NCBI GenBank assembly: GCA_021432655.1
Contig: MU271513.1
Location: forward strand, 1-51,228
Length of the DNA stretch: 51,228 nucleotides
Direction of reading: 5' to 3'
From: Atractiella rhizophila
Taxonomy: Eukaryota
Position numbers and translations under genes: made by a program
Notes under the pieces: model-generated
Seen by the model: only the letters and a program-made list of their open reading frames with translations
Database searches by the model: none
What the model was told of the DNA's origin: nothing
Shown: positions 1 to 51,228 of the stretch, piece after piece
Numbering within the stretch: the first letter of the stretch is position 1
How the letters are laid out: the number at the start of each line of letters is the position of its first letter

Positions 1-148
1 TGTTCTTTCTTTCCATACTGGAATGCACTTGAAGCTTGAATCCATTTCAAGCTTCTCGGAAATGTTCGTTCTGCCGTGGTGCTTCATTCGATCTTAGTTG
101 ACTGGGTCGTTCGATTGGGTACCTAGGCGTCCTCTCCACGTTCTTCAT
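1..148 (-). CDS. Possible 5' end of a gene running off the left edge (hypothetical protein)
   Basis: ATG at 148 (MKNVERTPR), a GTACCC..CTAAG..GCAG intron, then an open frame (TNISEKLEMDSSFKCIPVWKEE) to the window edge. No recognisable domain. Confidence 0.3.
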
Positions 149-495
149 TGACGCGATGGCCAACTGCGATGGAGCTTTGAAATGTGCACTGCCCGAAAGG
201 AATTGGATTGGGGAATTAAGTGGAGCCTTCAGATAGACGAGATGGGGCAGATGACAAGCTCGAAATTGCCCAAGAAAACAGTCATCTTTCATAATACAAA
301 TCAAGTAGCCCTATAGTTTTTATGTTACACTACTGTATACTAATTTTTTTACAATAAAAATGCAAACTGAAAATTGTTCAGACTGTCAAGTTTGGAGTCT
401 TTAGGAAGACGACCAAAGTCAGAGTAGAAAGAATTACTGCAACAGGAGTAACTCTCGACAAGAAAAAAACTGGCTCGTATTGCCATTAATCGACA

Positions 496-2344
496 TCAAT
501 TTTCTGCAGGCGCATTATTGGAACGACGGGCTCTCAATTGCTTGAGTGCTTCGCGCCACTGTCGATCTTCTTCGTCCTTTTTCGGATAGAGTTTCTTCAG
601 CAGTTGCTGTTGAATCTCCTTTTGCTCCGCAATTTGAATTTCCAGAAGCTTGACCTGATAGGGAAAAGCCTTCAGGAAAAGTTCCTCTTCTTCTTTCCGG
701 AGACGTGCTACGGTCCGTGATAACGCCTCCAGGTCGGCCACTGTACGTTGGTCAGGTGGAGCAGGGGTGTGCCGTTGGGGTGATAGGGAAGGCTGCATGG
801 AGGAATTGGATGAGGCGGTTGACTGACGTTGACGCTTCAACCGGCGAACACCGCCCACCGTGCCCTTGTCAGCCAAGATCCTACTTCCCCATCCATCCCT
901 ATCCGTATGGTCTTTGAGCGCGGCGTTCATGGACTTGTGCACAAGGAATTGCTCACCATATCAGGGGTTCCTTCTCCTCCGACTCCGACTCGATGCGATA
1001 TTGCTTCTCTTCTCCGTCTACCATCCAAAATCTTCTCTTTTCATAATCCAATTGCCTTCGGACACCATCCGGAAACCTGCAAAAATGCTTTCAGCAAGTT
1101 GGAGAGGAGAATGCTACTAGGAAAACAAACACCCGAAAGTATAGGTCCGTGCCACTCTGGGGATGAGCAATGATGCTCAGCACGTTCGCATGCTCATTTT
1201 CAAGATGAATTCTCGCCTTATATATCCTCGTCGCAACAAAACGACAGCTCGAAATTGGGCACGAGAAGTCGACCGGTCGACCGGATTGGTCAGAGCAGAC
1301 GTGGACTAGTCGCTGACCCGTCTGCTTATGACGAAGAATTTTGCCCGAGGAGTTGGAAAGCGTAAGGTAGAAGACCTTTCCGGGATTGGCCTGCTCGTCG
1401 ACTGGGGGGAATTCGGCATCGGAGTGGTCGCTTTCATTCTTGACCAAGGTGGATTCAAGAACTGCTTCATCATCTGCATCTGGCGATGATGACGGTGGAC
1501 GGAATAGAGGTCCGCCATTCGCAGCGGTTAGGATCTCTAAGGGAGTTGACTCCTTCTTTGGGGACTTCTGGATAGAACCAGCCTCTTCTGAAGATTCGGA
1601 TGACGATTCTTCACCCGACGATATACCGGAACAATCGAACGGGTCGAGCTCATCTGCAACGGGATGGGAAGATAAGGAGGCAGAGGACTCAGAGGACTCA
1701 GAGGAGGTGTCTTCCGAAAGATCCTCGTAGTCGGATCCTTGAAACTCTTCAGGGGAAGGTGGAGGAATTGGTGAAGGCGAGCGTGAGGACGGCGCTGAGG
1801 ACGATGGGATGGGACGTATAACGGCACCTTCTGAACGAGTGAAGTCCCTATTAGACAAAGACGAAGTTGTTATCAGAAGGAGAGAGAACGAGAGTAGAGA
1901 GACAAACCAAGGGAGGGTTTCCTCTTCTTCAGCGGTTTCGATGGTGAATCGTTTTTCCCCAATGATTCCATCGACGCGATAGAAGGAATCATTGTCTCCC
2001 AAGCTCGTATTCGATGCCATCCTCGCTTCAACAACGAGTGAATTAGCAAGTAGATAAGGAGAGCAAGCGTACTCAAAATATGCATTCCCTACTCTGCGAG
2101 CGTCGAAAAAGGTAACCTTCTGCGATGGATGACATTTCTTGAAATGGTCGCGCAATTTTGTATGTTGGGACAGCGACAGCCGTGAGGTGCAGGTTCGAAA
2201 GGGGCATTGGAAGCGAAGCTCTTGATCTCCTAACGGATGATCTTGGGGAACAAGCACGACCAGCTTGTGACGGCTAAGAATTCTCTGCGTCCCTGACGCG
2301 TCGGTAGCAAGAAAGCTGAAGAGCTGAATTCCGTGGACAGACAT
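496..2344 (-). CDS. Hypothetical multi-exon protein with two C2H2-like zinc-finger modules, an acidic Ser-rich linker and a C-terminal coiled coil
   Basis: ORFs 1091-2344 and 496-942 can be joined through GT-AG introns and a short exon at about 957-1066. Motifs CPFRTC-x14-HFKKCH and CPISSC-x12-HLENEH. TATA-like TATATAAA near 2477-2484 on the minus strand. Confidence 0.65.
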
Positions 2345-2722
2345 CTCGAAACGCTGGTCGAATACAGAATCAGGACAAATACTGTATCAAGGTGAGGAAG
2401 GCTGACCTTTGGACGTTCTTTGAACGTAGATTTGGGGATTCAAGTGGGTGGTTTGAGCTGATGGGATCATTGGTCCTTTATATATGCTGCTCTTGACGCC
2501 CCTTAAAAGAAAGTTCCACAACAACAACACCAAGACGCGATCTCCAAGTTAGGGAGATATTACATAAGTGATTTTAAGTTTGAGTAGATCGCGACTTGCA
2601 ACTTCAAAGCTTCATATTCAAGCATCTGATTATCGCAACCGACCCAAGCAAGGATCATATCGTCGATAATTTGAACTCTGGTCAAAGATATCCTGATACG
2701 TCCCTTCCGCTGTGACAGCAGA

Positions 2723-5700
2723 ATGTCGCTCTCCCTGTACTCCCATGCTCAGCCGCGCAGTCTCACCCTCTTCTCCCCTCACACTCTTACTGCTCTCAAG
2801 TTCTCTTTACCGCCGCAGGAGTCAAGGGCGCCTCAGGTCTGCTTCCCCATCCGTGCTTCTTTTCTCCGTGTCATCTCGGAGGCTGTACTGTGAGTCGAAG
2901 TGGATGGAATGCTGATCCTTCTCGGTGCTGGATGCTTAGGTAGTGGTCGAGCTGATAGATGGAGGCGTGAATGGAGGTCGGAGGATGTTGGGCAACAAGA
3001 AGATAGAGGGCTGTTTGGGGATGGTCAAGGTCGGGGATGGTGCGTTACGTCATTCCTCCTTTGCTATGATCTTGTGGGATTGCGTTTGTCTCGTTGGAAG
3101 AGCTTTGTGAAGTTTTCAACTCAAGAGGTGGATGCCTTTATGAGGCTACCTTTCTGGGGAAAAGTTGACCGTGCGATCTCTTAGAGAGAGGGAGAGAGAT
3201 TGGCTGTGCCGGCAACACTATTTCATCCCTTCACTCTAAACGATCCAGGACTCTCTGAGTTCTTTGTCGAAATGTTTACATGTGTTTATTATCATGTGTG
3301 AAGTCGAAGTCCGTTGAAGGTGGATTACCTTCCAGCGCAGTCGCTTTTATTGCTTCATTTTCTTAGTGCCGAAGCAATGGAGATACAGTTTGTTAAATAT
3401 TGAGCTTGTTCTTCTATTCATATATTGCGAATCGAAGCGGTTTCTTTTGTTCCACCATTAGCTTGAAACTTTCCCAAGCTCACTTCGTGTAGGCGTACTT
3501 AGTTCTTTGCTCTGTTTAAGTGTCCATGTCCACCGTCTTGATCCGCTTCTCCTGCATCTATCACTGTGTTTCTTGACGTATGTGATCTCCTTCTTTCAAT
3601 TAGGACATCACATGAACACTTTCGCAGAGAATGTTCTGTCACTAATGATCTTGCGGCAGATATATTCCTTGCTCTTGTGACAAGTGCTGCAGCTTTGAGT
3701 TCCCACATCGAACCCATTTCCCGAATCGTCGCCGTCGACTTCGTCTGTTTGACATCTGCGAACTGGGATGGCCTTTCTTCCTTTGACCAATCGACCGACT
3801 CGGATTACGACGACGGTCAACCTTCAACGGCAGAACATCCCTGCTCTAGCTTGAGGAAGATATTGACCAATGGCCAATTTTATTTCTCCTCCGCGTTCGA
3901 CCTGTCAACTCGACTGGAAGCGCGAATCCTGAGGCACTCTAAGTCAAATCATCACGCAGATGAGAAACACATTCTTCCTGATGGAGAGGATCGGACTGGT
4001 GCGAAAGGGGAACACGGTGGACAATACGACGAGAGATTTTTGTGGAATTTTTTCTTGGTTGATAGTTTGTTGAGGTTTAGGGATGGACTGGAGACGGCTA
4101 AGAAGGAGGCGTTCGACAAGTCTGGATTTTTGGTATGTACATCAGTCTGCATCATTTTCTGGCCAACTTGCAATCAGATTCTTATCATTCAAGGATTCTG
4201 CTCCGTTTTCGATATCAATGTCGGAGGCACAGCATGCACTATCAGTCTCATATCTCGACTATCCTACAAACGAGCAGGGACAAGGTACAACTCCAGAGGG
4301 GTTGACGTGCGTTAGTCACGACTCTGAACAAACCTTCGCTAATGGAGAGACCAGGACGATGGTAATGTAGCAAATTTTGTTGAAACAGAAACCCTATTCA
4401 GAACACCGGACCTATGCTTGAGTTATGTTCAAGGCGAGTCGTTCCTGGACCAATGTCAACGCACCTGATCTGACTCCATAGTTAGGGGAAGTGTGCCTGT
4501 ATTTTGGGTAGGCATCCTTTCCCTCAGAAGGATCCCCCTCAGAATCTCTCTCCAGGAACAAAGCGCTCCAGGTCTTGGAGGGGTTGTTGGGGGTGGACTT
4601 GCCGGCTTGGGTCCAGCAAATGTGCGCATCACTCGGCCGCTCATTGCTGGTCGGAGAGCCTTCGAGCAACACTTCATGGACCTTCTCGAAACCTACGAAC
4701 GGGTTCACGGATTGAATCTGCTCGGGACTCGGGAAGGTGAAGGTGCACTCTCGAACGCGTATCAAGAACATATCCTCGACTTCATCCGTAATCGAGCTGC
4801 AAACGTTCACGACGAAGAGAAGACTGATCCTACGGTTGGCATCAATAACGTTGCAGATGATGCTCCAGTATCCCTCACGCACTTTGATTTTCATTCCCGT
4901 GTGCGCTCTGGAGGGATGGAACAAGTGCGAGATCAGCTGATGAGCCCTGAGTTTCCGGTCAAGGACGAGAGCGAAATGTATGGGTACTGCTTAGCGAGCG
5001 GGCTGCCGGGCGAGGAGGACTTAGTGATGAAGCAACGGGGAGTGTTTCGGAGCAATTGCTTGGATTGGTTCGCCTTTTCATTTCCTTTCTTGTTGCCTTG
5101 CTTAGTGATCACGTAGTCTTGACAGAACAAACGTCGTGCAGGATATGCTTTCGCGGCAAGCTCTGGAGCATTTCCTCATCAACTGCAATCCGACTTGGGC
5201 TTACTCCGATGCGATCTGGTCAACGCATCGCACATTGTGGGCCGAAGTGAGCGACATTTTTGTTCGTGATGAAACTCATCTCACTGACATTTCTAGAATG
5301 GAGACGCACTTTCTCGCATCTATGCTGGTACGGGGGCCCTAAATACCAGCTTCACCCGGACGGGAAAAAAGACGCTTGGAGGTCAGTTTATCTTTTCGTG
5401 GCTCGGTCAGAATTCAATTTCGACCAGGCTTCCTTTCCGATGCAACAAAGCGAGTGGGAAGAATGTACATCAGCAACTTCGTCGACGGGAATAAGCAAAT
5501 GGCGATAGATGCTCTGCTCGTACGCTGATCACTTTCAAGTTACGCCTGCTGAAAGAGCCTTTCAGGGTAATCTTCCCGACCAGCAAAAGGTCCTCATCTT
5601 CGATCCTCATCACGACTACCTTCGTGATCTCGTCGCTGAACGAATAGCCGAGTATTCTACCTCACAGGATTTGACTCTTTGGGTGGGAACTTACAATCTC

Positions 5701-7355
5701 TGCGGCCGGCCACCAGGCTCGGAATCTCTTCTCCCCTTCTTCTTTCCAGACCCATCAATCGAGCCCGAGCTCTTGGTATTAGGTTTTCAGGAGATCGTTG
5801 AACTCTCACCCCAACAGATCATGGCTACTGACCCGGAAAAAAAGCATGCAATTCCCGTCCCTTCATCAACGGCGGAACTAATGACAGAACAGGCGACGAT
5901 GGGAACAATTCATCATGCAGAATTTGGCGGAGCGTGAAGAACACAAGAGCTCATACTTCATCCTTCGTTCGGAACAACTTGTGGGAACGGCTCTGATCAT
6001 TCTGGTGAAGAGTTCGGTGGCACACGACATTCGCAACGTTGAGGCCACAACGAAAAAGGTAATGGTGCCGATATTAATCCTCTCGCAAGTTAACCGAAAT
6101 GCGTGTAGACTGGCTTCAAAGGTGTCACAGGGAATAAAGGAGCGGTGGCCATTCGCCTTGACTTTCGTGATACGTCGTTCTGCTTCATCACTGCGCACTT
6201 CGCCGCTGGACATTCTGCTGTGGAAGAGCGAAACCGGGACTACTTCACCATTTCAAGCGAGCTGAAATTCCAGCGTGGACGTCGAATTGACACTCATGAG
6301 TAAGCCCTACGTTTGTATTGTAACTACCGAACTGATCTTCCTGGTCGAAGCAATGTAATTTGGCTGGGCGACTTCAACTATCGCATATCGCTGCAAAACG
6401 AGGAAGTTCGCATGCTGGCAGAAGCAGATGATTATGACAGCTTGCTACAAGGAGAACAGGTACGCCAGTAGCTCACCGCAAAGTCATCAATGAATGCTCT
6501 TAACAGTTGAGACTATCCATGGCTACGCGTAACGTTTTTGCAGGCTATGCCGAGGCCCCGATTACCTTTCGTCCTACATACAAATATGACCAGTCAGTCA
6601 TTGCACTTCCTCTATGATTGCAATTCAAGGTTTTGAAGGGGAACAGAGGTATATGACACCAGCGAGAAGCAAAGGATCCCAGCCTGGACAGACCGAATAT
6701 TTTACCGAGGTCGTGAGTTAGACATTTGGAAGTACACAACGGCGAAGCTTTACCAGTCGGATCATCGACCGGGTATGTCTGTTTGTCGGTCTGACGAGTG
6801 ATGTTCATCCTGTTCGCAGTTTACGGCCAATTCAGGGCCTCCGTGAGAACGATTGATGTTCAGAAGAAGGCAGCCCTTATCGCAAAGTTGCAGCAAGATC
6901 AATCTGTTATTCTGGCAGCTAAAGCACAAGGAATAGAAGACTCGTACGATAACCTAGAAGACTTTAAGGATCTTGCGGTATTTGATGGCACGCTCCCAAC
7001 CCCCCGAGAACATGGTCTCGATTCTAACAGTTGATTTCTAGTGCCACCCCCAAGTGACGATCAGCAAGCATGGTGGGATGGAGTTGATATCTCTTCCTAT
7101 TTTCCTACTGCCGAAGAGCTCTCCTCGCGAAATCCAGCCGTCTCAAATCCGTGGGATGTTGCTTTCTTGCGGAGCAACATGCCACGACGGGTGAAGAAAG
7201 ATCATGTCCCTCCCCCTGCTCCAACATCACGACATAATCTGGGTGTCAGTGAGCCCAAACTTACGCGGAAGTCAAGTAACTCTTCACTTTTGGACACAGC
7301 AGAAGGAGAGGAGAGTGGAACGTGGGAGGTTATCAAGCCTGATCGAAAGGTCTGA
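2723..7355 (+). CDS. Synaptojanin-like polyphosphoinositide phosphatase (Sac1 domain + inositol 5-phosphatase; INP51/52/53 / Syj1 family), many introns
   Basis: Spliced translation gives the Sac1 motifs GCLGM, [57 protein letters not shown] and the catalytic RSNCLDCLDRTN. 5-phosphatase motifs are GFQEIVEL, GNKGAV, WLGDFNYRI, PAWTDRI and SDHRP. ATG at 2723, stop at 7353-7355. Confidence 0.93.
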
Positions 7356-7822
7356 GTTCAGTCTGTATTCATATTATTGTTCTTGCACCTAACAATGCTA
7401 TCGGTATGTTCCCTGGAGAAACTAACGCAAGAGAAATACCTAAGTTGGATGGATAGATGGATGTCGCATTGCGTGTCGGGGAGCTGCGAAGAAAGATGGC
7501 TTCATGATGACAGCGTGTTCATCATTGTTTCCTCTTTTCTGCTCTGCTGCTAAACTCAATTCTAGTTTCCCTCCATTGTTACAAAGAAAAAGAAAGTTTC
7601 TCTCAGCCTTCTAGTATACTACATTTGCAGGCGTGCAGCTGCCCATGTCTCGGTCACGAATGTGTATACAAAATTCCGCCAGCAAAGTGCCATAATTAGA
7701 TTTGAGCTGACTGGATTCATTAAACTGTTCTATAGCCCAATAAAATGCAAATTTTCAGAGGAAAGAGGTGCAAACAGAGAGTAAAGCAGTGTTTGGTTGT
7801 AGTTGTCTCGCTGAGTAAGGTG

Positions 7823-7920
7823 AAAAAAGTGACCAGACGGTGCTCCGAACCCATGGCTAGTTGGGGCCCCAACGCCATGGCGAACGGCCTCCGAGGTGGT
7901 AACCATTGAGCCAAGAACGC
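7823..7920 (-). ncRNA. Pol III type-2 (tRNA-like promoter) hairpin ncRNA, copy A of a 4-member family; not a canonical tRNA
   Basis: The minus strand reads GCGTTCT-TGGCTCAATGG (A box)...GGTTCGGAGC (B-box-like)...TTTTTT. It is homologous to the copies at 17938, 22406 and 23267. It forms a long hairpin (CCATGGC/GCCATGG, GTTGGG/CCCAAC) and has no acceptor or T-stem pairing. Confidence 0.7.
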
Positions 7921-7958
7921 AGAACGGTGTTTGCACGAAAAGTAACTATTGAACCCAG

Positions 7959-8013
7959 TATATATACCACAAATCAGTTTGTTTACATCTGTTTACATTC
8001 ATCTATGTTTACC
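7959..8013 (-). promoter_or_regulatory. Upstream elements of ncRNA copy A: TATATATA and repeated GTAAACA
   Basis: TATATATA at 7959-7966, TGTAAACA at 7980-7987 and 7990-7997, and GGTAAACA at 8006-8013 (minus strand). The same motifs occur at similar spacing upstream of the other copies. Confidence 0.55.
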
Positions 8014-8399
8014 ACGCGGTCGACATTAATCCTCCGAAGTCAACAACCTTTTGCTCCTTGCTGAGAGAGTATATAAGCAAGGTGCACCGCACTCTGCAGC
8101 ACTGGATCTGACTGGATACAGCAGGCGATTTCCTGAATTGAACTTGCGTTGCCAGCGGTGAAGGACAACAGTGTATGTTGTTATCTCCACCCCTGCACCT
8201 TAGGGGAAAGTGAATGAATGTCGTTTCCCATCTTTCGAACTCATTGATCGATGAAGCCTCTAACAAAGGAGGACAGCGGACTCCCGAGAGCAAGGATCTA
8301 TTCCACAGCAGGTATCTCCTGGGTATCCCACAGACAACAAGCAGCCTCCCTAAGCCCTCCTCCTCACGGCGCGATGCATCCGCTTCCCTCCAATATGCT

Positions 8400-10055
8400 T
8401 CACGAGCTCCTCCTGTTTCCCAAATCAACGATGAGAATCATGCTCAAGTTGTCACACCGAAACAAAGGTTGAAGCGAGAAGGGCAGAGAATGAATATCAA
8501 TGAATCTACGTACCATACTCCTCTTCCTTCTCTCTCCCTCTGTAGGGATGACTGGTGCTTCAGTTTTTGGTATCGCTCCAAGATTAACGATTGCGTTAGA
8601 CTGATCGCTTGACGCTTCTCCTTCCCCTGCTACTTCTCCTTCTCCTTCCACTGCTGCTTCCCCTTCAGCAGCTCCTTCTGCCGCAGAGTCGGACTCCTCA
8701 GAGTTCTCAGCTTCTCCCTCTCCCTCAGCTTCAGCTTCTCCTTCTTTCTCAGCTTCTCCTTCTTTCTCAGCTTCTCCTTCTTTCTCAGCTTCTCCTTCTT
8801 TCTCAGCTTCTCCTTCAGCTGCTCCATCCTCTCCTTCTGCGGCGCCTTCTTTGTTCTCTTCGGTGTTTTCCTCAGGCTCCTCAACGACTTCCTTCTCCTC
8901 CTCGTTGACAACTTCCTTATTATCTTCCACGACCTCCCCTTCGCCTTCAACATTCTCTTCCTTATCGACCACGATTTCGTCTCCCTCTTTTTTAGCAACA
9001 GCAGCGACAGCTATCGAGCAACATCAAATCAGTTTGATGTCCAGTATCGCTTCAGAGAGAATAATGGAGGGGAGTGATGGAGACATACGGTTCTGAACCA
9101 AGAACTTGTCTACTGAACTAGCGACGGTGAGGAGATTGAAATTGCCGAGGGTATTCTGGGTGAACCTAGCGTTGAATTTGATGACCTTCTTGACGGCGCT
9201 GAAAGTCTGGACGTCGATAGGCATTGGCTCTTTGGCGACGAAGAATGTGAGCCCTTCTGCACAGGGAGGGGTCGTGAGCGATCCGGTGTATTGGAAGATG
9301 TCACTCGATTCGAGGTGGGACACTACCTCCGAGAAGGAGAGTGCTCCAGTTTTGCTCACCGAACCTGGCACAGTGACGTCGGCAAGGTTTTCGAAGACGG
9401 ACGTGAGGAGGGAGGTGGTGCTTGATCCGTCGTCGACGAAGTCGAAGGGAACGGCGATCACTGCGAGTTCGCCATCTGTAAAAGGGCAATTGTCAGCTCA
9501 GTTCGCTGAGATGGGGAGAGAGGAGCGCACTGGGTCCCTCGTGTACGATATGCATCTCCATCACGCTGTACTCCTCCGCAATCCTATGCTCTTTGACCCA
9601 GGAACAAGTCAGTTGCGCTCTCCGACGATCAAAGAAGTGTGACAAAGAGGCTCACCAGAAGGCGTGTGAAAATGAAACTGCTTAACCTCAAACTCCACAT
9701 CCCCAACCGTCGTCTTCGCGCCTAATCCCTCCATGACGACCTCCACCGTGGTTCCAAGGTTCTCGATTTCGGCCTCCTCGACATCAGGAGCCTCGAAGAC
9801 GGGTTTGACCTCCGCGAGCCCGATCGTAGAATCGATGTTGATGGGCGACTGGACGGCGGAGGTGGCGCATGCGGAATTAGCGAGCGACAATCCTGCCCAG
9901 TTCAAGGGCCCTTGGAGGCCAGAGTAACCAAAGTTGGAGATGGCGACCGTGTTGGAGGACGTCAACTGGCGCTTCATGTGCGATGTACCGTGCATGCAGG
10001 AGGCAGCGACGAGAGAAGGGAGGACAATAGTGGCCAGAGTCTTGAATGAGAACAT
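8400..10055 (-). CDS. Secreted alpha-class carbonic anhydrase with a long Glu/Ala/Gly-rich C-terminal tail (multi-exon; 3' end uncertain)
   Basis: Signal peptide MFSFKTLATIVLPSLVAA, then GPLNW, QSPINI, QFHFHTPSEH (Zn His pair), EMHIVH (third Zn His, exon at about 9530-9590) and YTGSLTTPPCAEG. The acidic exon is ORF 8400-8972. Confidence 0.9.
8731..8816 (-). repeat. 18-bp coding minisatellite (about 4.8 copies) encoding (EGEAEK)n in the carbonic anhydrase tail
   Basis: The plus-strand unit TCAGCTTCTCCTTCTTTC starts at 8731, 8749, 8767 and 8785, with a partial copy at 8803. Confidence 0.9.
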
Positions 10056-11759
10056 CTTGACAGATTGAAGATTGAAGAAAAGGAGTGGTGATTGAAGTCA
10101 AAGAGAGGATCGGAGTCCTGCGCTGCAAGATGGGTGGACTGATGGGCTGCACGAAGGAAGATAAGCTGATATCCAAAGAGTTCCTGACCCAAACTTGTAC
10201 TGATAGGCGACACGGTCTGCCTTTTGAAAAAAAATACGAAAAGAAGGGAGGAGGGCAGTTGGAAGTCTGGCGGCTTAGAGGAAAGGAGAGGAAGAAAAAG
10301 CGAAGGAACAAGGGTTTTATACCCATCACCGGGCCCATCCCCAAAGATTGAAAGAAGTGTATCATAGAAACGCGCCATCTCTCGACCTCACTCCGGGATC
10401 CTGAACGCAGCGCAACAACGGATGGAATGAATGGAAAGCTGGACATCGTGACATTGATAGTAAATTATTCTCGACGCCTTGGCCGACCTTGGCAGCATTC
10501 GTCGCTGGTACCAAGTGCCAAGTTTCTTCACTCCCCTTTGCATCTCCGTTCTCTCTCCCGTCCCTTCCAGCTCTTTCCAATGTTTATGATAGATTTATAC
10601 TGGTTCTCGGGAACAGTATGCGCCAGCCAGTAGTGTGAATGTATGACAGCTTATCAAGCAGCTTTTTCATAAGCAATGGGCAGCAAATAATCTTAACCGC
10701 TAATGGGCAAAGTAGAGGAATTGCGCAAGCACTGGAGAAAGCATTGATATCAAGGAAAAAGATCGGGAGAAGTGAAGAACAAGCATGCCAAGCTCCCACC
10801 ACTCTCAAACGCGTCCTCACTCTTTCCAAACTGCGCTCCATCAATCGTTCCACCTGAGCATGGAGATGAAGCATTCTGATACCAGGTTGATTGTCTACTA
10901 GAATCTTACAAGGCCAGGTTCTGGAAATGTAAGTGTTGGAAATTGTTGGAAATGGAAGAAACAAGGTTTGAAGAAGTTGCCACGAACGCCAGAATCTCCA
11001 ACTCTAATAAGAATAAACAAGTGCAATCCAACCCATGTTCTCTGCCCAAACAACAAGATAGCCCTTTGAGGATCTTCAAGAATGGATCGTAGGGCATCCC
11101 ATGGGATCTGCATGGAAGGACTGGGTTGAACATGGCAGCAGTCAAGCATAGGAATCCAAATCCGTCGATTTCTCTTTCAGCTCGCCCAATCTCACGCTGA
11201 ACTCAGCAAGCAGCAATACCAGTGGCACGGTTGGATTTCCGCCCTTTTAAGCATCCGCATTCACTCGGCAATTCATCAGATGTTGAGATTGATCTGGGTA
11301 CATCGTGGTTTTCAAGATCAAAATCGAGATAGGCTTAAGTACGGTCCTTGATCGTCCTTCCTCTCCGCTGGATGAATGTCGAATGGACAAAGGGAACTTT
11401 ATGGTGTTCCCATCGCAGCGAGAAAAGAATGGAAGGAGGATAGACTGCCTTGACGGTTTGTCGGTTTGTTTGAATGAAGTCGGTGGGAACAAGGCGGTTC
11501 AAACGACCAGGTGCAAGGCCCTCCATCTTTCATCTTTCTTCCATCTTTGCCCAAACCACATTGGCACTTCAAAGTTTCTGTCCCATTTTCTAGAAGCAGA
11601 CGCTTCAAGGAATATAAAAGCAGCCCTTTCCTTGAAGAGTCTCCTCCATCAAGCGAAAAAAGGCAAGCTTTCTTCTCTTTATACCTTCTCCTCCTTCTCC
11701 TTCATCTAAGGATCTATACCCCTTCTTTCATCCCAATACCCGTCTAAACAAAAGCGAAC

Positions 11760-12218
11760 ATGTAAGCTTTCTCTCTGTCCTGCATCCAGTAACGAATGCT
11801 GATGTTCCATTGATCGAATAGGTCGGCTTACAATCTTCCCAACCCCACAAAGCTCTTCATCGGCAACCTCTCCTTCGTCACCTCCCACGAAACGCTCCGT
11901 TTGGTCTGTCTGAATTTCGGGAGCGTTCTCGACTTATGCATTATGAAAGGTAGGTCTTCCCTTCATCTATGCTGGGCTTGAATGCTGATGCTTATGTACG
12001 ATGCTGGAACAGACCAAGCGACCGGGAAACTCAGAGGATACGGTTTCGTAACTTATAGGTGTCTAGAGGATGCAGAGATGGCGAGGAGAGGGATGAACGG
12101 GATGTGTCTCGTACGTTCCCTGCCCTACCTTTCGCTGCACTCTCCGCTTCGGATCTGGCTGATGCCCTATTTGGGACCTTAGGACGAAAGGGTCTTAACG
12201 GTCGATTATGCTAAATAA
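11760..12218 (+). CDS. Small single-RRM RNA-binding protein (87 aa, 4 exons: 11760-11761, 11822-11949, 12013-12110, 12183-12218)
   Basis: Spliced: MSAYNLPNPTKLFIGNLSFVTSHETLRLVCLNFGSVLDLCIMKDQATGKLRGYGFVTYRCLEDAEMARRGMNGMCLDERVLTVDYAK*. RNP2 is LFIGNL and RNP1 is RGYGFVTY. All three introns are GT-AG with GCTGAT branch motifs. TATAAAA at 11613. Confidence 0.85.
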
Positions 12219-13183
12219 GCCAACTCCGAATCTGTAATCGGTTTCTCTTCCTCCCCGCCTCCTCTCTTCTCCTTCGCTCTTCTCTTCCCCTTCTGTCAAA
12301 GGTTTCGGGTCGCGATCCGGATCGGTAGCATCACGCACATAAATACCAAGCAGTCAGTTTATTCGTCCCATCCTTCTCTCATCTCATTTTACTCGCATAC
12401 ATACCTACATACGTATAAGTACCATTTCATTCCGTCCAATTCAAAATTCGCAGATCTTCGTCTTACCTTTCCATTTCTTACATACGTACCTACGTGCCGG
12501 TATTAATTTTTCAAAGTAAAAGTAGACCTTTTTCGCATTCTTCTTTCCTCGGTAGTATCCTCCAGGAGACTGCTGGATTGTTCGATGTGCCGAATGTTTT
12601 GTAGCCTTACGATTATGAGCAATTCGTACCGTCGTTCCTCAATTCTTGTGCCATTCGAGTCCGCTGACTTGCAATCCAACATTTACAGACTATTAACTCA
12701 AATAAGAGGGAGAGGGAATGGCGAGTGGAACAGATGGGGAAACATGAGTTACCAGAACTACAACATTAGGATTTCTTTATCGCCAGCGCGGCTGCATATA
12801 CGTACATCACGATTCGACACAAAACCGGAACAATTTGTTTCTCAACACGAACGACGGAATGTTACAAGTAGACCCATCCACTCAAAACATGTATTAAACC
12901 ATGGAATTGGGAGCCGCCTGAGGTCTTTGAGGGTCATGAAGAATGAACTGTGAAATCTGAACACTAGAGCTGGAGTCCACCCTTCTCATGCTTTCCATTC
13001 CATCCAGGAGGAAACGCGAACCAGACGATCATTGCATAATTAACTTTAGGGAACTGAAATAAAAGAAAGGGAAAGACGAAGGAAACAAACCTACAAAGTT
13101 GACGAAAGGCGAAAGACGACTTTCAGTTCAATCAACGCAACACTGCAAAAAAAGTGGTTGCCAATAATGATCGAAACGAATAT

Positions 13184-15432
13184 TCAATCTTTTCTCGATC
13201 CGGTGGGCCTAGAAAGAGCATCATTAAGGTTCCTCTGTCCTTCAGACGGCGTCGTCATCGACATTCCGGGAGGAAGAGGAGGGAGGGGACCTGTGAGCGG
13301 GGGGAGGTTCGCATTGGTGTCTGCCTTGGCATGGATCGTATTTCTGGCAGCGGATGCAGCGGTATCCTTCATGTTGCCCAAAGGACCCACATTACCACTC
13401 GTCGCCATCATTCCTGGTCCTCCGGCTTCTGCCAGCCCTCCGTAGCCAATTCCAGGGTTGGTGCTCGCATTTCCTCCTCTTCCCTGAGAAATGAGACCAT
13501 TTTGGTAATACAATCCCAAGCCGTACTCGCTACCCATTCTTCCTAGGTGATGTTGTTGGTAAGGAGACGTCAAGTAAGGTGCTCCGATCCCAGAAAGAGA
13601 AGACGGCACAGGGTTGGGAGATGTTGCAGGGTAAACAGAATGAGATGTTCTGTACGAAGCTGACCCAAAACCGATATTGGGGGAGTGATATGTATAGTAA
13701 GGATCATTCACCGAAAGTCCATCCATGCTTGGAGAACCAAGCCAAGATGGATTAGGAGAACCGACGGAGAGTACGGGAGAAGCGCCGAAGAGATGGTGTG
13801 GGATGTATGGGGAGCTCAGAGGAGAGCCGGAAAATTTGGCGCTTCTAACGCTGCCGATCGAAGACCAAGGAGAGGAGGTGGATCCAGGTGTAAAAGCTGC
13901 AAGGCTCTCTTGCGTCATTGGAGTGGACGGAGCGGAGCTGAAGTTCGACATTGGGGAGAAGGAACGGAAACGAGACCCGGGAGACCTGTTAGATGACCAG
14001 TTGTGGTTAGGGCTCTGTTTCAACCAATGCTGTTTAGTGAAATGGATAGAAGCGATGAAGAAAAGCTCACCACATCTTCTTTCGCAGCCCACCACGAGGC
14101 TCGAAGTCCCTTCCAGCCATTCAGAGCCTTGATAACTGTATCCGCATCCTCCCTCTTCTCAAACGTCAACTTCCCAGCCAACCAATCCCACTCCAAGACC
14201 TTTCCGCTTAGACAGAGCTCCTCCAATTTCTCCACAATCTCCTCCTTCTTTACTCCAGCCTCTCCGGTTGTCCCAACTCCCTCAAGGCAAACATTCCAAG
14301 TGAGAGCCGCCCAGCCAGCACTGTTGGGCTTGTTCATTTTCCTGTTGCTCGCAGAAGATGGAGGATCGAGAGTGAAAGACGATTTCTTGACATTCCTCGT
14401 TTCAGTCCTTACGATCGGATTGCCGGACCTCTGGACGAGAGCGAAGGATACGTCGAGTTGGTATGATCTGATGGTCGAATTATTGATTACCTTCTTTGCC
14501 GCCGCGGCTGCTTCAGGAGTAGCCATATCAATGAAAGCTCGACGTCTATTCTCCAGGTCGTACACTTGATCAACAATACGAACGGATGAATCAAGAGATG
14601 ACGCACCTTCCAACTCCGTCCAATGTAGCAAGAATACAACAATGAGCGACATCCCCGAATTTTTCGAAAAGCGCAATCAATTCTTCGGGCTTCATGTCCA
14701 AAGGCAAGTTCAAGATATACAGATTTCGTTGCTGTCCTTCAGGAATGGGGGCGGCGATGGGAGAGAGAGACAGAGCGGCGCCGCCCAGCTTGGGAGAAGG
14801 CATTGCGGACGCTGACATTCCGGAAATGGGCAAAAGCAAATTGGCATTGTCGACGTATGCGCCTGGAGCAGGGGTAGGAGGCGGCGTTCCCGTAGGAGGA
14901 GAAGCGTATTTGACATGTCTGCGCGCAGGTAGTGATGTCAGTAGATGTAGATGTCGAAGGTGGGGAGGAGACGCACATTCCCTTTCCAAAGAGAATTGTC
15001 TCATCTAGTTGTTCAGCAGCGCGTTTCGCATCTTCGGGTCGGGAGAAGATGAAGGCGACTCCAACTGGATTTGGCGCAGAGGAAAGAATAGTTCCTGTCG
15101 AATGAAGGTTATAGCCTGCACATGGGAGGCCGGGGATCTGTGACGAACCAAATGGCTTAAACAGGCTGAGAAGAAAATGTTCTTGCACTATTTCGATATT
15201 TCCTTCGTGAATAAAGCAGTTCCGGCGAGAGAAGAAGAAGAAATAACGGACCATCCTCTGGTATTCTCGTCACATAGACGGTTCTTTTCGCCACATCTCC
15301 AGAATCTTGAACTTCTTGAGCAGGAGCGACCAATCCGTTTGATATCGGCGCAGTGATATCAGGGATGCTGGGATCGCTTTCCTCAACGATTGACTCGAGT
15401 GGAGACACGATATTATCCACGTCAGGATTCAT
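13184..15432 (-). CDS. Multi-RRM RNA-binding protein (about 3 RRMs) with a Ser/Pro/Gly-rich C-terminus, multi-exon
   Basis: RRM-like segments RTVYVTRIP...AFIFSRPEDAKRAAEQLD, RNLYILNLPLDMKPEELIALFEKFGDV...AFIDMATPEAAAAAKKVIN...LDVSFA, and LTFEKREDADTVIKALNGW. TATAAAA near 15586-15592. Confidence 0.8.
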
Positions 15433-17859
15433 ATCGAATGCTGATAGAGATGAACTCGGTTAGCAGATTGTAGTATTCGGCCAAGATGTCTCGCAGTGAG
15501 AGGAAAAGGCGAATCGGTGGAGCAAGGCAAGGGCGGGTGGCAAGAGGGAAAGAGGGGGACTGGGGATTTGTTCTGGGGAGAGGGCTTTTATACGCGTCAT
15601 GTTGAGAAAGTGAAGTGAGACTGAGACGCGTTAAGCTTCGCTACTCGAGAGTGAGACATTCCACCATTTATTCTCCACGTGTCGGTTCCGATAACACGTA
15701 ATATTTCCCCGACGCTAGCATTAGTTCTCAATCAGCGGAGGCAGCCGTTTCTCCAGCCATTCCCATCTTCCCAGCTATCTACTCACTGTTTCCGTGAATA
15801 TTCTCCAGACGCATCCACGAATCGTTCTTTTCCTAGTAGTTAGCCAACATTTCAGGTGTCCTAGAGTGGTGAAAGACCTCGCTGACCTTTGCGCTCTCCA
15901 AAACTCTCAACATAGCAAGGGAAAAGGAAACTGAGTGACTGGGGAGGGAGACTCTTCAAGTTGCAGGAAGGCGTTCCCACCGCGTTTCCCAGACTTCCGC
16001 TTTCCCACAGCACGATACGAAGGTCGAGCCGTCGGTTCTTGGTGACCCCTTCATCGCGTCTTCTTCTGCCATCGGCTGCAGCATCGTGGTGAGTTATATC
16101 TCTAATAGTCTATCTTGCAAGATTCTCCGCTTGGCTCGACTCTGATTTGAGACCTTTTTGGGATCCAATCTTTCACATATTGATGAAGTCGCAGAAAAGT
16201 TAAGGAATAGAAGGAGGGGGAAATGAAATCATTGCCATCGGGTCTATTACGCTGATTTCTCTCTTCTTCCTTGGCAAATTTTTAGCCCTGAAAAGAAAGA
16301 ACCTGTTATACAAAGGATATTCATCCCTGACTCTCAGACCCGCTTTCCTGTGTATCATTTCAAAGTAATCGTGGGAAGGAATGCAGACAATGTCGAGTAA
16401 CCTCATCCGCAAACCACTTGTGGCATTTGAATCGCCAACCCTCTAGGCGAAACGCACCCAGCCGTTGGTAGAAAGGAGTGATGTATGAAGGCCAACAAAG
16501 ATGAAGATTGATGATGTCACTTGCAGGCCTTGAAACACCACAATCTGGACCAGACATAAAAATGAGGGCTCATCGACCAGTAGTCGGAGGGTTCCCCATT
16601 GCAAAGAAGAGTCGGCATCGTCCAAACCCCATACGGCGTGGGGATAAGAGACGCTCACGATGCCTCCATCTCATTTTGATCTGTTACGGCAGATTCGTCA
16701 CATTTTCAGCGGCAGCGTGTTCAATACGTGCAATTGGAAGAGTGCATTTCATATTGACATAGAAGGGAGAACGAGCAGTAGGGTAAGGGAAGGATGAATG
16801 AAACAATTAGCGCAGATGAGGGATACTGTAATTGCAAAGCTGTTACCTCTTGTACAAGCATTCCTGTGCACAAGGCCTTAAATCAGCTCCACCAGCTGGA
16901 CACTAGTTGTAGCTAGATCTAGTTGAAATGCTGAAACGATCTGAAAGGATGACGCGGAAACTTTGTCAGCTTCGTCTGCAGGTGGACTTCCGCCTGAGGG
17001 AAAATGGAAACCGCGCGTCTTTCCGTTACCGAAGATGGTCGAGGTTCAACGTGTTTGCTCACGGAATGGATAGACTCTTGCTCGACTTGCAAACGATAGG
17101 CACGACAACAAGCAGTGTGCTTTCGATCTGGCAATCACCAAAGGTCTGACTTTCACTGGCAAGGGAGGTCAGATGGGATGCCGTATGAAATGAAATAATT
17201 AGATGGTAGAACTGGAGGCAAGAGGATGAATGTGCTTGCGAATTGGGAGGTGGATTTGACATGGACAGGAGGATGCGTTTCAACAAAGCCTTCGCTCCAG
17301 GGGGACATTTGAGCAAAACGTAAAGAATGCGGAGGCGTAGCTGTTTGCCCAAACGAAAGTGCAAACGAAGGTGCTACATTTGCGAGAGCTCTCAATGATT
17401 TTACAGATGGGACAGATTGGTATCGACTTCATCCATTTGATCCCCAACGACATGCAAGACGACACACGTAGAAGGGCAAGTTTCCTCATGTCACAGCATA
17501 GAATGGAGAGAACAACTGAGCGTCTCTAGGATCCTGCTTGGGTCGTTCTGGTTGATTCAATGGGGCATTGCTCTTCCATAACTAGATGACAGCGCAGAAA
17601 ATTCTGCATACTACGGAGTAAAACCACCCACAGCATCATCTACCAAAAGAGCAAGTAAATGTATTTCCCAATCTCTGTACCTAGCATAACGAATATACAA
17701 ATGGTTCACGCACCTTGGCCAGTCCGGCTGCTCTTTCCGTTTACAGTCCAAATGCAGCTTCTGTTCATCAGGGACTTACTACAGTCTATTTATCCACAAG
17801 CTTTTAGCATCTGGGCGATGGTTGACTTCGGAAGATTAACGTGGCAATCTTTAAGCCAC

Positions 17860-17899
17860 TGTAAACAGACACAAACAAACCAATTTTGTGGTATATATA
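17860..17899 (+). promoter_or_regulatory. Upstream elements of ncRNA copy B (TGTAAACA, TATATATA)
   Basis: TGTAAACA at 17860-17867 and TATATATA at 17892-17899. This aligns with the upstream region of copy A (TTTGTGGTATATATA is shared). Confidence 0.55.
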
Positions 17900-17937
17900 G
17901 ATGGTTCTGCAGTATATTTTACACGATGCACCATTCT

Positions 17938-18035
17938 GCGTTCTTGGCTCAGTGGTAGACGACTCGGAAGCCGTTCGCCAGTCCTCGGGGGCCCCAACGA
18001 GTCCTGGGTTCGGAGCACCGTCTCGTCTCTTTTTT
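17938..18035 (+). ncRNA. Pol III hairpin ncRNA, copy B
   Basis: GCGTTCT-TGGCTCAGTGG (A box), GGTTCGGAGC (B-box-like), T6 terminator at 18030-18035. Stems AGACGA/TCGTCT, CCAG/CTGG and CTCG/CGAG. Confidence 0.7.
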
Positions 18036-18603
18036 CACCTCTGACAACTACAACCAAACAAAGCCCATCTCCCTTTTTACTTCCTTTTTTTGTATTGGTA
18101 ACTGCTTTCCTCTTTTTACATTCCATCTGAAGTGCTTACGAAGACCGCTGCTTTTTGCACCTTGTCGAATGTCAACATTCAGGATATTCCGATTACTGAA
18201 TGGAAGAATTGAACATTATGGGCCGGGGCAGGCAAGTTCCTGGGAGAGTGCATTGAAGTGAAATCCATAGTATCACTTTTACATGGTACTCTAGTATGAA
18301 GAGAGAAACGAAACTAAATGAAGGGGGATGGGAGTTGAGGAAAAAGCGAGAGAACGCAGAATGAGATGAAACGCTTTTTGACTTGTAAGGTTTTGTATAC
18401 AATTCCAAATCAGTGCACTGATCTCAGAAACAGTGGGGAATATCCAATCCTATAGACAAGTTTGAAGCTTAGAGAGATTATATTTGAACAACAGACCAAT
18501 CCATGTTGAATTCGATCGACCAAGATTTAAATAGCTAGGAAGATTGTCGGGAATTGTAAGAATATCATGGAGCATGGTACACAGGAAGCCAGAAGCGGTT
18601 GCG

Positions 18604-21600
18604 TTATCCAAGGAGGGCCCTGCCGATTTTCTTCTTTGCTCGAAAGACTTCAAACTTTGCACCAACCTTGAAGCTATCGAGACCTGCTCCAACTTGTCAG
18701 CTCAGTTAACCAGTAAAATAGTTAAACAATGACTTCTTCTCAAGCCGTAATTCATGTCCTTGAATCCCTCACTGAGGGATCCAGTCCCTCGGAGCTCGTT
18801 ATTTTCTGTGGCGCTCCGTATCATACCGGCAGGATCGGTACTCTTCTTCCTCTTTGTCTTTGGCTTCTTCCCACCTCCTCTGGTGCTTTGACTATGACCC
18901 TTCTCGCCACCCGACGGATCGAAGTCATGACCCTCTTCTGGAATGCCATACAGGTCCACTGATTGCTTCGACGGTGTACTAACAGCAGTTTCTCCCTTCT
19001 TCCCAAGGAAGTTGCTTTCGAGCACCGGCGGCGGCAGAGAATCGTCACTGTCGTCGTCGCGGCCAACGTCATAACCCCCTGCGGTGTCGTTGTTGAAGTC
19101 TCTCCTATCGTACTCTTCCTCCTCTAGCGGAGCCCGGCTTAGAAGGCCGTCATCACCACGATACGCTCCAATTGCCATCGCAGACGAACGACTACGCCAC
19201 CTTCCCCCGTCCTTCGCAGTCTCCTCTAACCGGCTGAGATCCATGGAGGCTCGTTGAGCTCGTTCGACATCAGAATCATCGATTCGAGAACCGACATGCA
19301 TTCGCGACGGTACGGAAGAGACGCTTCCGACACCCAAGGAGGCATATACGGATCGTTTGTCCAGTTTCGACGGGGACGTCGAAGAGGTTGACGGAAGGGA
19401 GGGGTTGTCTCCATCGCCAGTGGATATGGAAGTCTTCCGTTGAGCATTGGGATTGAGGATAGACTGACGCTTTTCTTTTCGAATAGTAGCTTCCATGAGG
19501 GACGACTTCACGGAATTTCCGCGATTGGGATCGACACGCAGTAGGTCATTTCGAGCATCGCTTTTCGTGTTCCCTGCCCTTTGCTCAGCAATTCATATTG
19601 CACTAGTCAAGGTGTGCTTACCCCATAACCGATCCCCAGCACTTGTATCTGTGACGTTCTTCGGACGATAGGAAGGGGCAGTGGGGACCAGTTTCTCAAA
19701 GCGTAGGTCCTTTCCTACAGTTCTTGGTGCAACGGGGACAACGAGTTGAGGGGTATAAGATGAGGATGATATGCTGGCTGCTCGAAGCAGACCTCCTTGG
19801 AAACCTCCACCCCCTCCACCTCCGGATAAAAGTGGCGACTTCATGGTATCCGAGGCCAGTCTACCCCGCCCTCCACCGAAGGTGGTAGAGGAGGTTGACA
19901 CGCCGGAGGCGTAACGTGAGAGGGGAGGTGCATTGTCTGATGCGACGCGGTTCTTTGACTCGTATCCACTACCACCATAATGTCGTCCACTCATTCGCTC
20001 CAGGCGCTCGCGCTGGCGTTGTTCTCGTAATCGTTCCCTTTCTTCCCTCTCCGCTTGACGATCGCGAATCGACTTCGGACTGCCCCTCCGAGGTGCCGAG
20101 TTGAAGGAACCGCTGCCATTCCCTAATGTTGAAGTGTATGAATTCTTCCTATGGTTCATTACAGCCGGGAATCTTTCGCCAGAGGAGGAAGATGAGGCTG
20201 AAGATGCAACGGATTCTGAGTCGGACGTGGTTCGTTTCGAGTTACGTCGTGGGAGATTTGGGGTCGCTCCACGAAACTGTGTATCTGTGAATTTGGTCAG
20301 CAACTGTGTAGTGAACAAATGCTCTTTGCAAAAGCATCCGAGTAATCAGGAGCGCTCATGTATAAGAAGAGAGGCTTGGAATGTTAGCTCTCCTCTGTAC
20401 TAAATGTAGAAACCTTCGCAACTCTGTCATATAACAAACCATGCAGTGAAACACGTCACGCACATTCAAGGGGCTCCTGGCTGCCACCATCATGTTTTGT
20501 AGCTGGATCGTTTGCTAGGTTACACTGTTTCATGAACCGTTCAACGAAGCTTCATGGCTCGCGAACTCACATCCGCTCAATGATACGACTTTAGCTTTAT
20601 TGGTGAAGGAATGGGACATCTCATATAAAGCTTTCCGGTCAAACGTTTCCGCTCGTCTAATCAGCGCATACCTAACTAAGGCTAGAACGCCGCACTTGCA
20701 CTCTCTATCACTTCTTGTTTGTTGGCCACTGGCAGACCTGATCCTACCTTGCGGCAGGGATCAAACACTTAAGTCTGCTATCCACAACTCTGGAAGAGGC
20801 TGAAGAGTATTATGAATGTTTCTATGATGCGTAACAGGTTGTTCACACCTCCCGCACAGAATTTGTCGTAAGTAGTTTAATACATCCAGTAACTAAGAGC
20901 ACAAAGCCCAGATGATGCGATAGAGCCTCGTTTGCACCGTATATGTGAAGCGTTCGGACTCGCAGCACAGAACACATCGAGCACATCCACCAACTTTCGA
21001 GGTAGATGCAAGAACAGGAATAAAGCAGACATTGTTCTTCCACCAGAACCCGCGATATGCATCTATGCACGAGTATTACGCATAGTGAATCTAGAGGCAC
21101 ACTTCCAAATGCTTCCACCGAGCAGTGACGCAACGGCCGCTTGGCTCCAGCTCTAACACGCCCCTCTACTGTGGGCAGCAAATGTCAACACCCGGAGGCG
21201 TTAGCAAGCAGTTAACTGTGAAATGAAATGTGAATGAATGCGAAAACCAAAGGGAGAAATATGGAGTGAAAACATTGTGTGATGAGAAGTGGCTTGGCTC
21301 TCCGCCGGCGGTTCACTAAATCCGACGTTTGTATTTGGCAAGCAGCGGCATTTTAGCTACTGAGTCTCCGCCTGAAATCGCCTCGATAAGAAAGATGGAA
21401 GATGAAGGTAGCAGCAATGTAAACCGCTGAAAGAGACATCTTCCTTCGCTCAAAACCTCTCCATACTTCGGTGGCAGAAAGGAAGGTAGACATACGTTCA
21501 AGATCGTGTTCGATCCCTTCTAGCTCCACATCCCTCCTCCCACCTCTCACATTCCCGGGCTTTGAGAGTTCATCTTCCCTCTCCCTCCTCTCTCTCCGCG

Positions 21601-21816
21601 TTCCAAGCTTTGCTCCCAACTTGGTGTGATGTAGGGTTCCTTTCGAGTCCGTGTATCCCACTGGATCATCCACACATACTCAGCTAATTTTCCACCGCAC
21701 AAACGGACAAAAAGGTATATACCGGGCACTGGAGAAGCGGAGGGCTTGACAAGCTTCGTCCGTGAGGAAGACTGAGAGGTGTACGAGGTCGGAGTAAGAA
21801 GGGTCTGGGTAGTCAT
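18604..21816 (-). CDS. Hypothetical low-complexity (Ser/Gly/Arg-rich, probably disordered) protein, about 5 exons
   Basis: ORFs 19593-20318 and 18702-19511 join in phase through GT-AG introns. The last exon ends SLDSFKVGAKFEVFRAKKKIGRALLG* (TAA at 18604-18606). The 5' exons from ATG 21816 join in phase across a 1211-nt intron (20285-21495), but this 5' model is less certain. TATA-like sequence near 21877-21889. Confidence 0.6.
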
Positions 21817-22405
21817 TTCCTTGGGTGGGTCTCATTCGTCTGCAGGCATGAATATGGCCAGGAGATGAGAAGATATTATAGAATATATAGTATGATAGCG
21901 AGTTGGCAGGGAGCGGTGGTCGATGTCGGAGGCATGCAGTGTGAGCGTGAGTGAAAGAACCCGCATGTCCGGAAAAGGGAGCGGCCGAAGTCACGTGGTG
22001 TCAATGCACTCCTGCTGCGTCCAAGTTTTCATGACAAGCAGCACTCAGCTCAGCGGAGGGTCACAGCCAACTCCTCCGTATGTGAATCCGGAGAGCGAGC
22101 TCTGAGGATTTGAAGTGGGAAGACTGTCGAGCTGACTTATGCATCGCAAAGAAGCATCATGTTATGTTCCGGATGAAAGCATCATCTGTGGATGTTATCG
22201 GATAGCTGATACAACATGAGATGAGTTTGGTTTGCGAATAGAATACAGTAACTTTTAACTTGTACACAATGGAGGTTCGTCATGTTGACATCGGAGCATT
22301 AACATTCTCCACATAGTGCTCGGTCCAAACAAGACAAATAGATGTAAACAAGAGGAAACTTTAGTAAATGTACCTGGTTTCAAGTGCACAGGTATTGCCA
22401 TTTAT

Positions 22406-22500
22406 GCGTTCTTGGTGTAGTGGTAGAGACGTCATCAGGGTAGCTTCCTCGAGGGCCCCAACGATTCCTGGGTTCGAGTTGCGCCAGTAGGTCTCTTTTT
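22406..22500 (+). ncRNA. Pol III hairpin ncRNA, copy C
   Basis: GCGTTCT-TGGTGTAGTGG (A box), GGTTCGAGT (B box), T5 at 22496-22500 and a backup T7 at 22517-22523. Closing stem AGAGAC/GTCTCT and shared GGGCCCCAAC core. Upstream TGTAAACA at 22343. Confidence 0.65.
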
Positions 22501-23266
22501 GTTGCTCGACAGTGGCTTTTTTTAGGCTTGTACCCTGCTTGTATAATGAATTCTTACTGTGAATCTTATGCGAACAACACTTAAGTCGGCAGAATTGAGG
22601 ATACGAAGCACAAATTTCCAAATCATGCAGTCATTCCACTCTTCTAAACTAAAAAGATGACAGTAACCCAACAGTCTCCGTGTCACTGATCCCTTCTACT
22701 CGCATCTACAACACATATTTCTCACTTAAGACCACTCATTACAGCACTCCAGGAGACAATGATGTATTTGAATGGTACCTGCAGAGATTACAGAAGATGC
22801 AGTGTGAGCGTGAGTGAAAGAACCCGCATGTCCGGAAAAGGGAGCGGCCGAAGTCACGTGGTGTCAATGCTCTCCTGCGCTCAAGTTTTCATGACGAGCA
22901 GCACTCAGCATGAGGATCACAGCCAAGTCCCTCCGTATGAGAATCGTGAGAGCGAGCTCTGAGGATTTGAGATGGAAAGACGGTCGAGCTGATTTATGCA
23001 ATGCAAAGAAGCATAATGTTATACTCCGGATGAAAGCATCATCTGTGGATGTTATCGGATAGCTGGTATACGGCATGAGATGAGTTTTTTGGTTTGCGAA
23101 TGGAATACAGTAACTTTTAACTTGTACACTGGAGGGTCGTCATGTTGACATCGGAGCATTAACATTCTCCACATGATGCTCGGTCCAAACTAGAATAAAT
23201 AGATGTAAACAACAGGAAACTTTGGTATATGTACGTGGTTTCAAGTGCATTCGTATTGCCATTTAT

Positions 23267-23369
23267 GTGTTCTTGGTGTAGTGGTAGAGACGTTATCAGG
23301 TAGCCGTTCACCAGTCCTCGAGGGCCCCAACGAGTCCTGGGTTCGAGTTGCGCCCGGAGGTCTCTTTTT
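23267..23369 (+). ncRNA. Pol III hairpin ncRNA, copy D
   Basis: GTGTTCT-TGGTGTAGTGG (A box), GGTTCGAGT (B box), T5 at 23365-23369 and a downstream T9. Stems AGAGAC/GTCTCT, CCAG/CTGG and CTCG/CGAG. Upstream TGTAAACA at 23204 and GTATATGTA at 23225. Confidence 0.7.
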
Positions 23370-25194
23370 GTTGCTCGACAGTGGCTTTTTTTTTGGCTTG
23401 TACCCTGCTTGTATAATGAATTCTTACTGTGAATCTTATGCGAATAACACTTAAGTCGTCAGAATTGAGGATACGAAGCACAAATTTCCAAATCATGCAG
23501 TCATTCCACTCTTCTAAACTAAAAAGATGACAGTAACCCAACATTCTCCGTGTCACCGATCCCTTCTACTTGCATCTACAACACATATTTCTCACTTAAG
23601 ACCACTCATTACAGCACTCCAGGAGACAATGATGTATTTGAATGGTACCTGCAGAGATTACAGAAGAAATGGATGTCACAACAATATGAGCAGGCTTAGA
23701 ACTGAATCTGATCGATCACACGGTATCGTCGTGATAAACGAACCTCGTCTCCTTCGGATTCTCTGGCGCGTATCTCACGTATCTATGCTCCACAATCCAA
23801 ATTTCCATCCATCAGAACTATGAGGAGCGAATACACTCCAAAGAACGGAAGTGGAGGATATGTAGAGGTAGACGAACCGATCGTTATCCGGCGGCAATTC
23901 CTTCTTCGTACAGCTCGCCAACATGCTCTGTAAACTAAGACAAATCGAGATCTAGACGTCCAATCCATCTCTTTGTTGGTCGAAGAGACATGATTTTGGG
24001 GGAAAACGGACGGTGTTTAGGACCGGCGACCAACCTGTCCCTAATATGCTCGCGCAGATGTGACCGTTCGTATATACGTGTGGGTGCTACATCCATCCAT
24101 ATCCCTCGTTAATACGATCTGACTACGGACGGAAACGAGGAGACGGACGACAGGAGGCTTGTATGGCGGAGTGGTGAGAAAGGTAACTTGTGGAGAATCG
24201 ATTGGGTATTGTCTTAATCCTTCCCATCAACACAGATGCCAGCAACACACAACCCTGAAGGAAACGCACTACGATCGATTGAATGAGAGCGTGTTCGCGT
24301 GAGAGAGAATGGGAAGAACTGACCGGTGAAAATTTGAATTTGAGAGCAAAAGTCTCTACCTCACAAGACGCACGCAAGAGAGAAGGATCACTGCCTGTCC
24401 TTCAAGTTGTCTAGATGAAAGACCCACCTCCTCGGTACACAGTCTCCCCTAAGACCTTCACTTCCACCGTCCACTCTGCCAATGTTTCGGAGGTCAACAA
24501 CCGTATGCCTTCTGGCGCTGACGACTGAAGCTCGTTCAGTTCCTTGGTCAGCCGACGGGTGGAGAGTGAGGCCATGGGTTCTTTCTTTCTTCTTCAGTAG
24601 GCACTCGGGAGGTATACTATCAGTCGTTTCGCCTGTGGATGAGAGAGATCAGCGGCTGTTCGTCGAAGCTTTTGAGAAATGTAAGGAAACAAGGAGTGAG
24701 CTGTGCACATATTCAAGCGTACCAGTGAGGATCCGACAGATTACGGTGCGGTCGATTCATTGTATCCATACCGCACACTCTTTTATTGTCTATCTATAAG
24801 ACAGTCATAATGAAAAGGAGTCACAGTTAACACGAGACCCAAGGCCAGGCATTGGATCCCGGTTTCTGGTGGGGAAATAGGCAGAAGTGAAGCTGGGTTT
24901 CTCCATGAGATCGGGTAGACGGGAAGCTCACCTAGGGTAGTTGAATACCTGTCCTGTGTTCTTTCTACTTTGCTTGATGGTGGTTGGATTGGACGGACGG
25001 ATGCAGATGAACGTACACTGATAAGACCAAATGAACTTTATTTGCAAGCGGGAACCACGTAATATGAATCCCAAAAAACGACCACCTTCGCTTTCTCCCT
25101 TTTCTCACTTTTTCGCGCTATTTTTCTTGGATCCTTTCTACTCCAAGTTCAGGACCTCAACGTTAAGCAACAACTTGACTGTATCTATGACCCT

Positions 25195-28100
25195 ATGTCT
25201 TCGGGTTATCACCAGCACCAACACGCCAATCCAGTTCCCTTCGCCATCCCACCCTCGCTCTCCCTCACAGGTCATTCGTATCCACCGCCTCCTGTGCCTC
25301 CTTCAGACTCTGGCCATCTCTCAGGTTCCGGGGTCGGTGTGAGAATAAGGAGCATGGAAGGGACTGATGGCTTGTGGGAAAAGGAAGTGCCTGCAGTCTT
25401 TGCTCCCTATGGATGTAGCGTTGTAGGGGCCAGAGGGGGAATCAGATGGAGGTGCGCATCACTCTCCGAACCTCGTTCTGTCCTTCCTCCTTCCTCCCTT
25501 TGAATTTCGAGAGAAGACCTCTGTTTGGAATTACTATGGCAGTAGTGTGGAACAGGAGGAACATTACGTCAATCCCTCCGCCTCCTCTCTCTTCTTCTCT
25601 AAGTTCACCCAGCTGATCTTCCTTTTTTTGTGTTTCTGAAGTTTTGGCATCTGTAACGCCTGGCTGTCGACCCTTCATCAATGGGCCAAGTGGAGCATCT
25701 TCCACTGGCAAGCCGAATTATTGTGTGGGAGGAAGTGAAATCTTCCACAACTGTAAAATTACCCTGATCGGATCGATGCGCTCTCGGCTATGGGACGTCT
25801 CCTGAGGTGTAAATTGAGGAAGAAAGAAGACAGTCAACGGTCCCCTTCGTCGTTTCTGATCGGTTTGGGCTGGCTCTAATTCTTCCAGATGGGCTTGAGA
25901 TGGGTCACTGGTCGGCTCCTCGCCTCCCTAAGACAGGATAGCAGACAAGAAAAAGTAGCAAAGGAGGATGTATTAGATGTAAAGTTACATCCTCATTAAA
26001 TGCTGCTGACAATATCGTTCTCTTTGTGTGTATGGTGTAGATTCAGTACCTCGACTTCCTTGTGTCAGATGCGGTGCTTTATCAACTCATAGTTCTCACA
26101 GAGTACACATTGAATTTTGTACGTTTTGAGAAGTGGCAAAGGAAGAAAAGAATAAAATGAATTCGGCCAATCTCAAGGAAGCATTTTTCATGGTCGCATT
26201 GAATAACTCCTTGTGTGCCGGTTTGTTTTTGATCGAACGAGTGCTTCGATCTAAATCAGGCATACAGTCTGTGTAAACTCGTTGCTCTCAGTACAACCTG
26301 GTGGCTTGTGGCTCTATGCTGCCATAAGATGGATCTGTTGACGTCATAAGTTGTCGCTTTTTCTAGAGTGTCTTCCCATCTTTTGCCTCCTTTTCCCCTC
26401 AGGTGGCTGCAACGACCATGTTGCCACTCCCGATCCTGCGTACTGATCCCATCTTTCTTCTTCCTCCCAGCTTGCCGTCCGAAAGCACCTCTGCTCTAGC
26501 CGCATCCTTTCCTCTCCCTCTCCCGCCACCTGAGAATATCCCCGGCCTCTATTCTACCTCAGGTTTCGACCTCCTCTCCATCCTCGCCCGCGTCGCCTCA
26601 CGTCCGAATCCCGTCATCAACCTAGGGCCGATAGACATGTCGTGCGCTTTCACCGTCGTTGATGCGCGCCAGTGGGACATGCCTATCGTTTATTGCAGCG
26701 AGACGTTCGAGAGGTTGACCGGGTATGAGAGGGGAGAGATACTGGGCAGGAATTGTAGGTTCTTACAGGTGCCTCATGCTGGTGTTACGCCTTCTGCTGG
26801 GGGAATGGGAGAGGGAGGTATCAGAGATGAAAGGGGGAAGTGGACGCATGAAGGAGCCGTGAATCATTTGAGGGAGTTCATCAAGGCTGGAAGGGAGTGT
26901 CAGGCCTCTATTGTGAACTATAAAAAGGATGGGAGAGCGTTCATCAATCTTGTCCGTCATCGCTCTGTTCTCTAGGGAGAGATTGATGGTATCATTGGAC
27001 AGGTGACTATTATACCAATATCGTGGGAGTCGGATGAGATTGCATATTTCGTGGGATTGCAGGTTGATTTGGTGGAGCAGCCGTTTAGCATTGTCGAAAG
27101 AATGAGGGACGGGACAGTAAGTTTCCTCCCTACACTTAAATGCGCATGACTGCTAAGGAAAGTAGTACATCGTCAATTATGCCGTCACACAGTCCACCAT
27201 TCCTCAGTTTCCTACTCTAGCCCAGCAGACGACAGTGAGTTTTGGAACAGAGGTACACGCAGCGCAGTGGGTAGAAGAAGAAGCTGAAACCTTCAATTAT
27301 GATGTTTCGCTCGCAATGTCACAGACCAATCCCCAAACTCAGTCACACGACTTTCTCCCAAATGTCCCACCACACCCTTCCGGCGAACACGAAGTGTCAG
27401 ACGACTCTCCGTCGAATACATTCACTTCTATCGGTTCTGGGGTGGCAGCCACAGGAATGGGCTGGAACGGTGGGAAGAAGCGGAAGCGCTCCATCCTAGA
27501 AGATTCAAATATTGAATCCATGCTGGCCTCCGCGGTGCAGGCGGTTGAGTCAACGGGGACTGGAGGGATCGAAGTGGATGAAAGCGAGAGAGGGGCGTGG
27601 AACGAGTGGATGCTGGATTGCGTGCGTCGATTGCTACTGATACGTGAAAAGAATGCGCGGCTTACAGATGCGATAGTGCGACGACTTCATTCATGTTCTC
27701 TCGCTCAAAGGGACGGTGCTTTATGTTTCCCCGAACACGGAGCAGTTTCGTTCGTCGTCCTTCAATTTATGTATTAGAACGAAGCTGATAAGTTCATTAC
27801 AGTGGAATACGAGGCGGCTTCCCTCATATCTCGGAATTGGGCAGATTATGTCCATCCAGGTTTGACTTTCCTCCCTGTTTGTCTGAAAGAGTATTGCACT
27901 GATCGAGCGCTGTAGCCGATGTCGTTGGAGTTATGAGAGATATCAAGGACATAACGAATACGGGAACTGTGAGGCTGCTGTACCGAGTAAGGAAGAGGAC
28001 CAGTGGGTACATTTGGATGGAGGCGAGAGGGAGGCTGGATGTTGAACAGTCTAAAGGGAGGAAGGTTCGTCTTCACCCATTTTAATTCCAACTTAAACTG

Positions 28101-28815
28101 AGGAGAGCTTTAGTGCGTTGTCCTAGTGGGACGAATCAAACCTCTGGATTCTCTGCCCTGGCCTCTCATTCGCTCCAACTCGTCAATTTCCACTACCAGA
28201 GACAACCGGGATTTCTGGGTTAAATTGTCTTCCACCGGAATCGTGCTATACACTACTGCAGCAGCAGAACGTCTCCTTGGATCTAGTGCAGAAAAATTCG
28301 TCGGACTATGTTTACCTGAACTGGACACACGGCGTCATAAAGAAATTCTTTCTGCTATCGAGAGGACACTAAAACTGGGAGCGGTCCAAAGCGTCCATCA
28401 TACCCTGAGGACCGGGATGGGATTCGACATTCACGTCCGTTCAGTCATGTTTCCCAATGGAAGAGGGGCAGAAGCAGAAGGGGAGGTGAACGGGATGAGG
28501 ACCATTTTTTGCAATATTGCAGAATTCGACCCATCCGATCCTGCGGCAGCCTCCGCCCCTTCGAATCACGTCTTCTCCCTCCCTTCAGCTCCTGCTTCCT
28601 CCTTCACCCATCACACATCGCCACACTATCCCCCTTTTGTCAACACAGAAGCTCTTTCCAGCGCCACTGACGCGGACGTCTTCGCGGAGTTGGAAGTGCG
28701 AGGTAGCACGAGCTGGCAGTATGAAGTACATAACCTGAAGCTGCAGAACAAAAAATTGAAGGAGGAGTATTCCGCGTTATTGTCGCTCAAGGAGAAGAAG
28801 CAGCTGAGATGTTGA
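25195..28815 (+). CDS. wc-1: White Collar-1 blue-light photoreceptor homologue (LOV + PAS domains, no C-terminal GATA zinc finger seen); multi-exon
   Basis: N-cap GLYSTSGFDLLSILARVASRPNPVINLGPIDMSCAF, LOV signature GRNCRFLQ, NYKKDGRAFINL and YFVGLQVDL. PAS motifs DDFIHVLSLKG and the WC-1-typical DVFAELE..STSWQYEVHNLKLQNKKL. The first exon 25195-25338 (alternative ATG at 26418) is less certain. Confidence 0.9.
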
Positions 28816-29409
28816 TACGTTGAGTTTCCATTGCTCAAGTCCACTTTTCATATTACAGTGTTCTTTCCCTCGATGGATTACCTGTCTCTGTGTACCTCTT
28901 CCTCCTCTAGGCGTGTTCCTAAACAGAGTAGTTGCATTCCGTGTTTGTATCCGTGTCCAACTCGTTATCGAGATTGATCGTGCCTGTTCAAGTTGCCTTA
29001 GCCTCTGTTATCCACATGTAATCCCTAATCTAGCAGCACTGACTTAATGAACATCCACCCGATCCGTTGGATTGATGATTATATCCCATTACCGCATCCA
29101 TCATATTTCGGCAAAGGACTACGAAATGGTTAGGGCTCCACAATAGGGGTCGCTTCATAAGACTGATTCGTTTGTTCACCGGTCACTCTAACTGTGTGAA
29201 TGCAGCTAATGTGGATGCAGGCGTACTTCTTTTGCCAGCTGCAAATGGCCCTGAGGACGGACGCAGGTGATGCTAACTACATTCTTGCAAAATAGTTTCA
29301 AACTCATGTCATCGAAGTGCAAAGTGCCTCGACGAATCAGACGGGAGAAAGCGAAAGATGGAGACCAGCAGGGTATACTGTCGACGCGAATTAGATGTAA
29401 GTGGGCGAA

Positions 29410-30959
29410 TTAAGCTTCGGTGACGCTAGCAGACAATGGTTAGCATAGAGGAACGTAGGAAGCGACAGAGTAACGTACGTCCACCATTGCTCTTTGTCAG
29501 TGGGGTCATAGTCCACCATAAGGGTAGAGCGAGCATCAGCGAATGCAGCAATCTCATTTCCAGAGATGGCCCTTGTGGTCATGTTCAAGCTATCTCCCCC
29601 AGTTCTCCCATCAGTATCTCAAACAATTTCGAGGTAGAATTGATAAGAATAACGCACATGTGATCAACGACAATGATAGCGTAGGCCTGTTGACCCCTCT
29701 TCTGCAGAGGGTTGACATTGACATTCATTCCAGCGTGGGACCTCCTGACTTTATGCGCGAGCCTTGATTTGACGACGTTCCTGCACTCCGGGTGGTCATC
29801 TAAATATTCAGGGTGAGCCTTGAGGAACGAAGCAGGATGACGGCAAGGAGGCTCTTCTGCCAGCCCTTTGCATTCTGGGTGTTTGCGGTAGAACTCCTTC
29901 GTGCCATGGCGGAAGATCCAGTCAGGGTTCTGCATCCCCTCCAAAGTCAGCTTGGATCGAATAACAAGGAGATACGGAGCACCTTGTCACACTTGCCACC
30001 AGACGAGGAACCATCATCGGAGCTGTTGTCATCGGAGCTCCCATCGTCCTTAGAATCGGAATCGTCCGCCTCTTTAACGACTTTAGCGTTGCTCTTGATT
30101 GAGGCCTTTCTCTCAGACGAGTCGGAGTCGGATCCTGACTCTCCTACAGGGACGAAGAGCCACCACTGCTTGTCGGGCTCTGCGTCCTACCAATTAATAC
30201 AATGTTTGGCTTGAAAAGAGAGAATTGAAAGCATACCGAGCCCATGCTCGTCTTGGCAGCCGGGGCCAACCTAATCAAACTTGAGTAAATGGAAGGATGG
30301 AATAGAAGGGTGAATTTGCCTGGCAAACGTAGGCAACACCGAACTTATCGGTTCCACTGTCATAGTCCCACTGCGACGCGAGAGCCTTGCATGAAAAGTG
30401 TAATTTAGATAATCTCCATCGTGAGCAAAAAAATAGCGACATGCCTTGTTAGAATCAGCATTCCTGATTCTCGTGGATCCATCATTGTTGGGGTTGGAGA
30501 GAAGCTCAAAGACATCATCCGCCCTCGGCTGGTCGACGGAAGAGGACATCTTGGACAAAATGGTGGATGGACTGTCATCGTCTGCGAGATCACCGTTGAA
30601 TTTTGAGAAAAATCTCTTTAATATATGAAAGAAGATAACACACCAGGGTACATGTTTGGTTGGTCCGTGTGCGTGTAAACCTGCACAATCCCCACTTGGT
30701 TACGATCTCAGAGAGATGACGTGGAAGAAAGCAACAAACGAGGGTTTTGCCGGTTCCAACATTGGTGAGTTTGTAGTTGCCATCAAAAGGCACAGCTTGA
30801 TCCTTTTCATCATGTCAGTACAGGAGATAGAATACCAGCCGAAAAGAAAAGACGAACGAATAAGGTGCCTGCTACTCTTCGGTTATCGACGATTCCCTGA
30901 GCATTTGCAGAGATAGCAGCGCCGAGGATGGCGAAAAGAATGTTGTTTGAAGATATCAT
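29410..30959 (-). CDS. Secreted hypothetical protein, ricin-B/beta-trefoil-like, with an Asp/Ser-rich linker and an HPE..HPEC insert; multi-exon
   Basis: Signal peptide MISSNNILFAILGAAISANA, then FDGNYKLTNVGTGKTL, QxW-type motifs KQWWLFVPV and EQWWTVTEA*. The exons join through GT-AG introns. The lectin assignment is an inference. Confidence 0.6.
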
Positions 30960-32399
30960 CTTCAAATCAATGACTGTAGGTATTCAAAAGAGTGTTCACT
31001 GAGGGAGAGCCGAGGTGAAGATCAGGTTGAGGAAGGAAATGTGAGGCCTGTCTTGTCTATATACAGAACCTAAGAGAATCCTGAAACGAATCTAGCTCGT
31101 CCTTTCGCGCGGAAGGATGGTCACAGCGCTAAATTCAAAGTCCAAATAACCCTCTAACATGGCATTACAGCAATAAGACGGAGCATACTAGTGACAACAA
31201 TAGAAAAAGGTGTTAGGGAGGTCGGGGCTCTCACACCTTGATGCCTCCGTGGAGTCTCCGTCTCCGGTCTACCACAGGACCAACACCATAACGGTAACAA
31301 AAGTTTATGCCAGCTGTGGGAACTCGGTTTGGTTCGTAAAATATTCCCCATCCACCCTGCCTGCCCGATGAGCCTGCCGCACAAGTACGATGTACATGCT
31401 TGTTGACCTCTTCGGCTTGAAAACTTGAGAATTTGATCTGGCGCTTGGCTAGTACTAATCAGGAGCGTTCCACTCAAAATAGAATATAGAAGCGGTTGTG
31501 ACTTTTCAGAGTAAAATTGTTGTGAACACCGAGCTTTCGCTCACAAGTGAACTCAAACGATGTCGCCTTCACACTCACCTAGACGTCATAAGCCCACAGA
31601 CTTTATAATTACAAGGGTGTTCAGCGCCTCCAGATTCCCTGCTGACCTGCTCAAGCTGGGCATCCAATTTTCAATTTTTTTTGAATAGAGTTCATTCCAT
31701 TCACATCCCAAAGTCCTTGTGCCGCCGGAACCGAGAATGAATGTTTTCTCTTCTTCTTCTTCTTCCCATTCCCAGCATCTCTGAACGTCTGGCACACTGG
31801 TGCCTTCGCGGTGTCTGATTACTCGGGGTGAGCTTGCAGAAGGCATGAAAGCTTGTAGGAATCATAAACGGAATGCCATTGACTCTATGGCGCTCTTGTC
31901 CTTCTTGGCTAGGCAGGACAAAACTCGCTTTCTTTGTCCAAAACAGTCGCCAATAGAAGATACTGGCTTCCTTTTTAGCGGCCAGCTTACAAGGTCCACA
32001 CGCGATTGTTTGGTACCTCTGCACTGAAGGTTGTTCGCAAGTTCGGCATAGCGGGAACCACATTCTGCTGCTGTGATACACCAACTGTAATGATTTTCCT
32101 TATAGGATTCATTTCATTCGTGTTTCCCTCTTGTACGTATCCCTTCAGCACTTCGGCATTGCTTTTCAACCTTGTCCACTCCACGAGCGATCCCGAGTCT
32201 CCGCCTCCCTAAGCCTGATGGACGAGGTGATCCGCGGTTTGAGACGACCAAAGATCGGGTTTCGCGTGAAAGCTGTTCGCGTCAGTCAAGTGTTGCAGCG
32301 CGACTCGGGGCCTGCCAGATGCACCTTTTTCTGATATCTAATAATAATGGGCAGGCTTGGCCATTTCCTTCTCTCATCTTCCCTAGAATTTGTTCAAAC

Positions 32400-34533
32400 A
32401 TGGTCACTGTCACTTCTCCTTTCCTTTCACCTTCCTTTCCGTCCTCCATACACCTTCCTGTTCCTGTTCCGCGACGGAGCGTGCCACGCTACTGCTTCAT
32501 TCTCATTCCTCTCGTATTCTTCTTCCTTAGCGCCTTCACTCTTTCACATCCAATAGTCCATGAACGCCTTCCTTCCACGATACAACAGCATCTTTCAGCT
32601 ACTCAGGAGTGGGTAGGAGGAACTGTGAAGTGGGCTAAGTGGCGGTTGGAATCCTTTCCATATTTCCCAATAAACGGCGCTGCTTCACGGGTCTCCAATT
32701 TACCCTGGACTCGAACAGAAGAATCTACCCTTCCGATAGAGCGTCCCCTCTCGGGTGACCCGAACGAGAAATTTCTTTCATATTTTCCCCACTCAGGCTT
32801 CAATAATCAGCGGGTAGAGCTCCAAAATGCGCTCGCCCTCGCCAATTATCTCAACCGTACCCTCCTAATTCCTCCAATTTGGGTGGGGAAAAGCCTTCCG
32901 TCGATAGGAAGCTACAGAACGTTGAAATGGAAGTGGTGGAAAGCGGCGAGGAAGAGTTCAATTTTTCGACTGCAAAGGTCTCAAAGGCCTGATTTAGGAG
33001 ATTCCTTCATTTCTTGGGACTTTTTGTACGACCTTGATTTTGTCAAGGACGAACCGAGGATAGCAAATAGGTGGTACGGTGATGGAACAGGTGGCGAACC
33101 GGGGATGACGGAGAAGGGAGCTTTGTTTGATGCTGGTGGAGGAGATCCTAATAAGGATATTGTACATTTTAATTTTTGCATATTGTTATTGTTTTACTGA
33201 CTCTAGAACCATGAACAGTTCATTCTCGCAGATGAAGGCTTTCCATACGATCTCCAATTCTCATTGCCTCGTGACCATTCTCTGCCTCTCATCTCCCCCA
33301 TCCCACCAGGAGTTGACTCTAAATTTCGTCGCACCGTCAATCTCAGAGCACTGGCTGAACTGCCTCAGAAGCTTCTCCTTCTTGGCTCGATATTTGGTTC
33401 CACTCGAATCGAGATCGGTGGCCCTCATCGCCCTCCTTATTACAATGGGCGACTCATAATCGATCAGCCAAAAATCAACAGAATATCTAAGTGGATAGCG
33501 AGAAGTGTAAGGGAGACTGGTTGGAGAATGAAGGTTGGGAATTTGAAGAAAGGATACTTGAGCATATTGGTACGAGTAGGAGATGGGGTAAGTTTTTTCT
33601 ATATACCCATCTTAAACAGTATCCCTGAAACAGTGTTGTGAAGTCTTTCAAAACAAATGTTGTGGCGAATATGAAGGAACTGTGGGAGCGGACGGTCCGA
33701 GGAATCCTTGACGATGCGAACGGCTCTGAATCCTTGGATGAATCGAAATTTCAGCAAACGATGGCTTTACTGCGCGAATTGGAGTCAGAACGGCTAATAA
33801 AGCAGCGACGTCTCTCGCATCATCGTAACCGCAGTCTCCTCCCTAGATGGCGTGGGCAGAGTCTAGGAGGAACTGAATCGGCTTGGAGCTGGTATGAGGA
33901 TCCGCTGGAGGATGATACTCCAGTTTTCGAACAAAATTCTTCAGCTGTCAAGCCTGTAGTGCAGGATGTGTCCCAAATGCTCCTTGGTTCTGTATCGATG
34001 GAGAAGAGACTTCGACGTCGCGATATCCCGTCACCCCCTGCCGAAAACATTAGCATTCCGACGCTTGAATGTCACGCACCTCTCCACACAAATCCTCTTC
34101 TACAGCCCTTCAACCAGCCAGTATGGATGGCCACTGATGCGCGCCATCCTGCAGAAGACGAAAACATAGCCAAATTTTATGCCACCTTTCCTTGCCTCTT
34201 CACATTCAACGATATGACCCAACTGGATCATCCGCTTGGAGAGGAAGTGCGGCAGATTGCAGACTGGAAGAATATGGAAGACAACGGAGCGAAAATTGGA
34301 GGTCAGTATCCACTCTCCTGACATTCATTCAGGCGACTGAAGTAACTGCTTAGGTTTCATGATCCCCATCCTTGATTCTGTGACGGCAGCTCGAGCCCGA
34401 CTCGTGTATCGTGAGGATTTTAGTCGTTTGCTCGTGCTCCTTGCTGACGTCCCCTGCAGCAACATATGGCAGCACATTTGGCTACTATGCCGCCAATCAA
34501 CTTACGCAAAATTATCGTCACGACCCCTATTGA
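32400..34533 (+). CDS. O-fucosyltransferase-like (GT-B, CigA-like) type II membrane glycosyltransferase; multi-exon
   Basis: N-terminal TM segment (YCFILIPLVFFFLSAF), EKFLSYFPHSGFNNQRVELQNALALANYLNRTLLIPP, YLSILVRVGDG, VWMATDAR and a C-terminal TYGSTFGYYA. Confidence 0.8.
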
Positions 34534-34903
34534 GGTTGTATTCCGCGCCGCATTCTGTCAATGGACACCGGTATTCCAGCTGCCCATTAGTTTAGCCCAT
34601 CGAAAACGCTCTGGAGGAACCCTCCTAATTTTCATTTCGGCTTTCTGTCCATCTTTTGATTCAATGTGCATACCCATGGATGTGTATTTTTATTTGTGTT
34701 CAGTTGCAAGTTGAAATCGTTGTATGGACAATCTGGCCCTCAGGAAGGAATCAACGAGTCTGTTAGTGCTAATAGAATATCATTTGAATCGTTCTTTTTG
34801 GTTCTCTATATACAATGAATTTGTGACAAACTATTGCTAAGGCTTGCTGAATGCTTTAGGGGATGGATGGAACAGAAAACTCCAAGGGATTACTACAACA
34901 CAT

Positions 34904-37900
34904 TCAATCAACATACCTCCCATTCTCTTGTGCCGAGTTATAGCACCTCCAAATAGTGCTGTCTCCACCCTTTAACTCGTTGATGTCAACATCCCCTAAA
35001 GGGCATTCTGGATCGTCATGTACAATCACAACCGTTCTACGATTCTCGGTTCTTGCATCCGATGATGCCCCGTCTAGCCTGCTGCTGCTAGGTCTGGCGT
35101 CCAATGATCTCCTTCTTGCCAAAGAGCTTGGTTGGAGCTTTGCCAATTCCTCCATTGAAAGGAGAGGGGGACTACGGAGGACAGTGACAGATGCCTGATC
35201 GAAAGTTTTTGAATGCGATAAAGGAGGCACAACAGGTACCGCGTCTGCAACGGAATTGACACTAGATTTGCCAGAATTTTTATGGAATAGACTTCTAATC
35301 ATCGTTCTGAAACCAGATCGTTTCCTCGAATGCGACGGGGTCGAAGTTGTCGTTGCCTCACTAGTCGAGACTGTTCTCTTCCTAGAATTATGATTTTGCA
35401 ATATGTAGACGCGAGATGGGCTTCGGTCTCTGGCTGAAGGACGCGAAGTAGGGATCGAGATGGAAGGCGGCGAAATGCTGTCGGGAGAATGAATCGAGAC
35501 GCCAGAGGAGGCAGTTGGCCTCTGGGAGTGTCCGCTGGCGCTCAGGTTGTTCCCTCGTCTCTCATGCCTCTCTTCGAGCACGCCGGCAGGATCCAAGGGT
35601 TTTGCATTCGCTATCATTGCTACCATGTCGGGATTTTGAGGTCCATTGGGAGTGAGCTCTGATGTTTCTCCATTCTGGCACTTGACGGGTGTAGGATTGG
35701 GAGGCGGGGGAACAGGGAACGAGTCGCCTTGATGAAGTGGGATTCGATCGTTTGTTGGTGTTCCAGCGAGATCCAGGAAACTTGGCTGGCTGTCGAGATG
35801 CGTCGCTGAGGGAGGGAGTGGTATGAGCACCGGCGCAGGGATGCGTTCAGCGGGGCTCTTCGGGGTACGAGGACGTAGAGGTTTAGAAGGTAAGGTTACA
35901 TCTATTCTTCCAATGCTCGGGGTCTGCGTCACCACCGCACTTTCGAGAAGAGTTTGCTTCAGCGCCACCATATCCTCTGAAACCTCAGGAGGTCTCCTTC
36001 TCAGCAGAGGAGAGTCGGGTAATTCTTCGATGGGCGTAGTTGCGTTCTCTTCTGGAGCAGACTCTGTAGCGTCCTTAGGTTCGCAATGGCTACACTCGTC
36101 CTCCGGATGTGAAACAGGGAACTGCAGGTGATTCTCCTCCTCTTCGTCCAGGCGAAGCTCCTTTCCATTCACTTGAGTTTCAGAATACTGAGACGACGAA
36201 ATCTTCTCCTGCTCCATGGCATTCTCAACAGACCCGCTCTCTCCTTCCTGGAATCCCGGCGTCTTCTCGAGTTCTCTGTCTGGTGTTGCTCCCAGGTTGA
36301 CATGATTGGTTTCGTGCTCGACTGAAAGATGCGGCATCGCATTCTCGTTAAGGTATCGATTGGAATCTGCTTCTGGAAGATCTGTATCTGACAACGTGCG
36401 CGTGATCTCCTCTGGAGGGTCGTTAAACCAATGTTCATCCTCCTCTTCGTCTTTTCTCTCCTGCATCCCAAGCAACAGAAAATAAGCAAATGAATAGAAA
36501 GGCAGGACAAAACCAACCTTCCAATCTTCCTCCCAGCCCGCTCTCCTCCTGTGCTTAGCCAGCCTAAAAGGCGTCCTCTGCGCCTCGATCTTCCTCACAA
36601 ATCTCCTTCTGCGATCATGGTACCTCTCGCTCCTCTCTCCCGTGGCGAAAAAGCACAAGCGCATCTGCCTCATCTCTTCCTCAACGAACGGTTCCAGCTC
36701 CTCCTCCCTGTCCTTAGGATCTAGCTCTCTAGCGGCAAGGACCATATCTTCCAGACTCGCCAGGCGCGTTCGATCCCGCGTCGCCCATGGCGCGCATCCG
36801 GTCCTGCCTCCTCCTTCGGAAATTAAGGTGCGGATGCGAATCCACATCTCCTCCTCTCCAGCGCTGAGGACGAGATCAACCAACCCTAGCTGTTCCGCCT
36901 CACGCGCTCCCATCGGCTTACATCCCACACACACCTTCTTGCTCACCTCTCCCCCCATTCGCCCCCGATAACTGAAGGTATGGTACTCGCTCCCGTACAA
37001 CCCCATAGACCTGTAGCTTGGATTCAAAACTACACTGTTCTCCATCCATACCATCGAACACGCAGCCGCCAGAGCCACTCCTCCAGCCGAGGCATTCCCA
37101 CGCAAGTGGGCCAGGGTGGGCAGCCGGAGGCAGAGTACGGAGAGTACGAGATCGTTGATGGCGTTTATGTTGGAGAGAGAGGCATCCGCTGGTGAGCTGG
37201 CGGATTCTATGATTCCAAGATGGATTCCGTTCGAGAAGTACATCTTGGACCCTTGGAGAACCACCAGCTTGGCTCGTGGGAAGCTGTTCCAACATCCACA
37301 TGAGCTTTATGTTATTTTATGGAACAAGGAGTTACGTTACCGTTCAGGTGTGATGCTCTGGATCAGGTCTCTCAATCTTTGGCAATGTTCGGTGGAGAAA
37401 GCGCCATTATAGACATCCCAACCGACGACAATGACCTCTCCCTCCTCCTTTTCCTCGATCAAAAACTCCTGATAAGTCCCCACCCTCCTCTCCGCTCCCC
37501 TCAACTCGATCTCCCTCACTCCATCCATCTTCCCCGGTGCCCTCCTCTCCAAAACACCAACAACAGGCAGCTTCGGATTCGTACCCTCCCTCGTGTCTGC
37601 CTTCGCCTTCGGTACCCTCGCATGAGAGATCCACACCGCACCCTCCCTACACCTGAGCAACACCGCTCCTCCCCTTTTCCCGACAATCTCTCCCGGCGCC
37701 GTGTTTCTCACCATCCCTTCGAAAGAGGACGGCGAGGCTTCGACAATACCACCGTAGAGGAACAGGGCGGGACCTAGCGCCTTGCTCAAGACTCCAGGTT
37801 GGGAGTCGGATGCGCGAAGCTTGCGGGAGACGGAGGAGGCGGTCTCTATGACAGGGTTGAAGTCCCTTTCTGCCGGTTTGAGGAGGGGACGGCTGCGCAT

Positions 37901-39019
37901 GGGTCCGTTTCCTGATCGTGGACCGGAGGAGAATGAAAAAGAGAAGCTGGAGGGACGGAGGGGAGGTGTGGAGAGGTGCGGAGAGAGAGGGAGAGAGGTG
38001 GAGAGGGAGAGAGCGCTGGAGAGGGCTCTATGGATGGATTGGATCGAATGAGGGGTGATGTAGTGCCGATAGAGAGAGGATTTGGTCTCAGTCTCGAAGG
38101 TAAGCAGGGCGAACTCGGAAGTCGCCCAGACAGGACCTGCATCAAACTGTCCCTTTAGTCAGTACGTGTACTTATCGAAGGCTGTTCGTTGAAGAGTTCT
38201 ATTTCCCACGAAGAGACGAAAGAAAGAGGGATTGAAGACACACCTCTTGGGCGGCCTGAAAGACAGTGACTCCCCACCACTTCCTGTGCTCTTTCTTTCC
38301 ATCACTCGCCAGATGGGACAATGCTCTCATAGGATCCTCAATCTCTCCGTCGTCGCCCATGAGTAGCCAATCGAGGGAGGAAGGACCAGCATCACCAGGT
38401 GGACCGGGCTATTCACATTATCATTGGTCAGTTACGACGTAATATGAATGAACAGGGCCTGAATGAAGAAAAAAGGGATGAAACTCACATGCAGGACGAG
38501 GACGAGATGATTCTCCCAGATGACCTTGGGAACTCTCCTGGTTAAGAATGGAGCGAGTATGACGTCTGGCCTAGCGAGTTCGACGGCCTCTATCATCCTC
38601 TCTTCGCTCGTCCCAATCTCAACCGTCACCTGAGGACGGAGGGTTGTGTTCCCTACAACTTTTCCTCCCTCAAGTTCGTTGCTTTCATCTGCTCCTGCTC
38701 TTCCGCTGACGGGAGGAAGGGAAGGTTGGACGGGCGGTTGGAGCGAGGGAGGGAGAGAAGTGGAGGTGACTGAGCGAGAGAGGGGAAGGGAGAGTCCGAC
38801 GGTGGAAGTAGAGCGGGAGTGGGAGAGACGGAGCGATTGGCGGCGCGCATCTGCGAAGAATATTTTCGAGTTTCGCTGTGGCGTCGGTGGCGATGGAGAC
38901 GGTGGTGAGGTCGATGTTGGGAGGCTGAAGAGGGAGTTCTGGAGGTGGATGTGGAGGGACTGGGCGAGGGAGTTGTATGCTGTGACGAGCATGAGGATCT
39001 TGAGAGGTGCTTCCTCCAT
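34904..39019 (-). CDS. hypX: HypX/HoxX-like protein: N10-formyl-THF formyltransferase domain fused to an enoyl-CoA hydratase/crotonase domain, with a long disordered C-terminus; multi-exon
   Basis: KILMLVTAYNSLAQ, PDVILAPFL, VLHPGPPGDAGPSSLDW, WGVTVFQA, FDAGPVWA, KSSLYR, LRASDSQPGVLS, GAVWISH, YNGAFSTEHCQRL, FSNGIHLG, NINAINDLV, GNASAGGVALA and LNPSYRSMGLYGSEY. This is the characteristic HypX/HoxX motif series. Confidence 0.88.
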
Positions 39020-40491
39020 GTCGGTATCCCTCTACCACTATTCGAAATGACTGTTCGAATGATTATTCTAGTGAGATTGCCCGATGGAGGGAAGGAAATG
39101 GAGAGGAAACGAGAGAGGCTTAAATATGAAGGCTACGTTCCCAGCATCCCGCTTTCCACTCTTTCGGTGAGGAGCCATGAGAAAAGGGGTTCATGGAACT
39201 CGACTAAATCATGAAGCATGAAATGGATACTCCAACTTGCTCCAACTGACTCCAAAGCTAAAGCATAAAGCATAAACAGCAGGTAAAGCCATCCTAACCT
39301 ACCATCTTGAAGCCGCGATATCAGCATGGATGCATAATGCTGGTGGATGTCTATCAGGATACTACTCTAGCAGTTGTCATTTTTGGAACACTGTTGTCAC
39401 CTGCCATCACTCTCCTGCCCATTGCGCTTCTTAAGCCTGGAGGCGACGCATCTTTAGGATGTGGGATGATATTAAATACTGAATGAACAAGGGCTTTCTG
39501 GAATGGAACTGGCCTTGTCTGCATCCATCGACGAACACTCTGCATCTCTCATCTCTCTCTCCCCTCTCACGCTGTCAGGGAGAGCAACCTGGTTCCTGGA
39601 TTTTGCGCGTCGAGTGTCAAGTGCCAGCAGTTGGTTGCTGCTACACGATCGGTCGAAGAAAGTCTCGTATGTGATCTTTATTGACTCTTGCCTTCTCGAC
39701 GATGAGATGAGAGATGTGTTCTCTCTTGCCAATTCGATATTCGAGTTGTGCAGCCTTCATATCTCCATTGTCTCAAACTCAAACACATATCGACAACTGC
39801 AATTCTTAGGCAAGAGATCTTGGTTCATCGTGACATCTTTCTTGTTCCTAGCGTTCGTTCCTCAGTCTTGCAATTTGACAAATGGTTCAAGTTGTCCTAA
39901 GTTGACCTCCCTTCTTATCCTTGCGTCCTCACGTTCGTAAGGATGTTCTTCCATGCGTGTGGATCTTTGGATTGGAATGCTGCTCTACTGTATTCCTTGT
40001 TTCTTCTTCCTCTTCTTCAGAGTCAGTTTCACGTATCCTTTCGCCGCTCTGCCTCCTCGTAGCTCTAGTCCAGATCTGACCTATTTCCTCAGTTTCGTAT
40101 CTCACGTTCATAACCGATTTCATCTCGATCTCTAGGCGATGGACGCCTCAGCCTTCGGAAAGACGCCTAAGCCTTCTTCATTAAATCCCAGCGACAATGA
40201 AGATCCTGGGAATTTATCTGATGACGACAACGAATTCACCGCCGGTTCGCGACAAGTTCCACCGTCTAATGAAGGCGTCGGAGTTCAAAATCTTTCAGTA
40301 CTGCAGCTGTACTGTCAACCCAGCCGTTTCTTGACCACCAAACCGACAATTTTTGGCCCACAGTTTGGCTTCCTATCGCGTACCGCATCGCCGGTTGCCC
40401 CCAGAACTGCTACTCCAACACCTTTCTCATCCCCACCTACTCCCAAGCTCAAGCCGTCAAGATTTTCCAAGTCCCCGAGAATGTCAAGAAG

Positions 40492-43400
40492 ATGAACCCA
40501 CAAGGCGTCCGAATCCTCGCTATTGACAACGGCGGCATCTGTACCTTTTCCACGCTTTACATGCTCGAAGTCATCATGCTCCAAGTTGGAGATCTCCTCG
40601 CCGTTCCTGAAGGAGAAGAGGTTCGACCCTGCGATGTTTTCGATCTCATCTGTGGCACTTCTACGGGAGGATGGATTGCCCTCATGCTCGGACGATTGGG
40701 AATGACCGTTCGAGAATGCATCCGTGCGTACGAACAGATCGTGCAGCAAGTCTTCTCCGAAGAAACTCCAATCTCAAAAGGAGGCTGCGTGTACTCTGCG
40801 GAGAGGCTCGAAGCCGTCTTCCACGACATCATTGCTCGACATCCTTCATCATCTGTGCCGTCGTCCCATCTTCCTATGAAGGATGACAAGATCGCAGATC
40901 GATGCAGAACTTTCGTTGTCTCAAGATATGAATCAGACGCCGTCGTTGCGACAGAGATGCGCACTTACGACGTCCGCCATGCAGCTCGCTTTGCTGCTCA
41001 ATGTGCAGTGTGGGAGGCAGCAAGAGCAACTTCCTCTGATCCTGACTTCTTCCCTCCTATCGTCATTGACGAAACGAAATATGTCGCCATGGGAAACAAT
41101 AACCCCGCAGCATTAGCGATTGACGAGTCAAAGAGGATTTGGGGAGAAAGAAGCCAAGTTGCCTGTCTTGTATCTTTGGGGTCAGGCCTTGCTCAGGCTG
41201 TCTCATTGGGCCATACGATGGCTCAGATTGAGCGGGCTGTGAAGGCCATCGTCGAGGATTGCTCCCGCGTGGCAAATCAGGTGAAAATGATGATGCAAGA
41301 ACGCCGTCTGGGTCATCGCTACCACCGCTTTTCCGTCCATACAGTGGGAGGCATCAAGTGGGAAGAGTGGGAGCAAACTCAAGTCGTGGTCGGTCGTACG
41401 AAGGCATATATGGACGCGATGGGTCATGAAGCTCGTCATGCTGCTGACCATCTCGTACAAGGTATGATCTCTCACCTCCCGTTTTGTTACTGTGCTGATG
41501 TTCTGATAGTGTGCAGTGAACGTATTGCAGTTCGTCGAAGGTTTCCGTTACCGCCTCCAGGATCTTGCTTTGGGCGAGAGGCCGAAATCCAACTTGCGAG
41601 AGAGGCTATCCTTAGCGGCCGTCACGTCGCGATTGTCGGTGGATCTGGAAATGGAAAGTCCACTGTTGCACTCAACACATTGCACACAGAGGAGATCAAG
41701 CAGGCCTTCGCAGGCACTCGAGAAGATCTCCGCTTTTGGGTTCGCTGTGACAACTTTGACAACTTTGCCGGGCTTTCAGATCACATTTGCAATGATATCT
41801 TCGCGCTGTCTCAGTCTAGCAAGACCTCACTGGAGAATGTGGCCACCTACTTTGGAAGTCGAAAATGTCTTCTTGTTCTGGATAACTTTGAAACTCCTCT
41901 ACGTGCTGACAACGACAAGAAAGGAGACTTCTTCCGAACACTTCTTTCAAACAACTCAGGCGGGTCGGTGCTCGTCGTGGCCCATCGGGGAGATCAAGCA
42001 GAGTCTTTAGGTGTGAAGAAGCTCGCACCTATGGAGGAGCAGGCGTGGGTGAAGTTTGTCAAGGTCTCAGTTGGAAGTTTGCCGAAAGCCGGTGCACTGG
42101 AACTGTTTGCAGATTCTTATCAGCGAGAAGATGAGTTCTCACATCAGCTGGTCAGAAGCCTAGTTCAACAGCTGGACTTCCATGCTTTATCCATCAAGCT
42201 ATTTGCTCTACGGGCCAACGAGGATCCAACCATGACACTCGAGGAATTGGTAGGCGAGTGGCAAGAGAAAAAGACTAGCATTTTATGGGATGAGGATAGC
42301 AAAGACACTATAACCCTCAAAACCTCCATATCGTTCTCCCTCGATTCTCCAGTTCTGTGCAAGCATGGGAAGGGCGGTTTTTTTGCGCTTGCCCTCCTGT
42401 CGTGGGTGCCTGACGGTTTATCCTACCACGATTTGTCAACACTCCTATCCAGTTCTTATGAGCATAAGGATATCTTCAAGGTTGTCGGTGTAATTTCGAA
42501 GATTGGGCTTGCCAATGGTCTCAAAGACACTCTCCGTATGCTAGCTCCTATTCGTGAATACCTCAACAACCGTGTCTCCCATTCCGAATCACCATTTTCA
42601 ATACCTCTTGCTTCCTCATTGCTGCCTCTTTCATACCACCTCATGCAGAAAGCTGAGACAAATATTCAACAGTTTGAGATCCACAAGGATCAACACGCAC
42701 TGTTTCAATTCCGTAAACAATACCCAAACCTTGAACATGTCCTGCTGAGGAGCATGTTATGCCTGTCAAACCCTTTACCAATCCTGCAGCATTTGGAGAA
42801 GACATCGGAGTTTCTACGCTTGAAACATCGGCTCTCAACTTCACTGTTTCAACGGGCGACGCATGTTGTGAACATGGCACTGGGAATGCCCCTGTTTCCG
42901 GGTCACAGAGAGTCTGAATGGTTAAGACTAAGTTGTTCGCTGACAAGGTCCCTCGGCCATTGCTTTTATGCCCATGGCAAGAATGAGGATGCTCTGAAGG
43001 CATTTGAAGAGGCAAAGGTGCTCTACATGGAAGTGGGAGATCGACAGGGTCAAGCCAACTGTGTCTGCAGCATCGGGGAGATCGATTTTCAATGTGGGCG
43101 CAATGAGGATGCTCTGAAGGCATTTGAAGAGGCAAAGATGCTCTACATGGAAGTAGGAGATCGACAGGGTCAAGCCAACTGCGTCCGCAGCATCGGGGAG
43201 ATCGATTTTCGATGTGGGCACAATGAGGATGCTCTGAAGGCATTTGAAGAGGCAAAGGTGCTCTACATGGAAGTAGGAGATCGACAGGGTCAAGCCAACT
43301 GCGTCTGCAACATCGGGGAGATCGATTTTCGATGTGGGCGCAATGAGGATGCTCTGAAGGCGTTTGAAGAGGCAAAGATGCTCTACATGGAAGTGGGAGA

Positions 43401-44220
43401 TCGACAGGGTCAAGCCAACTGCGTCTGCAACATCGGGGAGATCGATTTTCGATGTGGGCGCAATGAGGATGCTCTGAAGGCGTTTGAAGAGGCAAAGGTG
43501 CTCTACATGGAAGTAGGATCTCGACAGGGTCAAGCCAACTGTGTCCGCAACATGGGGGGGATCGATTTTCGATGTGGGCGGAATGAGGATGCTCTGAAGG
43601 CATTTGAAGAGGCAAAGGTGCTCTACATGGAAGTGGGAGATCGACAGGGTCAAGCTCACTGTGTCCGCAACATGGGGGGGATCGATTTTCGATGTGGGCG
43701 CAATGAGGATGCTCTGAAGGCATTTGAAGAGGCAAAGGTGCTCTACATGGAAGTGGGAGATCGACAGGGTCAAGCCAACTGCGTCTGCAGCATGGGGGAG
43801 ATCAATTTTCACTGTGGGTGGAATGATGATGCTCTGAAGGCGTTCGAAGAGGCAAAGGTGCTCTACATGGAAGTGGGAGATCGACAGGGTCAAGCTCACT
43901 GTGTCCGCAACATGGGGCGGATCGATTTTCGATGTGGGCACAATGAGGATGCTCTGAAGGCATTTGAAGAGGCAAAGGTGCTCTACATGGAAGTGGGACA
44001 TCGACTGGGTCAAGCCAACTGCATCCGCAACATCGGGGAGATCGATTTTCAATGTGGGCGGAATGACGATGCTCTACAGGCGTTTGAAGAGGCAAAGCGG
44101 CTTTACATGGAAGTAGGTGATGTATATGGTGAAGCACATTGCTGCGGTTCAATAGCTGGTGTTCTGCAACGTGCAATTCATAGAAGGTCACCGCCAGCAA
44201 GTGGTGCTGCAGGTGTGTAG
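40492..44220 (+). CDS. Fungal NLR-like protein: patatin-like domain + STAND P-loop NTPase (NB-ARC/NACHT-like) + highly conserved TPR repeats
   Basis: RILAIDNGG, PCDVFDLICGTSTGG, VWEAARATS and NNP for the patatin domain. Walker A GGSGNGKST and Walker B LLVLDNFE. Ten 40-aa TPR units. A probable in-frame intron near 41462-41515. The start may extend to ATG 40139 via an intron at about 40245-40306. Confidence 0.88.
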   Translation: MNPQGVRILAIDNGGICTFSTLYMLEVIMLQVGDLLAVPEGEEVRPCDVFDLICGTSTGGWIALMLGRLGMTVRECIRAYEQIVQQVFSEETPISKGGCVYSAERLEAVFHDIIARHPSSSVPSSHLPMKDDKIADRCRTFVVSRYESDAVVATEMRTYDVRHAARFAAQCAVWEAARATSSDPDFFPPIVIDETKYVAMGNNNPAALAIDESKRIWGERSQVACLVSLGSGLAQAVSLGHTMAQIERAVKAIVEDCSRVANQVKMMMQERRLGHRYHRFSVHTVGGIKWEEWEQTQVVVGRTKAYMDAMGHEARHAADHLVQGMISHLPFCYCADVLIVCSERIAVRRRFPLPPPGSCFGREAEIQLAREAILSGRHVAIVGGSGNGKSTVALNTLHTEEIKQAFAGTREDLRFWVRCDNFDNFAGLSDHICNDIFALSQSSKTSLENVATYFGSRKCLLVLDNFETPLRADNDKKGDFFRTLLSNNSGGSVLVVAHRGDQAESLGVKKLAPMEEQAWVKFVKVSVGSLPKAGALELFADSYQREDEFSHQLVRSLVQQLDFHALSIKLFALRANEDPTMTLEELVGEWQEKKTSILWDEDSKDTITLKTSISFSLDSPVLCKHGKGGFFALALLSWVPDGLSYHDLSTLLSSSYEHKDIFKVVGVISKIGLANGLKDTLRMLAPIREYLNNRVSHSESPFSIPLASSLLPLSYHLMQKAETNIQQFEIHKDQHALFQFRKQYPNLEHVLLRSMLCLSNPLPILQHLEKTSEFLRLKHRLSTSLFQRATHVVNMALGMPLFPGHRESEWLRLSCSLTRSLGHCFYAHGKNEDALKAFEEAKVLYMEVGDRQGQANCVCSIGEIDFQCGRNEDALKAFEEAKMLYMEVGDRQGQANCVRSIGEIDFRCGHNEDALKAFEEAKVLYMEVGDRQGQANCVCNIGEIDFRCGRNEDALKAFEEAKMLYMEVGDRQGQANCVCNIGEIDFRCGRNEDALKAFEEAKVLYMEVGSRQGQANCVRNMGGIDFRCGRNEDALKAFEEAKVLYMEVGDRQGQAHCVRNMGGIDFRCGRNEDALKAFEEAKVLYMEVGDRQGQANCVCSMGEINFHCGWNDDALKAFEEAKVLYMEVGDRQGQAHCVRNMGRIDFRCGHNEDALKAFEEAKVLYMEVGHRLGQANCIRNIGEIDFQCGRNDDALQAFEEAKRLYMEVGDVYGEAHCCGSIAGVLQRAIHRRSPPASGAAGV
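42982..44160 (+). repeat. 120-bp tandem array (9 near-identical units + 1 diverged) encoding TPR repeats
   Basis: Units begin at 42982, 43102 ... 44062. The consensus is NEDALKAFEEAKVLYMEVGDRQGQANCVRNIGEIDFRCGR. Confidence 0.95.
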
Positions 44221-47200
44221 TGCAGAGATCATTCAAAGTAAGCATTGACAGCCTGAGGCATAGGGTGAAAACATGTTCATCATCAGTATTGTGAACTATT
44301 TCCTCTCAACTCAAATTGTTACAAACGAATCGATTACCATCTGTCACATTGGTTCATCATTCCTTGTGGCAACCCATGGTCCTAACACTCGCCGTTCATT
44401 CTCCCATTGAGAGCAGTCCTTACAATTTGCTGCGAACCTTATCCCTGGTTGCTCCTCAAACAATAAATTGTCTCTCGGGTGTCGGCACGTCTACCCTAAT
44501 AAAGGCGGCTCTGACAAGCAGACTGTAGATTAAGTAGCCACGATTAACGACGGAAAAGGATTGAGTGCCAGCGAACATGTAGGTTGGTGCTAAGTCAGTT
44601 GGCTGTGATTAGCAGGGCGTCATCGGTCATGAGGAAATGTCACACATCAAGAATCTAGCAACAAACACCTATTTGAGTGTCATCGTCGTCTAGGGTCACA
44701 CACAACGCTCCTCCCGCGGCAGGAAACATACCTGATATCACATCCGCACTGATGAGCACAAACCCTAGAGTTTCGGCTTGAGAGGGAGTATCGATATCTC
44801 AGTGGATGATTATGATGCTAAATGAGAGGTAAAATCAGGGCTGAAGACGGAGGCACGATGATCAGCCTTGTCGTCTATATGCTTGCTTTTGAGATTATGG
44901 CCTTCTGAAAGAGACAGAAGAGTTGCCTATGCCGTGAACGGTCTCGTTGAGGCAATTACAACGCACAATCCATCCAACAACCTTAGCTAATGAATCGTCT
45001 CGTCAGCAACGTCCCTCTGGATCACACGGAACCCACTTGGTCGCCCAGTTGTCAGAGTCAGTTGTGCCCAACATTGGAATAGAATGTGTGTCCAGCTGAG
45101 TATGACTGTGAGAATGACGTTGTACGTTCCTGATGAGAGCATCTTTTCTCATGCTACAGAGGTCAAAACTCAAAACGGACACTGAAAGCCATTCCGAAGC
45201 AAGCAAAGGAATATATCCTGATTCATTGCAAAGATCTTACGCGGTGTCGTATGTTACTCGCTCCCAAACTGTGAGATCAATTTGTACCGGGAGAAAGAAA
45301 CATGATCCTGAAAAGTCAGAAATATATAAATTTTGACGTCCACCCCGAAGCTGCTCTTTGCATTTATGAGAAGAAGAGGGGAAGCGCTTTAGCCGGGATC
45401 TTGAAGACCATGATCGGCTCACGACACCAACGATCAATATCGTTCCATCAAGGAACATGTTACCATCATTCATTCAATCATTAGAACACAAACGATCCGA
45501 TGTAAGCTTACGTTTATGGAGTTCAAGTGGGCTCAGTTGGAAAGGAGACACGGACAGTGGAGCCCACTGGAATGAGAAAGATAAATAGGAGGAGTCGTTC
45601 AAGGCGGTTAAGAAAGGTCGAAGCCCAGAGGCAACCTGAGTTGTTGGCGAACAAGTGGATCATGGCTGGGCTTCACCCAAGAGGATCATGCAGTAGAAAT
45701 CTCTGGTTTGCGGCACGTTATCTGGTCTAACCTTTCGCACGACAGACGTGACATTGAATTGACTCAACATACTGGCAAAGTCTTTGGAAAGTGGGAGTCT
45801 GACAACGACGTCAACAGCGCCTTGTCTGCTGCTGTTGTTGTTTCGTAAAAGATGAACAAGGTTGAGAAAAAGGCAGGTAGGTACAGACGCTCAAGTGGGA
45901 TAAGTAATGACGGTGGAAATCCCTCTCAAAGATCCCACGAGAGACATCGAAAAATCTGGCCACTGCTTAGATAGAGCACGTAACGCGTTGCTAAGCGTGA
46001 TGCCACAGGTGACCCCAAAATCCGTACGGATGTCGCCTAGACTTGAAAGAAGGAAGAAGGAAGCGAAATGGTATTCTTGTTCAGATATAGAATCTTTCCT
46101 TGTTACATAGTCATAGATGGAAATTTCGCATGCTTGATAACAGAAGCTATAGATAGTTTTTACAGTAATAGGGGAAGCGAACTCCAATCCCATTCAACCC
46201 ATCACCAAACCACGGACGCAAGACAAGATAAGCTCACTAACATCGTGCAGCTCATCTGCAAAATTCTCCTTTTGGCTTCAACTTCAACACTCCGTAACTT
46301 GCATTCTCTCCCAGGCGGTCTAAATAACATGCTCAGGCTTCCTTGTCCAATCAGCGTCTTCAAAGCGGTGTCGGCGAGATTGATCGACGGCGACTGAACG
46401 AACGGCGAGTCGGGGAGACGATGATGTGGCAGCTGGAGAGAGAAAGGGCTGGAGGCCGGAGAATGGTAGGGTTACGGAAATGATGCAGGTGCAGTAACAG
46501 AGGTGGCATAGGCAAAGGAGCATGTTATCAATGTTATCAATGTAGGGCATGGAAGGCAATTCTGGTAACACGTTTTTGCTTCAGGTTCTTCAGGTGCGTT
46601 ATTAGAGAAAGAAATGCGAGACCTTGAAGGTCAGTGTGCACGGGTAAATGGATTGTATGGGCTGTATATCAAGCGATATCAAAGCTGAACCCTGCAGACG
46701 GTGTGTGATTAGTTGAGGAAGTTGAGGCGAAGTTGCGACCAGCTCCTTGTAGCTGAGCATGTCCTTTTCCGCTTGCGAGCTTTTGATGGAAATATGATCG
46801 TTATATGCTTATTTATAGTTAATTACTCTCTCTCATAACCTCCCTAAAGGCGCCTGAATTAGACACATTGAGGTGTTCTCTGGAGAAGGAGACAGTGATT
46901 CCCTGAGTGTCATAAGTCATGCCTATCTGTAAGATCAACGAGTTTTATCTCCTGCACAAACCGACTATTGCTAAACTCAGAACTTGATTACAGCAAATAG
47001 CTAGCAGGGAGAGCGTCATAAAAAAATCAGATGAATGACCGAAGGACTTTTCCATGACATCCATGCCGCCGGCGTACTTGATGAGGATATCGGGAGAGAG
47101 GGAATGAAGTCACAGTGTCGTTCTCTTGCAGACGAATCTAACAGTCGCTCAACGTACACTTTTTACGTCATGGGAGTCTATATACCATGACAACTGGCTA

Positions 47201-47530
47201 TTTTCAACTATGCCCTCCCCTGTTTTGCGATCTTCCTCACATACTGCGTCGCTCAAAGGCTCCAGAAGACCTACGGGTAGTCTGCAGTTTGAGTCACATC
47301 ATCTTTTATCCCTTGTGTCTTTAGTTGTTGCTACTTTCCTTTCCTGATGTGTCGTGAGGACACTCTTGCGCAACTTCGCCAACACTTCGCTCGTTCGCAC
47401 TCCTTCGCTTCTGCGAAACTCCTTCTTTCTCTCGCTTCTTCGGCATCCTAATGACCTGTATATATAACTCTTGACCTTTCTGTAGATCCTCAACTCATAG
47501 AGATAAATCATTTTCGTTCATTTCCTAATT

Positions 47531-48786
47531 ATGTCCAACTCCACACTTACTCCCAAGCAAGAGAAAGCGCTCTTCTGCACTAAACAAGCGGAATCAAAGC
47601 CATGGGAACAACCAGGTTATAATGCGTTGAAGGACGATTGCAATCAATATGGATACGTTCCTTCCCCCGCTCTTGGTATCGCTTTTGCAGCCGCTTTGTT
47701 TGTCTTTCGAACACCTCTTCAATTTCATTTCACTCATTCACGGTGAAATACAGCGCTATACTCACCCTCGTTCATACCGGCTTGGTCATTAAGTCAAAGC
47801 GCTGGTCGCTGTTGTGTATCACTGGTGGCGGAATTCGTGAGTGCCCTTGTTTCCCTTCCTCCCTCAATGGAGAGCAGATGTTAATAGTGGGCTTGCCAAT
47901 AGTTGAGATTGTCGGATGGGTCTCTCGTGTGATGTCGAGCAGCGATCCATACGGTGATGGACCTTTCATTGCTCAGGTTTGTCCTTTGCGCTGCTCTCAT
48001 TGTTCGACGAAATGAAATAACGGGTTTCGAAAGACGACAACACTTATTATCGGTCCAACCCTTTTCAGTGCTGCTCTCTATCTCCTCTTCGGAATCATCA
48101 TCGTGGAACTGGGATCGCACTACTCCATTCTCAAACCGAAGCTCTATGGAATAATCTTCATCACCGCCGACTTCGTCTCCCTAGTCCTTCAAGGCGCAGG
48201 AGGTGGAATAGCAGCGACCGCTGAGGATCAGTCGGGGTCCGATCTGGGTATGTGCAACCTCCACTTCTTTCTGGAAGTATGAGCAGCTAGACTGAGTCGA
48301 CATGCAGGGACAAACATCATGGAGGTTGGTATCGTTTTCCAACTCGTCGCCACCTGTGTCTTTGGCTTCTTCGCCCTCAAGTTCAGGAAGAAGGCGAAGG
48401 CCGACGATGCCCTCCCAGCAAGGAAGACACCGCTCTGGTACCTTGAGGTCGCGCTCGCTGTAAGCACTGGAGCGGTGATCATTCGGGGAATCTACCGTTC
48501 TATCGAGCTCGCACAAGGATGGAACGGGTGCGTTACTTTATTGGCTGGGGTAAATTGAGAGCTGATAGTTGTGGTCCGAAGTTACTTGGCGGAGCACCAA
48601 GTCTATATCCTCTTCGACGGAGTCCCAATGGTCATCCTGCTCATCGCACTGGCGCTTGCACATCCTTTCTGGACTCTCCCTCTCTCCAGTGCTGGAAATA
48701 GGGCCAGTCCTTTCAGGAAAAACGAGAAAGGGCTTATACCACTCACATCACAAAGCGAAATCTCGTTCCCGACTAATTTGAAGTGA
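47531..48786 (+). CDS. RTA1-family (Rsb1/Rta1-like) multi-TM lipid-translocating exporter; multi-exon
   Basis: YGYVPSPALGIAFAAA, EIVGWVSR, IIGPTLFSAALY, IFITADFVSLVLQGAGGGIAA, VGIVFQL, IRGIYRSIELAQGWNG, FDGVPM and HP. These are typical RTA1 motifs. Confidence 0.9.
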
Positions 48787-49799
48787 GCTTGCCTAGAATC
48801 ATCCTTGCAGGTGCCATGAAAGGAACAGATATGAGGAATGCATAGAGACACGCCACTTAGCTCCTGGATAGGGTCAAGATCCACCAACTGGTCACTGAGG
48901 ACGAAAACCAATGAAGGATGCAGCAGGGGAAATGGACACTTGTGGTTACTTTTGTGAAGGACACTTTTTGAAAATAAATCGATGTAGGAACAGTTAGTTT
49001 ATCTTTGCAAATCAGATACTCCTTTTGTGTTCCATTGCTGTAGATTGCCATATTCTACTTGTGCTCCAACTGCCCAACGCTTTCGATTTTGATTCCAAAA
49101 GTGGATGAGCAAGAAATATATCTGAGGAGCTCTAGCCCAGTATAATCTCCATAATGTCTGGCACGGGGATCCAGAATGTAACTGTTCCTCGTTGATAAAA
49201 GCGCGGGTTGACAAGATGTGCCCTCTTCATCCCCAACCTCTCGTCCTCATGTCAAACCCACATCCCAGGTACTCTCTCCTATAATCGGTCTACTACCTTC
49301 TCCCTCAAACTACGCTTCTCTTCGTACTGCGAGGTTCGAGAGGAGATGTTTGAAAGAAGCATTTAACATTCGTAGGTTTTTTTTACGACGGCTAGCGAAT
49401 TGCGAGAGGCCGAGCATGGGAACGCTGCGATGATCGTTCAGGTCTTTGCGGTATAGTTAAGATCAAAACGCTTTAGTGCCCCTCATGCTTTAAACCTACA
49501 TCCCAGCAAGCCCAGTCAAAGCTCTTTGTCTGAACAAAAGCATGGAGCGTACCACGTCTTTCCAACGCTTCTTACGCAAAACAAGCCCTCCTACTTGCTT
49601 AGGAACTTTATTTTAATGGTCCCTGCTCTACAAACGACTTCTGCTGGTACGGCGCTTGTCCATAAAGGAACTCTTCGGGGACGTGTAGGGAGCGCATGGC
49701 AAGGCGGGATGCTAACATGACAATGGGAGAATCATTTTTTGCTCGGTTCAGATCCCAATTCGGGTGCCTCCTGCTTCCCTCGTTTCTTCTGGGTCTTGG

Positions 49800-49997
49800 T
49801 GTTGAGACTAGGATTCTTCCTATCACACTGGGAAGCGTACATTGCAGAAGAAACTCACCTAGGATTCTTCCTATCACACTGGGAAGCATGAAGGGAAAAA
49901 ATCCTTGTGAGGGGGGTATATGTGTATTTTACATTGCGGGGCATTGCGGGGCACTCATGTGACCATAATTGTCACTGTTTGTCGCTTATCTCCAACA
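49800..49997 (-). repeat. 3' LTR (198 bp) of the copia element
   Basis: On the minus strand the purine tract GAGTGGGAG is immediately followed by TGTTGGAGA (49997) and the LTR ends TCTCAACA (49800), giving terminal inverted repeat TGTTG/CAACA. There is an internal ~28-bp direct repeat (TAGGATTCTTCCTATCACACTGGGAAGC) at 49809 and 49860. Confidence 0.8.
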
Positions 49998-51228
49998 CTC
50001 CCACTCGACAAAACAGTGATGCTGAAATCGCAAAATCAGAAACTCGTAAAAATCAAAAACTAAGAAGTTGTTCTCCCACTCGATGAAGCAGCGCTTGGTT
50101 TTGACACCAAAGATAGTAAACTGCAGAGATATTCGTGTTTCCCCTTTTCTAATGGTTTCGTGAAGATGTCTGCAATCATTTCTGTTGTGGGACAGTATCT
50201 GAAATCGAGAATATTGTTCGCTTGTGCCTCTCTGATCCAAAATAACTTGATGTCCACATGCTTCATTCGTGAAAAATGTTCTGGGTCGTGTGCATTTTCA
50301 AGAGCTGCTTTGTTATCGTTAAATATCGGTAGTGCCCGTTCTTGCTTTCTTCCCATTTCTTCAAATAAACTCCGATACCAAACTCCTTCTACTCCACCAT
50401 GTGTCATCGCTAAGAACTCGGCATTTCCTGTGGAGAGTGCTACTCCATCTTGCCGTTTGCTACTCCAACTGATCGGTCCTTTGCCTAAGAAGAAGGCAAA
50501 ACCCGACGTTGATCGTCACGTGTCTAAGTCTCCGGCATAATCTGCGTCTGTATACCCACAGAAAAATGGACGGGAGTCCCCTTCACTTTGTAGGCCATAT
50601 TCCAAACAATAATGTTTCGTAGTTCGCAGGTAACGTAAAACTCTCTTGACTGCCTCCCAATGCTTTGGCCCTGGATTAGAAGAAAATTTCCCAAGGTGAC
50701 CCACAACCCAAGCTATGTCAGGGCGCGTTGCAATAGCAAGGTAGATTAAGCTTCCTATCGCATTTAGATATGGGACCTTTTTCATGTATTCAATCTCTTC
50801 TAGTGTGTTTGGGCAATCTGCTTTTGAGAGCATGTTCCCTGAGTCGTAAGGAGTGGAGACTGGACGACCTTCATCTGTCATATTGTACCGCTTCAGCACT
50901 GCATCAAGATATCGATGTTGATGCAGGTACAGTCGACGATTTGGACAATCTCTGGCTATCTCAATTCCAAGGTAAAGGCTGGCATCACCATTTTCAACCA
51001 TTCGATAACGAGTGTGGAGCTTCTGTTTGACACGATCCATTATAGCTCGGTCATTTGAAGCAAGAAGAAAGTCATCAATATGTACTGGTGTTATAACGAA
51101 TTTTCTGTTCTTTTCCCAGACATAGATTGAATGATCACTTTTACACCTCTTGAAACCATCCTCAACAAGTGTTTTATCAAGGTCTCTGTTCCAGCAACGT
51201 GCTGATTGATGAAGGCCATAAAGTGACT
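49800..51228 (-). mobile_element. Ty1/copia LTR retrotransposon, 3' part (RT-RNase H, PPT, 3' LTR), truncated by the window edge and disabled by an in-frame stop
   Basis: RT motifs SLYGLHQSARCW, VHIDD, YLGIEI, PYLNAIGSLIYLAIATRPDI and HWEAVKRVLRYL. RNase H motifs YTDADYAGD, RSTSG, SWSSKRQ, DNKAA, KHVDIK and ADIFTKPL. TGA at 50516-50518 interrupts the frame. Confidence 0.95.

What the first reader, a model, noticed from the sequence alone, without database searches (positions are those of the whole stretch)
7823..23369. Unannotated family of four ~100-nt Pol III hairpin RNA genes (tRNA-type promoter, not tRNAs)
SEEN: four homologous units at 7823-7920(-), 17938-18035(+), 22406-22500(+) and 23267-23369(+). 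All share GYGTTCT-TGG(CTC/TGT)ARTGGT (A box), a GGGCCCCAAC core, TGGGTTCG(G/A) (B box) and a T5-T6 terminator. They cannot fold as cloverleaves: there is no 3' acceptor partner and no T-stem. Downstream of the A box they form one long imperfect hairpin closed right at the U-tail. Compensatory changes are visible between A and B: basal ACCA/TGGT vs ACGA/TCGT, and apical CCAT/ATGG vs CCAG/CTGG. C and D use AGAGAC/GTCTCT. KNOWN: an internal A/B box plus oligo-T defines Pol III type-2 genes, and Pol III-made small-RNA precursors exist (Neurospora milRNAs, BLV pre-miRNAs, adenovirus VA RNA). INFERENCE: this is a structure-conserved, probably tRNA-derived ncRNA family, possibly milRNA/Dicer substrates or protein-binding RNAs. 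I do not recognise it as a known family.
Basis: partly seen in the sequence, partly recalled or inferred. Interest (0 to 1): 0.88.

Follow-up and report, generated by a model that had tools for sequence, protein, structure and literature searches.

The report
Four tRNA-derived Pol III-type RNA genes
A fungus-like genome stretch carries four related ~225-base modules that look like genes for a small, hairpin-shaped RNA made by RNA polymerase III and descended from a tRNA; they match no catalogued RNA family, and whether they are expressed is not shown.

Summary
The four units sit where stated and are paralogs. A composite A box / B box / T5 pattern hits exactly these four sites, against about 0.01 expected. 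None is a tRNA (ARAGORN 0). None matches Rfam 15.

Each unit is the 3' part of a ~225-bp module. Three upstream blocks are conserved: GTTGACNTCGGANNATTAA at about -120 (4 of 4 window hits), GTAAACA repeats, and a TATA box 48-53 nt before the A box.

Support for the hairpin is moderate. All four fold as one unbranched hairpin closed at the U-tail, which 4-12% of shuffles also do. The closing stem differs in sequence between A/B and C/D but pairs in both (p 0.004-0.07). Folding energies are ordinary, RNAalifold does not recover the hairpin, and unit C looks decayed.

The best reading is a lineage-specific, tRNA-derived Pol III small-RNA gene family with a mixed promoter, analogous to BC1. Expression, genome-wide copy number and conservation in relatives could not be tested.

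The parts
7823..8044 (-). Module A: upstream block GTTGACTTCGGAGGATTAA 8026-8044; two ATGTAAACA 7990-7998 and 7980-7988; TATATATA 7959-7966; A box 7903-7913; GGGCCCCAAC 7860-7869; B box GGTTCGG 7845-7851; T6 7823-7828
7823..7936 (-). Predicted primary transcript A, about 110-114 nt. The start is inferred about 30 nt downstream of the TATA box and is not measured.
   Evidence: geometry; fold; inference
17821..18035 (+). Module B: GTTGACTTCGGAAGATTAA 17821-17839; GTAAACA-like repeats at about 17860-17877; TATATATA 17892-17899; A box 17945-17955; GGGCCCCAAC 17989-17998; B box 18007-18013; T6 18030-18035
17922..18035 (+). Predicted primary transcript B, about 112 nt (start inferred)
   Evidence: inference
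22284..22523 (+). Module C, probably decaying (8-nt deletion in the 5' arm): GTTGACATCGGAGCATTAA 22284-22302; ATGTAAACA 22342-22350; TAAATGTA 22365-22372; A box 22413-22423; GGGCCCCAAC 22453-22462; B box GGTTCGA 22471-22477; T5 22496-22500; second T7 22517-22523
23144..23394 (+). Module D: GTTGACATCGGAGCATTAA 23144-23162; ATGTAAACA 23203-23211; TATATGTA 23226-23233; A box 23274-23284; GGGCCCCAAC 23322-23331; B box GGTTCGA 23340-23346; T5 23365-23369; second T9 23386-23394
21934..23667 (.). Tandem segmental duplication (21934-22797 and 22797-23667, 91.5% identity over 881 aligned columns) that created the C/D pair

Best explanation
The four loci are paralogous copies of a small-RNA gene transcribed by RNA polymerase III. 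The gene descends from a tRNA gene but no longer encodes a tRNA.

Inferred mechanism:
1. TFIIIC binds the internal A and B boxes.
2. TFIIIB is placed on the conserved TATA box 48-53 nt upstream of the A box.
3. Pol III starts about 11-16 nt upstream of GYGTTCTTGG and stops at the T5/T6 run. C and D have a second T7/T9 run about 20 nt further on.
4. The ~105-115-nt product cannot form an acceptor stem or a T arm, so RNase P and RNase Z processing is not expected.
5. The product is predicted to keep a 5' segment containing the invariant GUUCUUGG. The rest folds into one long imperfect hairpin whose closing stem abuts the U-tail and whose tip presents the invariant GGGGCCCCAAC.

I take the RNA to act as a stable structured RNA or RNP scaffold, as BC1 RNA does. 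BC1 is a tRNA-derived domain converted into an extended stem-loop and driven by upstream TATA plus internal A/B boxes.

Shown here: the sequence elements, their spacing, their conservation among diverged paralogs, and the shared hairpin architecture. Inferred: transcription, the transcript ends, RNA stability and the function.
For: - Promoter signature: the composite A box / B box / T5 pattern occurs 4 times in 51 kb, only at the units, against 0.00-0.01 in 200 simulations.
- Upstream conservation: GTTGACNTCGGANNATTAA has exactly 4 hits (up to 3 mismatches allowed), each 117-124 nt upstream of a unit. 0.44 are expected and 0 of 100 shuffles reach 4. GTAAACA repeats and a TATA box sit at fixed distances.
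- Selection-like pattern: A/B and C/D flanks are otherwise unalignable. Downstream identity is 24-26% and the 3' 25 nt are 32-40% identical, while the unit core is 56-80% identical and B against D is 80%.
- Homology limits: A and B align over only about 255 bp at 74%.
- Geometry: the TATA-to-A-box spacing of 48-53 nt matches yeast SNR6 (TATA -30, A box +21; recalled, not from a call).
- Closing stem: it differs in sequence (AGACGA/UCGUCU, ACCA/UGGU, AGAGAC/GUCUCU) but pairs in all four. Duplex energy against 4000 random window k-mers gives p = 0.068 (A), 0.004 (B), 0.070 (C) and 0.020 (D).
- Architecture: all 4 MFE folds are one unbranched hairpin with 6-8 closing pairs. Shuffles with at least 4 closing pairs and a single loop number 60, 44, 42 and 18 of 500.
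- Not a known RNA.
- Precedents: BC1 is described as derived from a retroposed tRNA-Ala with upstream and internal promoters (PMC7072442, passages). Neurospora milR genes use Pol III with TATA-like elements and T clusters (PMC3547838, passages).
Against: - No direct evidence of a Pol III transcript. The only RNA data are assembled contigs, probably poly(A). They cover unit B and the 3' two-thirds of unit A as part of long contigs continuous with the convergent neighbouring genes, and give zero depth over 22207-23288, which holds all of C and the first 22 nt of D.
- MFE z-scores are unremarkable: -0.77, 0.11, 1.00 and -0.19 without the leader, and -0.64, -0.96, 0.01 and -0.87 with it.
- RNAalifold gives a weak consensus without the long hairpin.
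- The predicted 5' hairpin (leader against A box) is not better than random (p 0.24-0.52).
- C and D are no more alike inside the unit (80% in the core, 92% in the 3' part) than in their flanks (89-96%). There is therefore no sign of purifying selection since that duplication, and C carries an 8-nt deletion.
- There are only four sequences, in effectively two or three lineages, so covariation has little power.
- No relatives were found. 0 of 14 metagenome pattern hits resemble the family, and there were 0 hits in prokaryote genome contigs. No fungal genome collection was available.
Confidence: 0.55

Rival explanations
1. These are non-functional relics. A tRNA-derived repeat or pseudogene, or a small mobile or SINE-like module, was copied locally by DNA duplication and is now drifting. 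The hairpin is a by-product of quasi-palindromic sequence.
For: - C and D arose by an ordinary 865-bp tandem duplication.
- The unit is not better conserved than its flanks in that pair, and C is decaying.
- Folding energies are ordinary.
- The arms are quasi-palindromic direct repeats: GCCATGG twice in A and AGTCCT twice in B and D. These could arise by templated mutation rather than selection (read directly).
- All four modules share a sharp 5' homology boundary at GTTGAC.
- tRNA-related SINEs exist in Aspergillus fumigatus (PMC5063351, search listing and start of abstract only).
Against: - About 120 nt of upstream sequence with TATA and two other blocks is conserved with the unit, which retroposition would not carry.
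- There is no A-rich or LINE-like tail. The unit ends in a T-run at a fixed distance.
- I saw no target-site duplications or terminal inverted repeats at the A and B module ends (inspection).
- Conservation is strongly block-wise, and the closing stem keeps pairing despite full sequence turnover.
Confidence: 0.2
2. The function is at the DNA level. The modules are TFIIIC/TFIIIB-bound sites, comparable to tDNA or ETC sites. They act as boundaries or as roadblocks that end the convergent Pol II transcripts, and the RNA is incidental.
For: - A, B and D each face the 3' end of a convergent gene.
- In run X9 the contig continuous with the minus-strand gene (stop at 18604-18606) ends at about 17933, 5 nt beyond the 5' edge of unit B.
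- The contig continuous with the plus-strand gene (stop near 7355) ends at about 7891, inside unit A.
- Promoter blocks are the best-conserved parts.
- Roadblock termination at Pol III genes in yeast is recalled, not checked here.
Against: - Contig ends are not transcript ends (see the caveats printed).
- The contigs read through the B box, so a roadblock at the TFIIIC-bound B box is not indicated.
- This reading does not explain the invariant GGGCCCCAAC or the maintained closing stem.
- It rests on two loci.
Confidence: 0.12
3. The hairpin RNA is a Pol III-made precursor of microRNA-like small RNAs, processed by Dicer or another nuclease as for Neurospora milRs. This is a specific version of the main explanation.
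For: - The units have a TATA box, a T cluster and a hairpin, as described for Neurospora milR-1 to milR-4, some with putative A and B boxes (PMC3547838, passages).
- They form an unbranched hairpin of about 75 nt.
- Units A and B are antisense to transcribed 3' regions of neighbouring genes.
Against: - The stems are short and interrupted: about 24 pairs spread over arms of about 38 nt with many internal loops.
- The arm sequences are not conserved between A and B/D.
- No small-RNA data were available.
Confidence: 0.12
4. The conserved upstream blocks are a Pol II promoter (GTAAACA is the forkhead consensus, recalled). On this reading the tRNA-like stretch is simply the start of longer Pol II non-coding transcripts.
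For: - TATA lies 41-46 nt before the unit, and there are forkhead-like repeats.
- X9 contigs begin at or near the 5' part of units A and B and run hundreds of nt past the T-runs.
Against: - Those contigs are continuous with the convergent genes' coding exons or 3' regions, so they are more simply mRNA 3' UTRs.
- C shows no RNA contig cover and D none over its first 22 nt (zero depth in bins 22207-23288).
- This reading does not explain the intact A box, B box and T-run at fixed spacing.
Confidence: 0.06

Closest known systems
BC1 RNA (rodent brain cytoplasmic RNA)
   Same: BC1 derives from a tRNA gene and is made by Pol III from internal A/B boxes plus an upstream TATA-like element. Its tRNA-like domain folds as an extended stem-loop rather than a cloverleaf (PMC7072442, passages and the cited reference title).
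   Different: There is no sequence homology, and BC1 is a single-copy animal gene. BC1 has an A-rich centre and a unique 3' domain, whereas here the hairpin runs to the U-tail. This family has four local paralogs and two further conserved upstream blocks.
Neurospora Pol III-transcribed milR genes (milR-1 to milR-4)
   Same: Both are from filamentous fungi and intergenic. Both have TATA-like elements, a T-cluster terminator and a hairpin precursor of roughly 100-170 nt (PMC3547838, passages).
   Different: milR-1 is reported to lack A and B boxes. No sequence comparison was possible because the milR sequences are in figures that are not held. No small-RNA evidence exists here.
Canonical tRNA genes and tRNA pseudogenes
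   Same: The A box sits at +8 of the conserved core, there is a GGTTCGR B box and an oligo-T terminator, and the 5' 20 nt are tRNA-like.
   Different: There is no acceptor 3' strand, no D-stem partner, no anticodon arm and no T-stem. ARAGORN finds 0 genes, and the Rfam tRNA model gives no hit even at E up to 10.
tRNA-related SINEs of fungi (for example AfuSINE2)
   Same: Both have a tRNA-derived head with A and B boxes and are short.
   Different: SINEs have target-site duplications and a 3' tail, and they do not carry upstream promoter sequence. Here about 120 nt upstream is conserved and no TSD or tail was seen. The paper was seen only as a search listing.
Vault RNA, Y RNA, EBER and VA RNA (Pol III RNAs with mixed promoters)
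   Same: They are of similar size, with A/B boxes and/or upstream elements, a helical rod-like fold and a 3' U-tail (recalled).
   Different: There is no Rfam hit to any of them. In vault and Y RNAs the 5' and 3' ends pair, whereas here the 5' ~20-35 nt are outside the main hairpin. The partner proteins are not known in filamentous fungi (recalled).

Membership tests
tRNA | Cloverleaf with acceptor stem, D, anticodon and T arms | tested here: not met
   ARAGORN finds 0 genes in the window, and 0 with introns allowed at the default threshold. Lowered thresholds give only noise (8, 98 and 163 calls). There is no Rfam tRNA hit at E up to 10 on any unit.
Pol III type-2 gene | Internal A box (TRGCNNAGTGG-like) and B box (GGTTCGANNCC-like) 30-60 nt apart | tested here: met
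   Present in 4 of 4 units. The A-to-B pattern followed by T5 occurs 4 times against 0.00-0.01 expected. The B box matches GGTTCGR only, and the 3' TCC is absent. The consensus sequences are recalled.
Pol III type-2 gene | Oligo-T terminator shortly after the B box | tested here: met
   T6 in A and B and T5 in C and D lie 16-18 nt after the B box. C and D have a second T7/T9 run.
Pol III type-2 gene | Transcription by Pol III (occupancy, inhibitor sensitivity, 5' triphosphate) | not testable with these tools
   Only assembled RNA contigs were available, and they cannot show strand, ends or polymerase.
SINE / retroposed repeat | Target-site duplications, a 3' A-rich or LINE-derived tail, and no shared upstream sequence | tested here: not met
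   Upstream blocks are shared by 4 of 4 modules. The units end in a T-run. No TSD was seen at the A and B module ends (inspection).
SINE / retroposed repeat | High genome copy number | not testable with these tools
   No genome is held for this window. There are only 4 copies in the 51 kb.
Structured ncRNA family | Significant covariation supporting a consensus structure | tested here: inconclusive
   There are 4 sequences. 4 pairs have double changes, a count reached by 36 of 500 shuffles. 75.8% of cells pair, against 34-47% with slid partners. The closing-stem duplex gives p 0.004-0.07. The RNAalifold consensus is weak.
microRNA-like precursor | Discrete 19-25-nt products that depend on Dicer or Argonaute | not testable with these tools
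   No small-RNA data.
Known Rfam families (vault, Y RNA, 7SL, U6, snoRNAs and others) | Score at or above the family gathering threshold | tested here: not met
   0 of 4227 families match in the whole window. At E up to 10 there are only two chance hits, neither a sense-strand match to a unit.

The most novel reading that the evidence does not exclude
This is a previously undescribed, fungus-specific class of Pol III small RNA. It was born from a tRNA gene and remodelled into a 5'-tailed long hairpin. It is driven by an unusually elaborate mixed promoter: three conserved upstream blocks, including forkhead-type sites, plus A and B boxes. That promoter would make it a regulated RNP component or small-RNA precursor, possibly acting on the convergent genes it overlaps.
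Probability: 0.3. Interest if true: 0.7.

Novelty: new member of a known kind. Interest (0 to 1): 0.55.

Why it matters
Few Pol III products other than tRNA, 5S, U6, SRP RNA and RNase P RNA are known in filamentous fungi. A tRNA-derived hairpin RNA with conserved upstream control elements would be a fungal counterpart of BC1-type exaptation. It would also add to the Pol III-dependent small-RNA precursors reported in Neurospora. The conserved upstream blocks could define a Pol III promoter type in this lineage, and could be tried as compact promoters for guide-RNA expression. If the modules prove silent or merely decaying, they are an ordinary local repeat.

Tried and rejected
- tRNA, including intron-containing, permuted or split forms: rejected. 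ARAGORN found none, and manual reading found no acceptor or T-stem partner before or after the T-run.
- Any Rfam family: none.
- Relatives elsewhere. The metagenome scan with GGGCCCCAACN6TGGGTTCG gave 14 loci. All sit in unrelated GC-rich sequence that looks bacterial and coding by eye, and 0 of 14 have the A box or other family features. The prokaryote genome-contig scan gave 0 hits. No own genome is held. Earlier-findings look-ups returned nothing.
- Extra copies in the window: none beyond the four. The weak hit at 30212-30252 was inspected and dismissed.
- Read evidence. Public runs hold only small shares of the stretch and are contigs, so they cannot show a small RNA, its ends or its strand. 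The absence of cover over C and the start of D says nothing about expression.
- A 5' hairpin between leader and A box appears in all four MFE folds but is not better than random k-mers. It is kept only as a possibility.
- A telomerase-template reading of CCCCAAC was considered and dropped, because this is a fungus-like window and the units have tRNA-type promoters. This step rests on recall only.
- Coding potential was rejected, because 4- and 8-nt indels between copies break all frames.
- Literature searches found no description of such a fungal family. They cover only the held open-access library.


Full report
**1. Observation**

They align with each other.

All four carry these blocks:
- GYGTTCTTGG overlapping an A box (TGGCTCARTGG in A and B, TGGTGTAGTGG in C and D)
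- an invariant GGGCCCCAAC
- TGGGTTCGR
- a T-run, T6 in A and B and T5 in C and D

How far this exceeds chance:
- GTTCTTGGNNNARTGGT with up to 2 mismatches has 5 hits, 4 exact in the units and one two-mismatch hit at 19720. 0.64 are expected, and 0 of 100 shuffles reach 5.
- A composite pattern (A box, 30-60 nt, GGTTCGR, up to 40 nt, T5) hits 4 times, only at the units. The mean over 200 first-order Markov simulations is 0.00-0.01.
- GGGCCCCAAC alone is not significant: 5 hits against 2.18 expected, and 7 of 100 shuffles reach 5.
- A profile of the four units finds no further copy in the window. A weak partial hit at 30212-30252 was read and does not look like a copy.

**2. Not a tRNA, not a catalogued RNA**

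- ARAGORN finds no tRNA in the window, and none with introns allowed at the default threshold. Lowering the threshold yields only noise: 8, 98 and 163 calls.
- Rfam 15 gives 0 matches at gathering score over the whole window.
- At E up to 10 the Rfam results are:
  - around B: nothing
  - in the C/D stretch searched (22300-23450): one chance hit at 22674-22702, between the two units
  - at A: one chance hit on the opposite strand
- Reading the sequence, the 5' GCGTTCT has no complementary 3' strand before or after the T-run. The bases flanking GGTTCGR cannot form a T stem.

**3.

Aligning 260 nt upstream of each unit shows three conserved blocks.
- GTTGACNTCGGANNATTAA has exactly four hits in the window, even allowing 3 mismatches. 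Each lies 117-124 nt upstream of a unit start. 0.44 are expected, and 0 of 100 shuffles reach 4.
- GTAAACA-type repeats lie at about -95 to -80. AGATGTAAACAA is exact in A, C and D, and B has a degenerate copy plus a neighbouring TGTAAACA.
- A TATA box (TATATATA, TAAATGTA or TATATGTA) starts 41-46 nt before the unit and 48-53 nt before the A box.

That TATA-to-A-box spacing equals that of yeast SNR6 (TATA -30, A box +21; recalled). A short leader motif, CCRTT, is also conserved.

**4. History of the copies**

- C and D lie in a tandem duplication, 21934-22797 and 22797-23667, at 91.5% identity.
- A and B align over only about 255 bp at 74% (7790-8044 with 17821-18060).
- Between the A/B pair and the C/D pair, only the unit core and the promoter blocks are alignable.

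| Region | A or B against C or D |
|---|---|
| Downstream flank | 24-26% identity |
| Last 25 nt of the unit | 32-40% |
| Unit core | 56-80% (B against D: 80%) |

B and D are almost identical across the apical 45 nt. This block-wise pattern is what selection on promoter elements and on part of the RNA would give. Gene conversion between B and D is an alternative.

Against constraint, the C/D pair is not more alike inside the unit than outside. The core is 80% and the 3' part 92%, against 89-96% in the flanks. C has an 8-nt deletion in the 5' arm, and C is probably decaying.

**5. Structure**

The z-scores are -0.77, 0.11, 1.00 and -0.19.

With a 16-nt leader, all four MFE folds show two elements:
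- a 5' hairpin, in which the leader pairs with the 3' half of the A box and GUUCUUG forms the loop
- one unbranched long hairpin that closes at the U-tail

The z-scores remain ordinary: -0.64, -0.96, 0.01 and -0.87. RNAalifold on the MAFFT alignment gives only a weak consensus (-8.9 kcal/mol). It pairs GGGCCC with GGGUUC and does not recover the long hairpin.

Mapping B's hairpin onto the alignment keeps 17 of 24 pairs in A, 11 of 24 in C and 17 of 24 in D. Overall, 75.8% of cells pair, against 34-47% when partners are slid, and 25 of 500 shuffles reach that value. The structure was taken from B, which favours it.

Two tests of my own:
- **Duplex energies against 4000 random k-mers from the window.**
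  - The leader/A-box duplex is no better than random (p 0.24-0.52).
  - The closing stem is better than random: p = 0.068 (A), 0.004 (B), 0.070 (C) and 0.020 (D).
  - The closing-stem sequences differ between lineages (ACCA/UGGU, AGACGA/UCGUCU, AGAGAC/GUCUCU).
- **Shuffling the hairpin segment (mononucleotide shuffles).**
  - Shuffles with at least as many closing pairs number 45, 8, 9 and 8 of 500.
  - Shuffles with a single-loop hairpin and at least 4 closing pairs number 60, 44, 42 and 18 of 500.

I read this as moderate support for a conserved architecture: a 5' tail plus one long hairpin abutting the U-tail. It is not support for a pair-by-pair conserved fold.

One feature is unexplained. 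In each unit the 5-7 nt before GGGGCCCC repeat the 5-7 nt before GGGTTCG (GCCATGG in A, AGTCCT in B and D, TTCCT in C). The arms are therefore quasi-palindromic direct repeats. In C both copies carry the same G-to-T change, which breaks rather than preserves the hairpin. Templated mutation could thus mimic compensation.

**6. Surroundings and RNA evidence**

The window is fungus-like. It has short GT..AG introns and a patatin-NACHT-TPR protein. The units are intergenic.

Run X9 consists of spliced RNA contigs from a near-identical strain.
- One contig (depth 157) runs from about 17933 across unit B and on past 18599. It is continuous with the 3' region of the minus-strand gene, whose stop is at 18604-18606.
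- Another (depth 27) runs from below 7600 to about 7891, covering the 3' two-thirds of unit A. It lies downstream of the plus-strand gene ending near 7355.
- Bins 22207-23288, which hold all of C and the first 22 nt of D, have zero depth.

These are most simply long 3' UTRs of convergent genes read antisense through the units. Contigs cannot show strand, ends or a small RNA, so they neither prove nor disprove Pol III expression. No differences from the window were listed inside the covered parts of A and B, while several lie in the flanks. The difference tables were truncated, so this is only a hint.

**7. Explanation**

The best-supported reading (confidence 0.55) is a lineage-specific family of Pol III small-RNA genes derived from a tRNA gene, with a mixed promoter of upstream blocks and TATA plus internal A and B boxes. 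Their ~105-115-nt product is a 5'-tailed long hairpin with a U-tail.

The closest analogue in logic is BC1 RNA. BC1 derives from a tRNA-Ala retrocopy, has both upstream and internal promoters, and has a tRNA domain converted into an extended stem-loop (PMC7072442, passages). In fungi, the Neurospora milR genes show that Pol III with TATA-like elements and T clusters makes hairpin precursors (PMC3547838, passages).

Rivals:
- neutral relics or a small repeat (0.2)
- DNA-level TFIIIC/TFIIIB sites acting on the convergent genes (0.12)
- milRNA precursors, as a special case of the main reading (0.12)
- Pol II promoters (0.06)

**8. Limits**

There are four sequences in two or three lineages. No genome of this organism or its relatives was available. 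The metagenome scan returned only unrelated hits, 0 of 14 family-like. No strand-specific or small-RNA reads were available. Genome-wide copy number, orthologue conservation and expression remain open.

**9. Verdict**

This is a real, non-random feature with a convincing Pol III type-2 signature and an unexpectedly rich conserved upstream region. It is not a tRNA and not in Rfam. Structural conservation is moderate and function is unproven. It is a new family within a known kind of gene. Interest 0.55.

Noticed in passing
window 21934-23667: There is an 865-bp tandem duplication (21934-22797 and 22797-23667, 91.5% identity). It also duplicates part of the promoter/5' region of the minus-strand gene and the 3' flank of the E2-like gene.
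   Followed up: partly
window 20284-21496: Contigs of three runs (X9, X1, X2) skip 1211 nt with CT..AC ends. This is an unusually long minus-strand intron for a genome whose other introns here are 48-86 nt.
   Followed up: no
window 18097-18184: The X9 strain lacks 86 nt here (replaced by one A) and has an extra C at 18070, just downstream of unit B. No difference was listed inside unit B, though the tables were truncated.
   Followed up: no
window 8400-10250 (-): A highly covered gene (X9 depth up to about 3500) encodes an acidic E/K/G-rich repeat protein. There are in-frame 12- and 24-nt length differences between runs at 8719 and 8761.
   Followed up: no
window 40492-44220 (+): A single-exon 1242-aa ORF has patatin, NACHT/STAND NTPase and TPR domains. 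This is a fungal NLR-type architecture.
   Followed up: partly
units A-D, arms of the hairpin (for example 17979-17986 and 18000-18006): In every unit the 5-7 nt before GGGGCCCC equal the 5-7 nt before GGGTTCG (GCCATGG, AGTCCT, TTCCT, AGTCCT). This is concerted change of a direct repeat, which the hairpin model alone does not explain.
   Followed up: partly
units A, B, D: leader, 5' arm and 3' strand: Three similar pyrimidine-rich segments recur in direct orientation (CACCRTTCTGCG in the leader, GCCGTTCRCC in the 5' arm, GCACCGTCTSG before the T-run in A and B). The meaning is unknown.
   Followed up: no

Follow-up and report, generated by a model that had tools for sequence, protein, structure and literature searches.

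In this study of a 51,228-nucleotide stretch of Atractiella rhizophila DNA (contig MU271513.1; hereafter, the window), we describe an expressed, intron-containing, full-length fungal relative of HypX (HoxX), which belongs to a large and uncharacterised fungal branch of a family that is known from bacteria. HypX of Aquifex aeolicus and Cupriavidus necator is an N10-formyl-tetrahydrofolate (formyl-THF)-dependent CO synthase that takes part in the aerobic maturation of [NiFe]-hydrogenase. To our knowledge, it is the only enzyme known to form CO from formyl-THF, work on it has been confined to its role in hydrogenase maturation, and we know of no fungus with a [NiFe]-hydrogenase or a HypCD scaffold. 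The whole active site has nevertheless been kept in a large and old fungal clade, which implies either a second biological use of this chemistry or a fold that was turned to a related reaction. Judged from the sequence, we lean towards the view that the window gene encodes a catalytically competent family member that acts independently of hydrogenase, and CO production by the fungal enzyme may reasonably be inferred.

The similarity to HypX extends over both domains. In phmmer comparisons with Aquifex HypX (PDB 6J0P), E-values of 7.2e-31, 8.1e-18 and 9.5e-8 were obtained for the open reading frames (ORFs) that cover exon 4/5, exon 3 and exon 1, respectively, and exons 1, 3 and 4 matched chain residues 45-95, 127-167, 202-342 and 349-577 with their order preserved. 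The alignment runs from end to end and, on these scores, the similarity is far above chance. Pfam recognised ECH_1 (2.4e-15) and Formyl_trans_C (2.9e-6) in the gene; Formyl_trans_N was matched neither by the window exons nor by P0082 and P0016, two fungal homologues. The earlier note on this DNA had proposed a true homologue of HypX in which neither domain is missing, and these E-values and Pfam matches bear it out: a formyltransferase-like N-domain is followed by a crotonase-fold C-domain on one polypeptide, which is the layout and order of the bacterial proteins (A. aeolicus, PDB 6J0P and 6J1F; C. necator). The best NCBIfam score of exon 4, 48.6 bits where the cut-off requires 300, does not make it an enoyl-CoA hydratase equivalog; NCBIfam holds no HypX model, and hence no curated HypX cut-off, and the bacterial HypX P0031 likewise matched none. 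The AF2 model of P0082 (pLDDT 90.8, pTM 0.90) is predicted to match A. aeolicus HypX over its whole length, with both domains aligned by Foldseek (E 2e-51, target-normalised TM 0.90-0.91); it speaks for the window protein by proxy, as the modelled fungal homologues are at most 44-48% identical to it. After the HypX chains, the next matches of this model were single-domain crotonases and formyltransferases (E ~1e-11 to 1e-12). The N-terminal hydrolase domain of 10-formyl-THF dehydrogenase (ALDH1L1/FDH) and Met-tRNA formyltransferase share the formyltransferase fold and the His/Asp pair with the fungal protein, and in FDH, too, the formyl group is accepted by the thiol of a phosphopantetheine (PMC6802093). 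Unlike the fungal protein, however, they have no crotonase domain, and in the model comparison they appear as weaker, single-domain matches (E ~1e-10 versus 2e-51 for HypX).

The active-site residues were mapped using the 6J0P alignments, in which the chain numbers equal the native numbers plus 20, and the residue list of PMC6802093, which names His74, Asp80, Asp109, Tyr416 and Glu426 as catalytic. The formyl-transfer triad His74/Asp80/Asp109 is present as His177, with whose codon (38491-38489) exon 1 ends, Asp183, which closes the PGPPG-Asp motif that follows, and Asp234. The decarbonylation pair Tyr416/Glu426 is present as Tyr591 and Glu600 in NPS-Y591...LYGS-E600-Y (chain Tyr436 and Glu446). 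Thus, the motifs H-PGPPG-D, DAGPVW and NPSY..LYGSEY, which had been read as apparently intact, are all there, and the alignment to Aquifex HypX that had been suggested as a check finds every residue listed as catalytic to be aligned and conserved. In HypX, CoA is bound constitutively and is contacted by Ser194, Gln195 and Asn306 at its 3'-phosphate and by Gln15, Arg131 and Arg542 at its diphosphate (PMC6802093). By alignment, the window protein shares five of these with the bacterial enzymes (Gln15, Arg131, Ser194, Gln195 and Asn306), and the Arg542 position is occupied by Lys732, as it is by Lys in 120 of 121 aligned homologues. Across a set of 192 fungal-type proteins of at least 500 aa each, Asp80 and Asp109 are invariant and His74 is found in 191 (one gap), while Ser194 and Gln195 are each kept in 190 and Asn306 in all. 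Tyr416 and Glu426 are each present in 192/192 of these proteins and in all 121 rows of a smaller alignment. In a comparison of the fungal and bacterial sets, 95 alignment columns held the same residue at a conservation of at least 85% in both.

The surroundings of these residues differ between fungi and bacteria. Arg81, which directly follows Asp80 in the G-D-R-G motif, is Arg in 75 of 80 bacterial rows and in none of 52 fungal rows, where Ala or Gly is found instead (Ala184 in the window protein). Trp428, two residues past Glu426, is Trp in 75 of 80 bacterial rows and His in 52/52 fungal rows, and in the larger sets His occupies this position in 192/192 fungal-type and 2/75 bacterial-type sequences (His602 in the window protein). 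Two further columns of the crotonase domain changed as well: Met/Phe of most bacterial rows is Ala in 52/52 fungal rows, and Leu is Tyr, Trp or Phe in 51/52. In total, 19 columns discriminate the fungal clade from bacteria; the window protein is bacterial-type at four of them and lacks both bacterial signature residues, Arg81 and Trp428. Because these two were replaced throughout the clade at or near catalytic residues, identical chemistry should not be assumed, and the acyl pocket may have been remodelled, given the Met/Phe-to-Ala column.

These observations are at the centre of the strongest alternative, in which the crotonase domain was repurposed and the formyl group of formyl-THF, once it is on enzyme-bound CoA, would end as formate (a CoA-mediated formyl-THF deformylase) or be released or used in some other way without CO. 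The clade-wide changes near the second active site favour it, and crotonase-fold enzymes include thioester hydrolases. It also agrees with the lack of a hydrogenase that could use CO: no hyp or hydrogenase Pfam domain was detected in the 35 ORFs scanned within the 51-kb window, which is the part of the genome covered by the search that the earlier note had advised, and bacteria and archaea are named in an excerpt of PMC11216029 as the organisms that encode [NiFe] hydrogenases. Among four bacterial loci examined, two had hyp genes directly upstream of hypX. We nonetheless consider this alternative unlikely; Tyr416 and Glu426, the pair that is invariant in the fungal-type set, are the residues at which R. 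eutropha mutants show a HypX-minus phenotype (PMC6802093), and His at the Trp428 position is not confined to fungi.

The preferred reading, a competent enzyme that is independent of hydrogenase, follows the bacterial reaction, in which CO is made from N10-formyl-THF via formyl-CoA according to an excerpt of PMC12134894. Tightly bound CoA in the N-domain would accept the formyl group, after which the CoA arm would swing to the C-domain, where formyl-CoA would be decarbonylated to CO and CoA. As fungi offer neither a known HypCD scaffold nor a [NiFe]-hydrogenase as a recipient, the CO would be released, either to act as a signal or antagonist or as a one-way outlet by which free tetrahydrofolate is regained, or it would be passed to some other acceptor. 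If the fungal enzyme does make CO, fungi associated with plants and animals would have an additional source, linked to folate, of a gas that is both a signal and a toxin, and the natural replacements of Arg81 and Trp428 would provide eukaryotic variants with which the bacterial mechanism could be compared. A bolder version, which we regard as decidedly doubtful, is that Dikarya possess a dedicated CO synthase that needs no haem and is fed from the folate one-carbon pool, that its conserved Cys-Tyr-Tyr tail at the C-terminus passes on the enzyme, or what it makes, to a partner (a carbonyl-accepting metal centre or a localisation machinery that directs the CO output), and that CO is a regulated metabolite in interactions with plants, insects and nematodes.

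Compared with bacterial HypX, the fungal clade has an additional C-terminal module. An acidic motif, DEEE-x-D-x-F-D, lies C-terminal to the crotonase domain in 160 of the 192 fungal-type proteins, and a strict F-x-C-Y-Y motif is found near the C-terminus in 159; both were absent from all 75 bacterial-type sequences. This module, consisting of the acidic helix region, a variable disordered linker and the Cys motif, probably serves regulation, localisation or contact with a partner that replaces HypCD, and its conserved motifs are a concrete handle in the search for such a partner. Folding of the Cys motif back on the core had no support in the AF2 models of P0082 (pLDDT ~55-65) and P0073 (46-48). 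The Atractiella protein stands out further by its 518-aa tail, which is the longest among those compared, contains no Pfam domain and carries a degenerate Cys motif, and by a 103-aa insert in exon 1 that is missing from other homologues. This insert is not an intron, since it is kept in the mRNA: the X8 contig is unbroken across it, and no canonical splice sites are visible. An extra intron at a GTATGT near the stop was also rejected; it would span only ~24 nt, and the frame as read ends with the terminal motif of the fungal clade. The disordered tail and insert, the short linear motifs conserved in the tail and old names in databases, 'sensor hoxX' among them, would suit a mainly regulatory or scaffold protein, whose enzyme fold senses folate or CoA, whose tail is an interaction platform and which has little or no turnover. 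The five catalytic residues, however, are invariant clade-wide, which would be unexpected for a purely ligand-binding sensor, and the long tail and insert are lineage-specific (median length of fungal-type proteins ~758 aa versus 1274 aa), and we judge this explanation to be very improbable.

The gene lies on the minus strand (39019-34904), exactly where the earlier note had placed it, and its five exons comprise 3825 nt of coding sequence for a product of 1274 aa (Table 1). The frame opens with an ATG at 39019-39017, downstream of an in-frame TAG at 39034-39032, and continues unbroken across 1274 codons to a TGA at 34906-34904. All four GT..AG introns are spliced out with exact borders in RNA-derived contigs of run X8, and introns 1 and 4 are also bridged by contigs of the root metatranscriptome X2. 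The side given for each joint is its shorter flank in letters, for which the rule was 31; the X8 flank of intron 4 (25) falls under it. A public A. rhizophila protein is 98% identical to the product. In the public Atractiella gene model P0001, intron 4 is read through. The flanking genes are eukaryotic or fungal, namely a patatin-NACHT-TPR (NLR-like) gene, an O-FucT-like gene, a eukaryotic carbonic anhydrase and a copia reverse transcriptase; the NLR-like and O-FucT-like neighbours provided no functional lead. Although the family is otherwise bacterial and the GC content at 36-38 kb is 0.55 compared with ~0.49 for the window, the spliced RNA contigs and the intact frame rule out that the gene is a bacterial contaminant, an artefact of assembly or a pseudogene in decay; the fungal neighbours and the near-identical public protein also speak against it, and we give this explanation practically no weight. 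Hence, the earlier view of an intron-bearing fungal gene, rather than a bacterial contaminant, stands.

Table 1. Exons, introns and notable segments of the HypX-like gene in the window (residues of A. aeolicus HypX in brackets after the equals sign).
Feature	Position	Strand	Description
Exon 1	38489..39019	-	aa 1-177, first beta-alpha units of formyltransferase-like domain; X8 contig continuous 38489-39200
Low-complexity insert	38630..38938	-	Ser/Pro-rich, 103 aa (aa 28-130), within exon 1; skipped by 6J0P alignment
Intron 1	38409..38488	-	80 nt, GTGAGT..AG; joint in X8 (side 165) and X2 (side 51)
Exon 2	38244..38408	-	aa 178-232; PGPPG-Asp183 (= Asp80), then Ala184 at bacterial Arg81 position
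Intron 2	38147..38243	-	97 nt, GTGTGT..AG; joint in X8 (side 74)
Exon 3	37341..38146	-	aa 233-501, final codon split; formyltransferase C-terminal subdomain, linker
Exon 3 residues		-	F-D234-AGPVW (= Asp109), Arg259 (= Arg131), SDS347-Q348-PG (= Ser194/Gln195), VYN479GA (= Asn306)
Intron 3	37284..37340	-	57 nt, GTAACG..AG, phase 2; joint in X8 (side 120)
Exon 4	36518..37283	-	to aa 756, crotonase-fold domain; GNASAGG
Exon 4 residues		-	Tyr591 37015-37013 (= Tyr416), Glu600 36988-36986 (= Glu426), His602 (bacterial Trp428), Lys732 (= Arg542)
Intron 4	36461..36517	-	57 nt, GTTGGT..AG, in frame; joint in X2 (side 56) and X8 (side 25)
Exon 5	34904..36460	-	aa 757-1274 and stop; Ser/Pro/Glu-rich 518-aa tail; X8 depth in 30/30 bins
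Acidic run and W-F-N-D	36419..36448	-	aa 761-770; window version of DEEE-x-D-x-F-D
I-W-R-C-Y-N	34937..34954	-	aa 1259-1264; degenerate F-x-C-Y-Y copy

The gene had been singled out as one notable case. Instead, its product is one member of a fungal clade that contains well over a hundred proteins among the matches listed and includes rusts, smuts, Tremellomycetes and many Ascomycota. In an unrooted IQ-TREE analysis (LG+C20), fungi (28 rows) and bacteria (30 rows) were split with an SH-aLRT support of 100, and within the fungi support was 99 for Ascomycota, 100 for Ustilaginomycotina and 100 for four rusts with one unplaced EukProt transcript. In a FastTree of 132 rows, the 52 fungal-type rows also formed a single clade. 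The groups inside the clade track fungal taxonomy, and the Atractiella protein splits off early on a long branch of unsettled position, with a best identity to homologues of 44-48%. These protein trees indicate that the fungal clade is single and ancient. The earlier suggestion of an old horizontal transfer is compatible with one fungal clade with taxonomy-like internal groups in a family that is otherwise bacterial, and a single old acquisition would fit the tree, although this tree is unrooted and neither analysis gave the fungal clade a bacterial sister group that would point to a direction or a donor. That HoxX-annotated fungal proteins exist, as the earlier note had stated, agrees with the protein homologue searches, which list relatives from Dactylonectria, Verticillium, Colletotrichum and Ceraceosorus under names such as 'hydrogenase maturation factor hoxX', 'ClpP/crotonase' and 'formyl transferase C-terminal domain-containing protein'. 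The Atractiella protein has the clade, the signature residues and the C-terminal motifs in common with them. The literature searched contained no work on a HypX or HoxX from fungi; in one fungal paper that contains 'hoxX' (PMC5491491), the term occurs only in the reference to Lenz et al. 1994. In a biased sample, the named matches of the clade were prominent in rusts, smuts, Colletotrichum, Verticillium and entomopathogenic Hypocreales, as well as in nematode-trapping Orbiliomycetes and root endophytes.

Members of a fungal HypX family are already visible in databases, under names such as 'hydrogenase maturation factor hoxX', 'sensor hoxx', 'ClpP/crotonase' and 'formyl transferase domain-containing', and a literature search, from whose reach subscription-only papers and supplements were excluded, found no published study of fungal HypX/HoxX. 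These members form a variant of HypX, a eukaryotic clade without hydrogenase context that is marked by signature residues and a C-terminal module of its own, and the window protein is a divergent member of it with a long insert and tail. The similarity to HypX is carried by four stop-free stretches on the minus strand, and five exons (table) form one open frame of 3825 nt (1274 aa), which is interrupted by introns of 80, 97, 57 and 57 nt and starts at the first ATG downstream of an in-frame TAG. All four introns are missing, with exact borders, from contigs of the public sequencing run X8 (shorter joint sides of 165, 74, 120 and 25 letters); because these contigs are spliced, X8, whose kind is unrecorded, was taken to be RNA. 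Introns 1 and 4 are also bridged (sides of 51 and 56), in a close relative, by the root metatranscriptome run X2, which is RNA on record, and 7-16% of the sampled words were present in four root metatranscriptomes, three of which were mapped onto the window. A single X8 contig is continuous over 38489-39200, which rules out an intron in the Ser/Pro-rich 103-aa stretch of exon 1 and makes it a coding insert. The closest public protein, the 715-aa Atractiella rhizophila model P0001 (98% identity), begins at an internal Met and translates intron 4 as protein (V-G-F-V-L-P-F-Y...), and is therefore truncated; it lacks the formyltransferase half altogether.

Coordinates of the HypX-like gene, other window features and one bacterial locus
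Feature	Position	Strand	Remark
Carbonic anhydrase ORFs	9024-10097	-	Two ORFs, each matching one half of a eukaryotic-type (alpha) enzyme; probably a single gene with an intron between them
PAS-domain ORFs	26367-28815	+	PAS_9 at 1.4e-12; may be an intron-containing photoreceptor or sensor gene
O-FucT-like gene	32106-34321		Flanks the HypX-like gene
HypX-like gene, exon 1	39019-38489	-	Joined at GT..AG sites
HypX-like gene, exon 2	38408-38244	-	Joined at GT..AG sites
HypX-like gene, exon 3	38146-37341	-	Joined at GT..AG sites
HypX-like gene, exon 4	37283-36518	-	Joined at GT..AG sites
HypX-like gene, exon 5	36460-34904	-	Joined at GT..AG sites
Match of P0001	34904-37060	-	Begins within the crotonase domain
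Patatin-NACHT/STAND-TPR protein	40273-44220	+	Flanks the HypX-like gene, divergent; single ORF, 1315 aa, with patatin-like phospholipase, NACHT/STAND NTPase and TPR repeats
Reverse transcriptase	50516-51226	-	RVT_2, Ty1/copia type; extends past the window end
hypX, then MHYT-repeat membrane protein (Nocardia flavorosea)	L074:7857-8693	+	Bacterial locus

The Pfam domains Formyl_trans_C (2.9e-6) and ECH_1 (2.4e-15) were detected in exons 3 and 4, respectively. The solved structure nearest by sequence was A. aeolicus HypX, which the three large exon ORFs matched at E 7.2e-31, 8.1e-18 and 9.5e-8, and ordinary enoyl-CoA hydratases reached only 7e-7. The earlier note had recognised three motifs, H-PGPPG-D, DAGPVW and NPSY..LYGSEY, as those of a HypX enzyme; mapping onto A. 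aeolicus HypX, in which an offset was applied because the PDB chain numbering is native + 20, proved them to be real and correctly interpreted. The five catalytic residues named in PMC6802093, His74, Asp80, Asp109, Tyr416 and Glu426, all align with identical residues of the window protein, i.e., His177 (the last codon of exon 1), Asp183, Asp234, Tyr591 and Glu600, as numbered from a multiple alignment of homologues. The same text lists Arg9, Gln15, Arg131 and Arg542 as contacts of the CoA diphosphate and Ser194, Gln195 and Asn306 as contacts of its 3'-phosphate. Gln15, Arg131, Ser194/Gln195 and Asn306 correspond to Gln20, Arg259, Ser347/Gln348 and Asn479, while Arg542 is replaced by Lys732, a Lys that is found in 120 of 121 aligned homologues, and Arg9 by Ala, as also in the cyanobacterial-type P0031. 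Two database orthologues, P0082 (Dactylonectria, 730 aa) and P0073, were folded with family alignments in place of the window protein, which gave models with a pLDDT of 90.8 (pTM 0.90) and 91.0, respectively. When the P0082 model was compared with the PDB using Foldseek, the top matches were eight A. aeolicus HypX chains (E 2e-51 to 8e-48, target-normalised TM 0.89-0.91, 32-33% identity), followed by single-domain crotonases and formyltransferases at about E 1e-11 to 1e-12.

Conservation was assessed in 290 aligned sequences of at least 500 aa (192 fungal-type, 75 bacterial-type and 23 unclassified), the classes being defined by the Arg81 and Trp428 columns, which are thus circular in this set. 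Asp80, Asp109, Tyr416, Glu426 and Asn306 were each present in all 192 fungal-type sequences, His74 in 191 (with one gap), and Ser194 and Gln195 in 190 each. A separate alignment of 52 fungal and 80 bacterial rows, classified by the N-terminal motif, contained 95 columns with the same conserved residue in both sets and 19 that discriminate the two clades. The Arg81 column has Arg in 75/80 bacterial and 0/52 fungal rows (Ala 41, Gly 6, Val 3, Ser 1), and Trp428 (75/80 in bacteria) is His in all of the fungal rows. Similarly, a crotonase-domain column with Met or Phe in most bacteria is Ala in 52/52 fungi, and the Leu four residues after Trp428 (78/80) is Tyr in 42, Trp in seven, Phe in two and Asp in one. 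The window protein keeps the bacterial-type residue at four of the 19 columns, which agrees with its early, long branch.

According to PMC12134894, which summarises work by the Lenz group, CoA receives the formyl group of N10-formyl-THF in the N-domain of HypX, and the resulting bound formyl-CoA is decarbonylated to CO in the C-domain. Since the complete set of residues that serve the two steps and tether CoA is invariant across an old clade, the most economical reading of the alignments is that the fungal enzyme would perform the same two-step chemistry and that CO would be released or passed to an acceptor other than HypCD. A serious rival, in which the second step is altered in fungi and formyl-CoA would be hydrolysed to formate or released, is retained mainly because of the clade-wide replacements adjoining Asp80 and Glu426.

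The fungal-type proteins have a median length of about 758 aa compared to 581 aa for the bacterial type. A stretch of acidic residues that closes with [FW][DN] follows the crotonase domain in 160 of the 192 fungal-type sequences, and [FWLM]-x-C-Y-Y, the Cys of which is most commonly the fifth- or sixth-last residue, lies within the last 60 residues of 159; both are a fungal feature and absent from bacterial HypX (0/75 for each). In the P0082 model, the acidic motif and the next helix (about residues 641-690) have a pLDDT above 90, and the Cys motif was placed without confidence in both models. In the window protein, E-E-E-D-E-H-W-F-N-D immediately follows intron 4, and a Ser/Pro/Glu-rich tail of 518 aa, in which no Pfam domain was found, precedes I-W-R-C-Y-N, whose Cys is 13 residues from the end. 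This terminal motif is in the same frame as the tail and thus lends independent support to its translation.

In the first homologue search, the best 120 of 1323 matches were examined for motifs: H-P-G-[PA]-P-G-D-[AGV]-G was found in 78 and the bacterial G-D-R-G in 34, and eight were fragments. Exon 4 matched 906 clusters of 50%-identity representatives at E <=1e-3 and 45 at <=1e-30. Among the matches listed in a second homologue search, with a Tilletia member as the query, carriers were found in Ustilaginomycotina (Tilletia, Ustilago, Sporisorium, Moesziomyces, Ceraceosorus and others), Pucciniales (Puccinia, Melampsora, Phakopsora, Cronartium, Austropuccinia) and Sordariomycetes (Colletotrichum, Verticillium, Fusarium longipes, Dactylonectria and many Hypocreales), and in Orbiliomycetes and Dothideomycetes; Cryptococcus depauperatus was among the matches listed in the first homologue search. 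The ESM Atlas cluster of P0082 has 206 members, 97% of which are Eukaryota, for the most part Ascomycota. On the prokaryotic side, at least 597 of the 601 pattern-matched stretches listed from a genome collection encode a relative. Six members (P0011, P0013, P0014, P0098, P0274 and P0024) carry odd source names, including 'RNA polymerase II CTD kinase beta subunit', 'Beta-glucosidase', 'Protein-S-isoprenylcysteine O-methyltransferase', 'SGT1-domain-containing' and 'C-type cyclin', the last of which is an evident mislabel; these names are probably mislabels or the result of fused gene models.

An unrooted IQ-TREE phylogeny (LG+C20 PMSF, SH-aLRT) was built from 58 rows, i.e., the window protein, 27 fungal proteins (taxon-named or EukProt), 16 named bacterial loci and 14 further bacterial proteins, including the deepest unnamed ones. 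The split between fungi and bacteria had a support of 100 on either side of a long internal branch (0.68 + 0.41). Ascomycota (99), Ustilaginomycotina (100) and four rusts with one unplaced EukProt transcript (100) formed groups, and Atractiella and Cryptococcus were long basal branches in an unresolved order. In a 132-row FastTree, all 52 fungal-type rows formed one clade with a support of 100. These trees fit a single origin that would predate the divergence of Ascomycota and Basidiomycota, with vertical inheritance and losses thereafter. Given the lack of a root, and with no bacterial group sister to the fungi in either the 58-row or the 132-row tree, they show neither the donor nor which way a transfer went. 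The EukProt transcript P0310 (822 aa), which was the only match from a general eukaryote transcriptome collection among the matches listed, groups inside the rusts (Melampsora/Cronartium) and is thus no evidence, among these matches, that the family extends beyond fungi.

[NiFe] hydrogenases are described as encoded by bacteria and archaea in PMC11216029. The earlier note had proposed a search of the genome for other hyp or hydrogenase genes; in the 51-kb window, no such domain was present in the 35 ORFs scanned. In contrast, hyp genes lie directly upstream of hypX in two of the four bacterial loci examined, namely HypA, HypF and HypE in Variovorax and HypD and HypE in Nitrosomonas; in Nocardia and Scytonema there was no hyp gene within 6 kb. 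The 1315-aa neighbour of the fungal gene has a fungal NLR-like architecture, and the more distant window genes include PAS, RRM, carbonic anhydrase and SacI genes and a copia RT fragment. In Nocardia flavorosea, the gene after hypX encodes an MHYT-repeat membrane protein, and a role in sensing gases or metals has been suggested for the MHYT domain.
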